A stretch of DNA of 64,000 nucleotides, taken from assembly GCA_021613535.1 (NCBI GenBank), contig CP075493.1:3968001-4032000 (forward strand). The letters run 5' to 3'. Below are positions 1 through 64,000 of this stretch, piece after piece; position 1 is the first letter of the stretch, and the number at the start of each line of letters is the position of its first letter. The position numbers and the translations under genes are program-made. The DNA is from Adineta vaga (lineage: Eukaryota > Animalia > Rotifera). Under the pieces are notes generated by a model that saw only the letters and a program-made list of their open reading frames with translations, searched no databases and was not told the origin of the DNA.

Positions 1-678
1 GTTATTGATGCACGAACAAATCGCTATTTACCTAAAAATATCGCTGCAAGTACTGAGAATTTCGACACTGAACATTATCATTATGATCATGCAACAAATT
101 CAATTGATTGTAAACCTCTATCAAATAATCCATATCATATTTATTTTCGACAAGTTTATCCAACAACAATCAACGAACATGAATTAACTGACGATATGTT
201 CGATGTAATTCAATCTTATACAAATAGTCTATCTAACGAATGTTATATCAAAACAAATATCAATTTACTTAGTGCAAATTATGATGATATCGATTGGATT
301 TATGTAAATAAACTTCGATCATTAATTCGAGGTTTAAATCAATCAAATATTAAACCTATTTACTATCGTGGTTTAACTTTAAGTGATAAAGAAATTCAAT
401 ATTATCTTGATAAACGAAATGAATATTATTATACGAATTCATTTTTATCATTTACAATCGATTATGCATTAGTTTATGCTGGTAATGCTATTCTTCTTCT
501 GAAAACAGAACATACAAGTGAAAAAGCAAAGAAAAATCTTGCAAATATCTGGAAATGGAGTGTATTAATGGAAGAAAAAGAAGCTTTATTAGCTGTTGGA
601 ACAAAATTAAAGATTTTAAGTGTACATTATTTTGGTTATAAATGGCAAATTGAAGTTGAATTAGTCGAAGATGATTAG
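1..678 (+). CDS. ADP-ribosyltransferase (R-S-E/ARTC-like) domain protein, 5' end outside window
   Basis: Frame 1 is open from base 1 to TAG at 676-678. Catalytic-triad-like motifs: YYRGL, NSFLSFT, EEKEALL. Confidence 0.7.
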   Translation, partial: VIDARTNRYLPKNIAASTENFDTEHYHYDHATNSIDCKPLSNNPYHIYFRQVYPTTINEHELTDDMFDVIQSYTNSLSNECYIKTNINLLSANYDDIDWIYVNKLRSLIRGLNQSNIKPIYYRGLTLSDKEIQYYLDKRNEYYYTNSFLSFTIDYALVYAGNAILLLKTEHTSEKAKKNLANIWKWSVLMEEKEALLAVGTKLKILSVHYFGYKWQIEVELVEDD

Positions 679-698
679 GACATGTTTGTATGGATTAT

Positions 699-2214
699 TT
701 AAGCATTTTTGATTGTTACAGAATTTTCTAATTGAATATTATTGGATGTATCAGGAGGATTACTATCTTTACTATCATCAGCTTTAGCTTCGTCAATATT
801 TCGTTTCTCAGGACCGAATAAAATGATAAGAAATAAATAAACATATACAGAAGATAAGAAAATCGCCATGACTTTTCCATAATCATATTGTTCATGATTC
901 GTCATTTGAACACCTGGTGTCCTCTTTGGAAATGATTGACCAGCTTTAGCTTCAATTGTTGATGAAGCTGAAGAAATAAGATTACCCAATTGATATGCAG
1001 TACCAACTACAAATGAACGAAATTGTGTAGGCGATAGTTCCATTAAATGGATTGGTACAACACCCCAAACACCTTGTACACACATTTGTTGAAAAAAAGC
1101 GCCTATCATTATATTTCGATCAGTTGGAATCATATAAGCTGGTATAAGTAAAGCACCGATGAAAAGAACAACAAGTATTGATAAACGTCGACCAAAAAAA
1201 CTGGAAAAATAACCCACTGTCACACCCCCAAGTAGAGCACCACAATTAGCAGCAACAGTTGCTACAGTAACAAGAGTACTGGAAAATTGAAGAGTTGAAG
1301 AAAGAAATGTCGGATAGAGATCTTGACTTCCATGTGATAAAAAATTGAATCCTGCCATCATAAAAACTAAATAAATCAACAATGGCCAATGATTTACAAG
1401 CATGGATCGAACAGATCGCAAGAATGTACGAATAGATGATAGTTTTTCCTTCTTTTGATCTGAAATATTACAATCCTTAGTTAACGATAACAGCAGAAGT
1501 GGAACATTTTAATTTACCTGTATTATTGTTCATTTCACGTTCTCGTTTAACATTTAAATATGCATCCGTTTCAGGTAAGAATACACGCCATAGTGCAACA
1601 AGTAATGGTGGACAACCACCAAACCAAAACAGTGCTCGCCATCCATGTTGTTGATGATCCGTTATTGCTAAATTGAGAGCGGCTGCAAGAAGAAAACCAC
1701 ATGCATATCCTTGTTGTAATAATCCTGATAGAAGACCACGAGCAGCAATAGGAGCATCTTCAAGTGCTGTCGCTGCACAATTACCATATATTCCACCCAT
1801 AGCAATACCAAAAATTGCTCGAACACCAATAAATTGTTGAAAAGTTGTACAAAAACCTGTTCCAATTTCGACTAAAGAATATAAGATAATATTGATAATA
1901 AATGGCCATTTCCGACCGAATCGATCTCCAGCTATTCCAAAGATAATCGCTCCAATCGATCGAAGCATTAATGTTATGGTAATTGCCCAAGTCACATCTG
2001 ATGTTGATCGATTATAAGTTTTGCCAATTTCAATTATATTAAGTGTAACGGAAAAGAAATCAAATGCATCCCATGTCCAAGCCAGAAATCCAACAAGAAA
2101 AAAAGCGGTCTGTCGACGACTGAGCATGCATAATAATTTAATTGGATTTTCTGGAACGATCAATGGTGGTTTTAACGTTGTAAAACGAGTTTTTATATAA
2201 TTACACATTTGCAT
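699..2214 (-). CDS. MFS carboxylate transporter, JEN1/sialate:H+ symporter family (fungal-like), 2 exons
   Basis: ORFs 1477-2214 and 699-1421 are joined in frame by a 58-nt GT-AG intron (1460-1517), giving ...NNNT-DQKKEKLSS.... Motifs: WTWDAFDFF, GDRFGRKWP, LSGLLQQGY, NFLSHGSQDLYPT, YQLGNLISS. Confidence 0.9.
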
Positions 2215-2644
2215 TGCTATCTTTGATGTTTAAATCTGTGTGATATATAGTCGAACGATTGACTGTATTGTATATTTCGACGACGAGTCACACAAAGACA
2301 ATGTACTAGGTCTTTCTTTCTCGTTCTTCGCCCATGGTTATTTTCAAACGATGAAATGAAAGAAATATATGAATAACTTTATACAAATTGTTGTGTTCAT
2401 ACAAATAAATATAATGACTTATTACTTCGACGGCAAAAAGTAATTAGACTAGGTGATCAACATCATTTATCTTAATTTTTCTTTTATACTCTCTTTTAAC
2501 CTAGACAACGTTGTTATATTTGTAAAATCATAACAATCAAACTGTGCAGATACAATCATACACTTCAGATCATATCGTTTGATTTCTCAAGGTTTATTTC
2601 TTTTTTTTACTATAACAAAACGAACAACATCAAGAATTTTAACA

Positions 2645-3680
2645 TTAACATCGATATCGACGATAGACATGTTGACAAGCAGATAGAGTTTCTCTTCGAA
2701 ATGTTTGTGAAACTAATGTATAGAGAAAAAATGTTGCCTAAAAGTCAAAATTAAGTTTAGTACATGAATTTCAATATGAATTAACTTACTGCCATATAAA
2801 GATAACTAATATTCACACCAATTGTTGAAATAAATCCATCAATAATAGTTCGTTCACGTGTTTTAATCATTGTTTGAGAAAAGAAGGAATATGTTCCAGA
2901 ATAAGCATATATTGATGTAAAAAGAACATAAACAATACCTTGTATAAGTGATAATTTAATCAATTGAATATCTTTTCGTTGATAATGTAAACCTTTTTTT
3001 GTAATTACTGTTGTTTCGGTAACTGTTGCGACACGTCGTTGCTGTACTTGTCGAACATTAATTAAAACAAGTAAACTAAATAAAATCATGATAAATAATG
3101 GACCAAGAATAGTGACTAAATTGTATATTGCATAGAATGTAGGAAATGCAGTATCACTTGCTCCAACGCAACCTCGAGATCCTTCAATTCGATACCAAAC
3201 AAGCATACATATACTAAAACTAAACCAAAGACCTGCACCACCAATAATCATCCATCGAGCAGATTTCACTGAACTTTGTCGACGAATCCATGTATGACTC
3301 GATGTAACCATCCATCGATCGATACAAATCATGCAAAGAAAATGTCGCGATATAAGTAAACCACATGCTAGAAAATAAGATCGAATCTTACAGAAATAAA
3401 TTGATGATCGTGTTAAATCAAATCCACTCCATGATGTTATTACTCTTGTTAAACAACCAAAGTAAAGAAAGATTAGATGACCAACAGAAACAGTTATGAA
3501 ATACCATGAACATGCATTTGTTCGTAGATTTTTTTGTAAAAATACCAAGATATTAGCAATATTACTGAAATTTCCCAAAATAAATATTGCCGTCAACATA
3601 TACTGACTAATTTGATTTTGTAAAGGAACTAAATAATCGACTACTGTAGTCATCACAGTAGTATTACTAGCCGAACTCAT
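2645..3680 (-). CDS. Rhodopsin-family 7TM GPCR, 2 exons
   Basis: TM1 GN..NILVF and TM3 CKIRSY...IDRW. A short terminal exon (ATFFLYTLVSQTFRRE...C*) follows an intron at ~2738-2789. Confidence 0.85.
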
Positions 3681-4551
3681 CTTGCTTGAATTGAACTTAA
3701 AATGAAATGAAGTAAAAACATTTCTATATCAGGATTCAAATAATGTAGATCTTTTATTTCTTCAGGGGGCATTATAATTATCAACTACAATTATGATTAG
3801 ATTAGTCTCATTTTCAAGTTAAAATAGCTACTTACTCATCTATACGACGTGTGCTTAACAACATTCTACAGTATATACGACTTGTACATGATCTATTTTA
3901 TCCTATGACCTACTGTGTATACATAATTATAGAAATCTATCTTTGATATGCGTTCAATAACAAAGTTAATCATGGAAAATTTTACGTATGTAAATACGAT
4001 GTCTCATAATCAATGTCACCGATAGCTGATCGATTCTATATTTGACTTCATAAGCCATTTACAACTATTGTAAAAATTTAAAATATCCAGATTAGCAACG
4101 TTACAATGATCTACAAATTCTTAATCTAATTAACAAAGTTCTAGACATATTCGAAAATTTTTGCTAATAATTCTAAATCTTGACTTTTTTTCTAGTAATT
4201 TAACAAGTCCTCTCGAAAGCACAACATCTTTTCAATACATTTTGTAAAACGAATCCTGTTGTTATTTATATAAATCTGATCATAAAAAGAAACTTTCAAA
4301 CGTCTACTTCATCACAAATATATTTCTGTGCAAGTTGTCCGTTAGATTAAAAGTCATATTGGATCAGACTTCTTAATGTCATATTCCATTCTTGACAATA
4401 TTTATTAAATTAAATAGGTATTATCATGTTCTTCTTTTAAACTACTAGAAAAAACTGTGTACTGAGAAGATTATATTCGATTTGTTCTAATTTATGGAAA
4501 AAAATCGATAGAATTTTTATTCCATAATAAAATGATCATCAAATAGATTAT

Positions 4552-4971
4552 TTATGTTCGTATTACATCGATGTTAACATTATTAGTTAATGGTGTATGA
4601 GTATCATTGATATATACTAACTGGCCATTTCGTTTGGTAATCCTTGCTTGCATTGTAAGACCACCATGTCCGTGTCCAGCTCGTGATTTATCATAATAGA
4701 ATTGAAATCGAATAGGAAATTGTTGACGAGGTTGTAATACTATTTTCTGTCCTCCTAATACAACACTTGGTGCATCCATCAACGAAGCATTCACAACGGA
4801 AACTTCTAATATTTCATCGCCATAAAATACATCTGAAGAATTTCTCGATGATACTACCTTACCAGTTACTGTTTCCCATTGAGAATTATTATTAGTTGTA
4901 TTTGTTTGATAACCATAACCCATCGTTGGATAATATGATCCATAGGGATATCCACGGTATCCTTGAAACAT
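4552..4971 (-). CDS. YbaY/YscW-family (bacterial lipoprotein/pilotin-like) domain protein with Y/G/P-rich N-terminus
   Basis: VTGKV...LEVSVVNASLMDAPSVVLG...QFPIRFQFYYD...QARIT...GQLVYINDT matches the YbaY pattern. First in-frame ATG is at 4971. Intronless. Confidence 0.75.
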   Translation of the reverse strand: MFQGYRGYPYGSYYPTMGYGYQTNTTNNNSQWETVTGKVVSSRNSSDVFYGDEILEVSVVNASLMDAPSVVLGGQKIVLQPRQQFPIRFQFYYDKSRAGHGHGGLTMQARITKRNGQLVYINDTHTPLTNNVNIDVIRT

Positions 4972-5721
4972 TTGTGTAACTTTTAAAATGATTGATAATG
5001 AATAAAAAGTAAAAAACGTTATATATTTTGCAAGAATACGAAATGAAAACAAAACTCAACGAACTGTAACCAAATTAATAACTTTGTAGGAAGTATATTA
5101 TGAAAGAAAAATATGACTCATATTTTAATATGTAAAAATGTTTCTACTAATCGATCCATTATCTTCACAGTTGGTTGTGATTGAAAAGAAAAGAATCATA
5201 CATTCTATCCGAGAGAATTCTCTACAATTGATTTGATCTATATTTATGTGACTTCAATACGCATGATTTATCTTTCGGATTTACACTATTCTAATTTTTA
5301 AATAACAAAGTGATTCTCCAATGTAGCATGTATAAAAATCATGTCATCTTCCGTTATTTTGATTCTATCCTTCTAATACAATCGAGTAATAACATTTATG
5401 TAATTAAAAATTCCTAATTTATCACGATATTCTACGTTAATGACTTTTTTTTCAACTCTTTTCAATTTTCAGGTGATACTCTCACCTTGTTAGATTCGTG
5501 TTCATCAACCTCTGATAGTCTATAATGCTTACTGATCATCAAGATATGTTCCAGCTTTTGTTATCGCTTGGATTATTGATGATTCTTCTTCTTATTATTG
5601 TACATGTATGATGCATGAAAATGGAAACAGAAAATTTCTCTAATCATAGGTCATCTTTATTTGAATATGTTATCAATAACAAAAATAACACAAAAAAATC
5701 TATTTTTCTAATTGAACAAAT

Positions 5722-6297
5722 CTATACCAAAACTTTTTCTACATTTGGCTCCCATGTATTTCGACATTGATTCCAAAAAGCAATAGCTGAATGGGTACCT
5801 ATCATAACAATGAATAAGATTCCGATGAAAAATCCAAGAGCACCAGCACCATTCAATGGTTGTTTTAAACGATGTTGTAAGAAATAGAAGCCAACAATTA
5901 ATATCACCAAACTAATTATTAACAAGATAACATTAACTAAATGAAGCCAAACACGATAACGATTGAAAATGGATTTATTTGAACAGAATTCTACGAATGA
6001 TAATGTAATAGCCGAAATAATAATGACAATGATGCCTGTAATAAGTAAAGATGTTTCCGTTCTTGTGTTATTCGATATAAAATGTTCAGGAATATGATCC
6101 ATTTTTGTTACACGTGATGAAAAGATTGGACCAACATTTAATGATTGATGTTCAATTGGTGATGTATTGAATCTTGTAAAAATATTTTTAAAACATATTT
6201 CACCATCATTGACATCAATTGAACGCCAACGTGATGAAACAAGACAAAGCGTAAGCTCAAGAGCAAGCAAAACAAGAGATGCAATTGTACCTTTCAT
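5722..6297 (-). CDS. Four-TM membrane protein, claudin/PMP22-like topology
   Basis: Four hydrophobic segments, with a Trp after TM1 and a long first loop. Intronless 191 aa. Confidence 0.55.
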   Translation of the reverse strand: MKGTIASLVLLALELTLCLVSSRWRSIDVNDGEICFKNIFTRFNTSPIEHQSLNVGPIFSSRVTKMDHIPEHFISNNTRTETSLLITGIIVIIISAITLSFVEFCSNKSIFNRYRVWLHLVNVILLIISLVILIVGFYFLQHRLKQPLNGAGALGFFIGILFIVMIGTHSAIAFWNQCRNTWEPNVEKVLV

Positions 6298-6793
6298 TTC
6301 GATGAAGAATAAAGTGAATGATGTTTCCTTTTCCTGTCAATAGGTCATATATAGAACAAACAATGACCGTCCGTTTGGTCATTTATCAATGATAAAGAAT
6401 CGTCTGTTTCTTTCGTTTTTCTTTCTTCAGACAATCGGAATATAGCTATCTAATCTCTTTGTCCGACGTGACAGACTTAATCTTATTTCTCTACCAATTT
6501 TTCTTTATTGAAATTTCTAAACAAAAATGCACTACAAAACAAAAAGGAAAATTTCACTGTCACACACACACATACGAATACATAGAGAAGACAGCAGAGT
6601 CATTGTATAATATTGCTCATACAACAGAAGACATGTTCTACATTGAAAATGAAATGACATAAGAAAAGAGAGACAACAGAGGAGATATGAATATTCTTTT
6701 TAAAGTTGTAAATACTAGACGAAACCTAGTTGATGTTCATTACACAAGAGAGAGGGATGGGTTATTATTTTTTCTTTTTCCTATTATTTTCAT

Positions 6794-9302
6794 TTAATAA
6801 CCTTGATAGAAAATAACAGCAAGGATAAGAGCAATAACTACAAATAATGTGATGAAAACATAAATGCTTAAAAGAGCTGGTTTCCATGATTCTCCCTAAA
6901 ACAAAAGAATCAAAATATAAATTTTAACTTTTTTTAAATAAGCAATTATCTTACAGGTACACGTTCTTGACGTGCACGTTGATCAGGATGTTTTTCTGGA
7001 TAATAATCTGCATCTTCAAAACCTGAAAATATATCTTTCGTCGATAATCATTATCATTTATCAAGTAAAACTTACGTTCATAATCTTGTCTTGCACAACA
7101 GCAAGCGTGAATTTCAAAAATAAGTTGAACAATAAAATGAAATATACACCAACCAAATAAAAGCCATGAACACCATGTCCATAAATCTAAACGACGATTA
7201 TCCATACCCAAAAAGATAACCGGAACAGCAAGACAATGTGCTAAGGAAATAATTAACCAATGAATCCAATACCAACAACAATATCGTTTTGTTCGTGGTG
7301 TTGGCCGAAGAATACCGATCAATGGCTAAAAAAAAAGAGGATATGTTCTTTTTTTCTTTAATTATCATACACATTCAAATCTACATACAGCTAGAAAAGC
7401 ACAAACAAGTACGATAACACCAAGAATTGAATGCCACATATGATGCGTTCCATACGTCCATTTCCAATTCAATTCAAGAAGAATAGCAAAAAATGCTAAC
7501 CATGTTAAAATAGCCACTGTTATCATAATTGGTTGAAAAACCTAGAACATATCAGATATACTTTCTTGCATAAATCTTTCATTGATGAATTACATTGAAG
7601 AATGAGAGTCGTCTTCGTCGTTGTAATTTTTCTCCTGTAACAACGCCATTACTATCAAAGACAACACGACGTTCATATTCTGGCCAAATTAAATCAAAAT
7701 ATCGTGCAACCATAACACCAGCTGAAGCAAGAAGAATCCATGCAATAATATTTAAAATAGCTAAAAAATGAAAGATTAGTTATCTTCAAATAAATTCAAT
7801 AATAAAATTACCGTGAATTTTTGCAAGAAAAGCACCATCTCTTGGATGAGATTTTGCCCAAATACCACGTTCAAAATTAATTGGATGATTGTTTACAATT
7901 TGAATATCTTGTGTAGGAATACGCATACCTAGAAGATAGATATTTTATGCTAACATTATTAATCAATTCTATGAAAATACCTTGCGGTGTCATTAAATCA
8001 TGATTGGTATAAATTGGATACATAAAATGAGGTTCTTTTAAATTGATGAATTTATCTTTATCGACACCATCAGGATGTTTGCCATCATTTTCTGCTGAAA
8101 CACCTGCATATGGTGCTAATTTTCTTGTAAATCTACAACTAATATGTGTTCCATTTGAATAACCATCGGTATCTCGTAAACCATAGGATGGTCTTTCACG
8201 TTGCATATATTGTGGTGTTTGAACTCCGACGAACATATTTCGAACATAAACATGATTTTGAGCATCTTTTGAACATAATATAACTTGATCATCGCCCTAA
8301 AAAAAGAGAAAGATAAATCGAAGTTTGTTTATTATTATTATTTTTTCTTTCGTCAATACGGACTCGTTTTTCATCAGCAGAAAATCCGACACCAATGAAA
8401 CCATGTGCTCGAGCAACGATATGAAATTTTGCTGTATTATTATCAGTAACTCGCCATGAAAGTGCATATTCACATTTGGGATTATTACAATTTTGTGGAA
8501 CAATCAAACAACCTTGTGATTCTGCACACATATCAATATTCACAGCTTCATCATCTGATGGAATAATTCCTGGTGCAATACGCTAGAATAATAAAGATAA
8601 GTATTTCTATTGAAATATCTGTGAATCAAATACAACTTACTGCTTTCAATGGTGCAGATTTGACTCGATATATTTGCTTATTTGAAACAATATCTGCTCT
8701 ACAAAAGAAAGAAAGAAAAAGACATTGAATTACATTCAGAATAAGACACATACCGAAAAACGACTTCATCAAGATTTGGAGGAAGGCCAGTAGCTCGCCA
8801 TGCTAATGGAATTTCTCGATAACTATCACCTTCAACTCGATCGACATAAACAGCCTAAAGTAGACAATTCTATACAAAATTCTTTATTTTTTTGCTTCTT
8901 CGATACATACCGTAGCTCCATTTGAACACGTGTGATGTCTTAAAGTTAATCTTTCTGTTTGTCCATCATCAAATCGTCCCACAACATTATTTTCAGCATC
9001 AAATCCACGTAAAACAAATTCTCTGATACCATCATTGGGACGTTTTTGTTTAATTGATACTAAAAATTTCAATAAAATTAAAAAAAAAGGTTTTCTATAT
9101 TTCTTTATCTCTTACAATAAATTGTATTATCGGGTAAAAATTTTGTTTCATATAAATCGATTTCAAATTCATCATTGCCATCAACAGTTGGCAATCCACT
9201 TGCTTTTACATCCGTAGTACATAAGGATTCAAATGTTACTTGACTGTGAATTATATTAATCGAGTAAAATATCAATACGAGAAATAGAATGGGAGTATAC
9301 AT
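6794..9302 (-). CDS. Ferric-chelate reductase 1-like (reeler + DOMON + cytochrome b561), multi-exon
   Basis: Signal peptide MYTPILFLVL; reeler-like exons (FVLRGFD..VVGRF); DOMON (YALSWR, GFIGVGFSADEK); b561 His motifs (LAKIH, HQWIHWL-like region in ORF 6951-7322). Last exon is GESWKP...FYQGY* (TAA 6794-6796). Confidence 0.8.
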
Positions 9303-11722
9303 AGTTATTGTCTAGAAAACAGAAATACTGGTTGTGAATATATCTATGGTTAGGAAAGAAATTGTGCCGAAAGAGAGATGAGAAAAAATGGCGTCACTAT
9401 GTCTAACAATCTATCAATACGCTTAGAAAAGAATCGTTTGTTGTGTCTTTCAGGGTCTTTTTTTCTTCCGCTTCTTCTTGCGTTGTTCGATGCGAACACA
9501 AATTCTCACTATTACCACAGAGTTTAATGTGTATGCCTATATTATTATACATAGGCGCCGAGTCTTTTTTCCTTCTTTTTTTTTCCTTGGGTACTAATGC
9601 CTTGTGTTTGTGTGTGTGCATGTAGAGTGAAGAAAGGAAAAAGGAAGAAAAAAAAGCAAGAGAACAGTCAAGCACCAACTCGTCTGAATAAGAATCATGC
9701 GATTTTTCTTCTCTCGCTCTTTTACACAGAAGTTTGCTTAGTATGAGTAAACCACTATTATTATTGTTGTGCTTGATGCTTATGTGCGGTGATTTATAGA
9801 TGCATAGAGAAGGCGACTACTACTGCTCAATCCAAATATACATATTCTTGTCTACTTGAGGGTGGGTATGTCAAAGAATAACAGCAAAAAGAGAAGCGAA
9901 GTATTTGTTTATCAATCAGAAATATACAATCAATGATGCTAAAGAGAAAGAAAAAGACAGAAATCAGATACCTCTGCATGACATTAAAGGTGACAAGTGT
10001 CAATTACATGTGAAGTAATGATATAAGACAAATCTTTGGTAAGAAGTTCTTCCGTCTGAACAAGATAAATATACTATAAGATTATTCGTTTGAGGTATGG
10101 TATGATTTAATATTCATTTCTTTCTATTTGTCCTTTAAATCAATCAGAATCGAAGGTTAGAATTGCTGATGCAAAAATAATTATCGAAATATTAAATCTT
10201 ATACGACAAGTACAAAGTATGAACTTCTTCTTATTCGCAATAAAATCGATCATACAAAAAAAGAAACTATATGAACTTCACAATTGAATAAACATTACGA
10301 AGAATCGATATGAAAAAAATTACTTACTGTTTTCTATTGAGATTTGAAACTATCTATATCTATCTAATATTATTTTTTGTTTTAATGAAAGAATGCATTG
10401 AACCTGATCTAATATTTTCTATAGGTGAGAAACAAATGTTGTCATTTGAACAATTACGTCTACACATCAAAGGTTCAAATGAAAACGTAACATCTGTTAG
10501 AAAGTAATTATGTACATGCATTAGTCTCTCTCGCTCTTTTCCAAGCTGATGTTACAATGGATATGAAAAGAGAAAAGAAACTTTTCTTAATTGATATTCA
10601 ATGAACTTCGTGAGTAGATCTTCCAAACAACTTGTGAATGTGACAGCCAGTAATACTTTTTCTTGTCTCTTCTCTTATGTCAAGTAAACAGAATAACTTC
10701 AACCAATCTCGATCTGTTCATCATAGAGGTTCTTCTGAACACATTTCATTGGTAATTCGACGTTCATTCACTCGTTTCTTCCTGTCTCTCAACTCAAACA
10801 TTGCTTTGCTTTGGTTTGCTTGATGGAATAGTCTGTTCTGCCATTTCCTTACCTTCAATCTTTTCTTTTTGTCTATACACGAACAAATTTTCAAGTAAGG
10901 TCGTCGAAAATCAAAACACAAAAACTCATGTAAAAAAAAGAACGAGAAGAAAAGGTAATAGAAAACAAAGATCATCTTGAAATATGTGGTTACAACTATC
11001 AAATATGTTATTACATACTATATACCATATCAATATGAATATACGTAATATATCAAAAAAAGAAAACTTTCGACTAGATATATAATTGAGCATGAAAATT
11101 GTTTTGATAATGATCTATAATGATATTCAATTATTATAAAAGTTTATATGATGGTTAGTTATATCATTCTTGAAAATGATATATTTGAATGATTGACAAG
11201 TGTTTAATGAATGTTCAAACTAGTCTTTCATGTCATTTAATAGGATTAGTTAGAAAGAATATTAGCAGATTATTGTACGATTTAAATTACTTTAAGAAAT
11301 CAAAGTTTTTTGTAATTATAAATCTACAGATTGATCAATATTTCTTTTTTTTTGTTTGTTCTAAAACCTACATTTGAAGGTGAAAGAAGACTTTTTATAG
11401 TATATGTCATCAGACAGTAAACAAGTCTTTTCTTTTTTTATTATTCATCATCGTTTATTATATTTTTTCATTAACATATTACAAAAAAAAAGCTCTTTTT
11501 TTTCTCTATGATTCTGTCTCATGGATGTTATTTATTCTTTTCCATATACAAGACATTGTACATAAAAATAAGAAGAGAGACAAAAAGAAAACGAAGTAGA
11601 AGAAGAAAACTAGAATTGAGAGATTCGAATGATGGTAAAATAGAATAATAATAAAAAAAAACTTTTCATAGTCGATGATGATGATGATAGTAAAAAATTG
11701 TGTCTTTAGTTTAATCGCTGAT

Positions 11723-13548
<1,826 letters not shown>

Positions 13549-15092
13549 TTTTATTAGTTGTTGTTGCTTCGACGACGAGTGAAAGTGATGATGAAAAAAC
13601 CGTTAAAGAAAGGCGAACGATTGCCGACATTCGCTTGCAGAGCTTTATATAGGAGGACATAAATTCTCTCATTTTTTTTCTCTCTCTCTATTTTACACAT
13701 TCACTCTCTGTGTTTCTGGTAACCATCGCATAGCAGTTACTAGGGTAACTCCTTTTCTCTTTGTAATTCTTTTTATGTCTCGTTGTTGAAAAATGAACGA
13801 CAAATGCATTCATATCATTTGTTTGTTTCGTTGCTATGTAGTGACCTAGGAGAGAAAAAAAGAAGGAATCACACGAAATGTAACGATTGCATTTCGAAGT
13901 AAAATGATCTTCATGACAACGTATACAGAAGAATAGCTTTCTGTCTCTCTCTCTCTGTATGTTACTGTGTTTGTTCTGTTTTTTTAGCTATTCATCAGAA
14001 TTTTGTGTGCACAGTAACATTAAAAAAAAAGAAGAAAAAAGAAAGATTGTTGATAAGGTGTCTACACTTACAACGTAGTTACTGATGAGAAGAAACAATG
14101 GTTTTGTTTGAAGACTTTTAATATTCTAGAATGTAACGTTAAAAAACATTCAATCAAGAAAATGGTTGATATACAAATAAAGATAGAGATGGTAGAAAAA
14201 GAAAGAAAAACGTTTTAAATCTTAATTGTCAGAAGTCTTTATTGGCATTTTGTATGTTTTCGTTAGAAATAATTGTCAAGGGCAAAGATTTGAAAAGTTT
14301 TATAAAAAGGTATAGAAAATCGGATTAGGTTTTTTTTCTCATCAACTAAGATTATACACCAAAATATCAATCGATTGTTTCTTGTCTTTTGCCGATCTAT
14401 TAGAATAGAAGATTGAAAATACAGAGCGACGGTATTTTCTTATTTTTCAGACATTCAACATGTTTGATGAAGTGAAACTAATTCCATTTATGATGGTATT
14501 GAGAAAAAAGAGCAAATCAATCTATGGTATAAGATAAAATGTCATTTACAATCAGTCAAGAAGCTAAATTCGATATACATTAATAATCAATCGCTCAAAA
14601 TGACACTTAAGAAGAAAGAGAAAAGAAAGTATCACCAAATGTACAATGACAACTGAAAATAATCGCCAAGGAATAAATGAAAGAAAACTGCCAAAGGCTG
14701 CATCAATTAGTATGTGTGATATATATACATGCGATAACAACTTAACCTAAATAGTTAATATAATTATGTTGATGTTAGAGAAATTATAGATTTAATAATT
14801 GTTTTTCAAGATTCGAATTCGTCTGATGAAACCTGCTGTGCTTTCATCAGATAAGATAGATTTAAGAAATTGTATCTTTGTCAAATGAAAACAGCTTAGT
14901 AGGGAATGTTTATGGTATTGATGAATAATGGAGATAATATGAAAGAAACGATGGCGACAAACAAGAAGAAGAAGAAGAAAGAGTGTCTATGTATTTAGCA
15001 AATGTAGGAGAAAAAAAAAGAAGTAAACATAAAGCCATGCTAATAGTTGAATATAAACGAAGAAATACAACAGATTAGAACATTGATTACAG

Positions 15093-17232
15093 ATGGATAC
15101 CACCCAGACATTATCAATCATTGCTCAAGGTACCAGTGATGATCATCAACAAATAGAAAATATTATTCAACAGTCGAAAATAGATCAAACACGTGAATTA
15201 ACAACTGAACATATACAACGACAACATTCAATTCGAGTATGTATTGAAACAAAAGAAAAACTTCTTCTTTTACTTTTTTTTTGTTAGCTTGTTTCACTTC
15301 GATTACTTCCGGACTCAATTTTACTTGTGATCTTTTCATATTTAACTCCACTTGATCTTATTCATTGTACTCGAGTATGTCATCGATGGCATCTTCTTAT
15401 TTCACGCCATCAACAATTGTGGCGACGTCTTTTTCTTCGACCTGATTGTACAAATGGTTATATCGGTGCAGTTCATGTTCGACAGATCGAACCATTTATT
15501 TCAATACTCGGTACTCGTTGTGGTCCAGCATTACTTTACATTGATTTACCTGTGGAATTAATAACTGTTGATGTTCTACGTGAATTAGCTATACGTTGTC
15601 CAAATTTAGAATATTTAACATTAGATTTTTCATCAGCAATGCAACTACATGATTTTTGTGATTTATATGAATTTCCATGCAATCTTAAACGTTTATGTAT
15701 TTGTTTATCAGAAGTTATCTTTCTTGAAGCTTTTATGCGTCGAATTTATGGATATTTATCTTCATTACAAACCTTACACATTATTGGTACAATGGAAAAA
15801 CCTACAATTTCTTCACAAGATGAAATTAGTAATTATGAAACAATCAATTTAAGTAAAATCAAAGCAAGTGCACCGAATCTACGTGTTATTAATCTCTATG
15901 GTATTGGTTTTATTGATGATAGTCATATCGAAGCGATTGCATCAGGATGTATTCATCTTCAATGTTTAGCATTAAATTATTGTATTCGAATATGTGGAAG
16001 TAGTTTTAAAAATTTAATGCTTCGTTGTAAAAAATTACAAAGTTTATTATTACAAAATACCGGTAAGAAGAGAACTGAAGGAAATATTCTTTCATCATTT
16101 TGTTCGGATGCTATTCTTCGATTGATAAATCAATCAAAACAAGTCAATCAATGATATTTACAGAAAATATATTACATTGATTATCCAGCTTATCGAGAAA
16201 GTCCTTGAATAGAAAACAAAAATACAGAAATTGATTTACTATTTTTATGTTATTCTTCATCATTGAGTTAGACATGCTGACAGAGTTTTTTTCCTCTCAA
16301 TGATAACAACTATTTGTTTACTAATATATTTTTAAATAAATTAATTCTAGCTATTCAAGATGGACCAATGCTTGCAGTGAATTGGTCATCAACTCAACTT
16401 ACAGAATTAGATATTGCTTCAACAGAATTGAGTGAAAAAGCTTTATTAGCATTGTTTGCTGTTGTACCAAATCTAACATATTTAGCTGTTCCATATTGTG
16501 ATGGTTTTACCGATAAAGTAATGTTTTTTATTATGCACTGAGTTTTTATATTGACAAACGTTTAGGTTTTAAAATTACTTGTCGATCGTGGAAAATTGAA
16601 TGGCTGTCGAGCACTGGATTTTAGTAATACGGTTAATTTAAGTTGGGAAGCAATGTATCGTTTATTAACAACATCTCCAAATATAACTCATCGTCTTGAA
16701 GCTTTGAGTTATACAGGTAATGGTGCGATAACTGAACAATTTTGGATTGATACAATTCGATTTCTTCATAAAATTAAGTATGAAAAATGTTCAATGAAAT
16801 TTTTATTGAACGAAATTTTTCCCATAGAATATTGATTGTTGGTACAGCATATAGTTGGTTTCGAGAAATGTCACGTCGGATTCATGTTGATCAAATATTA
16901 GATTCATGTGCAATGCATTGTCCTGATTTACGACGTTTAGAAATTCAATGGGATTCGGAAACACTTCGATATAGTGATAATTCATCGAAATTTATTGATC
17001 ATCTTCGGTAATTGATTTGTCTTATTTGTCATTAATTAAGATGAAATGATCTTTGTTTAGAATTAAATGTACAAAATTATTATCTTTTGTTCTTCCTGAT
17101 GGACCTTATTATGAGGGAACAAAATCGAATTTTGAACGAGCTGAACGATCGACTGTTGTTCGAACAACAAATATGTATAAAACAAGTATAATTAGTACAT
17201 TGCATTTTTATAATGAATTAAGATTTAATTGA
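15093..17232 (+). CDS. F-box/leucine-rich-repeat (FBXL-type) protein, ~6 exons
   Basis: F-box (LPDSILLVIFSYL..TRVCHRW) followed by cysteine-containing LRRs. ORF pieces 15093, 15327, 16314, 16596 and 16787 are linked by GT-AG introns. Ends NELRFN* (TGA 17230-17232). Confidence 0.85.
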
Positions 17233-17442
17233 GAAGATAAATAGTTTTATTGAAATTATTTTTCTAGAAATAAATGACAATAAAGAAAGATTTGAAATAT
17301 GAAATTCGTTTATTATATGATTGTACAATCACCGATACATATATGGCTCGTGTATGTATGTTGAGAATGAAATCAGATATTTAGATCGCTTGATCTCGCA
17401 TCTGTTCTTGATTATGAAAGAGAGTAAATTTTAGTTAATACA

Positions 17443-18553
17443 TTATGATGATGGTGATGGTGCTGCATCATTCAATCTTGATCCTAAAAGTAAGTTTATG
17501 GTATTGTGTTTATGAATACCGTACCCAGCGATATTGAGGTCATCTATTATGAAAAGAACGTTTTAAAAATATAGTCTTAGAAAAAAAAACATACTACCGT
17601 GCAGATGTTTGCCTATATAGGTAAGACGTTGTTGTTCTATTGGTATGGTCGTTCTAGCTTCGATTTTACGCTTAAGATCTTTAATTGTATCTGATGGTTT
17701 GACCTATGAAGAAATTGAATATTTTAACATAAAGACCTATGTAAGAGATATTTCACCACTACAAGTACTTGTCTTCCATTCTGTACCTATGGTGAAATAC
17801 AAATATAATAGGATAGAAAATTAACGGCATTATTATCTTTAAAAAAGATCAATTACTGTAACAAAGATTTGAAAAGCAGTTCCATTTTGAAGTTTTGCAA
17901 GATCATCTTCATTTTTATTGTATTGTTGAACTCTTCAAAAACATATATGTACATCAATATATCAATGGAACTTATAATCATATTTCTTAAGATGTTCACT
18001 AGTACATTTTTTATCATGATTATAGTTGGAGAAATGTAAAGCCTTACCTGTTAGATAAATTTGAACTGATAATAATACTATCGTCTATAACTAGAGGTCG
18101 TAGATTAATTGGAATATTTCGAAGACGATCGATTTGTTGTTGAATTAATTGAATATCATTATTTAATGAAGCAATGATTTCACGTGTAGCTCCTCGCCTT
18201 TGGATAAGTTGATTTAATTTGTCCCGTGTTGTAGATAGTTTTTCCAGTGGTTGATTTCTGACTTGTTCATGTAATTTAGTTTGCATATTGCGATAAAATA
18301 GATCGATTGTTTCATGAGCTGCGATATGCCATTGTTCAAGATGGATAAAGGAAGGTGTTGTCGACGGATCAAAATGTTCTAAATCATCCAAGATGATATT
18401 AATTTGGTTAGCAATAGGAATCAATTTTTCATTCAATTGATCTTTGTGTTCTTTTAAATGATCAAGACAAAGATCAGTTTCACAACAGTGACATTTTGCA
18501 CACGAAGAAGTTTCACACTTTGCAACTGCACAAGCTGGACTTGATATATTCAT
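17443..18553 (-). CDS. B-box-like Zn finger + coiled-coil protein with probable C-terminal ubiquitin-like domain (Ubl exons 17443-~17933)
   Basis: Exon 1 has CAVAKC..CAKCHCCETDLCLDHLKEH and a GT donor at 18047. Downstream spliced exons read FQIFVT|VQNGRQVLVV|VKPSDTIKDLKRKIEARTTIPIEQQRLTYIGKHLH|DDLNIAGYGIHKHNTINLLL...*. The link between the two parts is inferred. Confidence 0.65.
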
Positions 18554-18761
18554 CACCGCGTGTATTTACTGGGAAAATTTAGCACAAAGAATATACTCGC
18601 GTAAGGTAAAAATGAAATGATTATTTTGCGCTTCCTTTAATCGTTTTTTTGCGTGTGATAAGTGTTAACGTGAAGAAGAAAAAGAACAACTAACAAAAAT
18701 AAGAATCAGATATTATTGATTAAAAAAATATTACTCATACGATATAGGCTTTCGTTCTCTA

Positions 18762-18775
18762 TTGGAAAATTCCAA
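18762..18775. promoter_or_regulatory. kappaB/NFAT-like near-palindrome TTGGAAAATTCCAA
   Basis: Lies ~210 bp upstream of the B-box-Ubl ATG. Similar elements occur at 28648 and 52644. Confidence 0.25.
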
Positions 18776-19156
18776 CTTTCATTGCCCAATGACTAAATTT
18801 TATCTACACATTGTACAAAACTGTTAGCAGGGACATTCATTCAATACAATATGGCAATAAAAATCTAAATGATTTATAATTATATTTTAGTCGTTAAAAT
18901 ACACATGTTCTTCTAATTAATAAACTCATTATTATATACCCATAGACTGTTTGGTTATTTCATTGTTACATTTACTTTTATAAATTTCTTTCATACTGTG
19001 TGAGACTGCTAAGTAAATATTGCTTTTTTCCTTCTTCATCCAAGTAGTCTATACAAAAGAATTGTCACGTGGCAGAACAAGCTGAAAAATAAGAAGTCTT
19101 TTGTAAATAATTCAAAAAAAAGGATAAGATATAACATTTTTTAAATTGAATATTCG

Positions 19157-19819
19157 ATGACAACATCTGCAATTTCTCCACGAGTTATTTTGATTGGTAT
19201 CGCTGGCCCATCAGGTTGTGGAAAAACGACTTATGCTACTTATCTTGTCGAACGTCTTCAATCACCTACATTACCTATTGGACTAGATGATTTTTTTTAT
19301 CGTTACAAGTTTATCAGTCATCCTCTTCTTGGTTCCATGCGTAGTTGTGAAGATCCTGACACTCTCCACGTCGAAAATCTACTAAATCTTTTACAAACAC
19401 TTAAACAACATCCTGAAAAACGTACCCGACATCATCGAAATGATGTTTCTATCATCAATAAGAAATATATTTACATTATTGTCGAAGGATTTCTTCTCTT
19501 TGCTCTATCTGATGAATTAACATCGATATTTGACATTCGAATCTTTTTCGATTCGACTATGTCTGAATGTCGTATGCGACGATTTCGTCGTCATTCAAAA
19601 ATTGATTCAAGAATACCTGATAGTCAAGTAATTATAACGGAAAAATTTCAACAATGGTTTGATTATTTAGTCTGGACTGAGTATTTAAAACGACGTGATT
19701 CACAAATGTCAAAAGCCGAAAAAACCTTTCATTCAGATGAATATCAAAATCGACAATATACACAAATAGATAATTATATTGATACACGTTTGAAAGAGAT
19801 TATCGAACAAAACTCATAA
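19157..19819 (+). CDS. Nicotinamide riboside kinase / uridine kinase-like P-loop kinase
   Basis: IGIAGPSGCGKTT, LDDFF, IIVEGFLLF, ECRMRR and WFDYLVWTEY (NRK-type C-terminal motif). Intronless. Confidence 0.8.
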   Translation: MTTSAISPRVILIGIAGPSGCGKTTYATYLVERLQSPTLPIGLDDFFYRYKFISHPLLGSMRSCEDPDTLHVENLLNLLQTLKQHPEKRTRHHRNDVSIINKKYIYIIVEGFLLFALSDELTSIFDIRIFFDSTMSECRMRRFRRHSKIDSRIPDSQVIITEKFQQWFDYLVWTEYLKRRDSQMSKAEKTFHSDEYQNRQYTQIDNYIDTRLKEIIEQNS

Positions 19820-19964
19820 AACTATGTTCTTGTCAGGCATTATTTTACTTGATTACATCATAGTATACATTGTTTTATTTATGACATTCTTTTCTTTTAT
19901 TCAATTTTCAATGATCGTAAAAAGATAAGTTACAATCAACGTCTTCATAAGCAAATAAATCGAC

Positions 19965-20252
19965 ATGTCATCAACTCCTCCGTTTAATACATCAGATAAC
20001 TATCCTGATCATCAGAAAGAAAAACTTAATTATCATAATGTGATGTTATTATTTGTATTGACATTTATCTTTTTGATATTATGTTTTTTATTCATTACTT
20101 TATGTTTTAAACAAAGATATCGAAATCGTGTTGGTTTACAAGAATTTCCAATAGTTCATCAACAACAAGAACATAATATTCATTCTTCAAACCCACCTCC
20201 ATATGATTGGTATTCACATTCATCTCCGCCACCACCTTATATTTCCAAATAA
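19965..20252 (+). CDS. Small single-pass membrane protein with two PPxY motifs
   Basis: One TM segment followed by basic residues, then PPPY and PPPPY in the tail. Confidence 0.65.
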   Translation: MSSTPPFNTSDNYPDHQKEKLNYHNVMLLFVLTFIFLILCFLFITLCFKQRYRNRVGLQEFPIVHQQQEHNIHSSNPPPYDWYSHSSPPPPYISK

Positions 20253-21075
20253 ATTGTATTTTCTTTTCTTTCGAGAAGTTAATAAACTTATTTATTATTA
20301 TGAATAATCTCTTAGTTTTCCATCAAAGGCAAGTCTAAATAAATCTCTCTAGACTCACTGCAAATATTTCGATGTTAATAATTACTACATTTGTCTATAA
20401 TCATCATTATTAAAACTGCCTATAGACATTAATCTAATCGATAAATCCATCACATATCTAAATAAACATCTCATGTACCTATCCAATGAGTCGACTGATG
20501 TAAAAATTGACTATGGGCAAAAAGCTAACGAAAAACATTTCATCGAGAAAATAAGTTTGAAACGACAAGAAAAGTCAGGAAATAATCGAAAAACTAAAAC
20601 TGTAATATTAGTCTATGTCTAATCAACATTGACATAACTTTAAGCTGTAAGTCATAGTCTTATCTCTTTCCTTGTCAATCAAAGGAAAATGCTCTAAGAT
20701 TAATATCTCTCGATGTACTATGTAAATATACATTCTAATTAAATCTCTAGACATTAAATGTGTAAAACAGTAGTAGAGTATATTATATATTTTTTTCTAG
20801 TGTTAAAAATTAATAAAAAGAACAAGAGAAAGAAATCTGAGAACCAATTTCGTAGAAAAAATAAAATCCACAAGAATTCTCATCGTTTCCTTTCTCTTAC
20901 ATCTAATCAATAGTTGTCGAGGTCTTCTATATCAGTTAGAAAATTGTTCTCTAGCTTTCTTTTCTTTCTATTATAGACATCTTAGTAAACACCATATTTT
21001 TCATTAGATCAGATAAGATTATCAACAAAAGATTTCCAATTATATACTTCACGATTAGTTATTGAAAAATCAAAT

Positions 21076-22333
21076 GTTCAATCAAACAAATCAATCTTAT
21101 TTTCCATATGTGGTTATTCGTTCTTTAAGTATCTATGCTCTTCTATTAGTTATTATTGGTACATTGGGTAATTTATTAACAATAATTATTTTATGTCGAA
21201 GAAATCTTCGTCGCTATGTAACAATGAGATATTTAATCGCAGTTAGTGTATGCGATATAATCTCATTATATGGGTGGAATTTAAATAATTTTTATAAATT
21301 TACAATAAGTTCAAATCGAGGAAATCTAGAAGAATTATCATTGATCCATTGTCGGATTATGTCATATTTAACATTTGTTGGATTACAGTTATCAAGTTGG
21401 TGTTTAACAGCTGTTAGTATTGGTAAGTTTCAAATGAATTCATAGAATTGATATTGATATAGATAATAATCTCTTCAGACAATAGCATGTCATAGAAGAG
21501 ATAAACTAATAAGATGATGATTGATAGTGTCTATATATGTAACATATCTGAAATCTTTAGATCGATGTTTAAGTTTATATTTTCTGACATGGAAACAAAA
21601 TTATGGTAAATTAAGTCGAACTAAATATCATATTGGAATTTTAACATTGATTTGTTTACTTCTCAATTCTCATATTCTTTTCTTCAATGGATATCGAATT
21701 CATTCAATTTCTGGCGAAATAATTAAATGTTATGCGACACAATCTAATCCATTTTATATATATCCTCAATGGGAACGTGTTCATCTCGTTGTTTATAATC
21801 TATGTCCCTTTTCTATTATGTGCATATGTAATACATATATTATCTATGTTACAATTCGTTCCGCTCGTATTCGTATACCAAATACGGAACAATTTTCTCG
21901 TCATCGGCAATTATCCATGATGTTAATGTTGATTACCTTTGTCTTTGTTGTTTTAACATCACCATCATGTATTTATTATGTTTTTTTTCGTCATCGAATG
22001 TCATCGAGTGAAGATTCACGTCTCTATCGACATATGGTACAGATTTCATTAGGTAGTGTACAATTTACAGCACATGCAATTAATTTCTTTCTCTATTGTT
22101 TTTCGACAAGAAATTTTCGTAATGAATTACGTGATTTTCTACTTGACATTTGTTTTTATACGGTTTTATCAAAACGAACAACGAGAATGAATGTCTCGTC
22201 GACAGAAATGAAGAAACAGTATTTGATGAAAAAACGTAATAATAATGATCAAGAATCAACATTAGAAAATCAACAAACTGGACAACAATATGCATTAAAA
22301 GATATACAAACGATATTAATTAGTGAGGAATGA
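21076..22333 (+). CDS. Rhodopsin-family 7TM GPCR, 2 exons
   Basis: GTLGNLL, SSWCLTAVSI|DRC (intron ~21423-21560 splits the DR motif), AINFFLYC..NFR. Confidence 0.88.
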
Positions 22334-23797
22334 TCTAAGTGATTAGCCGAATAAACATTTTCATTAGTATCATGTTTCTTGTTTATTATTTAAAAAAATA
22401 GATTTGGGAATAAATTTGAATGTACGAGTTTTTTAGGGAGCATATATTATATTTGCTCACAAAGGAAGAATCACAAAAAAATAAAAAGAAAATTTGTCGA
22501 TTTTGAGTAATTATTTATAGAGGAGATTAATAAAACTATATAAAAATTTTGGTATTTCATATATTTCATATATAAAATTTCAATAATTTCCCGTATACAG
22601 AAAACATTATTCTAGTTGGTTTACAGCATATCTTTCAATTTTCAAATTATCATGTACAACCCACTAGATGGCGAGAATTGTTTTATAATTCTAAGAACTC
22701 TTTTTCTATGCACATGCACATACGACATTATAGTACACATTCATATTTCCTAGCTTCTATACTATATTGATTGCAAAGTTGTCACGTGTGCTCCATTTGG
22801 AACTCTTTGCACTCTATTCTAGACCTAAACAGATGGCAACTCTGATGTTTTACATGATAATGATAGATTTGATCATCCACCAACTATTGTGTCAAACGAT
22901 AATTAGGCGCATTCAATATTCTTGAATAATAGTTGTCTTCGACGTCTACAGTGTTGTCTCGTTCTAATCATGAACTCTAACCTAATTCTCAAGATATTTT
23001 CGCATTTTTCGTGATACGAAATGTATTTCCACTCATTTGTAATAAGCGTTAATTTAAGATTTTTCTTTTGATGGTGCATATGAATTATATAAAAATTCGA
23101 CTTACGGCGACCGAGATCAGACTATTCTCGTTATAACTAATTGAGAAAATAAATTCATTTCGTTTATTTTTTTAAATCCCAGTTGTAAAGAACGCAGTGG
23201 ATGATCATTTATGCGGATATATGCCCTCTGCACCCTAACGACTGGTTGAAAACAACCATTTTTCTCCAATATTTATACACCAAAAATAAACTTTCGAACA
23301 AATGTTGTGTTTCATCAATATCTAACTACAACCAAGCAAAAAAGTTGTTGTACTGATATTTCCTGAAATTCAAATTTGCTAAAAACTCTTCGTGTATTTA
23401 CTTTTATGTCTAGCTAACGTAAGAAGCATATTACTAAATATATTTATCCTATATTGCTGCAATAACAGCATTATAGGTCACTTTATAAGCGTATGGTTTT
23501 ACAGCCTCTCTATTTTCCTGTCTATCCATTCCGATATCGAGTTTATAGAAATCGACTACAGAATGAAAAATCTAGCAAAATATTTTTCTTCTGCGTTAGA
23601 AGTTAAAGATATTTTTGTAAAATATCTATACTCTCATTTATATCTGTATACTTGGTTGTATCTCAACTTTATAACTAGCTACTCTAATCGACAAATTGTT
23701 TCCGTCATTGATAAGGAAAAAAAGAGTTGGGATAAGGAATGTTAAGAATAAACGGGGTAAATAAGGTCAATAATAGTATCTGTAACGCACCACGATT

Positions 23798-26088
23798 TTA
23801 TTCCATGGTACTTAATGGGCCAATGAGTTCTAAGTTCAAATCGGCACCTTCCTGTATCACATCAACGTGTTCAGTATCATTTGGTACTTGGCCAAGATGA
23901 GACGTTGGTACGATGGCTAGGAAGGAAAAGAAAAGAAAGGAGATCAAAACTGTCTTCAACAACAGATTAGAAGACATATCTTTACTTGGACGTTCAGCGA
24001 GGAAAGTTAATTGAAACTCGTATGATCATGGTATCGTCTTGTATATACGAGTTCCAAGACTGTTCGAGTTGTTCCAAGCAAACAAATTGTTTGATGCCGT
24101 ACGACTCATTCATTGTAGTACGCGGGCTAGGGCGTTGAAAACAGTTCGACATTAAGTCGGACCAAATTTGCCGAACATTATGGAATCGATTAACATTCGA
24201 TGTGCTCTGATCTTGTATTGCAAATATTATTTTACAAGAACATGGCCACTGTAATATGCTATCATTTTCACCATGCATTAATACAAGAAATAACGAGATA
24301 TGGGTTCCTCTTGTATCACCATCACCGTACAGATACAATCGCAGGCACATTTTATAGCCATTTAATGTATAGAAGGGTAGTGAGTAGATCGATTTTTGTC
24401 TCTCAGATCGAGCGTCATCTAGTAGGATAAAGATTATTATTATTTAGCACTTCCAAAAAATGATTACTTAATGTATCAAGAGTGAAAATTTGAAAATTCA
24501 TTATTATTTACTTATTACATCTCATAAACTCAGAGGGTGTTTAGAAAATAATTCTATCTGTATAGAACAATTTGAAAAATGCTGTGCTAGCTTGTTAAAA
24601 GAAAAATCAGGTCGCAAATCAGTGTAGATTGAATTTGATTTTATGTTTCTTTAAAATGATATTCTTTCACATATGGCATACATATACGAGCAGATTAGTT
24701 TCTTAACTTCGAAAACTTAAAAAGGCTATTCAAACTCTTTTTATATCTTCAAAATGAAAAGAATGGTTTAAATACGTACTGAACTTTTCCTGGTAACCTG
24801 AAATTTTCCAAATAACTGTTTCGCTTACAGTATCTCTTACATCTGTCGGGAGGTTTTGTTGTAGATTATGATGAATTTGACCTTCGCCTGAGTCTATAGC
24901 ACCATCTTCATGAATGATTACCGCCGTAGAAAAATGAAGATTTAGAGAATCGAATAGGTTTTGACTATTATCAAATACATTCTCAGTGTGACGGTAATGC
25001 TGCTGAGGTTTAATTATTTCTGTACGGCCGAATAATAAGTTTGAATCTCGTTCAACCTACAAAAAGTTGGCATATTATGCAAGTAAGAGATTAAGAGTTA
25101 TCCCGTCGATTCCATACTTACATTTATAGTATCAAGACGAGGTATTTTGTACATATGTTCTCGATCATCATGCTCCTAAAATGCAGAACAACAGAAGCAA
25201 CAATTCGGTAAGAAGTTTTTTATGTCTATACTTGATATAGTTTCAAAGAGCCACTCCAGTCGCATATCTGACAGGTCACTAAAAGCTCATTCATTTCTTT
25301 GAAAAAGCCTTTATCGAACCAAATCTAGAAGTTTAAAGATTGAAATAATCTTAAACTCTCAATATTTTCGTTCATACTTGTTCTATTGCAGATATTTCGC
25401 AACATTGGAAACAATTCATTCCACTAGAAATATTTAAATATAATCACTCACTACAAAATAAAACAACTTACTTATTTTTTATAATAATACAATTCTGACA
25501 TATCCGATGGCCACAGACCAGTTGATAAGGTTTGTGTAAAAATAACTTACAAGATGAGCATATATAACGTAAATAATTTTTTACGGTATCTCGTACATGA
25601 TAATCGTAAGCTAAAGAGTTTGAAGACCGTTTTGCTTCTTGAGGAGGACTCACATGAGCACTCGATCGTTTATTTGAGATTCGCTCTTGATCCATCAACG
25701 CTGTCTCACGTCTTTCGCTTGAATTCGTTGATGTTGTTATATGAACATCCATAACATTTTTAATTTTTCTTGATAGATTTTTTTTAAGAAAAAATCTGAG
25801 CTTTTTTAGTTTGTCTGAAGTGCAACGTTGAGCATGTTTTAAAGCCGCAGAATTATCACAGTAAACGTAGATAACTCGTAGCTGTGAAAATTCATATAAA
25901 GGATCACATATTAATTTTTCAATGACACCTGATGAAACAAACAGATTGATGACGTCTGCATTTGCCAAACTGTTTGTAAGATAACTTAATAATATCGATA
26001 GATCTAGAAATATTTTTATTGGCGGTAGGTCGGACGGTTTTGCAATGGTACCCGACAACAGTAATAAAGTGTCGGCAATGTCAGCCAT
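23798..26088 (-). CDS. TRAF-like protein: pseudo-receiver N-terminus + RING + Zn-finger remnant + MATH; probable 1-nt frameshift near the 3' end
   Basis: RING CSSC..PYQLVCGHRICQNC; exons IWFDKGF..CQICDWSG and VIWKISGYQEKF|NDARSERQKSIYSLPFY..GYKMCLRLYLYGDG..GTHISLF..LQWP (MATH). As assembled it stops at 23994. Removing one base at 24003-24005 extends it through intron 23917-23985 to a stop at 23798. Confidence 0.8.
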
Positions 26089-26576
26089 ACAAAGAATGCT
26101 AGAGAATCACAAATATTATTTAATGAAAGAATCAAAGAGTACTCACTGAAGTTCAATCAATAATTCTTTGTGTGAATGTTGAAACACTAGAATGGTAGAT
26201 ATCAATAATCTAGAAGGAATATAGGGAGTTAACTATTATGAAATCATAAAAAGGTTTATAGTTCGATACATAAATTTATAATCAAATTATTGATAGATAT
26301 AATAAGTAACAATTAAAATGGAAAAAAAATTTAGAAAATGTGCACGGATAACGATTATACATTATTAAACAACAGAAAAATGATTTAATAGGAAAAAATA
26401 TTGTGATAAATTTTACAATATATAAAAAATCACTATTGATATTCTTCTCATCAACGGCAAAACTTAAAATTATAGGGCATTACGAGTTGCAAGTGTTAAT
26501 TCAAATACGTAACTTCCACAGAATCTATGGAACTCGAATAATAATTATACGTTCATATCCATCAAATTCTTGTGTA

Positions 26577-27011
26577 CAAGGTGGCGCATAAATCAAGTTA
26601 CCATCTTTTATTGTGAGTAACTTTTGATTGGAACAAGATATAGACCTGCAGTTTTTACCATTCGAACAAGTCATTCGGACCATCGATCAATAGGACATTT
26701 ACAAAAGCACAAGACACTTTTTTATAGGACTTTTTCAAGTGTGATTTTTTCCGTCAACTTTCATTTTAATTATTTTAGATATACTCTGGTGATATAATTT
26801 GAGGTCAGACTATTATAAACAATTATGAAAGTTGACGGAAAATATCACACTTGAAAAAGTCCTATAAAAAAGTGTCTTGTGCTTTTGTAAATGTCCTATT
26901 GATCGATGGTTCGAATGACTCGTTCGAATGCTAAAACTGCAGGTCTATATCTTGTTTCAATCAAAAGTTACTCACAATAAAAGATGGTAACTTGATTTAT
27001 GCGTTACCCGT
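26577..27011. mobile_element. MITE/foldback element with ~180-bp terminal inverted repeats (Tc1/mariner-like end)
   Basis: 26585-26764 is a near-perfect reverse complement of 26825-27003, with a 60-bp spacer. Left end is TA|CAAGGTGGCGC; right end is degenerate. No coding capacity. Confidence 0.8.
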
Positions 27012-27488
27012 CATACGTAGAAATGTGAGAAATTTTCTAATAATTCTTGCTCAATAGCCCTGTTGAAATTATCAGACGATTATGACGACAAGAAAAGAGT
27101 ACGATATATGAATTTTAAGGAATCAATAAAGCATCGAAACTTTTGCTTTGGTTTCTTCGTTTTTCTAAATGATTAGAAAATACTTCACAATGCTTTCCAT
27201 TAAAATCACAATTCAAACATCTCATCTCATACCATTAGAGTTACTAGTAATAGTATCTCCTGTTCTAATTCGAACTTATACAATTACTAACTTTATGAGT
27301 ACTATGAAAAAAATCCATGAATCAATGTCTTATTCCACGCGTTCACTAAAAACTATTACGATACAATATTTAAAAAAAAATTATTTGAGAGATGTTGAGG
27401 ATAGTTATTTGTAAATAACTAAATCGAAGATTAGGCACATAGACAAAACGGGAGATGAGTAGATCAAACTAAAAGAATTTAAATCGAA

Positions 27489-27553
27489 AATTCATGTTAT
27501 GAAGATGATCATTACAAATACATATTGTAATGATCATCTTCATAACATGAATT
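27489..27553. repeat. Perfect 29-bp inverted repeat with 7-nt loop
   Basis: AATTCATGTTATGAAGATGATCATTACAA-atacata-TTGTAATGATCATCTTCATAACATGAATT. Confidence 0.95.
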
Positions 27554-27725
27554 AAGGTCATATGGACAATGGTTAGAGAATATCCATTAAGATCAAAGTA
27601 AATGATAGCCTAGTGTGTTCTAATCAGATTTTCTGAATAGAAAAAAGGAATCAATTGATCGTCTTTGTCATACGGCACACTAGAAGAAAAATATCTAGAC
27701 TATCCATTTTCATTAGTAATATGCG

Positions 27726-28463
27726 CTACAGATGTTTTACCAGAGAACAAAACTTAAGCGCTCGGTCATAGTGTCTTTGGGCTTCAAATTCATTATTACC
27801 GTCTTCTCTTTGTTGATCACCTAATTCTTCCGAAAAAAGTGTCAAATCAATAAATAACTTTACCAGAAGACGCGTATCATCATCAAATATGCCATCCACT
27901 CTTGCATATGATCTTACAAACCGTTGTATAGTCAATATTTCTGTGGATAAACAACGAATCAGAATTGATTGAACACTATCATAATTATGACTACGAGAGA
28001 TAAGTTCCCTACAATTAACAGGCGACTGTAATATAAGAGATGCTATGGTTATCGATGGGTTTAAATCTAGCCATTGCCATAAATAATCTTCGATTGAAAA
28101 GAAAATTAATGTAATATCTATATCTTTCAAATAATGAATCAGTTTAGTCCGTAGAGTTGATTGACATTGACTGAAATAAATTACAATCGGTGCATTTGAA
28201 GAAACTAAAATTCGAAAAAGAACAAATTAATAACCATCATGTACTAAATCGTAGTCGAGCAATAGTTTTTTTCATCTCTGAATCTATTTCCTACCATTGC
28301 CGTAAACAACTTCAAATGGTTCATAACGCTGTTTTACTGGGCAAATAAATCTATCATCGTCATCATTATTATTGATAGTTGTAGCATTGTTCAATAATAC
28401 GGATTCAGATAAAATCCTCGTTGGGTACTCAACAACAGATAATTTATCTACCAAGAGTGACAT
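27726..28463 (-). CDS. Pseudo-receiver-like domain protein with C-terminal TPR-like helix pair, 2 coding exons
   Basis: MSLLVDK...YGN|VSSNAPIVIYF...LKDIDITLIFF joins ORFs 28284-28493 and 27726-28130 in frame. The alpha/beta pattern (VQSILIRC...VDGIFDD..LLVKL) resembles 41688-42116. Confidence 0.6.
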
Positions 28464-28647
28464 GGATAAAGAAGTGGGTTTTTCTTCGAACAAAAAGAAA
28501 TATCTAAAACCAGAACTATGTACGTCATAAATATGTTAACTTTGAAAGTCGTTATGATAAAGAGATGCTTTTTCTATACTATATGAAAAAAAAACAAATA
28601 GTATAAAACAAAAATATAAGAAAAAATCTTACTCATGCGATAGCAAG

Positions 28648-28661
28648 TTGGAAATTTCCAA
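28648..28661. promoter_or_regulatory. kappaB/NFAT-like perfect palindrome TTGGAAATTTCCAA
   Basis: 14-bp palindrome ~190 bp upstream of the ATG at 28463. Confidence 0.3.
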
Positions 28662-29441
28662 GTTCTTATGCAACAGTTGATAAATGTATTTTCTATGAGA
28701 TCTTAGTATAAATCATACCGCCTTGGTATGTTACGGTGCTAAATTTCACAAACAATCGTATCTATTATAGCCTATAATACTAATTAAACTCTCTAACAAT
28801 ATCGTTCTTTTCACTTACCTACTTTTTCGTTTCTGTTCCATAAACGTTATTTAGTTAATTATGCGAAAATATTTAAACTTATGCAACAACTCAATAATAC
28901 CAGTTCTAAACTTCTCAATTTCGCCGTAATAAAACCATAATCAACCGTCTACAAATCTTAAAAATGAAAAATAAAAAGTGAGAGAACAAAAACATAACGT
29001 TCGTAACGACTACATCGCAATTGAGAAAAAACCCAGTCAATTTTCCCAGTTACGTCATTAATATGCTTAAAGATACTTGAATTATAGTGAAAACATGGCA
29101 ACATGTGGCGATGTTTTTTAATCAAGTTTTAAAAAAATGTGAAATAAAGCAGCCTTTTCTTTTCACATATTACTTACAGAACAGAAGGTTAGACAAGATT
29201 GTAAAAGATAAGCCATGTGTCATTAGACGCAGACAATGTCCACAAAGATGAATGCAAAAGAATTGAAATTATAACGTTTAGTATATTTTTTATAAAAAAA
29301 AGTTGAAGATTTGGTGAAAAATCCGTTGCATTAAGTCATTTTAATGAATTAGAACAGGATTAATGCTACACACATCTGAGTTATCGAACGATATCGATGA
29401 ATTTATTATTTATAAAAAAATATGTTCCAAATATAAAATGA

Positions 29442-30815
29442 CTATATTTTCAAACTCTGATCTAATATTTCTTGATCATCTCGTTTCGTATTGACCTTTA
29501 ATTGTTCATCAATGTGTGTAAAGTGTTCTAATGTTCGATGTCGAATGGCATCTTGTATATGGATCGGTAATGCAATATCATCCATCATCGTATATGGTAA
29601 AGGTATCTTCTGTTTACCATCAAAGTTAATGGTAGCATTCAGAAACATCGTGTTATTACGAACATAATTATTTTCTGATCGGTGAATGAATGCTAGTGGA
29701 CAAAATTTCAGTATCCCATAGGCAATATTCATTCCTACACTTGGTTTTTGAATGTCTGTCAATATTGTATCGGGATAGAGAGTATCAACAATATGTTGTT
29801 TTCTACCAGTTTGATCATAGAGACAAAATGTTATTGAAAAATTAAATGGCCATTTCAATAGCACGTCATAATCTCCTTCGAAGAAAACAAGAAATACAGA
29901 TGTATGTGTGCCATAAGCATCACCAACACCATTCATATCCATTGCGTATTCGCATATTGTATCCAACTGGTGACGAATAGAACAATGGAGAATATATTGA
30001 TATTTGTCGTTCCGATCGTGCATCTTCTGAAACGGCAAAGTTACAAGATATTTCTTTAAAGAAATCGATACGTACCATATTTTTCAGCAACATCAGTAAT
30101 TTTCCAAACGAAGGAACCATTTGTGGAAGTACAATGAATATCTTGTATTTTTTGTTCAAGTGTAAGAAAATTTTGTTTTAATGCATCTTGCATCATTAGC
30201 ACCCGTTTAATATCAATATTCGTTTGCGATACTGAACATTTTTCTCTTAAATATTGTAAAGCATCCGTACAATTAATTACTTTATCCTCGAGATGTTGAA
30301 TATCGTTCTTGACGTTTTGTATTTCTTGCATAAGATTGTTAACAGTTTTGGGTTTCGAAAATGAAAGATGTAATTCCATACGCATTGTAAGGAAGGTTTC
30401 AACATCATTCTACAACTCACATAATTCAGATTTTATCCAGTTAAAGAACATTATAAATACCAATTCATTTGAATCGTACGATTCGTCAACATAATTGTCC
30501 CAAAGACCAAACAAATGACCCTTCCAGAGAGGATAGTATATAAGACTGAATAAAAAAAAATGAACTTACTAAGATCATGGACATCCTCTTTTGGCATTCT
30601 ATACATACATGAAAATTCCTCGGAATGAATGATATATAGTTACGATTAAGTTTACATGTTCAATTCTCTTACATTTCATTCTCGACGTCTACCAATAAGT
30701 CGAACAAATTTCGCTCAGTCAAAACAGGAAAATTATCGACATTTATGGTATTACTACTTTCGAATGTTGAGTCAAATGAAAAATATTCACTTGTAGAATA
30801 GGCTTTCTGCTTCAT
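29442..30815 (-). pseudogene. Second TRAF-like gene (coiled coil + MATH, no RING seen), frameshifted in MATH: pseudogene or assembly error
   Basis: NGSFVWKITDV..|EDARSERQISIYSPLFYSSPVGYNMRIR, then a +1 shift at ~29942 to MDMNGVGDAYGTHTSVF..LKWPF..FCLYDQ. 5' exons are uncertain. Confidence 0.65.
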
Positions 30816-31411
30816 TGTAGCTATACAATTATTTACGATAATACTGAACCTAAAACTTAACGAATAAAACAAATAGAAGCTATGTTTGCAGATCTCATGA
30901 ATATCTATCGTAAGTTGATATTTTTCCACTTATGATCATGCAGATAATTTCTTTCTTCTCTTTTATATTTAGAACAAAACTTCTAGAACAGAAAATATTC
31001 TTCCTATGCTTGTGTCATGCTTTTATTTACTATGAATGTAGTTATGGTGTCTCTTTCCTACTTATCATGATGTAGATGTTAATTTCTGCATTCTTTTTCT
31101 TTTCTTTGACAGTCACTCACATATCCTGAAAAGAAACACTAAACTTTAAAAGAATTCTGCGTTACATTAGCGTACATGATTCAACATGCAGTTGGTAATT
31201 CACATAAAGAGCCCGATTGTTTTCTCGTTCTTTTTTATGACTCAGTATATTCACTACCAGTTACTGTGAAACTAAATGTGCAAACTTTTAGTCATTTCAA
31301 ACGGGAGCAAAATAGTCAAAAAAAAAGTATTTTTTAAATTGAATAATTTCCATTTCAGTAGTTTATTAACATACATTTATTTACTATAAATAATTCCACA
31401 ACAGATAGATA

Positions 31412-31835
31412 TCAGATTTTCATCCAAGAACTCGTTGTATACCATTGTCCATTTTTAATATTCTTTTTAATCCATCGTATTGTATGAGTTTGTTTATCAT
31501 CATTATTAATCTCTAATAATCCACGATATTGATACAATGAACCACCATCCGGTAGCATCAAACTTAAATCCACAATCGCACCATTCAAACGTGCTTGTGC
31601 ATAAGCACCAGTCGATGACGTACCAATCAAATAACTTGATTTACCATTATATACATAATCAAAATGCATACATGAACCATATTTTGTATCCCGCCATGTA
31701 CCTACTAATGAATGTGAATCGCATAACTAAGAAGAGAAAAACAGTTTTTATTCGATTTCATCGATAATAATTATTACTTACATCGGATGGATGTGGTTCA
31801 GAAATGTAAATATCATTTGTTTGCATATTACCCAT
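31412..31835 (-). CDS. Small orphan beta-rich protein with N-terminal MG (possible myristoylation), 2 exons
   Basis: MGNMQTNDIYISEPHPSD|LCDSHSLVGTWRD... joins in frame to ORF 31412-31669. Confidence 0.55.
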
Positions 31836-32483
31836 GATGAAAAGATGAATAATCTTTCTCATACGTTATCTGTTTATATATATATATACACGAAATCAAA
31901 TATACATAGAATAGTCCATAGTAAGAACTGACGAAAAACATGAATGAATAGAATACTTTCATTCACAATAGACGACCGTGTCAAACAAGATGAATGCTCT
32001 TCGGTCACATCAATTATCTTTTCGATGAGAGAGAATTCTTGTTATTCTTCTTTCACACAAATATCTGATTTATTTTGTTGTTTTTTTTTTCATCTTAAAA
32101 TCGATCATTGTTGTTAAATAGTTTTCAAAAACATCAAACAATCTATTCGATAGATTTATTTTTTCTTTATTATCATCGTCTCTGAAGAAATCTTTCCTAT
32201 ATACCAGAAGATTCTATGCTAACAAAAAGCAATAATGTCGAACAGATATTATGTTTCAGTTAAAGTCTTCTATCCTAATTCTATGTAGCAGAATGTATGT
32301 GTAATTATATATGAAAAAGAAAAAACGCTTCGATTATTTATCCATTTCTTTCTCGAATCTATTCAGACAAGTAGATAATGATGATAAACATCAGATGATG
32401 TAATCAAGCATGAAAGAACTTTCTCGAAGATTTTCATTTGATTGGTAACAATCATTTGGTGTCCCATTTGAAACATTGATAAC

Positions 32484-33086
32484 ATGGCAACATTTCATAA
32501 TTTTCAAAGAATTTTTAATTCATCCTTTGAATTCTATGGTCTTTCCGAATGGTTATTAGAAATCATGCCGGATAATGTTAATCTTAATCATTCAAATACG
32601 AAACATTCTTCTAATGGTTGGATCTTTCGACGACACAATGCTCGTTCAAACTTTATTTGTGTCAATTGTACTGAATCAAAATCTTACCCTTATAAATCTA
32701 AAAAGAAAAAAATCAATAGTTGGTCATCTGCATTTACAACGATTCTTTTTCGAGCACGATTAGATCAATCACATAATGGTCAACTGATCGGTCGAATTCA
32801 AATGAAAATCTTCGAACAAGGTTGTCATACATGTAATATGTACAGTACAGGAATTCTCGATGATAAAGAAATCAAAAAAACATTCTACCGATTATATCTT
32901 TGGATATTGAAAACATTCTACAACGAAGAATTTCTTGACAACGATGATGATGATGATTATAATTATGAAGACAATCAATATAATCAACATCGAACAAAAA
33001 TTTCACATGATTCTAGTCGTTGTGATGGCTGCCGATTAGGATGGTGTAAAGCTTTGTATACAAATCGATATAGTTCGAAAAAATGA
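32484..33086 (+). CDS. zf-3CxxC (receptor-transporting protein, RTP-like) zinc-binding protein
   Basis: FICVNC...WSS...QGCHTC...HDSSRCDGCRLGWC. No TM anchor. Confidence 0.85.
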   Translation: MATFHNFQRIFNSSFEFYGLSEWLLEIMPDNVNLNHSNTKHSSNGWIFRRHNARSNFICVNCTESKSYPYKSKKKKINSWSSAFTTILFRARLDQSHNGQLIGRIQMKIFEQGCHTCNMYSTGILDDKEIKKTFYRLYLWILKTFYNEEFLDNDDDDDYNYEDNQYNQHRTKISHDSSRCDGCRLGWCKALYTNRYSSKK

Positions 33087-34019
33087 AACAATATAATCAG
33101 CGCGTTTTTGATTTTTCTATGATATTATATTTTCTTTTCTTTTTCTTCAATTTCTTTTTGAAAAATCTTCATGGAAATTGTTTGAAATTTAACTCTTATG
33201 AAAGAAATATTACTGGAAATTCATGTTATTTAGTTGTATCGAATCATACGATTTATAAGAAATGTTTAAATTGTTGGATATATGAACAACTCTCATCAGA
33301 CGAGACAATATCGCCAGAAAATGATTGTTTACTAAAGATAGAACTTCATTGTATAGATATATCTTTTCGAAATATTCAATTATATGAAAATTTTACCTTA
33401 CGATTCATTAATATTATCAATTCATTATTTGATAAAGAAAATTTCACTGATAAATCAACACGAAATTTCCTTATAATTCGAATTTTAAATGGTACATCAA
33501 ATAGATTTCAGTTCAATACATTTCAAATATTAAATAATGCTGAAAACCGACGCTATTGTTGTTTACAATTTGCTATATATTATCAAAAGGATCAGTTCAC
33601 ACTCAATGTCGATCATGATATACAAAATATGACATTATCTTTTCTTCAATTAGCCATCTTCTGTCATGGAACAGGAGTCTCTGAGTATCTTTACATACCA
33701 AGTGAGAATCTTCAACCAACAATAGATAAATTAATATGTAAAATTCCTGATATTCTTATAAATACAACGAGATCAATTGAAATAATTACTACTACCTACT
33801 ACAACGATGACGACGAAAAAAAGTCCAAAGAAACTCGCCCTTATTGTTAGTGTTATTGGTGGTGGAAGTTTATTGCCATTTTTTTTACTTGCTTGTTGTA
33901 TTTATATTTTATGTAGACGAAATACTCAACAGGAGGAGGAGGAGGAAGATGATATACTAGCGGGAAGTATGTCATCGGATGAAACTGCTTCAATAACAAG
34001 TCAATACAGTGTATCTTAA
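33083..34019 (+). CDS. Orphan type I membrane protein with Cys-rich ectodomain (1-nt frameshift at ~33795); paralogue of 34110-35069
   Basis: Signal-like MILYFLFFFF..HGNCL and a Thr-rich stalk. The TM and acidic tail lie in the next frame (33807-34019). Start is at 33083 or 33119. Confidence 0.65.
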
Positions 34020-34109
34020 TCGATTTCTTGTTTTTTTATATAAATAAAACTTCTGTCATACAATCTCTTGTGAATTAAGATATTTCTATTCAAATGAAAA
34101 CAGCGCAAA

Positions 34110-35069
34110 ATGATTTGTTCTCTTCTTGCTATGATATTTTTTCTTTTTTTTCAAATTTTTCCATCTCTTCATGGTGATTGTCTCGAATTTTCTAATAAGA
34201 CTTTACGAAGCGAATGTTTCATCATATATAATACAAATCATAGTGTTCAGTTCGAAGATTCTTATTCCGAATGTTTACGATGTCAAATTCATACATTAAT
34301 TCAATCAAACGAGATTGAATTTGAAAATATCAATGAATGTTTAACTATTAAACTTCAATGTATTCAATTTCTATTCGATAATCAGAAGATTTTTGAAGAA
34401 TTTTTAAATCTTCATCAAGAATATATCTATAAATTATTCTATAAAGAGAATACAACAGCTCGAAATACTCTTCATATCATATTAAAAGAACATCAATTCA
34501 AAGAAATTAATCAAGAATATATTGAAAATTATTTTCCAATCGAATTTCAAGCATATCGTGTGTTATTTTTTGAAATTTATATTCATAATACAATGATTAT
34601 TATTGATGAAGATTTAATGAATTTAACTCGTTTATCAATAAAGATTATTTTGAATTGTGTAAATAATAATCAACAACGATTACAAACGATTTATATTATT
34701 CATAATCAAAATATTAGTTTAGAAAGTAAAGAAGATTTTTGTTCATTACTTCTGACACCTTTACTAACAACAACATTGAAAACATCCATTACAGAATTAT
34801 TATTAATATCTGAAAATCAAATGAAAGATTTTAATCGATTTCCAATTCTATTTACATGTTTTATATTTAGTCTATTATTAATTCTCTACTTAATCTATTA
34901 TTTAAAACATAAACGTGTGAAATCATTGACAAAAACGAATATATCAAGTGAATCAACCGTAAGTTTAGAAACACCCATATCCATCGACGAAAAACCTAAA
35001 GTAAGTTTGAAAATCAAACCATCAAAACGAACCGTTCGTACAATACAATTAATCAATGATGAGATTTGA
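34110..35069 (+). CDS. Orphan type I membrane protein with Cys-rich ectodomain
   Basis: Signal peptide, HGDCL, CLRC, ECLTIKLQCI (cf. HGNCL, CLNC, DCLLKIELHCI in the neighbour), TM segment and Ser-rich tail. Confidence 0.7.
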   Translation: MICSLLAMIFFLFFQIFPSLHGDCLEFSNKTLRSECFIIYNTNHSVQFEDSYSECLRCQIHTLIQSNEIEFENINECLTIKLQCIQFLFDNQKIFEEFLNLHQEYIYKLFYKENTTARNTLHIILKEHQFKEINQEYIENYFPIEFQAYRVLFFEIYIHNTMIIIDEDLMNLTRLSIKIILNCVNNNQQRLQTIYIIHNQNISLESKEDFCSLLLTPLLTTTLKTSITELLLISENQMKDFNRFPILFTCFIFSLLLILYLIYYLKHKRVKSLTKTNISSESTVSLETPISIDEKPKVSLKIKPSKRTVRTIQLINDEI

Positions 35070-35278
35070 TTGTTTTGTTTTCGCATATATTATTGAAAGT
35101 TTATTGAAGAAGCAAAGGAATAATCATGTTTACATGTACATATATATTTCATATTAATAACGTTCATAATAGCTTAATTAAAATGAGAGAAAGAACGAGA
35201 GTGTATATTCGAAAAAGAAAAAAGAAGAGAGAATGCTGTTCAGTTTATATACAAAAATCAAAATGTTCATTTGTTATT

Positions 35279-37388
35279 TTAAGCAAAATGATTTTCAATA
35301 TGATCCTTCTTGTTTTCAAGAGTTAAATGATGAGGAAATTCCCAATAACACATTGGACATTCGCGAATTTCTTCATTAGAATTTGTTGAAGTTAATGGTT
35401 TACTTTCTTCTACTTCTTCTTCTTGTTGTTCTTCGTTATCAACATCATCATTATCCTCTTCGATATCTTCTTCTACTTGAGGTTTTTGTTGATCTTGTTG
35501 TTGAAGTTCATAAGAATTACGAAGAAGAGTTACTAAAGCTTCTTCATTAAGACCAGTTTCATTTGATAATGTTGTTGGATTCGATTTTGGTAATGAAGAA
35601 GATGACGATTGAAGATTTACTTTTGTAATCATACGTTCAAGTGCTGCATATTTACGATAAAGAGTCTTATATTCATCAGCACCAGCTAATAATCGTTCTG
35701 TTAAATCTTGATTCTTATTTTCTAATTCAACCTAGTAATAACAAAGAGAAAAATTTTGTAAATCTTTTTTTCTCATTTCTTACGATAAGTTCCTTGTAAG
35801 TTGTTAATTGTTTCTTCACTTCAATTTCACTCTTTTGATGTTTAACACAACGTTTTTCAATTTCATTAAATGAATTTTTCAAAAGTGTGAAATCATTTGT
35901 ATTGCCTTGAGTTTGTTGTAATTCTTTACGAAGTATTTCTAATTCAGTCTGTTTCTAAATAAATTAAAATAAGAAAATGATAATTTAATTTTTCAAATTT
36001 TTTACTTGTTGAGTTTGTGTTTGATATTCTCCATTCATAACATCAATTTGTTGTTGTAAATCTTTAATTAATTGTTTATCTTCTTTTGCCATAGCCAAGA
36101 GAAATGTATTATCAGCTTTAATTGATTGAAATTCTTCTTTTAATAAACTATTGGCAGATTCTAATGCATGAATTTGATTTTCTTGTTGAGCAGCTTGTTT
36201 ATTATAAGCATCGATTTGTCCTTGAATAGATTTTTGATATTTTTCACTTGTTAAACGTAAATCACATAATTGTTGTTCCAATTGTGTTTGATATTGATTG
36301 GCTGTTTTAACTAATTCATTCGATTTTAATAAACGTTTTTCTAAATCATTTATTTTTGTTAATTGTTCATTGGTTAATTGAGTTGTTGCTGTCATTTGTA
36401 ATTGTAATTTTGTCATATCATTCGTTAATTCTTGATTCGTTTCATTAAGTACACTACAACGTTTAGCAAATTGTAATGATTCAGTTTTATATTGCTCACA
36501 TAGAACACCACAAGCATCATATTCAGCACGTAATTTCGCTTCAACTTGTTGACGAGTCGTCAATTCATCAATAGTTGCTCTATGAGTTGCAGCAAGAACC
36601 TAATATTCAGAAGAAGAAAAACGATTTCAAATCTGTCTTTATAATGAGAAAAGTTTGAGAATGACGTACTTGCATATCAGCTTGAAATTTATTCATATAT
36701 TCATTGGTTTTCAAATTACATAACTCAACTTTTGCTTTTAATTCATCTTTCTGTTGTTCTAAACGTCGATTCATATCTAATAAATGACGATTTTCTTGAC
36801 GTAATTTCTCTTCAACCAACATGCTCTTCGTGTGAATAACAACAAGATCATCATTATCATAATCATTTAATGCAATTAAACCGTCATTTGTTGATTTCAT
36901 TGACGATTTTTCACCTATTGTACTTGTTAATAAATCAATATCATCAATTGAACAATTTAGTTGAAAAGGAATTGATGAACCGAAGTATTTTCGTTTGTTT
37001 CGAAGGTAACAAAATTGATAGAATTCATCATCACTTGTTGGTAATAGTGAAGATGAAAATACAGCTGTACCATGACAAGTTGTTTCAACGGAATTTATTG
37101 ATGATTTCATTTGAATAGGTGCATATGCTAAACATTCTTGAATATTTGTACAACCAGCCTAAAAGAAAAGAATAATAACTTTCGTAAGTCCAAATTGAAT
37201 AAACATACACGTAATAAACCAATAGAATCTTCAGTGAGATCGATTTTTTCATCATTCAAGATTGTAAAATGAACAGTAAGATCTTCGCCTTTGACATATT
37301 GATCGGCAACATTTTCGAAGACAACTTGATCTTGTCGTTCATCGATATTTGAATTTGTTGATGGACGATGAATAGTAATTTCCGACAT
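35279..37388 (-). CDS. TAX1BP1/CALCOCO2(NDP52)-like selective autophagy receptor (SKICH, LIR, coiled coil, UBZ)
   Basis: QVVFENVADQY..DSIGLLRVG..EFYQFCY..GSSIPFQL (SKICH), DDLVVI, a long coiled coil, and terminal CPMC..HIENHFA*. Multi-exon. Confidence 0.88.
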
Positions 37389-37951
37389 ATTTATGTTAAT
37401 TCAATAGACAAATAAAGATTAGATCTAAAAAAAATCAACATAGTAGAAACGATAAACACGAATAGACGGATGATAATTTTCCTTTTTTCTTTTTGTTGTT
37501 ATAAAAGTAAATGAAATGGCTGACTGACTGACTTAATAGAATATCGAATATAACACAAGTGCGCATAAGTGTCGAACTTTTATCTCAAAAGAACGCATAT
37601 GCGTGATTATTTTTTGTGGCAAGACAGAATAGTCTAAAGTTGAAATGGAAAATTTTCTTTAAAAATGAAATACAAAAACACCTGACTTTTTCAGTTTTTA
37701 ATCACGAAAGATTTTTTTTGTATTTATTCATGATGAGCGACATCTATCGAATAGACAAATCTCATCATAATTGAGGCTTTGACATAAACATAGAAAATGG
37801 TCTATATAATCGAGTCGCGAAAAGAGAGAAAATGTTCGTAATATACAGAAAAACACATATAGGAATATACTTGTAGATTATTTATTTATTATCAAAATTA
37901 CTTCGTTGTTTTTCTACTGATATAAAAAAAAACATTCGATAAACTACAAAC

Positions 37952-39305
37952 ATGGTATGAAAAGATAGATTCATTGATGAGTAATTTTCATTCAAAGTTC
38001 TTTCATTATTTAGGGAAACATGACTTCAATTCCCGTTGAGCTTTGTGCTACATGTAAACTAGCTTTTCATAGAATGAATATCAATTGTTTGTTTGTTTGT
38101 TTTTCTATCTTTAATAGTTGATGCGGATGAAATACGTCGGTTAGGGAAACGTTTCAAGAAACTAGATGTTGATGGTAGCGGTTCATTGAGTGTCCAAGAA
38201 TTTATGTCTATACCTGAATTACAACAAAATCCACTTGTTCAACGTGTGATTGATATATTTGATACAGATGGAAATGGTGAAATTGATTTTAAAGGTAACA
38301 ATTTCTTTTCAAGGTCAAAAAACAAATTTCATTCGAGCTTTGTTTTTCAATTAGAATTTATTGGTGGAATCTCACAATTTAGTGTAAAAGGAGATAAAGA
38401 ATCAAAATTAAGATGTATGTTTTCGAAGAAGAAGAAAAAAAAACACGAAGTTTAATGATAAAAATTATTCTTTTAGTTGCATTCAAAATTTATGATATGG
38501 ATAAAGATGGATATATATCCAATGGTATGTATATTAAGAGAAGGAGGGACTTTTTAGTTGAATGGAAAGAAGAGTTAAAGAAGAACGTCCTTTGTTCGAT
38601 TCTATGTGAGCTCGTAATTCGAACTTGTCTGATCTTTCATGCAGACTCGTTTTGCAATGTGAGCTGAAAGAAAATCTGTGTATCTATCAAACAGATAAAT
38701 TCTCTTTCAAATCTTGAGCTTATCTGAAGTTGAACACAAACACGAATTTTCATTCTTTTTTTTTCTTTAGGAGAATTATTTCAAGTATTGAAAATGATGG
38801 TTGGCTCGAATTTAAAAGATTCTCAGTTACAACAAATTGTTGATAAAGTAAATTTATCATAGAAAAATTTCATAATTCAATTGTTCTCTGTTTTAAATAG
38901 ACAATAATCAATGCTGACAAAGATGGTGATGGAAAAATAAGTTTTGACGAATTTTGTGCCGTAAGTTATCGAAGAAAAATCTTCTTCTCTTCATCTTTTC
39001 AATTACATCATTCACTAGTTTATCCCTACATATGAGCTCAATATAAGTCTGCCGAGTAACATCAAAATCTAAAATAAACTTTTTCGGTAACTCATTGTTT
39101 TTGTTGCATTGTCTATGTGTTCAATATTGTTCGTATTAGTCGTAGAAAGTTTTGTTATTGTTATGAATTTTTAGTGATAGAAAATATTCATCAAAAAAAT
39201 TTATCATTAATTCTTACTTGGTTTTTTTTTTCTTTCTATTTATTTTAGTGTGTTGGTGATTCATTAATTGATGATATTCAAAAGAAAATGACAGTCACTG
39301 TATAA
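37952..39305 (+). CDS. PPP3R1: Calcineurin regulatory subunit B
   Basis: ATG-only first exon, then GNMTS..., [69 protein letters not shown]. Four EF-hands; stop at 39303-39305. Confidence 0.96.
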
Positions 39306-39902
39306 AAAGAACTCGAACTCGAAATCAAATTATTTATTTATACACGCAAATAAACACACATTATGCTCAGTGTACGCTCATCTCTATTTCTTTTGAATTC
39401 ATTCTTTATGTACACGTATATACATTGTACTGATACTCTTCATTTTTTTTTCAATGTTCTCTTCTGCTATTTCTTCTCATACAAATGTGTTTTATTCGAA
39501 TCTCGCCATGTTTTCTTTCTCTCTTTTCTTTTTGTATGCATGCAAGTTCAGGACAACCAAACAGTGAGATTAATCCATATATATATATATATACATACAT
39601 ATATTATTCTAATATTCTCTTGTGTATTGTGATGTGATTTAGTTTTTAGTACTGTCAAATTTTCTTCTTTTTTTTCTTCTCATTTCAATTGACTAACAAG
39701 AACAAAGAGCGATCGAAGATAAGATTCTCTCTACTTATTCTAACAGAAAAACAAAATTCGCAATAAAAATAAAAACAAAATTCTTTAATATCAGTTCATT
39801 ATCAGTGAGATAAGAATATTCTAAGATGAATGAAGTAAAAAGATCTTGTTTATCAATGATATTATTTCATGTTAACCTTTTTACTTTTCATCCTTGTTTA
39901 AC

Positions 39903-41351
39903 ATGCTCTCGATTTATAAGATAATTGTATTTCTATTGATAATAAGAAAAGAAATAGAAACATCTAGAATACAAGATCCGATTCCATTTGGAAATGAACG
40001 TTTAAATGATTTCTACTTTGTGAAAAATGGAACTATCTTTCATCAATTTGTATGTTTTCATTTTTTCTTCTTATGAATTCGAATCGTTCAATTTTCGAAC
40101 ATATCTAGAATCATGGTGCATATGGTGGTACTCCAAAAATTGTTGTACAATCACAATATCAATATGTTGAACAAATGGAATCATCTATTGTAGGTTAATT
40201 TCATCGGAAATGAATTTCTTTCTATGATTTGAAATGTAATTTAGCGTGAATGGATGAATGGTGCAACTGGTTATCGTCAATGTATAACAGCAGCTAAACA
40301 ACGTTTAACAACAATGATGCATATTAAAAATACATCGGACGCTGTATTAGTTGATAATGCTAGTGAAGGAATTAATGCTATTCTGAGAAATTTAGATCCA
40401 CCATTAGGATCATCGGATTATATTATTGATCTTTCAATTGCTTATGCACCATTTAAAGGTTTATATCAATGGTTAGGTTCACGATATGGTGTTAAAACAT
40501 TAGAAATACCAATTCAATGGCCAGTTACTGGCGCAGAATCATTTATTCAACCGATAACTGCGACATTGAAAGCCAATGCTTCTTCTCTTAATATTCGTAT
40601 GGCAATTTTCAGTCATATTTCTGCTTATCCAGCAGTTATTTTACCTGTAAAAGAATTAGTCGAATTATTTCATCGATATAATATTTCAGTCATTGTGGAT
40701 GGTGCTCATGCACTTGGAAATATTGAAATTAATATTGACGATATGTCCGACGTGGATTATTATTTTACCAATACACATAAATGGTTATATTCAAGTAAAA
40801 GTAGTGCTATACTTTACGTTCGACATGATCATCAACATTTATATATACCAGCTCCAGCTATTGTCGATTCAGCAATGACAGATGATTTTGAATCGCGATT
40901 TATATGGACAGGTACACGTGATAGAACACCTTATTGTGCGATTTTATCAGCATTAGATTATCGACAAAGTTTAGGTGGTGAAGAACGAATTATGAAATAT
41001 AATCAAGAATTAGCACAATATGGCGGAAGATATCTATCTCGATTATGGGCAACGAAAATTTTATCACCTGAAAATATGCAAAGTGGAATGACAAATGTAC
41101 AAGTTCCAACAAAGAATTTTACCATATGTCAGATGGTTGTTAATCAATTGTATAGTTCTTATAATACAATGGTGAGTGGAGCAAGTAATATTCTAGCAGA
41201 ATTAGGTGATATTCCATGTTACTTACGATTGTCAGCACAGATTTATCAAGAGAAAAGAGATTGGCATGTATTAGGTGAATTAATTGTGAAATTGTTGAAA
41301 GAATTTAATGGTTATACACCAAGAAGAAATCGTTTTGATGATTTTCATTAA
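39903..41351 (+). CDS. PLP-dependent class-V aminotransferase-fold lyase (Egt2/L-cysteine desulfhydrase/isopenicillin N epimerase-like), 3 exons
   Basis: PIPFG..F|NHGAYGGTP, DNASEGINA, VDGAHALG, NTHKW (PLP lysine), WTGTRD, YLRLSAQIY. Confidence 0.88.
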
Positions 41352-41687
41352 TTGTCTTAGTAAAATATTGCTTGAAAGAACAAATCTAAAATACTTTTTT
41401 TTCGAAAACATAATATTTGTTGAAACATTCATATGAAAGAGTCATTATGACGAAAACATTTTTCTTTCCTTTTTCGCTTCGAATGATAATAAGGGAGAAA
41501 AGAGAATGATTCATACTACAGGGTTTCTTCCGATAAACGCTCTACCCATGGGAAAAAAACAAATGTACCGATTATTGAATCATGTAGAAGTTTCCAATGA
41601 TTACGTAAACTTAAATACTATATTTATTAGAGACAATGAATGATCAGTTCACTATTTTCTGTTTTACTACACTCATATACATTTAAT

Positions 41688-42116
41688 ATGGTTACACATA
41701 CAATTATTTGGGTGGATACCAACGCTTCAGATGTTAGTAGTACTTTTCGTAGTAAACTTGGTGATGCACAATTTTTTACTGAGTCGAACGATTGTATAGA
41801 TTACATTCAATCACATTCAAATATATCTATTTATCTTATCGTATCTGGTCATTTAGCGAAATCTTTGATACCGAAAGTTTACGAATATTCAAATTTGATC
41901 AAAACTTTTATCTTTTGTGGATCAATTATAGCATATGCAGAATGGGCAATGGACTATTGTGATAAATTAATGATATTTGATCATGGTGATGATCTCTTAG
42001 AACGATTATGGAATGATCTAGAAAGTCAGTTTCGTGCACAAGCGATACAATATTTACGATGTGCAGATAAATATAAAAATCGAGCACTTCAATACAAGCA
42101 ACCAGCTTGTGGTTAA
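41688..42116 (+). CDS. Stand-alone pseudo-receiver (CheY-like) domain protein
   Basis: IIWVD...DCIDYI..IYLIVSG..LIPKV..TFIFC..EWA..IFD..DLLERL shows an alternating beta/alpha pattern. Confidence 0.65.
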   Translation: MVTHTIIWVDTNASDVSSTFRSKLGDAQFFTESNDCIDYIQSHSNISIYLIVSGHLAKSLIPKVYEYSNLIKTFIFCGSIIAYAEWAMDYCDKLMIFDHGDDLLERLWNDLESQFRAQAIQYLRCADKYKNRALQYKQPACG

Positions 42117-42412
42117 ACAGATAATTTTTTAATTTTTCTGTGAAAAATATATCTTTATTTTTTTAATAAAATCAATGTCTAACAGAAATTTACTCTAAGT
42201 TTCAATATCTTGAGGTTATAGGTGAGAGTGCAGTCATACTCGTCACTAATAATCTGAAAATGTTTTTCTAACAAATTATTTTTTTAATATTTCTATGAGT
42301 CATTTACTATTGATTATCTTTCTCTTCTCTTCATATGATTGTGCAATTACAATAGAATGAAAATTTCTTTTTCTAACACAGTTTCTTTCATTCGTATATA
42401 ATTTCATTTCAG

Positions 42413-43384
42413 ATGGATAACTTTCAGACTTTAGAAAAACTTCCAAATGAAATCTTTCAAGATCTATTTGAATATTTTGATATCTACGAATTATATAAAA
42501 TATTTTCGAAGTTAAATTTTCGTTTTGATGGATTAGTGAAAAATTTTCAACATCTTCAAATAATTCTTCATTCATTTGATGATATTCATTATCCAGTAAA
42601 TCGATATTTCCTCTCAACAATAAAAACATTAGTAATTGATCATTCCAAGAAATTCTACGATTCAACAATCATTGAATCCATTTCGCATATTCGTTGTTTA
42701 ATTCTTGGTGAACCGACACGTGAACAATGGGAATCGATATCTCCTCTCTATTTTCCACATCTTGAACGTTTATATTTATTTAATACAAGATTTGCTTATC
42801 GAACAGAAAAACTTTGTCAATTAATTTTTTCTAATGCATTTTCATCCTTACATTCGTGTTCATTACCTCATATTACCTATGAACTTAGCAATTCCTGGAC
42901 TCAATCTTATCATCTTCAATCACTTCAAGTGAATATTTGGGATATTCGTGTCTACACTCAAATCCTTCATACCTGCCCAAATTTACGTCATTTGACAATT
43001 CGTCTCAGTTGTGAAACGCATTCGGAGAATGTATCACTAAATTCAAATTTACGGCATTTAAATCTTCAATATTTAAATTTACATCGTTGTAAACCAATTA
43101 CAGATGGATTTATTGATTCCATACTATCATTCGTACCTAATCTTTCTCGATTTTCACTTCGAGCTAACAATCATTATCCAAGCAGTATTTCTATGAATAC
43201 ATTAGTTGATATTTTTCAAAAGCGAATACCAAGATTGAGACGTATTAATATAGATATTACTGTACAGGATAGTATGTTCTATGAAGAACAAATGGAAACG
43301 AAGTATCCATTGTTTCAATCAGTCAAACTTCAAACCGATCTATACAGACGAACAAGTATAATTATTCGTGGATCAATATGGTAG
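42413..43384 (+). CDS. F-box + degenerate LRR protein (lineage-expanded type)
   Basis: LEKLPNEIFQDLFEYF..FSKLNFRFD F-box; repeats FPHLERLYL, CPNLRHLTI, VPNLSRFSL. Confidence 0.8.
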   Translation: MDNFQTLEKLPNEIFQDLFEYFDIYELYKIFSKLNFRFDGLVKNFQHLQIILHSFDDIHYPVNRYFLSTIKTLVIDHSKKFYDSTIIESISHIRCLILGEPTREQWESISPLYFPHLERLYLFNTRFAYRTEKLCQLIFSNAFSSLHSCSLPHITYELSNSWTQSYHLQSLQVNIWDIRVYTQILHTCPNLRHLTIRLSCETHSENVSLNSNLRHLNLQYLNLHRCKPITDGFIDSILSFVPNLSRFSLRANNHYPSSISMNTLVDIFQKRIPRLRRINIDITVQDSMFYEEQMETKYPLFQSVKLQTDLYRRTSIIIRGSIW

Positions 43385-44050
43385 ATACAGGATTTAATTA
43401 TATTGCTCTTCGAACATGTCATGATTGAGTCTTATTTACTTGTAGATAGTCTTTTTTGATACTTGTGATCAATCCTTGACAAGAGGAAATTTCTTCGAAT
43501 GATCATTTATTTTCGTTGATTCATTCCCACATGAATATCCTGATAATGATTTTTCTATGATAAAAGAAAAACTAGATTGTCGATATGATTGGAAATGTTG
43601 AATACACTGAATATATTTCTTTAAACTCTCGGGAATTCTTTCAGTTGACTTGTTTTGATTTCTGTGACAGACAACGAGAAAAAAGAAAACATATTGTCAA
43701 AATTCATCCGACTAGAGTTTGATTGCTCTTGCCTATCCAATGACAATAACATACACGAAAGAGAAGATCGAATTTTGTCTGTGTAAGTAACGAACAATGA
43801 CTGTTATGATGTAAGCTATCGGAACGAATAAGAAAAGAAATGTCGTTTGTCTTAATTACTCTTCTTTAGTCCCGATCGTGCAATATTTACTCATCTTTCT
43901 TTCCTTTTTTTCGCTAGCTCATTAAACGGACAGTCTATTCGTTTGACAAGCGAATTCAATTGTTCATTGATCTTGTTTTTTTCTAACTTTCTCACTCTTT
44001 AGTGCAACTAAGAAATGTGTGAATTAACACATTAAATGTTGCAGTGAAAT

Positions 44051-46391
44051 ATGACTATTCGAATAATTTTCTGGTGGTGGATATGGTATTTATTACTGGT
44101 AACAATTGATTTTATTCAAGCACAAAATCCATTTAATAGTGGCGTTGGCGGCGGTCTTCCACTTGATCCTTTTCTCGAACTTACAGGAGCAGTTACGACT
44201 CCTGTTATACAAAAATCTACAAATCCAGATTTATCATGTGTATCACAAGGAACATTAGCTGGAGCGATTATTGGAACATTATTATTATCGGCTTTTATTG
44301 CATTTTTGACTTGGATGGTCTATTTAAGACAGAAGTTACAAGGTATACTTTTTGAATAGACTATTTTTCTTTTCGCCTAACACACTTTTGTTATAATTTG
44401 AAAGAACTACAATCATATGAAAATCAAGGGAAAAAACATGTGCGAATATCATCGAAACCTCATTCAACTATTTCTGCAGTTTCAAATTATAAAAAACAAC
44501 ATATGATTCATGGTTTGTTGGAAATGAGATTTCTTTGTATATTCAATATAGTTTTGAATGAAATTCTAGATGAAATAGATGAGAACGATAACCAATTCCC
44601 ATTGGATGCTATTGATTATAAAGTAAGCACAATCAATTATTAATGCTTTCACACTCTCTTTTCAATAGAACTTAAATAAAATGTTCTTCATCTAAATTTA
44701 ACATTACATCTCATTCTTTCGAAAATCTCTACTGCAGATTAATCGTACAGACAGAGTTTTATTAAATATATATATATTACTCAATCTAACCTTGTTCTAT
44801 TATAAATAGTTTGGTACATTTCCATTTCGTCAATCTCAAACGCCAAGTGTTAATGGTCATTCTAATACTGGTGACTGGTTAACACGTATTCCATCTTCGT
44901 TTCGATCTGCAACTATGGATAAAGTAAATGTGTATTTTATGATTTTGTTGTTATTTTATAGGATTATCAAAAACGAAATTTTAGGATGCACAAGTGATCG
45001 ATATTGAACTATTGAATCCAACATTTTGTGGTCTAAATTTTAGTATCACAGGAAATATGCGTTCAGGAATTTTTGTAAAAGAAATTCTCGATAAAGAAAT
45101 AGGAAAAGGACAAATGAAATTAAATTCATCCGATCAATTGAAAGCTGGTAATTCTTTTCTTGTTCAATCTATCATAATAATTGATTTCATAATTGACTAG
45201 GTGATCGAATTGTTGCCTTAACTGTCTGTTTTGAATCCATTGTTTACGAAGATGCACTAACAATTCTAAGTTATGCATCACCATATCCAGTATGTTTGAT
45301 CGATGTGTTTTTCTTTTTCGTTAGAAAATCGAAATATACAATTGGTTTAATTAGGTTATTCTTCGTGTTCAACGATCAACACGTTTACCGAAAGTAAAAG
45401 TAATCAAAGAAAAACGTTTAGTATCAGGAACAACAGCAACTACAAACAAAGTGAAATGGCGCGATGATTTTGAACACTACGATAACGATAGTAAATCTTC
45501 TCTCGAAATTGAATGACAAGAAACTATATATAGTTTATTTTCAACTAGCATCACATAATCATTCTTCAAATCCACTCAATCCAACAGCAACATTAACAAC
45601 AGATACAAAATCAACTTCTGCAAATGATCAACCTCGTTCATCCTCGAAAAAACCTCGTACAAGCAAATCACCATCGATTCCGAAAGGTAATAAATCTAAA
45701 GCATCATTGAATCATATTGCCACCATAGCAAAACAAGTGAATCCGGATCTAAAAAATCATCGAAACAAAATACCCAATACAATGATGTTAACATCGACAG
45801 GTTTAACAGGAAAACCTCTTGAGAAAATTGCAGTTTCACCTGCAGGAACTAATAAAACAACGGTTAAATCTGTGACAAATGCTGTTATTTCTTATCTTCA
45901 TTATCGAGGCGTGAATGGAGGACATGGAACAGGTAGAGATATTACAGGGTTATAAACTAACGCATGTATATGCATGAACGGGAGATATGTGTGTTTTTAA
46001 TTGCAAAGAAATATTTTTATATGATTTTTTTTAGATGTTACAAATAATTCTGAAGCAACATTAATGGTAAGTAAGAAAACATCATCATTCATTTGAAAAC
46101 AGAAAAAATTTCTTTCTGATCAATATATTAACATCGAAGAGAAAATGTATAAACATTTTTTTTTTTCTTAATTTTTAGCCCTATTACGATTCTCCATATG
46201 ATTACTATGCTGCTAATGTATCTCATGCACATTTAAATAAAAATAATAATAATTCCTCATCAACAGAATCTCTAACTGCTGTTACATCATTGTGTACGAT
46301 TGAGTTTTCGCCCTCTCGAATCTTACCAAAAACGATTCAACCAATTGAAGATAAAGAAACTTTGGAGAGAAATATCGACACATTCGTGTAA
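44051..46391 (+). CDS. Type I membrane protein with cytoplasmic periaxin/AHNAK-type PDZ domain, multi-exon
   Basis: Signal peptide and TM (AGAIIGTLLLSAFIAFLTWMVYL). PDZ exons read GLNFSITGNMRSGIFVKEI..|GDRIVALTVCFESIVYEDALTILSYASPYP|VILRVQR. Last exon ends RNIDTFV* (46389-46391). Confidence 0.72.
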
Positions 46392-47245
46392 ATATTTGTC
46401 TATGTTTTGTTTCTTATTACAATTTTTCCTTTTTCTTTGTTGTATTTTAATAAATGAAAACGAATCGTTGATGATAATCTATTCAAATAAATGTATACAA
46501 TCAATGTTATATTCCGATACAAAATTTTATGTATTGAAAATAGTATATATGTTTCATTGATAAATCGTTAAAATGTACTGCTTCAGTCGGCTAGAGAAAC
46601 AATCAAAATTAAAATAAGATCTCGTTTGTTAAATATATACACACACGAATTCGATAAGATTTAGGTATTCATTTGATTTCATCGACGATCTATAGATGCT
46701 CATCTTGATTGCTGAATCAACTTAGATGCAATGAAAAATCTCATTTGATACTATAGTTATCCGATTACTAGACCGTATCGGTCACATGATTAAAAGACAA
46801 GTTTTTCTTTTCTATTGTTTACGAGGATAAGCAGATAAGAAAAAGATTTTTCGTCTACATACAAATCCTTAACTAATTATGTCATTTATGTTTACCATCT
46901 TTTATGCTTTCATCAATATTTTTATGCTTTCGTGAAAAGAACTATTTTGAATATCAAAGTATTCTCATTATCAACATAATTGATTGAAATTTCATTCGAA
47001 TGATTTTATCTTTTTGCATGTTTGTTTGGTACCAGAACGGCACAATCAATATATGATAAGAATCCATTTCTTCGAGATACAACCTCTATATAGACACGAT
47101 GTTGTCCTTCAGATGTCACCATTTCAAAAGAAAAAGAAACATTATGAATGGTTCTTTAATAAATTCAAATAATAAACAATTAAAACACACATTTACTATC
47201 TAATCTAGAAGTTTGCTGTTTATTTCAGTTTTGTTTTGCTAGAGA

Positions 47246-48283
47246 ATGGATTCTCGAAAACAATCGACGACTCGAAAGCAGTCACCATCACAATTATCAA
47301 CTCTTTATCTGGTTATTTATAATGGTCTTCTTACTATCGGGTAAATAAGAAAGATTTGATTTTATTTTTAATAAAATTTCGTCTTTTTTTCATAGTTGGA
47401 CATTGATTCTTCTTGAAACAATTAAACGTGTTCTTTCTTATAATTCATTTCATGATCTATCGGAATGTTATGGTCTATGGAATTCAATTGAAATTCCACT
47501 GAAAATTTGTCAAACAGCTGCATTTCTTGAAGTAAAATCAAATGATATTTACGAAATAAATAATTTACATTTCATTACAAAAAGGTTTTTCATGCAATGT
47601 TTGGTCTCGTTCGATCAAATCCAATGATTGTTCTTATTCAAATTATTTCACGTGTTTTTCTCGTTTGGGGTGTCGCTAATTATATACCTCATGTAAATCT
47701 TTTATTTTTCCTCATAGAATCATTCCTTCTATGATTATTATTTAGGCTCAACATACAGTTGGAATTCTCTTAGCTGTTACGGCATGGAGTATAACAGAAA
47801 TCATTCGTTATGGTTATTATGCTTTGAATTTATTTCATATATCACCTCAATTATTAACATGGTGTCGGTAAGTTGATTTCTTTGCAACTAGTGAATATTT
47901 ATTAATATGTTTAGATACACGTTTTTCATTGTACTTTATCCATTGGGTGTTACAGTAAGATTTTCTTATTGAAAAATTTATTATTATAAAACATGTCTCT
48001 TTTCTAGGGTGAACTTGTCACCATTGTAAAAGCTATGCGAACTATCTATCCTGAAAAAATTCGTAATCAATATTCCATTTTATTACCAAATAAAATGAAT
48101 TTTGGTTTTGATTATTTTTACTTTCTTGCCGTCGTTGTTCTTGCTTATTTATGTAAGTAAAAAGTTCATGTTTAGAACATTGTATCGATACTTTCATATT
48201 TAGATTTTCCAACAATGTACAAGCATATGTTTGCGCAACGTAAAAAAACATTAAATCCTTCGTCATCAAAAAAAGTTCAATAG
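47246..48283 (+). CDS. HACD: Very-long-chain 3-hydroxyacyl-CoA dehydratase (PTPLA/HACD family), multi-exon
   Basis: YLVIYN, CQTAAFLE|VFHA, QIISRVFLVWG, AWSITEIIRYGYY, TWCR|YTFFIVLYPLGVT|GEL, and C-terminal KKVQ* dilysine ER signal. Confidence 0.92.
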
Positions 48284-50138
48284 GAACATTTATTCTACGC
48301 ACGAAAACACAACATCGATAACACTTTCATGCGTGTTTTGATATGATCAAAGGAAATAAAAACATTTTTATGTATTCGATTTTGATACAAAAAATATTGA
48401 TCATTTTCCCAACTAAAAATATAGATTATTTTATATGAAAATATCATCAAATCTATGAGTTGAAAAAAACATAGTTTGGCAAATTATAGGTATTCAGTAT
48501 GAATTACAGAGATGAATTCTTATTTTAATCAACTACTATGTTTCAAAGTATCATTAAATTGATCAAGTTTTTTTGAATGATCGAGCATGAGTTCTACATG
48601 GAACGTTAGAGTTATGATTATTTGTCACTCATTTCCTTCTATAATTCAAACATAAAGAAGCGTGTAGGAATTCTTTTCCTGTCGGCTTTGATTTCAGAGA
48701 AACTTGATTAAACAAGTTCTTTTCAGTTGACATTTTTTATATATTTTTCTTAAAAAAGGAATGAGGAAGGAACTTTTATCAAAATATAAGAATCCGTAGA
48801 TGATTACTATATACATGTTTCTTCGTCTTTGTAACTTAGAACGAGACGGATGCTACTCTGCATAGATTAAGTAAAGCAATTCGTATGTAATTTTCAATAC
48901 TTTTTCATGTCACCAGTCAATATTTTGTCATCTAGAACGTTCATATGCTCTTATTATAGTACTTGAGAAGACAAAATCAGCATATTCATATTAGAATGGC
49001 AGAATAATTCCAAAAAAAAAGAATAATAGTACAGATCAGTGACAAAGTTTACGGAAGTATCAGTTTCGACAGAATTTCTTTATGTTCAAAAGAAAGTGCG
49101 GAAAGACAAATTCTATGAGTTTTTCTTTCAAAGAAATTTATGCATTATCAATCTTAGAAATGAATGCCTTTTGAACTATTCGTTAGAAAAGATAAAGATA
49201 GTATATTTTTGATCTTTTTCTTTCCCATTATCATTAGTTTTGTGGTTATAAGAAAATCTTCGAGATCGTTATTGTTTTATTTTATGGTGATACTCTTCAC
49301 GTTATTAATACTTGAAATCCTATTAATAAATAATTATTTTCTAACCATTGATATAAATCTACTTCTTGCATTATCTTTCAAACATTTTTAAAAATACAAA
49401 ATGTACAAATCTTTTTTTCTATATATAGTATGTGCTCATCTTTCTTAACTAAAGTATTCTTTTCAGAGGAAGTTCTTCAGTATTCTTCTATTAAGATAGA
49501 TATTTATTTCTTATAGCTAGTTAAAAATGATGAAGCTCACAAATAAAACAGCTGGTAATCGTAGAGTTTTCTTGAGTAATATTTGATATATATTTTTATA
49601 TGAGTACTTTCTATAATTTCATAGTCAAAATCAGCGTATCTGGAAAGTCATGTCTGAAAACTTTTATTATATATATATTCTTGCTACTTCATCTAACTTG
49701 ATTAATGTTTTTTAAACTAAGGGTAAGTATTCTGAGTTCTTATTTATCAGAATAACCTTTCATGCTATTCTAGCAAAATTCTGCATCCTCTACAGGATCC
49801 TAGTAGTCAAGAGATAGATTAAGATATTTCTATTCTTAATATTTTCATCAGATTAGATAGAATGTATTGAATTTTACAAGAATACGTATGCTGAAGAATT
49901 AAATTCTTTTTCTAAGAAAAACAAATTTATAGAAAACTACTAGAACAATCGAGATAATGACTGAGATTAAAAAAATGGTTTTAATATGTTCTTTTGAATG
50001 TACAAAGCACGCAAAAGATTTGCGGATTAGTATGCAAGATCATTTGGATAAAGAAAAACTCGACATATGATAGAAATTTTGTTGAATAACTTTCCGAACA
50101 TTTTGTGTAATTATTATTTGTCACCTATAGGAACAATC

Positions 50139-51125
50139 ATGGTACAAACGGAAAATGCTGAGTTAGTTGAAAGGTTAACAATATCAACTTTAAATTTACA
50201 TTTGTATGTATCGATGTTGATTTTTCTTTTTGGTCTTATTGGAAATCTTCTCAATATATTTATTTTAACACAACGATCACTTCGCTCTATTCCATGTATA
50301 TACTTATTTTTAATTTCATCGATAGCAAATCTCATATCAATTCTATTTGGTTTAACACCAAGAATTCTTCTAACATGGCAATTAGATTTAACTGCAACGA
50401 ATGATTTACTTTGTAAAATACGTGCATTTATTTTATTTACATCTCGAACAATAGCATTGTGGTTAACAACTTTAGCAACAATTGATCGTTGGTTAATTTC
50501 ATCAAATAATCCTTTCTTTCGACGATTAAGTTCATTGAAAAATGCACGAAATGGTTCTTTAATTATAACGATTATTTCAAGTTTATTGTACATACAAATG
50601 CTCTATTGTTATAAAGCAAATCTAACATATACACCATTGAAATGTTATGGTCATACATCATCTTGTTGTTTATTAACTGATTTAACATATGCATGTTTTA
50701 CTGTTTTCTTTCCTTTGATTTTCATGATTATATTTGGTTCTATGACAATATCAAATGTACGCAATGCGAGAGGTTTTACTGCGCCATTACGAGTTGCATC
50801 CGTCCAATATTTAAATAAAGAACAAGCAATCATTTTCAAACAACAAAAACAACGATGGAAAAAACTTGATCGTCATTTACGACGAATACTTTTTCTTCAA
50901 ATTATTTTATTTATTTTCTTAAATGTACCACAAGCAATTCATAAGATTTATTTTACAAGTACATCAGTTCATTCTAAATCCACGGTTGAATATAAATTTG
51001 ATCAATTCTTATATAGATTTGAACTTCTTCTACCATATATAGAAAGTTCTCTACCATTCTATATCTATATACTCACCGGTGGAAAAATATTTCGTACAGC
51101 TTTAAGAAAATTGTTTGCTTGTTGA
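50139..51125 (+). CDS. Rhodopsin-family 7TM GPCR, intronless
   Basis: GLIGNLLN, CKIRAF, ATIDRW, PFYIYILTGGKIFR. Same subfamily as 2645-3680. Confidence 0.88.
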   Translation: MVQTENAELVERLTISTLNLHLYVSMLIFLFGLIGNLLNIFILTQRSLRSIPCIYLFLISSIANLISILFGLTPRILLTWQLDLTATNDLLCKIRAFILFTSRTIALWLTTLATIDRWLISSNNPFFRRLSSLKNARNGSLIITIISSLLYIQMLYCYKANLTYTPLKCYGHTSSCCLLTDLTYACFTVFFPLIFMIIFGSMTISNVRNARGFTAPLRVASVQYLNKEQAIIFKQQKQRWKKLDRHLRRILFLQIILFIFLNVPQAIHKIYFTSTSVHSKSTVEYKFDQFLYRFELLLPYIESSLPFYIYILTGGKIFRTALRKLFAC

Positions 51126-51928
51126 AAATGTTAAGTTTAATAATAAATACAAAAAAGCCATACAGAATCTGTTGTAAATTTGAATTTTTTTTTGGTATAA
51201 CGACATCTGTAAGAGAAGATTCGACGTATGTTTTTTTTTTAACAACAAAAATGTTGGAAGATTTTTTTCCAAGTAAATGTAATTGACATATGTCATAGTT
51301 AAAGACGTTTTGATGTATTATTTGAAGTATTTACTTGTTTTTGATAAAGAAAAAACTTGAAAATTTTCTGAGAAAAAATGCTTCTGTTGAGTTTTATCTT
51401 TCGAAGAAAGATGGTTACCATATTAACGAATCAATGTTGAAATAGTGTTTCTTTCCAGTTTGACTCATATCTCGCTATCACATACGTGTAAGTGTCAATA
51501 CAAAAGAAGCTTTCTTATGGATTAGATTTCCACATTTGAATCACTAAATCGAAAGAATATCGTCTCATGTAAGTCAATATGTGACATAATCAGACTATAT
51601 ACAAAGATTCTAAAATTGCGCAATCCTTTTATATAATAAGTTTATTCTGTACTAAACAATTCCGTTTCGTTAATACAGAAAAGTATTCACAGTATACTTT
51701 TTGCTTTATAAATTCACACATAATTGTCATACAAATAGAAAATTATTCTGAAATGAAAACAAAACAAAACAAAAAACACACATTTGACATCATGCAATAA
51801 AAAGTTTTCAAATAGTTCATATGAATTCAGTGAAGATCTGAATAGGTCTGCTAAAATGTTTTCAACGTCTTTCTCAAATTAAGCTACGAATATTCATATG
51901 AGATTACTTTGGAAGTTCACACTGATTT

Positions 51929-52471
51929 CTACTGGTAGTCCATCTCCATGTTATTATTTTCATCAACACACAATTGTTCCATTAATTTCGGTGAGAATTG
52001 GAAGGTATATCGAGTATTTGTTTTGAGCATGGTACCTTCTTTGTAGTAGCATCGTACTGCACGTGCAAATTTATCATAGGTCATCTCTTTATTTGACTGT
52101 CGACTTTTGATTTGTTGCCATAGATGTGCAATTTTTTCAGGTTCATGAACTTCAAAAATACCTTTGGATATATCCTTATACGATGCATATGAAATATATT
52201 CACGCTTTTGAAGTAATAGAAGAAGAAATTCATAGAGCCATGGTGGTCTTTGACGCTTTGAAACTTTATCTGTAACCAACCAATCTTTTGGATTAACTGG
52301 AATTTCACTTGATGGAGTTGGAGTTTGAATTGGGATAGCTTGTAAGAGATCAGAAAGGTCGAATTCTTCCGCTAAAATGTCATGGAGCAAATCCAATTCG
52401 AATTTATCCAGTTGAGGAATATCATCAAGACAGTCCAAATCTAAGCTATTATCGTTGGCAGTAGCCATCAT
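51929..52471 (-). CDS. ETS-domain transcription factor (ELF/ESE-like, minimal)
   Basis: LYEFLLLLLQ..GIFEV..AHLW..K..MTYDKFARAVRCYY..YTFQF, with an acidic N-terminus. Confidence 0.9.
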   Translation of the reverse strand: MMATANDNSLDLDCLDDIPQLDKFELDLLHDILAEEFDLSDLLQAIPIQTPTPSSEIPVNPKDWLVTDKVSKRQRPPWLYEFLLLLLQKREYISYASYKDISKGIFEVHEPEKIAHLWQQIKSRQSNKEMTYDKFARAVRCYYKEGTMLKTNTRYTFQFSPKLMEQLCVDENNNMEMDYQ

Positions 52472-52643
52472 AGATGATAAGAGATATAATTGAGATTGGT
52501 GAAGTATTATCGGGTGAGACAGTTAAGATTTAATCTGCTTTGCTTGATGTTTTGATCGGAAATGTATCACAGTAGCTTTTCTTTTAATGTGTAAAACGGC
52601 GTACACGAGATACTTAAATATATTGAAACTTGAATAAAAATAC

Positions 52644-52655
52644 TGGAAATTTCCA
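52644..52655. promoter_or_regulatory. kappaB/NFAT-like palindrome TGGAAATTTCCA
   Basis: Lies ~175 bp upstream of the ETS ATG. Shares 15 bp (TGGAAATTTCCAAGT) with the site at 28649. Confidence 0.3.
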
Positions 52656-53922
52656 AGTGATCTTTAAAGGGAAAATGACTAATGCGTTTGTCGGTATAGA
52701 ATAGAAAGAGAAGAAAAAAGTGTCATTATAGCCTTCCACAAGTAGGTTTTTTGTGTATTCAGTAGTTTCAACTTTAGTGGTAAACTAGGTTGGAGAATGC
52801 CGACTTTGTTTATTGATCGCGAAGAAAAAAAAATTACTCATGGATTATATCAAATGCGTGTTTCGATGTATTATTTAGATTGTAGTAAAATCATGTCTAT
52901 AGTTAATGATGAAATCCCGAATCATTCCGAGAAAGACGGATAGCGTCATGAGAAGAGTAGATAAGCGGATTAAACTAGTAAGTATGTTAATTATCCTATA
53001 TGCTTTTCATTGATTTTGTATTGTAGACAGTCGATTTAAAATGATGTTATGTGTGAAATTATTTCGTCTCAAACCATCTTATGCTAACAATTTTGGTTTT
53101 CTCTTACAGTATTATCTATACAGCATGTCATAAAACAAAACTCTTTGAAAGTCGAAAATTATTCATCTTTTAAACTCATGTCAATCATATGACTGATTGT
53201 ATGGAATTACTATTGTTGTTGGATCTAATGGTTTTATATTAAAGATTAGTCGTTGTTCTTGTTCAGCCTTATTTATTAATACATCAACTGTTTTCATTAT
53301 ACGCAAATGAAAACTAAAATATAACATAGAAAAGAAAAAAGAAAAAGCTGCATATGCAACAATGTTATTAAATAGAAATCATATAGTTAAATTTGAGATT
53401 CTTTTCCCTATAATTAAAAAGGATCATTTTTGAAGTGGCTTCTGTATGCATGAATAATTCATTCAACCGGATAAAATTCTTTTCAAGTATTAACAATATT
53501 TGTTATACACTTTGTTGTCTATCCTCATGACTTATTGACTTCAATTTTATCAGGTAATTTCACAATTTAAGTATAAAACAATCGTGCTACAAGGGAAAAT
53601 TACCATTTCCAACTATATTGGAGTAAACCACATAACTTCACGAATTATACACCTTAGAAAATAATGACATTACGTCATTGAATGTATTTTATTTGATAGA
53701 CATATCAAAAGAAAAAAAACGAAAACAAAATCTAACCAACGAAAAACCATAATATTTACTGTCGTAGGTAATTATCTAGACGAATCAAAATTTTTTATAC
53801 TTAAATAAAAAGAGGAAGTGATACTGCATTCGATTTTTTTTCTCGTGTTTAATATAGTTTATATATCAGTTGAATATACACCTGTACAGTTTGGTTTTTC
53901 TCTTCTAGCTTAACTGATCTCA

Positions 53923-55418
53923 ATGGCTACCTTCTATGCACAAACATCGGACAATGACAAAAAAGATCCGATGCATCGTTTCGATGAAATATCTAGAGAA
54001 CCAGGTGGTATGTTAGCACCTGTCGCAGGTTATAACAGTAAATCTTTAGTATCGCTTGAAAAAGCAACCGAATTCTTAGCAGAAAGTGTTCCTAATCGAA
54101 TTGGATATATTAATTCTGCTAAAGGACGAGCAATAGAAGCTTCAACTACTCTTCCATGTGATGAAGTAGCTGCAATTACATTATATACAATGGAATGGGA
54201 ACCGTATGAAAAATCAGTTTATTATAAGCTTAATACTGCATTACGTACGGAAAATCGTCAACTATTAAAACCATGGTTTTGTATTTGAAATTACTACTTA
54301 CTGCATTAGCTCGCCTCCCCGAACAACGAAACATTACTGTTTATCGTGCAGTTCGATGTAAACATGAAAATGAATTTGAAAAATATCAAATAGGCACTGA
54401 ATTTATCTGGTGGGGTTTTTCTTCATGTTCGACCGATCGAAACATTTGCGAACGAGAGACATTTATTGGTACGACTGGTTTTCGAGTATTATTTATTATA
54501 ACTTGTATTCATGGAGTCGATATTAGAGAACATTCTTATTTTCGTACTGAAAATGAAGTTTTACTTTTACCAGCAACGAAAGTGAGAGTTACAGGAGTTC
54601 AACCATTCAATGATCAAGGTCTTCAAATTATTTTTCTTCAACAATTACCGACACCTGAAGGTCTTTTAGAACCTGTTTCGCTTACAAATATATCAAATAA
54701 TGAGACAACATTAGAGAGAAAATCATCAACATTTAATAATTCTGAATCAAATTATAATCCAAAATGGAACGAAGAATTTGCTCGTTATAAAATAGGTACA
54801 GATGTTAATCTCTCACGAAGACGTTATCGAAATGATGACTTCAATACAGTTATTACGGAGTTCATTATTAACAAGAAAAGTTTAGGAATAGTCTTACGAG
54901 AAAGTAAATTAACAGCCGATGGTGCACGAAGTCTTTCGAAAATATTAATGCACGATGATAATACTTTAGAAAGATTGTATTTAACTGAGAACAAAATTGG
55001 TGATACTGGTGTGGAATATATTGCTGATGCACTTTCACATAATAAAAATAATACATTGAAATGTCTTTGTTTAGCATCGAATGATATTACAGACAAGGGT
55101 GCGATATATCTTGCGAAGATGCTCGAAACAAATACAACGTTGACCGATTTGTTGTTGGGAAGAAATGCAATTCGTGATGAAGGTTTTCAAAGATTACTTG
55201 ATGTTCTAATATCAAAGAATAAAACTTTACAAGTACTTTCAATAGAACGGAATAAATGTCGCAGTGATGAAAATGCTATAAGTATTTTTAATCTCCTAGA
55301 AAACAACAAATCATTGAGAAAACTTAATATAATTGACTGTAAATTATCAAGAACAAATACAAGAGAAATTAGAAGACTTGCTGCTGAGAAACCTAATTTT
55401 GAATTGGTTTTAAATTAA
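53923..55418 (+). CDS. ADP-ribosyltransferase (R-S-E) fused to RNI-like LRRs; 1-nt frameshift at 54277-54280
   Basis: AAITLYTMEW..LNTALR..LKPWF|LYLKLLLTAL..VYRAV..WWGFSSCS..ENEVLLLP, followed by LxxLxLxxNxIxDxG repeats. Adding one T fuses the two ORFs. Confidence 0.85.
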
Positions 55419-55733
55419 TTTTTTTAATACGTTTTCGCTGAATTAATATTACAGATAATGTTTGTAAATAACAAATCTATTCAAAAGTTTTCTGGAAAAG
55501 AAAATAAATACAACTTTCAATGGTTTTTTTTGAGTTATTTATTATCGAATAAATTTCTTTTTAGAACAGTTTTCTATGAATTAACTATATATCATTAAAT
55601 AGTATTGAGTAAAACTGGATTTTAAGAGAAAAATCTTAATGTCAGTGATGAATCCTTCTTTTTTTCGTCTTTATATTGAAAAACCAACAGAAGTGTATTT
55701 TCTCTTCGTATCGACGAAAAACACATAACGACT

Positions 55734-56247
55734 ATGACGTCGTACAAAACACCACGCGCCACGTGTGACAATAAAGGTGTAGGTATTGATATGTTTATTT
55801 GAGATGAATTGTTTTAGTATCGGCACAATTGCATGAACTTGCTGAACGATTGCAGATAGCTCGTATAGATGATGATTATGTTGAAACTGATCTAAGTACA
55901 TGGAAAACAATGTTACAAGAACTCTAAAATGATCTGATGACATTTACTCCATCATTATTTCGTCATGGTGTTCATATAGACGAAAATGGTCTCGTAGCAA
56001 GACACTGTGGTTCAAAGAATGGCGCAGCTTTAGTTCGTTGTATGAGTGTATACATTTGGTGTCCATAAAATTCGATTTATAGAACTTTGTTTAAGATTGT
56101 CTGGAAGTTAACGTCACTCGAATTTAAAATGCATAACGGCCATGATGGTATCAATCGTCCAGATGACGACCTACAAAATGTCCATTTCTCTGGGATACTC
56201 ACTTCTACATGTATACGAATGGAGATTGTATTCGTTTGTTATCTTGA
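55734..56247 (+). pseudogene. Internally deleted pseudogene copy of the B-box/SPRY gene at 58003-59092
   Basis: Starts MTSYKTPRATCDNKGVGI. 55785-55956 is ~97% identical to 58341-58512, with a CAA>TAA stop. Diverged remnants follow (CGSKNG.ALVRC, HKIRF, KCPF.W..HFY, GDCIRLL*). Confidence 0.88.
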
Positions 56248-56636
56248 TGTACGAAGATGATATGAATATTATATGTGGAAATATTCTACAATATCTTTAA
56301 ATAATTTTTATATGATTTGATCGAAGTTTCATGCTTGAACTACTTGCATTGTCGTATCATTTGCACATATACACCCACTTTCAAATGTTTTTCATATAAT
56401 TAATCATATTTAACCAATATATATATCGATTCAGTATGATTTTCAATTTTTGCGTGCAATCAAACGAATATAGAATGGAATTCATGAATTGCTCTAATCA
56501 CGTACTAATGAATCTATATCATATTGATATGTGGGTAAAAAATATAAATTAGTCATAGAAAGGTCTATACGTTTCTTCATCAATAGAGAAAGATTCATCA
56601 ATAAAATGATTCATTACTTTACATATTCTTCCTTTT

Positions 56637-56644
56637 TGACGTCA
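56637..56644. promoter_or_regulatory. CRE (TGACGTCA)
   Basis: Perfect CRE ~70 bp upstream of the ATG at 56710. TTACGTCA sits at an equivalent place (62457) before the paralogue. Confidence 0.35.
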
Positions 56645-56709
56645 CCGACAGGTTTTTATTCGACGTCGATTATGTATATTTCTTTCATTGAGGAAAAAAA
56701 GAACTAAAA

Positions 56710-57825
56710 ATGTCATCCAGAGCTCCTTGTATTTCATGTGAAAATATAGATAGCAATGGAATATTCAAATGTGAAGGATGTTCACAAACATTTTGTTTGA
56801 AACATACGAATGAACATCGATTTTGTCTTGATTACCAATTAGAAAGAATGATCGATGAACATGAGACAATTTTTCATCTATTCAATAACACAAAACAACA
56901 ATCATCATTATTATTCGATCAGATTAATCAATGGGAAATCGATTCTATTACAAAAATCAAACAGATCTCTAATGATACACGAGAAAAAATTCAACAATTA
57001 GCTCAAATACAAAAACGTAAGATTCTCATTATTTATCTACTAAATGTCAATGAAATCTATATATATATATCTATATATTCTTATTTAGAACATACCAAAG
57101 ATAAGTTTAATAAAATCAGTAAAGAATTAGAAAATGCTCGTACAACTCATGAATATCTTGAAAAAGATCTTTATAAATGGAAAATTCAATTAGAACAATT
57201 ACATTATGATATAACCAGTCTTTCACCAACAATTATTCTTCATGAAAAATTAAATTCAACAATTATTAAAAATATATCTGTATCAAAAGTAAATGAACAA
57301 CTTCTTCTAAAAGATTCTCTTGTTAGTGATTCCAATCATATTCAATTTGATGATCAACATCATATTGCAATGCATTGTGGTCCTAAACGAACACCATGTT
57401 ATGTTACTGGTACTCAAGAATATTTATCTGGTCAATATCAAATACGATTATTTATTAGTAAAAAAACTAGTGATTTTAGTCTTTCATTTAATATCATATC
57501 GAAATCTATGGAGAAATTAATAAGTTCATCTCATTCATCGGAATTCTTAACATACGGTTGGCAAAGTGATGATTGTGTTAATCCATCGCATTGTTATTCA
57601 TCAATGTATAAATATTATCCTGATTTTAAAGGTCAAACAAAATTTCATTTGGAATTATTTCTTGATTGTGATAATCATAAAATAAGATATTTCAATGAAA
57701 AAACCAAACGAGAAAGAGAAATTGATGTCGATTTGGACAAATGTCCTTTACCATGGAAACTTCATTTCTATTTATATGATATTGGTGATTCTATTCGACT
57801 TCTTTCGTCTATACAAATATCATAA
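56710..57825 (+). CDS. RING-less TRIM-like protein: B-box + coiled coil + SPRY/B30.2-like domain, 2 exons
   Basis: CISC..GIFKCEGCSQTFCLKHTNEHR; coiled coil; C-terminal YGW..LELFLDCD..KCPLPWKLHFYL. In-frame 72-nt intron at 57017-57088. Confidence 0.8.
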   Translation: MSSRAPCISCENIDSNGIFKCEGCSQTFCLKHTNEHRFCLDYQLERMIDEHETIFHLFNNTKQQSSLLFDQINQWEIDSITKIKQISNDTREKIQQLAQIQKRKILIIYLLNVNEIYIYISIYSYLEHTKDKFNKISKELENARTTHEYLEKDLYKWKIQLEQLHYDITSLSPTIILHEKLNSTIIKNISVSKVNEQLLLKDSLVSDSNHIQFDDQHHIAMHCGPKRTPCYVTGTQEYLSGQYQIRLFISKKTSDFSLSFNIISKSMEKLISSSHSSEFLTYGWQSDDCVNPSHCYSSMYKYYPDFKGQTKFHLELFLDCDNHKIRYFNEKTKREREIDVDLDKCPLPWKLHFYLYDIGDSIRLLSSIQIS

Positions 57826-57886
57826 AATTTGATTTGTATAAAACTTAGTTTTTAACGAAATAAATATTACATCATTTACTAGACAC

Positions 57887-57906
57887 ACTCTCTCTCTCTC
57901 TCTCTC
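57887..57906. repeat. (CT)n microsatellite
   Basis: About 10 CT units. Confidence 0.8.
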
Positions 57907-58002
57907 TTCTTTTTTTTCTCCTTCAACTATTTCCTTTGCTAATGGAAAGAAAAACATTTATATTTTTTTCTTTTCACTCACAAACTAGACGAACCTGTGT
58001 TA

Positions 58003-59092
58003 ATGTCGTATAAAGCACCTTGTGCCACATGCGGCAATAAAGGTGTAGGTATTTTTCGATGCGAAGGTTGTTTGCAAGTATTCTGTCGAAAGCATCTCAA
58101 TGAACATCGAGATGTTCTCAGTCATCAACTAGATGAAATCGTTCTTGAACATGATACATTACAACAAACCATTGTTGATAATACCAATGCACAAGATAAA
58201 CAACATCCTGTTCTCAAACAAATTGATCTATGGGAAAAGGATTCTATTCAGAAGATTCAACGATTTGCTGAAGAAGTAAGAAAACAAGTAAATCAATTAA
58301 CAGATACACAAAAGAGTAAACAATAATCGAATAACGATAGATTGATATGTTTATTTGAGATGAATTGTTTTAGTATCGGCACAATTGCATGAACTTGCTG
58401 AACGATTGCAGATAGCTCGTATAGATGATGATTATGTTGAAACTGATCTGAGTACATGGAAAACAATGTTACAAGAACTCCAAAATGATCTGACAACATT
58501 TACTCCACCATTGTCTCTTCATGAAAGTCATTCTCAAGTACTTATTCCAAAGATATTTCTTTCAATCCCAAAAGATACTATGAAATCAACTGAAAAATTT
58601 GGAAAATCATATGGTAGTGTTCGAATTGAAGGCAATGGTTATATTGCAATCCATTGCGGTTCAAAGAATGGTACAGCTTTAGTTCGTTGTCAAGGTGAAT
58701 ATTCATCAGGTATACATAAAATTCGATTTCTATTCAAAAAAAGTGATATCGATTATATTACTTCATTTGGTATTGTTTCAAAACTAATGTCATTAGATTT
58801 AAAAACATCCGATTCATCTTATAAATGTTATGGATGGAATAGTAACGATTCAACTTGTGCGCCTGGTGCTGATCAATTGCAATGTAAAAATTTACAAGAT
58901 ATGATTGGTCAAACCGTTTTTGAAATTGAACTTCAATTGGATTGTAATAATCGAACAATTACGTATATTAATCAAAGAACTCAAAATCGAAGAGAATTAT
59001 ACATTGATATAACAAAATGTCCATTTCCTTGGCAAGTTCATTTCTATCTATATGAAATTGGCGATTGTGTTCGTTTATTACCTTTAATATGA
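58003..59092 (+). CDS. RING-less TRIM-like B-box + coiled coil + SPRY-like protein, 2 exons
   Basis: CATC..GIFRCEGCLQVFCRKHLNEHR; phase-1 intron at ~58316-58373; C-terminal KCPFPWQVHFYL. Confidence 0.82.
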
Positions 59093-59184
59093 TATAGTAG
59101 AAACATCGTTTCTTTTTTGTTATTTTAAAGTTGTTTTATCGAATAAAAACATGTGTTCAATGGATTATTTGAAAGATAGATTTC

Positions 59185-59256
59185 AGCAGCGTGGCGCAGT
59201 GGAAGCGTGCTGGGCTCATAACTCAGAGGTCGGTAGATCGAAACTACTCGCTGCTA
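59185..59256 (+). tRNA. Initiator tRNA-Met (CAT), variant anticodon stem
   Basis: 72-nt cloverleaf AGCAGCG...CGCTGCTA with A1:U72, T-loop ATCGAAA and anticodon CAT. A T-run (Pol III terminator) follows within ~10 nt. Confidence 0.95.
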
Positions 59257-59647
59257 CTATTTATTTTTTTTAAATTCAATTTTTATTTCAGAAGAAGAAA
59301 AAACGAATCTTTCTCCTTATCAAGGTTAATTACATATTGATAGTTATCTTTTTACGTAACATTTCTATCGAAAAATACAAATATCCTTGATATATTTATC
59401 ATAATAAACCTTCTGATTTGAATAACGATACGATACCTTTCAAACTACTTTCATCACTCTTATATAACCGTCGAAGAGGAGGAGAAGAAGCAGAAGAAGA
59501 AAACCATCTATTTTCTGTTTATGACTTTAATCAAACATAGGTAAATAGAATGATATTGAGTGAACAACTATAAGCAATTTATTTTGAAGGTAAAGGAATT
59601 TGAAAGAGAAGAAAAAACCTATCTAGAAACAAATCTTTAGATTTATT

Positions 59648-60409
59648 ATGCCTAAAATAACCGATTTATCATTTCAACAATCACAAACAATCGCTCGTCG
59701 ACAAATTTCGACGACTCCAATTCCGGAGAATTATGTTTCAAAAGTTTATTATAATTCTAAACTTGAAGATGCAATTGAATTCATCGAAGCTAAATCACGT
59801 GTTGATTTTTCCTATTGGAATTTAATCGATGATGATATATCGATTATCGTCACACGTATTATTAACAATAAACAATGTCCAGAACTTGATTTATGTGGAA
59901 ATAAATTTACATCAAATGGTATATCAATACTAGCATTTCGTCTACCAAACAATACGACCTTAAAAACTCTTGATTTATCATATAATTTCTTACATGATTC
60001 TGGTATTCATTTGTTGAGTGAAGTACTCCTACCAGATCATTGTTTACATCTTCGAAAACTTGTTTTAAATAAAAATGGTATTACTAATGAAGGTATCGAA
60101 TATCTCGCTGAAATGTTGAAAACGAATCAATTATTAACAGAATTATGGTTATCGAATAATGAAATTGGTAATGAAGGTGTCAAACAATTGGCGGATGTAT
60201 TGATAAATTTTAATCGAACTTTAAAATTATTGGTACTTTCATTTAATGTTTTTATTACTGATGATAGTGTACACTATCTTATGGAGGTATTAGAACGTAA
60301 TCAAATCTTGACTAAACTTGGAATTAATGATTGTAATTTATCTGAAATAGGAAAAATTCAACTTCAAAAAATAGTTTATACAAAAACAAAATTTAAAATG
60401 AAAATTTAA
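59648..60409 (+). CDS. RNI-like LRR-only protein, paralogue of the LRR half of the ART-LRR gene
   Basis: LKTLDLSYN, LRKLVLNKNGITNEG, LTELWLSNNEIGNEG. The cap YNSKL..VDFS..DDDISIIVTRIINNK aligns with YNPKW..VNLS..NDDFNTVITEFIINK. Confidence 0.85.
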   Translation: MPKITDLSFQQSQTIARRQISTTPIPENYVSKVYYNSKLEDAIEFIEAKSRVDFSYWNLIDDDISIIVTRIINNKQCPELDLCGNKFTSNGISILAFRLPNNTTLKTLDLSYNFLHDSGIHLLSEVLLPDHCLHLRKLVLNKNGITNEGIEYLAEMLKTNQLLTELWLSNNEIGNEGVKQLADVLINFNRTLKLLVLSFNVFITDDSVHYLMEVLERNQILTKLGINDCNLSEIGKIQLQKIVYTKTKFKMKI

Positions 60410-60675
60410 TTTCTAAATATTGTATAAATTATCACAGAATAAAAATTTGATTATATACTTTTCTTTCGATATTTATTACTGTTTAAAACGAGACAATAGT
60501 CATGATAAAAGTATATGCAAAGAAAAGAAATGAAGCATAATTAATAGTTATACTTTCAGAATTACTTGGAACATGTTTAAGTATCGAATAGAAGAATAAA
60601 TCTAATCTTGAGATAGAGTTTCTCATCTAAAACAAAAGAGGGTGTTTGAACAAAATTTAAAATTAAGAATTATCA

Positions 60676-62121
60676 TCAGGCAAAATGTTTGTTTAAATAT
60701 TCTTGAATATGACGTGCACTAACAAGACCAGATTCCAATGCTCCATCGATAAATCCTCGCCAACCGTTTGCTATATCACCACTAGCAAAAAAGACGGGTG
60801 GTTCGGGTGTTTGAAGTGATAATAAATTTGAAGACATTTGTCCAGGTTTATACCAAGACCATGTACTCATAATATATGGATCATTTCGCCAATCATGACC
60901 AAGAACAAATTTAACTTTGATATCTGGACGAAATTTCTTCAATTCTTTTTCAACAACAGATATATTTTTAATATCAAGTATTTCATCTGGTCCAAAACCA
61001 ACAATTATGGAACCATCTTGATCATCGGTATAGGCCATTGTTATTGAATTGGGGTAAGGTGCCGTACCAAACCAATGTCCAATAGGTTCTTCTAATTTAA
61101 CCCAAAATTTCATTCCACCACGACATTGACCTCTCATTGCTATTTCTTGTCTTTTCATATTAAGAGTTGGTAAAAATTCAATATTTTTTAATACATTTAA
61201 TGGAACAGTAACCAGTACTGTTCGACCAAGAATTAATTCTCCTGATTGAGTTCGAATTATAACAGAATTTGGTTTTGTATGATCAATTGAAAGAACAGAT
61301 GTTGATAGTAATAATTTAACATTGTGACAATCATTTAATATTGCTTCAGCCAATGTACTTGTTCCTTCTTTGATTTTATATCGACCAAGTTTATCAAACA
61401 TACGAATCATATCATAATCTCCAAGTGCCCACCAACGAAGATGATCAATAAATCCACCTTGATCAATATTACCTTGCATATTCATTGAAAGTAATGCTAA
61501 TAACATGCCTTGAATTTCATCAGTCATAGGAAGAGAATTTTGAATTTGATCATATCGATCTTTCATTGATAATTGATCATATTTTTCGACATTTTCTTTT
61601 GCAACAAGTGGTGTATGAGGTAATGGTATAATTGTTCGTGCTTGAACATCATCAACATCACTATATTTTTCCATAAATTTACCTAATGTTACCCAATTAT
61701 CAGCCATGGTCACATTTTTTAATTTGGTTCCGTTCTCAAGTAGGATACTCATGTATTCAGCTGCAACACCTTTTGATTCAATGATTGAAAGACCATAACG
61801 TGTTATTTCACTCCATACATGTGGATGACTCCAATGAATCCATGTACCACCAATTTCAAATTTACAATCGTCATATTTGGCTGTAAATGTTCGACCACCA
61901 ATACGATCTTTTGCTTCAATAAGTAATACTTTTCGTTGACGTAAACTAAGTTCACGTGCTGCAACAAGACCAGCAAAACCAGCACCAACAATAATCACAT
62001 CATATTCTTCAGTGTTAATGAATTTTTGTGATTGAATAGACGTTAACGTTGGCAAACCACTTTTTACTAAACCATTCGAATGACAAAGAAAACCATCGTT
62101 AGTTTCCTTCGGATGTGTCAT
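60676..62121 (-). CDS. Flavin-dependent monoamine oxidase, MAO-N-like (fungal/bacterial type), intronless
   Basis: DVIIVGAGFAG, EAKDRIGGRT, GGTWIHWSHPHVWSEITRYG, HDWRNDPY..TWSW, GDIANGWRGFIDGALESG. Confidence 0.92.
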   Translation of the reverse strand: MTHPKETNDGFLCHSNGLVKSGLPTLTSIQSQKFINTEEYDVIIVGAGFAGLVAARELSLRQRKVLLIEAKDRIGGRTFTAKYDDCKFEIGGTWIHWSHPHVWSEITRYGLSIIESKGVAAEYMSILLENGTKLKNVTMADNWVTLGKFMEKYSDVDDVQARTIIPLPHTPLVAKENVEKYDQLSMKDRYDQIQNSLPMTDEIQGMLLALLSMNMQGNIDQGGFIDHLRWWALGDYDMIRMFDKLGRYKIKEGTSTLAEAILNDCHNVKLLLSTSVLSIDHTKPNSVIIRTQSGELILGRTVLVTVPLNVLKNIEFLPTLNMKRQEIAMRGQCRGGMKFWVKLEEPIGHWFGTAPYPNSITMAYTDDQDGSIIVGFGPDEILDIKNISVVEKELKKFRPDIKVKFVLGHDWRNDPYIMSTWSWYKPGQMSSNLLSLQTPEPPVFFASGDIANGWRGFIDGALESGLVSARHIQEYLNKHFA

Positions 62122-62543
62122 TATATCTTTCTTATCACCGATGATGAAAATGTCGTTGTTTTTTTCTTCGCTTCTTAACTATTTATTTGTCTACAGAATA
62201 AACCAGTCGCACGTGTTTCATACACGATACTGATGTGTCAGTAGTTTTCGATTGTTGTTTTTATTCTGATTCGATTTACGACAGAGAGAGACACAACACG
62301 ATCTTTATCAAACTATATTTCATAAGTGAAACCAAATTCCATTGTGTTTAATGTATAATTTGCTTCTTAATTTCTGTCAACTATTGACAATCGAAAATTA
62401 AAAAATGTAGATTTTACTTCACAACGATTGTTCATTCGTTGTTCCTTTCCGTTCTCTTACGTCAACAATAAAACGAATTAGAAAAGTACGATTTCACTCT
62501 ATTAGAACTTCTTCTTCTTCTTCTTTACATTTACAACGAACTT

Positions 62544-63616
62544 ATGATGACAACATTAACTACACCATGTACAATATGTGCTAATAAAAGTATTGGAATC
62601 TTTAAATGTGAAGGATGTACAAAAGTATTCTGTCGCAAACATGTCAATGAACATCGTGATGATCTTCGTCAACAATTAGATGAAATCATTCATGAACATG
62701 ATCAACTTCATCAATTAATTAATCAAACAGAAAATGAATATCATTCATTATTCGATCAAATCACTCAATGGAAAGAAAAAGCTATTGAAAAAATTCATCA
62801 AGTTACTGAAAAAATTCGTGCTGATATTATTGAACAGATCCAAGCACAAAAAGGTAATAAGCATTTATTCGATTAGAATTTATGTAACCTTTTTGAACTT
62901 TTCTTTTAGAAAGCAATTTACAAACATTAAAATATCTTTCTCGACGTCTTCGAAAAGCTTGTGAAGATGATGATTATATAGAAAATGATCTTCATACTTG
63001 GACAACAACATTACAAGATTTAAAAAGAGATTTACCAACAAATAATTCCTCATTGACTCTTAATGAAGATTCCAATGTAACTTTGATTTCAAACATCAAT
63101 CTCATTTCGACGAAACATCTTACATTTTCAAATGAATATTTTTTACGTTTCATAGGTGATATTGATATCGAAGATAATGGTCTTGTTGCTATTCATGATA
63201 TTCGTAAAAGTAGTGATGCATTTGTATATGGTAAACAATCATATCATCAAGGAAAACATACGATACGTTTTCTCATTACAAAAACAAATGCGAACTATAT
63301 AACAACATTTGGTATTGCATCCGTACAAGCTCAATTATGTGTTTATGGTTGGAATAGTGATGATCAAATAGTTGGCCGTCATCATTCTCATTCAGAATAT
63401 TTATATAATCAATATGACATGAAAGGAGAGACAATTCTAGAAATTGAATTATATATTGATTGTGAACAGAGAAAACTTTCGTATTTAAATCAACGAACAC
63501 AATGTGTAAAAGAAATTCATGTTGATTTAAATTTATGTCCATTTCCATGGCAATTGTACTTCTATTTGTATGATATTGGCGATCGTGTACGTTTGTTAAC
63601 GTCTAATCGAATATAG
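62544..63616 (+). CDS. RING-less TRIM-like B-box + coiled coil + SPRY-like protein, 2 exons
   Basis: CTIC..GIFKCEGCTKVFCRKHVNEHR; phase-1 intron at ~62854-62909, the same position as in its paralogues; LCPFPWQLYFYL. Confidence 0.82.
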
Positions 63617-63879
63617 ACAGACTTCTTTTTACAATTTATACGAAATAAACAAATAACTAGTTAAGATATTAGCGAGTAAATTCTTATAAGAATAATCTTT
63701 TCATACTAGTTATCTCGATTCATAGACTTGTAATTAATTATTTTTAATTTCCGATATATTTCGTAACGGTACAGGCAGATGTTTATCAATAGAACCGATG
63801 TATATATATATATAAGTGCTCGCTAGATTATTTTCATAAAATTTTCGAACTGTATCAAATGAACTCATGAGAAAATGGC

Positions 63880-64000
63880 ATGATTGCATTATTATATGAT
63901 ATTTTAATAAATCTCAATAGTTATTTTGGTGTATTTTGTTTTACTGGTAATATACTAAATATTCTTGTTCTGTATTAACGAAATCTTCTTTATAATTCTT
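63880..64000 (+). pseudogene. 5' fragment of a GPCR (TM1) with an in-frame stop, running off the window
   Basis: MIALLYDILINLNSYFGVFCFTGNILNILVLY*RNLLYNS resembles GNLLNIFILTQRSLRS of the 50139 GPCR. TAA at 63976-63978. Confidence 0.55.

Follow-up and report, generated by a model that had tools for sequence, protein, structure and literature searches.

The window analysed here is a 64,000-nt stretch of the genome of the bdelloid rotifer Adineta vaga (contig CP075493.1, positions 3,968,001 to 4,032,000), to which all coordinates below refer. On its minus strand lies a TRAF-like gene (ATG at 26088) encoding an additional domain ahead of the RING finger, hereafter the N-domain. The same window holds a gene for a small protein (27726 type), a gene for a stand-alone protein (41688) and a neighbouring CC-MATH gene at 29442-30385 that looks frame-disrupted.

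The TRAF gene is transcribed and spliced in contigs of runs X1-X3. These runs are labelled ‘RNA?’, and their contigs are spliced at this locus; X6 is a DNA run. Six GT-AG joints in X1-X3 contigs, none of which occurs in X6, connect the exon carrying the N-domain and the RING to the MATH exons, which bears out the proposal of an earlier note that the N-terminus and the MATH exons share one transcript. The 5′ UTR, exon 1, exon 5 and the MATH exon were all tiled by overlapping contigs. A GT..AG intron of the 5′ UTR (26099..26146) was placed by joint 26098|26147, found in contigs of X1, X2 and X3 and absent from X6, and the non-coding exon upstream of it starts at or above 26147. The translated portion of the first coding exon (25472..26088; joint 25423|25472) keeps a single open frame from the ATG through the N-domain and a linker into the RING, of which it encodes the first half, and is 100 % identical to residues 1-205 of the public protein UJR14221.1 of A. 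vaga (P0001). The corresponding ORF, 25471-26088(-), comprises about 118 aa of N-domain and about 58 aa of linker before the half RING. Further downstream, exon 5 (24780..25056; joints 25054|25120 and 24418|24780) encodes a non-coiled linker and the first MATH strand (..TVIWKISGYQEKF), and is followed by the 361-nt intron 5 (24419..24779; joint in X1 and X2), which is retained in some contigs at lower depth (unspliced records 4, 12 and 19). The annotation of UJR14221.1 (378 aa) reads into this intron and ends in ..EKFSTYLNHSFHFEDIKRV, so that the public model lacks a MATH domain.

Exon 6 (23994..24418) encodes the TRAF-C/MATH domain, recognised from Pfam and its PDB relatives, and ends in the window haplotype with ..SINFPR and a TGA (23994-23996). 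A T-run within it (24003..24005, minus strand) is one T longer in the window than in the X6 DNA contig, where one letter is left out at 24003 (depth 70/70 in X6). Without the additional T, the reading frame continues as ..NF(L/F)AERP.., as in the paralogues (frame +1 translation compared with paralogue C-termini), and the extra T of the window haplotype cuts off the conserved C-terminal tail. After ..AERP, we infer a 69-nt GT..AG intron (23917..23985) from record 17 of X3, in which 20 letters separate 24004 from 23913 against 90 in the genome. It would read GTAAAG..CCTAG, and A. steineri P0097 has an insertion at the same place; it falls in the 3′ UTR in the frame of the window and in the coding region in the shorter haplotype. 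The terminal exon (23798..23916), delimited from transcript contigs and from the tails of P0004, P0029, P0034 and P0055, codes for the acidic tail conserved in the subfamily (IVPTSHLGQVPNDTEHVD..STME). In the window haplotype this exon is not read in frame; the stop of the exon (23798-23800) is reached only in the haplotype shorter by 1 nt. Of the extent of 23798-26088 originally given for the gene, the start was retained, and the end does not apply to the window as given, whose coding sequence stops at 23994-23996.

Domain searches were made exon by exon, P0001 standing in for exons 1-5. The RING (25399..25560), broken by a 48-nt intron (25424-25471), was delineated from the pattern in the sequence and in P0001, the joint and weak Pfam matches. 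It is a complete C3HC4 finger (C177-x2-C180-x11-C192-x-H194-x2-C197-x2-C200-x9-C210-x2-C213), all eight ligands being canonically spaced across the exon 1/2 junction. Pfam TRAF3_RING and zf-C3HC4_4 remained below cut-off (E 6e-4 to 9e-4; TRAF3_RING 19.9 bits for a cut-off of 26.9) because the models see just part of the finger; paralogue P0057 passes the zf-C3HC4 cut-offs. A single TRAF-type-like zinc finger follows (25155..25273, split by intron 25176-25231; joints 25324|25378 and 25174|25231), recognised by eye as one C-x2-C-x11-H-x4-H motif present in the sequence and in P0001, in which Pfam zf-TRAF gave no match at E<=0.01. According to a crude home-made heptad score, no 28-aa window before the MATH domain reached 0.85 (the best was 0.68), and paralogues P0055, P0060 and P0057 have 14-36 windows at or above this value. 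With one finger and, by this score, no coiled-coil window, the zinc-finger array and coiled coil are indeed much reduced, as had been noticed from the sequence. The MATH domain was identified with TRAF-mep_MATH (E 3.4e-33, 115 bits, cut-off 27.4) and MATH_2 (E 2.3e-33); its best PDB relatives are TRAF5, TRAF1, TRAF2 and TRAF3 (E 2e-27 to 1e-23); TRAF4 and TRAF6 come next, and meprin ranks much lower.

A canonical TRAF consists of a RING, a zf-TRAF array (five fingers in TRAF2, four in TRAF6), a coiled coil and a MATH domain; departures from this architecture are also known in TRAF7 and a number of invertebrate TRAFs. The focal protein has in common with TRAF1/2/3/5 and TRAF6 the C3HC4 RING, a TRAF-type-like finger and the C-terminal TRAF-C/MATH domain, but differs from them by the extra domain of about 118 aa, CheY-like in predicted fold, and the linker of about 58 aa before the RING, by its single finger and by the want of a detectable coiled coil; the subfamily adds an acidic tail after MATH. 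Given the deviating architecture of those other TRAFs, the gene is filed as TRAF-like, its undetected coiled coil notwithstanding.

This architecture (N-domain, C3HC4 RING, one TRAF-like finger and MATH) was also found in A. ricciae, A. steineri, Rotaria magnacalcarata and R. sordida, i.e. in at least seven full-length proteins of four other named species, as well as in one intronless transcript contig. The earlier description of the architecture as non-canonical was correct, and the focal gene belongs to a subfamily spread across bdelloids, already public as unnamed ‘MATH domain-containing proteins’. Its exon 1 is 34 % identical to the best relative outside A. vaga in an exhaustive search, which indicates a fast-evolving gene that could be drifting. 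A gene-model artefact, in which the N-domain ORF and the MATH exons would be separate genes, or a decaying pseudogene might be suspected from the public annotation without MATH, the stop of the window haplotype ahead of that of the paralogues, the occasional retention of intron 5 and the disrupted appearance of the CC-MATH neighbour. Against this, the N-domain and RING share one ORF and all exons are joined by spliced contigs, on which the artefact was rejected; the early stop leaves the MATH domain intact and removes nothing but the tail behind it, an open haplotype exists, and the architecture is conserved in the other species listed above. We regard artefact or decay as very improbable.

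The N-domain (25735..26088, aa 1-118) was delimited by its AF2 model, VIA-align, and HMM and hhalign homology. Its resemblance to the 41688 protein had been proposed by eye over the ~110 aa before the RING; pairwise BLASTP comparisons of the three proteins gave weak (E 0.004) or non-significant matches, so that profiles were needed, and these established the homology. The TRAF N-terminus matches an HMM built from 45 A. vaga copies of the 41688 type, including zero TRAF sequences, with 29.8 bits. Among the 565 ORFs of the window searched with the A2 profile, the TRAF N-domain ORF ranked second (E 8.3e-8) and the 27726 ORF third (E 1.2e-5), the next reaching E 0.1. Comparison of the TRAF-type with the general-family profile by hhalign gave 95 % (E 3.9e-8, 109 columns). 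In a tree, one branch (SH-aLRT 100) sets the TRAF-type N-domains apart from the others. Judged by profiles and tree, they form a single, divergent lineage derived from a bdelloid domain family. The focal TRAF matches, over the full domain, the profile of this ‘LIWLD..FLIVSG..IYIFC’ N-terminal domain superfamily, which is unnamed and without a Pfam model, and of which no description was found in the bdelloid literature searched.

Two AF2 models, predicted and not solved structures, were built from non-overlapping alignments for the TRAF N-domain (pLDDT 86.6, pTM 0.79) and the 41688 protein (pLDDT 91.6). The latter, a stand-alone general-family protein of 142 aa from M17 of ORF 41640-42116 (41688..42116, plus strand; supported by AF2, VIA-align and orthologues), is modelled as a (beta-alpha)5 domain with a long C-terminal helix; its orthologues in Rotaria spp. 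and A. steineri have 141-144 aa and 58-70 % identity. The predicted order of elements in the TRAF N-domain is b1, loop, b2, a2, b3, a3, b4, a4, b5, a5, the loop replacing helix a1 of the general family. With VIA-align, both models superposed on response-regulator receivers (Z 10.0, rmsd 2.9 A over 110 aa for the TRAF N-domain; Z 12.9, rmsd 2.3 A over 109 aa for the 41688 type), and receivers made up nearly all of the two top-50 lists, a share inflated for any 120-aa (beta-alpha)5 domain by the abundance of receivers in the PDB; TIRs were absent from both top-50 lists. Foldseek against the PDB returned just non-significant generic alpha/beta matches for both models, the top one for 41688 being the KaiA pseudo-receiver (E 0.028), so that the fold was settled by VIA-align. 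The flavodoxin-like fold put forward for the N-terminus was thereby supported and can be specified as CheY-like. A relationship to TRADD-N was also considered, TRADD-N being known to bind the TRAF MATH domain. It was rejected, as TRADD-N has an RRM/ACT-like fold (PMC8195603) and gave no Pfam match.

The likeness to receivers (REC) and to pseudo-receivers such as the KaiA N-terminal domain lies in the (beta-alpha)5 fold (Z 10-13, rmsd 2.3-3 A, ~105-115 residues) and, for pseudo-receivers, in the absence of a phospho-acceptor. The rotifer domain differs from REC in occurring in an animal, in having no sequence similarity to it, in lacking the D/D/D/T/K catalytic set, in possessing its own conserved D..C..SG..G..C..W signature and, in the TRAF-fused form, in missing a1. 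Not one of 76 family members matched Pfam Response_reg (PF00072), even at E<=1, and the A2 profile found nothing below E 0.24 among all PDB sequences. Mapping by the strand ends of the models, and not by residue-level superposition, did not recover the REC residue set (an acidic pair after b1, the phospho-acceptor Asp closing b3, Thr/Ser following b4, Lys following b5). At these positions, D, S, C and T/D stand in the general family, and P/S, P/S, Y/C and variable residues in the TRAF type. The term ‘pseudo-receiver’ used in the earlier note can be kept for the fold and has to be dropped for the sequence, which carries neither a REC signal nor REC catalytic residues. By these residues and searches, the TRAF N-domain is not a phospho-receiver, and a true REC domain was rejected (no Pfam or PDB sequence match, no phospho-acceptor Asp or Lys). 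A true two-component receiver of bacterial origin that still functions through phosphorylation of an Asp would agree with the CheY-like fold and with the many foreign genes of bdelloids (PMC3846280), but, as mapped by strand ends, Ser/Pro occupies the place of the phospho-acceptor Asp and Cys/Tyr that of the Thr, no Lys follows b5, the sequence searches were blank, and all Atlas neighbours of the domain are Rotifera; this explanation is close to refuted.

The signature of the general family consists of W24, D26, C52, S69-G70, G73, P78, C93 and W102 (41640 numbering), with D26, C52, S69 and C93 each present in 67-71 of 76 sequences. Placed by strand ends, the D/C/SG/C cluster would lie on the face that bears the active site in receivers. 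The TRAF-type consensus lacks nearly all of this signature and mostly has P, L, P and Y at the D26, C52, S69 and C93 positions (in 44-56 of 64 sequences). In the focal protein, just S52, G54 and C77 are retained, and the Asp and the first Cys are missing; with its signature nearly all lost, its N-domain is a degenerate member of the family. A residual ligand site is possible for this member, given the retained S52, G54 and C77. The conserved D26, C52, S69-G70-x2-G73 and C93 of the general family sit, by strand ends, where receivers bind phosphate and Mg, which, together with the three residues kept by the focal protein, would suit an N-domain that binds a small molecule (e.g. an NAD-derived ART product) and gates RING dimerisation or activity. 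Histidine-kinase-independent receiver domains have been proposed in bacterial conflict systems, and the idea of such receivers as nucleotide switches is cited in PMC8195603. As the TRAF-type branch has replaced these residues, and the focal protein is without the Asp and first Cys, we consider a ligand switch improbable.

With more than 400 copies in the A. vaga genome, the general family usually heads ADP-ribosyltransferase (ART) and TPR proteins or stands alone. The N-terminal domain of these rotifer proteins is homologous to the TRAF N-domain, keeps the polar cluster, and is followed by an R-S-E-type ART and KLC/NPHP3-like TPRs where the TRAF has RING and MATH. They are annotated as ‘NAD(P)(+)--arginine ADP-ribosyltransferase’ or TPR proteins. 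Since this domain stands at the head of hundreds of ART-TPR proteins, the TRAF might be a dedicated control ligase, its N-domain directing the E3 to its substrates, either ART-TPR N-domains or the adjacent small protein; it would ubiquitinate and so restrain potentially toxic ARTs without relaying a signal. A precedent exists in fish, in which TRAF6 ubiquitinates an ART-domain protein and the ART modifies TRAF6 in reciprocal antagonism (PMC12957317). That case involves a diphtheria-toxin-like ART and a canonical TRAF6 and is thus an analogy only, and a control ligase would rest on the same presumed homotypic contact as an adaptor; we judge it unlikely, if somewhat less so than the ligand switch. 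Crinkler/AACRNL (PMC12957317) was rejected as a direct match, belonging to a different ART clade and carrying an N-terminal ubiquitin-like domain, and serves as an analogy.

The third protein (27726..28226, minus strand) consists of a divergent branch of the domain and a helical tail, as indicated by the A2 HMM match given above and by hhalign, in which its subfamily profile scored 96 % against A2 (E 4e-9, 123 columns) and weakly against the TRAF type (21 %, E 0.001). By profile similarity, a new domain family is thus defined with three branches, i.e. the general or 41688 type, the TRAF-fused type and the 27726 type. At all four of its A. vaga loci, the 27726-type gene stands directly upstream of an N-domain-TRAF gene on the same strand, and the pairing recurs in A. 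ricciae and A. steineri; some pairs are 160-240 nt apart. The pairing is not universal, as no 27726-type gene turned up next to two N-domain-TRAF genes of Rotaria, and at paralogous loci it could in part come from joint duplication of the two genes and not from selection to keep them linked. The conserved pair, like the loss of the polar cluster in the TRAF branch, lends indirect support to the idea of a homotypic adaptor. CARD-only and PYD-only proteins are encoded beside their targets, and these regulators offer a working analogy, a domain-only gene lying beside a multidomain gene as the 27726-type gene lies beside the TRAF. Death-fold and TIR adaptors offer another, with a small domain common to many sensor/effector proteins, a ubiquitin-signalling adaptor and stand-alone proteins. 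The rotifer fold is unrelated to the death fold and resembles TIR just in being flavodoxin-like, and homotypic binding is here an assumption.

We favour, with a probability of about 0.6, an expressed TRAF-family RING E3 whose CheY-like N-domain would be a non-catalytic homotypic module coupling RING/MATH to a lineage-specific network. Such a homotypic-adaptor mechanism is plausible. The N-domain would act as a protein-protein interaction module and pair with other domains of the superfamily, foremost that of the neighbouring 27726-type protein; the conserved 41688 protein and the ART-TPR proteins may be further partners. This pairing would link the ubiquitin machinery of RING and MATH to a network that is specific to the lineage and probably serves defence, and in members without a coiled coil, such as the focal one, the N-domain may partly replace canonical coiled-coil oligomerisation. 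More tentatively, and at well under even odds, the receiver-fold domain may be a bdelloid homotypic adaptor wiring several hundred ART-TPR sensor-effectors, the 41688 and 27726-type proteins and the N-domain-TRAFs into one innate-immunity or cell-death network, in which the 27726-type and TRAF pair would be a co-inherited regulator-ligase module. If so, it would be a functional equivalent of death-fold and TIR domains with a different fold.

Innate immunity in animals relies on TRAFs as its central ubiquitin adaptors, and their mode of recruitment defines the pathway. We know of no receiver-type fold used as an adaptor in animals. Bdelloids are noted for their asexuality, desiccation tolerance and foreign genes, and their immune system is, to our knowledge, almost unknown. 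Against this background, the N-domain-TRAFs form a TRAF subfamily with a putative second recruiting module, stemming from one of the largest bdelloid gene-family expansions, and the conserved gene pair of small protein and TRAF provides a concrete two-protein system; the pair and the domain sharing suggest a lineage-specific, immune-style adaptor system. Even if the adaptor reading is false, the public model UJR14221.1 is corrected and the three-branch domain family defined. If it is true, bdelloids would have independently invented the logic of death domains and TIRs, and the ART-TPR expansion would gain a signalling context.

We read the model of the focal TRAF gene, on the minus strand, from the sequence of an AT-rich eukaryotic window (GC ~0.30), which covers positions 3,968,001-4,032,000 of the Adineta vaga chromosome-scale contig C1. 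It consists of a start codon at 26088, coding exons at 26088-25472, 25423-25378, 25324-25232, 25175-25122, 25056-24780 and 24418-23994 (exon 6, encoding the MATH domain), and a 5' UTR intron at 26146-26099. Every intron of this model was recovered as a GT..AG joint in assembled contigs of X1-X3, three runs of one 2024 study labelled 'RNA?', and none of the joints was found in the DNA run X6, so spliced transcripts are present in X1-X3. The mRNA is covered by contigs that overlap one another: X3 record 21 and X2 record 15 span the 5' UTR together with exon 1, X3 record 20 leads from 25795 in exon 1 across the small exons into exon 5, and the junction between exon 5 and the MATH exon is carried by X1 record 2. 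As one open reading frame moreover encodes both the N-terminal domain (N-domain) and the RING's first half, the possibility raised in the earlier note that the N-domain and the MATH exons belong to different transcripts no longer holds. Exon 1 encodes, with 100 % identity, residues 1-205 of the public protein UJR14221.1 ('hypothetical protein I4U23_001214 [Adineta vaga]', 378 aa, hereafter P0001), whose annotation runs into intron 5 (24419-24779), lacks the MATH domain and ends ..EKFSTYLNHSFHFEDIKRV. Over intron 5, spliced transcript contigs are accompanied by unspliced contigs at lower depth, and its retention may therefore be a real minor isoform. The reading of the gene as an artefact or a pseudogene was rejected. 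For protein-level comparisons, exons were searched individually, P0001 standing in for exons 1-5.

The 3' end differs between the window and other sequences. Read in the window's frame, the protein stops at 23994-23996 after ..SINFPR; its paralogues go on with ..(D/N)F(L/I)(S/A)ERP and an acidic tail of ~40 aa. In frame +1 the window encodes ..TFLAERP, which a 69-nt intron (GTAAAG..CCTAG, 23985-23917) separates from IVPTSHLGQVPNDTEHVD..STME, ending at 23798. The shorter reading is supported by an X6 DNA contig with one base fewer at 24003 (T-run 24003-24005, depth 70/70), by an X3 transcript contig with 20 letters against 90 in the genome, which fits a shorter T-run plus excision of the 69-nt intron, and by the A. 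steineri protein P0097, whose insertion exactly at the ERP position suggests an intron site common to both species. In the window's haplotype, or in its assembly, the MATH domain is intact and the truncation comes after it, the extra T being either an assembly error or an allele; 23798, previously given as the end of the gene, is the end of the intact form.

The MATH domain matches Pfam TRAF-mep_MATH (E 3.4e-33), and among solved structures it is closest to TRAF5/1/2/3 (E 2e-27 to 1e-23), then to TRAF4 and TRAF6, with meprin far behind. The RING is a complete C3HC4 across the exon 1/2 junction, followed by one zinc-finger motif (C-x2-C-x11-H-x4-H); Pfam zf-TRAF has no match in P0001. A crude heptad score detected no coiled coil in the focal protein but one in each of three paralogues, and the much reduced finger array and coiled coil noticed earlier were thus borne out. 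As the A. vaga genome contains at least 41 TRAF-type MATH exons, the focal gene is one member of a large TRAF expansion. A second TRAF-like gene of the window (29442-30385, minus strand) combines a heptad-rich coiled coil with a TRAF-type MATH (C1:3997640-3997942, E 8e-20), whose start (..DARSERQISIYSPLFYSS..) is in another frame than the remainder, implying a frameshift or an intron; upstream of this gene no TRAF-type N-domain was seen.

The earlier note had also proposed that the N-terminus is homologous to the stand-alone protein at 41688. An HMM of this general family, built from 45 copies with TRAF sequences excluded, scored the TRAF N-terminus at 29.8 bits; the profile A2 (76 general-family sequences) ranked it second among 565 window ORFs (E 8.3e-8), ahead of the 27726 ORF (third, E 1.2e-5) and of a background starting at E 0.1. 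An alignment of 64 TRAF-type sequences (A1) matched A2 over 109 columns (hhalign 95 %, E 3.9e-8), which supports this homology. An exhaustive protein search with exon 1 returned 79 clusters; full-length members from Rotaria magnacalcarata, R. sordida, Adineta ricciae and A. steineri carry N-domain, RING and MATH, as does an intronless transcript contig of unknown species, and members with shorter gene models are present in Rotaria sp. Silwood1 and Silwood2. In a joint tree, unrooted and with the general family sampled from A. vaga only, all 64 TRAF-type domains lie on one side of a branch (SH-aLRT 100), which is consistent with a single N-domain/TRAF fusion before the Adineta-Rotaria split.

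The 41640-42116 ORF (plus strand) encodes 158 aa from its first ATG; orthologues in Rotaria and A. steineri have 141-144 aa (58-70 % identity), so the true start is probably M17, at 41688. This protein is strongly conserved between genera, and its paralogues are 20-30 % identical. A 41688-like or general-family domain also occurs in P0133 (A. steineri, 284 aa, named 'Cytidyltransferase-like domain-containing' at source) and P0109 (JGI, 291 aa, 'hemerythrin-like domain-containing'), which represent either additional architectures or gene models that were merged. The A. vaga genome holds more than 400 candidate copies of the domain, 150 of them scored (to E 1.6e-5), and most copies head long ORFs continuing into an R-S-E-type ART and KLC/NPHP3-like TPR repeats. 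A rival reading would make the N-domain-TRAF a control ligase with ART-TPR proteins as substrates, by analogy with fish, where TRAF6 is set against an ART protein (PMC12957317).

A1 and A2 were folded separately, giving two independent models. The TRAF N-domain model (pLDDT 86.6, pTM 0.79) has the order b1-loop-b2-a-b3-a-b4-a-b5-a, and that of the 41640 protein (pLDDT 91.6, pTM 0.81) a full (beta-alpha)5 plus a long C-terminal helix. Foldseek gave only generic, non-significant matches for both, although several receivers and the pseudo-receiver of KaiA head the list for the 41640 model. When 48,161 representative chains were compared by VIA-align, the top-50 lists consisted almost wholly of response-regulator receivers, of which there are a great many among the solved alpha/beta domains of 120 aa (best Z 10.0, rmsd 2.9 A, 110 aa for the TRAF N-domain; Z 12.9, rmsd 2.3 A, 109/121 aa for the 41640 protein). 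The predicted models thus support a CheY-like fold, as had been proposed. A chain released in 2026, PDB 28tm_A ('uncharacterized Rossmann fold protein from Homo sapiens'; row 35 of the VIA-align list), equals the receivers in its match to the 41688 model (Z 11.7, rmsd 2.5 A, 102 aa); by sequence, the family profile had no relative among PDB chains.

The name pseudo-receiver fits the modelled fold but not the sequence: none of the 76 general-family members matches Pfam Response_reg, even at E 1. At the REC catalytic sites, assigned by strand ends, the general family has an Asp after b1, Ser-Gly at the phospho-acceptor Asp, Cys at Thr and no Lys after b5, and a true phospho-receiver is, on both counts, close to refuted. 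The general family has its own near-invariant set (W24, D26, C52, S69-G70, G73, P78, C93, W102), which the TRAF-type branch has replaced, mostly by P, L, P, Y, the focal protein retaining only S52, G54 and C77; this loss suggests that the TRAF version of the domain is degenerate and binds no ligand. The rival here is a ligand-gated switch, modelled on the kinase-independent receivers of bacterial conflict systems (PMC8195603).

The 27726 ORF, upstream of the focal gene, belongs to a subfamily whose profile aligns with that of the general family along the entire domain (hhalign 96 %, E 4e-9) and only weakly with that of the TRAF-type (21 %, E 0.001). It has only four close loci in A. vaga, and at each of them an N-domain-TRAF gene follows immediately on the same strand. 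In the window (minus strand), the stop of the small gene lies ~1.6 kb from the TRAF ATG; at the other three loci the next ATG is close, with a gap of ~190 nt at C3:15.109 Mb (L003/L085, 15.108-15.111 Mb) and ~240 nt at C1:16.401 Mb (L097, C1:16400500-16404600), where the TRAF combines MATH and a coiled coil with fuller fingers (TRAF-type HMM E 1.7e-23). At C4:10.105 Mb (L098, C4:10102000-10111000) the small ORF is in two pieces and two frames; the upstream C4 TRAF (L004) has a stop inside MATH. The arrangement recurs next to A. ricciae P0043, and repeatedly next to A. steineri P0055 and an adjoining MATH gene; no 27726-type gene was found beside two Rotaria N-domain-TRAF genes. Bdelloids use spliced-leader trans-splicing, so the closely spaced pairs may be co-transcribed. 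Identities of 31-62 % among small-protein copies and ~28 % among TRAF N-domains indicate that the copies are old, and the retention of both genes argues for functional coupling, duplication as a unit contributing to the pattern. In A. steineri (CAJNON010000863.1 and CAJOAY010000390.1, L095/L096), at least three 27726-type ORFs that are nearly identical (4963-5451, 10215-10703, 11260-11748) lie among the genes of a MATH/TRAF tandem array, which suggests that the two genes of the pair are amplified together.

Architecture, expression, homology, fold, loss of the conserved set and gene pairing are shown here; we infer that the N-domain is a protein-protein module, which would recruit the RING/MATH ligase to other members of the superfamily, most plausibly the neighbouring small protein, in the manner of death-fold or TIR domains and their domain-only regulators. 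The proteins are already public and unnamed, Pfam has no model for the N-domain, and no description of it was found in the literature searched. In the focal gene, a TRAF carries a novel module at its N-terminus, drawn from a superfamily of domains as yet undescribed.

Follow-up and report, generated by a model that had tools for sequence, protein, structure and literature searches.

A predicted arginine-type ADP-ribosyltransferase fused to leucine-rich repeats and its linked, enzyme-less paralogue in bdelloid rotifers

Mono-ADP-ribosyltransferases (ARTs) of the ARTC or R-S-E type, among them vertebrate ecto-ART2 and the bacterial Vis, HopU1, XopAI, C3 and 6drh/6dre toxin, have the R, S-x-S and E-x-E motifs, the PF01129 family and a fold in common. 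According to passages of a 2010 review, E-x-E is the mark of arginine specificity, and arginine-specific ARTs occur in phages, bacteria and vertebrates; the authors considered insects, worms and unicellular eukaryotes to be without them (PMC3102197). Leucine-rich repeats (LRRs) of the ribonuclease inhibitor (RI)-like class are found in ribonuclease inhibitor itself, NLRP and NOD proteins, LRRC34, DRC5 and RanGAP. In plants, paired NLRs (RRS1/RPS4, RGA4/RGA5, Pik-1/Pik-2) are two linked, divergent LRR paralogues, one of which carries an extra domain, and they stand mostly head-to-head with a shared promoter, as described in sections of PMC9528088.

In this work, we present a computational analysis of a locus of the bdelloid rotifer Adineta vaga which resembles each of these systems in part. 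The window, i.e. the whole stretch of DNA analysed, comprises 64,000 nucleotides and carries an ART-LRR fusion gene and an LRR-only paralogue beginning 4.2 kb downstream of it (Table 1). The fusion has the motifs, family and fold of the ARTC enzymes but differs from them in showing, as judged by proxy, neither signal peptide nor membrane anchor, in having no delivery domain, in its C-terminal RI-like LRRs, and in being an endogenous animal gene. Both proteins have the class and fold of RI-like LRR proteins, from which they are set apart by six repeats, a family-specific N-terminal cap and only 16-26% identity. Like the plant pairs, they are linked, divergent LRR paralogues, one with an extra domain; unlike them, they lack NB-ARC/NACHT, are arranged head-to-tail, and the extra domain is an intact enzyme, not a decoy.

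Table 1. Features of the locus (positions within the window)
Feature	Position	Strand	Remarks
Upstream syntenic neighbours: rhodopsin-family GPCR and ETS factor	50067..52471	GPCR +, ETS -	
First piece of ART-LRR gene, with the N-terminal, helical half of the ART domain	53923..54288	+	ORF of 121 aa
Second piece of ART-LRR gene, with catalytic core and linker followed by cap and six RI-like LRRs	54273..55418	+	ORF of 381 aa
Frame break in short homopolymer, likely assembly error	54274..54282	+	run contigs
Catalytic motifs R, S-x-S and E-x-E	54339..54560	+	VYRAV 54339-54353; FSSCS 54417-54431; TENEV 54546-54560
Cap helix and six LRR units of the fusion	54741..55415	+	
Decayed partial copy of neighbouring SPRY-like gene	55739..56245	+	
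Zinc-finger (B-box-like), coiled-coil, SPRY-like gene 1, between the pair	56710..57825	+	weak zf-AN1
Zinc-finger (B-box-like), coiled-coil, SPRY-like gene 2	57997..59092	+	two coding pieces, likely two exons
tRNA-Met	59185..59257	+	ARAGORN
LRR-only paralogue: disordered tail (~30 aa), cap, six LRRs	59648..60409	+	253 aa
Flavin amine oxidase	60676..62121	-	syntenic only in L007/L008

In the window the ART-LRR gene lies in two overlapping ORFs of different frames. The first aligns to positions 1-103 of the family ART profile and is 59% identical to Adineta ricciae P0002, the closest match of the ART-LRR protein (57% over 97%). In the second, Pfam search detected ART PF01129 (E 1.1e-9, above the cut-off) and LRR_6, and no NACHT family at E<=0.1; the predicted model of the fusion contains ART and LRR domains only (pTM 0.55, linker of low confidence). 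An earlier sequence-only reading had described an R-S-E ART with these motifs, fused to LRRs without NACHT, and motif positions, Pfam and the model agree with it, the fusion lying in two pieces. Its claim of an absent signal peptide was borne out by proxies: the start codon comes after an in-frame stop (53911-53913), the N-terminus that it opens is hydrophilic, and no 19-residue window above 1.72 on the Kyte-Doolittle scale was found among 45 aligned homologues. By the same hydropathy proxy the signal peptide and GPI anchor of vertebrate ecto-ARTCs were not detected, and the C-terminus is the LRR domain. The protein is likely to reside in the cytosol. Six-frame HMM search of the whole window revealed no ART besides this one, no LRR domains besides those of the two genes, and no ART remnant upstream of the LRR-only gene.

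Contigs of all four sequencing runs (from four studies) span the frame break and show, at full depth, an indel of one letter relative to the window; because the version of the window, flagged earlier as a frameshift, is absent in 4/4 runs, assembly error is its most likely source. Among the 40 rows listed of 103, allelic differences were synonymous in 10 of 13 cases in the ART-LRR gene and in 4/4 in its LRR part. The frame-shifted sequence of the window taken by itself would suggest a pseudogene in this organism, which we consider very improbable in view of the run contigs, the mostly synonymous allelic differences and the intact orthologues across bdelloids. The ART-LRR gene is likely intact in A. 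vaga.

The ART domain has the R-S-E triad with the ART fold, and ENE stands at the ARTT loop. In the alignment of homologues the catalytic R and the first S are kept in 45/45, and each E of ExE in 44/45. The arginine-type motif proposed earlier was recovered as ENE, and by the ExE rule the enzyme is predicted to be arginine-specific. The fold of the ART half resembles Vis, HopU1, the 6drh/6dre toxin and C3, and the sequence match to ART2 is weak (E 0.006). In short-pattern scans, neither the 65 matches in bacterial and archaeal genomes nor the 15 in viral contigs yielded a relative; an Actinomycetota ART+Macro cluster at TM 0.84 is a lead only. In rotifers the ART domain is joined to LRR, NHL, FG-GAP, MORN, ADP-ribosylhydrolase or NACHT/TIR, a variety of partners that marks it as a modular enzyme with exchangeable binding arms.

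The fusion belongs to a large bdelloid family. ART-LRR fusions made up 57 of the best 150 50%-clusters in a profile search, long LRR proteins filling the other 93 rows, and the ESM Atlas holds a cluster of 51 ART+LRR proteins whose commonest phylum is Rotifera. With its ART, cap and six LRRs, the A. vaga protein falls in a clade with bdelloid homologues and is a direct member of the bdelloid 'NAD(P)(+)--arginine ADP-ribosyltransferase' entries of UniRef/NCBI, the names of which come from automatic annotation. The conserved LRR-only neighbour was not found recorded in these entries, and our literature search found no paper or study on the bdelloid ART-LRR family or on the bdelloid arginine ARTs at large. 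According to the GO tables of PMC11258130 (supplement file 14), two Adineta species have 431 and 366 genes for arginine ARTs, against 58 and 48 for ADP-ribosylarginine hydrolases.

The ART-less gene with the same cap and LRRs, placed about 4 kb downstream by the sequence-only reading, was confirmed: the cap and LRR parts of the two proteins are 32% identical over 222 aa (E 2e-30), with six LxxLxLxxN-type units in either protein, and LRR_6 is the sole Pfam domain of the LRR-only protein. The predicted model of its orthologue P0122 reached pTM 0.83, with residues 1-24 disordered. Complex prediction for P0002 (ART-LRR) and P0122 (LRR-only) gave a score of 0.00 in two runs made without alignments or folded controls, which weighs neither for nor against a complex. 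Of the genes in between, SPRY-like gene 1 has a 51% identical orthologue in L007, and the first ESM Atlas match of gene 2 is a SPRY cluster (score 0.96, 183 shared features); the decayed copy is 96% identical over 183 bp to ~58341-58523, further pieces being 75-84% identical. The SPRY-like neighbours, together with rotifer ART-TIR-NACHT proteins, give an immune flavour to the family.

Linkage of the two genes is conserved in three other bdelloid lineages (L007/L008, L013 and L017/L018), as expected of a pair, with a gap of 0.3 kb in the last two and the same head-to-tail, same-strand order throughout. The linkage is old, and its age is new here. In L007 and L018, too, the GPCR and ETS genes are found upstream of the fusion gene, and they are conserved as much as the pair; in L013 and L017 the pair is kept and the B-box-SPRY and amine-oxidase genes are not. 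For a more distant ART-LRR paralogue in L062, no LRR-only gene was found within 7.3 kb downstream. Each gene forms a separate orthologue clade with all linked copies included (SH-aLRT 99). A recent local duplication was rejected (p-AU 0.008) and the two clades as sisters were not (p-AU 0.66), in trees from quick searches that missed better topologies; non-sister clades, our first reading of the tree, were dropped after the AU test.

Both proteins have 28-29-residue LxxLxLxxN/C repeats forming an alpha/beta horseshoe (sequence and predicted models), i.e. the RI-like class. The earlier label 'NLR-type' turned out to be over-specific: the closest solved-structure sequence matches of both LRR profiles are ribonuclease inhibitors, and the LRRs are no nearer to NLRs than to ribonuclease inhibitor. 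The fold of the orthologue (predicted model, LRR half only, VIA-align) matches NLRP3, a designed LRR and ribonuclease inhibitor with Z 25-27. A precomputed PF27087 label suggested tropomodulin-like actin targeting and was discarded, as for both profiles the 60 best matches to solved structures included no tropomodulin.

Ribonuclease inhibitor blocks RNases, and the LRR-only protein might likewise bind and block the ART domain, shielding the cell from its own enzyme. Its closest sequence matches among solved structures, its well conserved concave face (mean entropy 1.37 bits) and the adjoining genes in two lineages would fit such an inhibitor; we nevertheless regard it as quite improbable, since the likeness is generic for the LRR class and includes the LRRs of the fusion, six repeats stand against a much longer inhibitor chain, and the L062 paralogue has no such gene in the 7.3 kb searched. 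RI-like LRR proteins are also common in cilia and cytoskeleton, and the axonemal LRRC34, DRC5 and RSP15 rank among the matches. Genes over-expressed as the animals enter and leave desiccation are enriched in 'ADP-ribosylation' (PMC10809525). Both points favour a role in desiccation, cilia or cytoskeleton, independent of infection, which is nevertheless rather unlikely: the LRR matches are class-wide, the GO term may reflect PARPs, and the abiotic-stress file of PMC11258130 contains no ADP-ribosyl term.

The sequence-only reading saw in the pair an LRR-gated receptor-effector with an LRR-only decoy or regulator, analogous to paired NLRs. In such a sensor-effector module, the LRRs would hold the ART inactive until they meet a pathogen molecule, the released ART would poison the cell or the invader, and the LRR-only protein would be a co-receptor, decoy or tuner. 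Besides the linkage, probably present in A. ricciae too, several points favour it. In 4/4 comparisons (58 vs 77, 44 vs 50, 38 vs 53 and 35 vs 44%) the LRR part of the fusion has diverged faster than the LRR-only protein, as a sensor might, and it is the fastest of all domains of the block that were compared; the ART fold is also that of conflict toxins; rotifer ART+TIR+NACHT clusters exist; and a defensive role was suggested for the expanded LRR/TPR/NHL families of Adineta (PMC3846280). The concave surfaces speak against it. Measured as amino-acid entropy across deep orthologues, concave positions (1.75 bits vs 1.74 bits elsewhere) showed no excess of variability over the remaining exposed positions (p 0.96 and 0.20), and the commonest concave residue was common to both proteins at 4/30 positions; the pair therefore misfits both a diversifying sensor and a mimic, and the proposed decoy was not upheld. 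The analogy to NLR pairs also suffers from the missing NB domain, the head-to-tail order, unlike most NLR pairs (PMC9528088), and the equally syntenic neighbours; background synteny accounts for the linkage. As to induction by infection, the arginine-ART term was enriched among genes down-regulated after fungal infection (19/431, FDR 1e-12 at 24 h), whereas none of the four sheets of up-regulated genes contained it (PMC11258130 supplement), a family-level result for one pathogen which was not mapped to the A. vaga ART-LRR gene. We hold the immune pair to be unlikely, and give the same low credence to a related reading, an ancient NACHT-free pair of an LRR-gated arginine ART and a linked, more conserved LRR-only partner acting as check or trigger-sharer.

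The explanation we prefer, with about an even chance of being correct, is a cytosolic arginine ART that finds its target through the LRRs, next to an old duplicate that lacks the ART and has a ligand of its own. The arrangement of the domains, the conservation of the motifs, the size of the family, the linkage and the distinct concave surfaces were observed directly. The target of the LRRs in the fusion is predicted to be a conserved protein native to the rotifer cell, which the ART would ADP-ribosylate on arginine, and the modification may be undone by the ADP-ribosylarginine hydrolases of the animal. The LRR-only gene is likely an ancient duplicate, presumably of tandem origin, that lost the enzyme domain; its product would have a different partner and act independently, and the gene has likely remained close by as part of a block that is conserved as a whole.

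The interest of the locus is limited by its being one of many family members and by the so far unsupported immune-pair idea. Were that idea true, the two genes would have stood side by side since before the Adineta/Rotaria split, and the locus would be the first unit to be mapped in an unstudied network of ~400 writers and ~50 erasers for arginine ADP-ribosylation inside the cell. Bdelloids have hundreds of arginine ARTs with swappable binding domains, apparently intracellular, and this locus, being compact, single-ORF, conserved and accompanied by a natural enzyme-less paralogue, is therefore a practical entry point to ART substrates.

The window is eukaryotic DNA of high AT content, and the best named matches of both genes of the pair are bdelloid (Adineta ricciae, Rotaria spp., A. 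steineri, Didymodactylos). Pfam assigned an ADP-ribosyltransferase (ART) and LRR_6 to the longer reading frame of the ART-LRR gene and LRR_6 alone to the LRR-only gene, with NACHT absent from both, which confirms the NACHT-free fusion proposed in the sequence-only reading. The R, S-x-S and E-x-E motifs were located where that reading had placed them, and the ART-less gene it put about 4 kb downstream was measured at such a distance. The domain anatomy of the pair is real. Cap and LRRs of the two genes share 32% identity over 222 aligned amino acids, and a six-frame profile search of the 64-kb window gave nothing more of this family, neither ART nor LRR. The stretch separating the two genes holds a decayed fragment, two B-box-like/coiled-coil/SPRY-like genes and a tRNA-Met; in the bin of this tRNA read depth reached 6-8 times that of its surroundings, as expected of a tRNA present in many copies. 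A small 5' exon may slightly lengthen the LRR-only N-terminus. Members of the LRR-only clade carry a disordered N-terminal tail (alignment A3 of LRR-only homologues) in which a short serine-rich motif ending F-R/Q-L is often kept; the window copy of the motif is degenerate. It is a possible docking or modification site.

Table. Features of the pair and its surroundings (window positions)
Feature	Position	Strand	Remark
ART-LRR gene, first ORF	53923-54288	+	ORF reading; overlaps the second ORF
ART-LRR gene, second ORF	54273-55418	+	ORF reading; ART and LRR_6
Decayed partial duplicate of SPRY-like gene	55739-56245		96% identity over 183 bp
SPRY-like gene	57997-59092		Source of the duplicate
tRNA-Met	59185-59257		390 bp 5' of LRR-only gene
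GT...AG stretches, about 50 bp	59541-59640		Immediately 5' of LRR-only start
LRR-only ORF	59648-60409	+	Begins 4,229 bp past ART-LRR stop
Disordered tail of LRR-only protein	59648-59730
Third B-box-like/SPRY-like gene	62544-63616		Past amine oxidase
ORF pieces, presumably two TRAF-type genes (RING, MATH)	23994-30083	-	Recognised by eye
ORF, presumably RTP/zf-3CxxC zinc-finger protein	32472-33086	+	Recognised by eye

The stretch or part of it is carried by 20 of the 24 runs listed, and four runs, from four studies, were examined. In all four a single contig (1.2-1.6 kb) bridged the frame break and differed from the window there by a one-letter indel at full contig depth; one run may be the window's own source, and contigs drop rare variants. 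Assembly error is the simplest reading of the break, and it is very improbable that the ART-LRR gene is a pseudogene. In a sample of allelic differences (40 of 103 rows), 10 of the 13 listed for this gene were synonymous; the LRR-only gene had one synonymous and two non-synonymous. The ART-LRR gene is likely intact.

Both domains occurred in 54 of the 119 non-self matches listed for the ART-LRR gene, and a family profile was built from 45 of these, excluding nine partial or outlying rows. Searching with it gave 57 ART+LRR proteins among the best 150 representatives at 50% identity; ten family representatives whose organism was looked up comprised seven named as bdelloid, one filed under a Sphagnum moss and two with none given. 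The moss record (P0302, Sphagnum troendelagicum) is probably a rotifer contaminant of the assembly. In the 45-row alignment the catalytic R and the first S of S-x-S were invariant, the second position was S in 25, T in 19 and A in one, and each E of E-x-E was present in 44; PMC3102197 gives ExE as the mark of arginine specificity. A structure was predicted for the A. ricciae orthologue, which is intact (mean pLDDT 87, pTM 0.55, low-confidence linker). Foldseek matches of its ART half were Vis, HopU1, the 6drh/6dre toxin, XopAI and C3; those of its LRR half were spread over ribonuclease inhibitor, NOD2, NLRPs and axonemal proteins.

Full ART-LRR genes were present in 16 of 79 metagenome loci, five of them with at least 5 kb of downstream sequence, and in four of these five (L007, L008, L013, L017) an LRR-only gene followed; L007 and L008 are one gene. 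The exception, L062, lacked an LRR-only gene in its downstream sequence, and its ART-LRR is a more distant paralogue (35% identity, outside the trees). L007 keeps the window's order (GPCR, ETS, ART-LRR, two B-box-SPRY, LRR-only, amine oxidase); the gap is 322 bp in L013 and 305 bp in L017, the latter being the same region as L018. Loci L002, L004 and L006 break off soon after B-box-SPRY sequence downstream of the fusion; the remaining ones are too short. For both A. ricciae orthologues the longest contig recorded has one and the same length, 23,495 bp, a hint that they may be linked there too. Several ART genes also occur close together elsewhere, three inside 6 kb in L062 (8359-13956) and two of equal score 6.5 kb apart in L077 (10001-17224).

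A quick tree of 108 rows separated an LRR-only orthologue set (28 rows, SH-aLRT 100) from the fusion clade (32 rows, 97), and with 67 chosen rows the linked fusions all grouped together, as did the linked LRR-only genes in a clade of their own (support 99 and 99). Recent local duplication was rejected (p-AU 0.008) and sister clades were allowed (p-AU 0.66; 0.78 with two more rows), in tests whose groups were named after the tree was seen and whose quick search was suboptimal. The pair fits an old tandem duplication after which one copy lost its ART. Its linkage is older than the sequence-only reading could know. The ART label switches about 8-10 times on the trees. Two LRR proteins (P0151, P0154) still have the end of the ART, a vestige of its final strands, at their N-terminus; either their gene calls are truncated or the ART was lost independently in them. 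Upstream ETS and GPCR genes are kept in both fusion-clade loci whose upstream flank reaches 10 kb (L007, L018), which speaks against a special coupling of the pair, and retention of the pair where B-box-SPRY and amine-oxidase genes are missing speaks for it. That the two form an enzyme and its inhibitor we hold to be improbable.

For the LRR surfaces, the concave face was taken, from general LRR geometry, to be positions 2, 4, 6, 7 and 9 of each LxxLxLxxN unit. Variation there would be expected of a diversifying sensor, and a surface in common of a mimic. In the fusion clade (24 rows) mean entropy was 1.75 bits at concave and 1.74 at the remaining exposed positions (p 0.96); in the LRR-only clade (30 rows) the values were 1.37 and 1.62 (p 0.20). 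The commonest concave residue was identical between clades at 4 of 30 positions; neither the variable sensor surface nor the decoy role was supported. On the side of a gated immune pair, which is unlikely overall, the LRR of the fusion showed lower conservation than the LRR-only protein in 4/4 comparisons. The analogy to paired NLRs was not supported either: those are mostly head-to-head and nucleotide-binding (PMC9528088), and the rotifer pair is neither.

Induction by infection found no support at family level, the data covering the arginine-ART GO term for the family as a whole. In PMC11258130, supplement file 14, by file order and sheet names the GO enrichment of horizontally acquired candidates under fungal infection, counts 431 arginine-ART genes in A. 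vaga and 366 in A. ricciae. The term appears in three of four down-regulated sheets (6/431, FDR 4e-5; 19/431, FDR 1e-12; 8/366, FDR 0.024) and in none of four up-regulated ones; it is missing from the up-regulated sets of files 1 and 15, file 16 holds no ADP-ribosyl term, and the main text has no ADP, ribosyl, leucine, LRR, NLR or NAD. ADP-ribosylation is reported as enriched among genes up-regulated by desiccation (PMC10809525) and down-regulated in spaceflight (PMC12220480), enrichments that may reflect PARPs. A stress or cytoskeletal role for the pair is, to our mind, a doubtful prospect.

The best fit, to which we give an even chance, is that the ART-LRR protein would be a cytosolic arginine ADP-ribosyltransferase targeted by its LRR, and the LRR-only protein an ancient enzyme-less paralogue with its own ligand. 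Literature on bdelloids or rotifers with ADP-ribosyltransferase, LRR or NACHT, covered mostly outside subscription journals, gave no description of family or pair, nor did passages of PMC3417536, PMC3482391, PMC6264785 and PMC3846280; the last proposes defence as one of several roles of Adineta's expanded repeat families. In the ESM Atlas, rotifer clusters near residues 16-250 of the A. ricciae orthologue (P0002) join the ART to NACHT+TIR (68 members) or to ADP-ribosylglycohydrolase (170 members), and an Actinomycetota ART+Macro cluster is structurally near it (TM 0.84). Rotifer ART domains there stand alone or with LRR, NHL, FG-GAP, MORN, ADP-ribosylhydrolase or NACHT+TIR. With the same ART domain occurring beside so many partners, the fusion belongs as one branch to a modular bdelloid family and is no one-off. 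As candidates for true NLR-like ART effectors, the ART-TIR-NACHT proteins rank above the ART-LRR locus.
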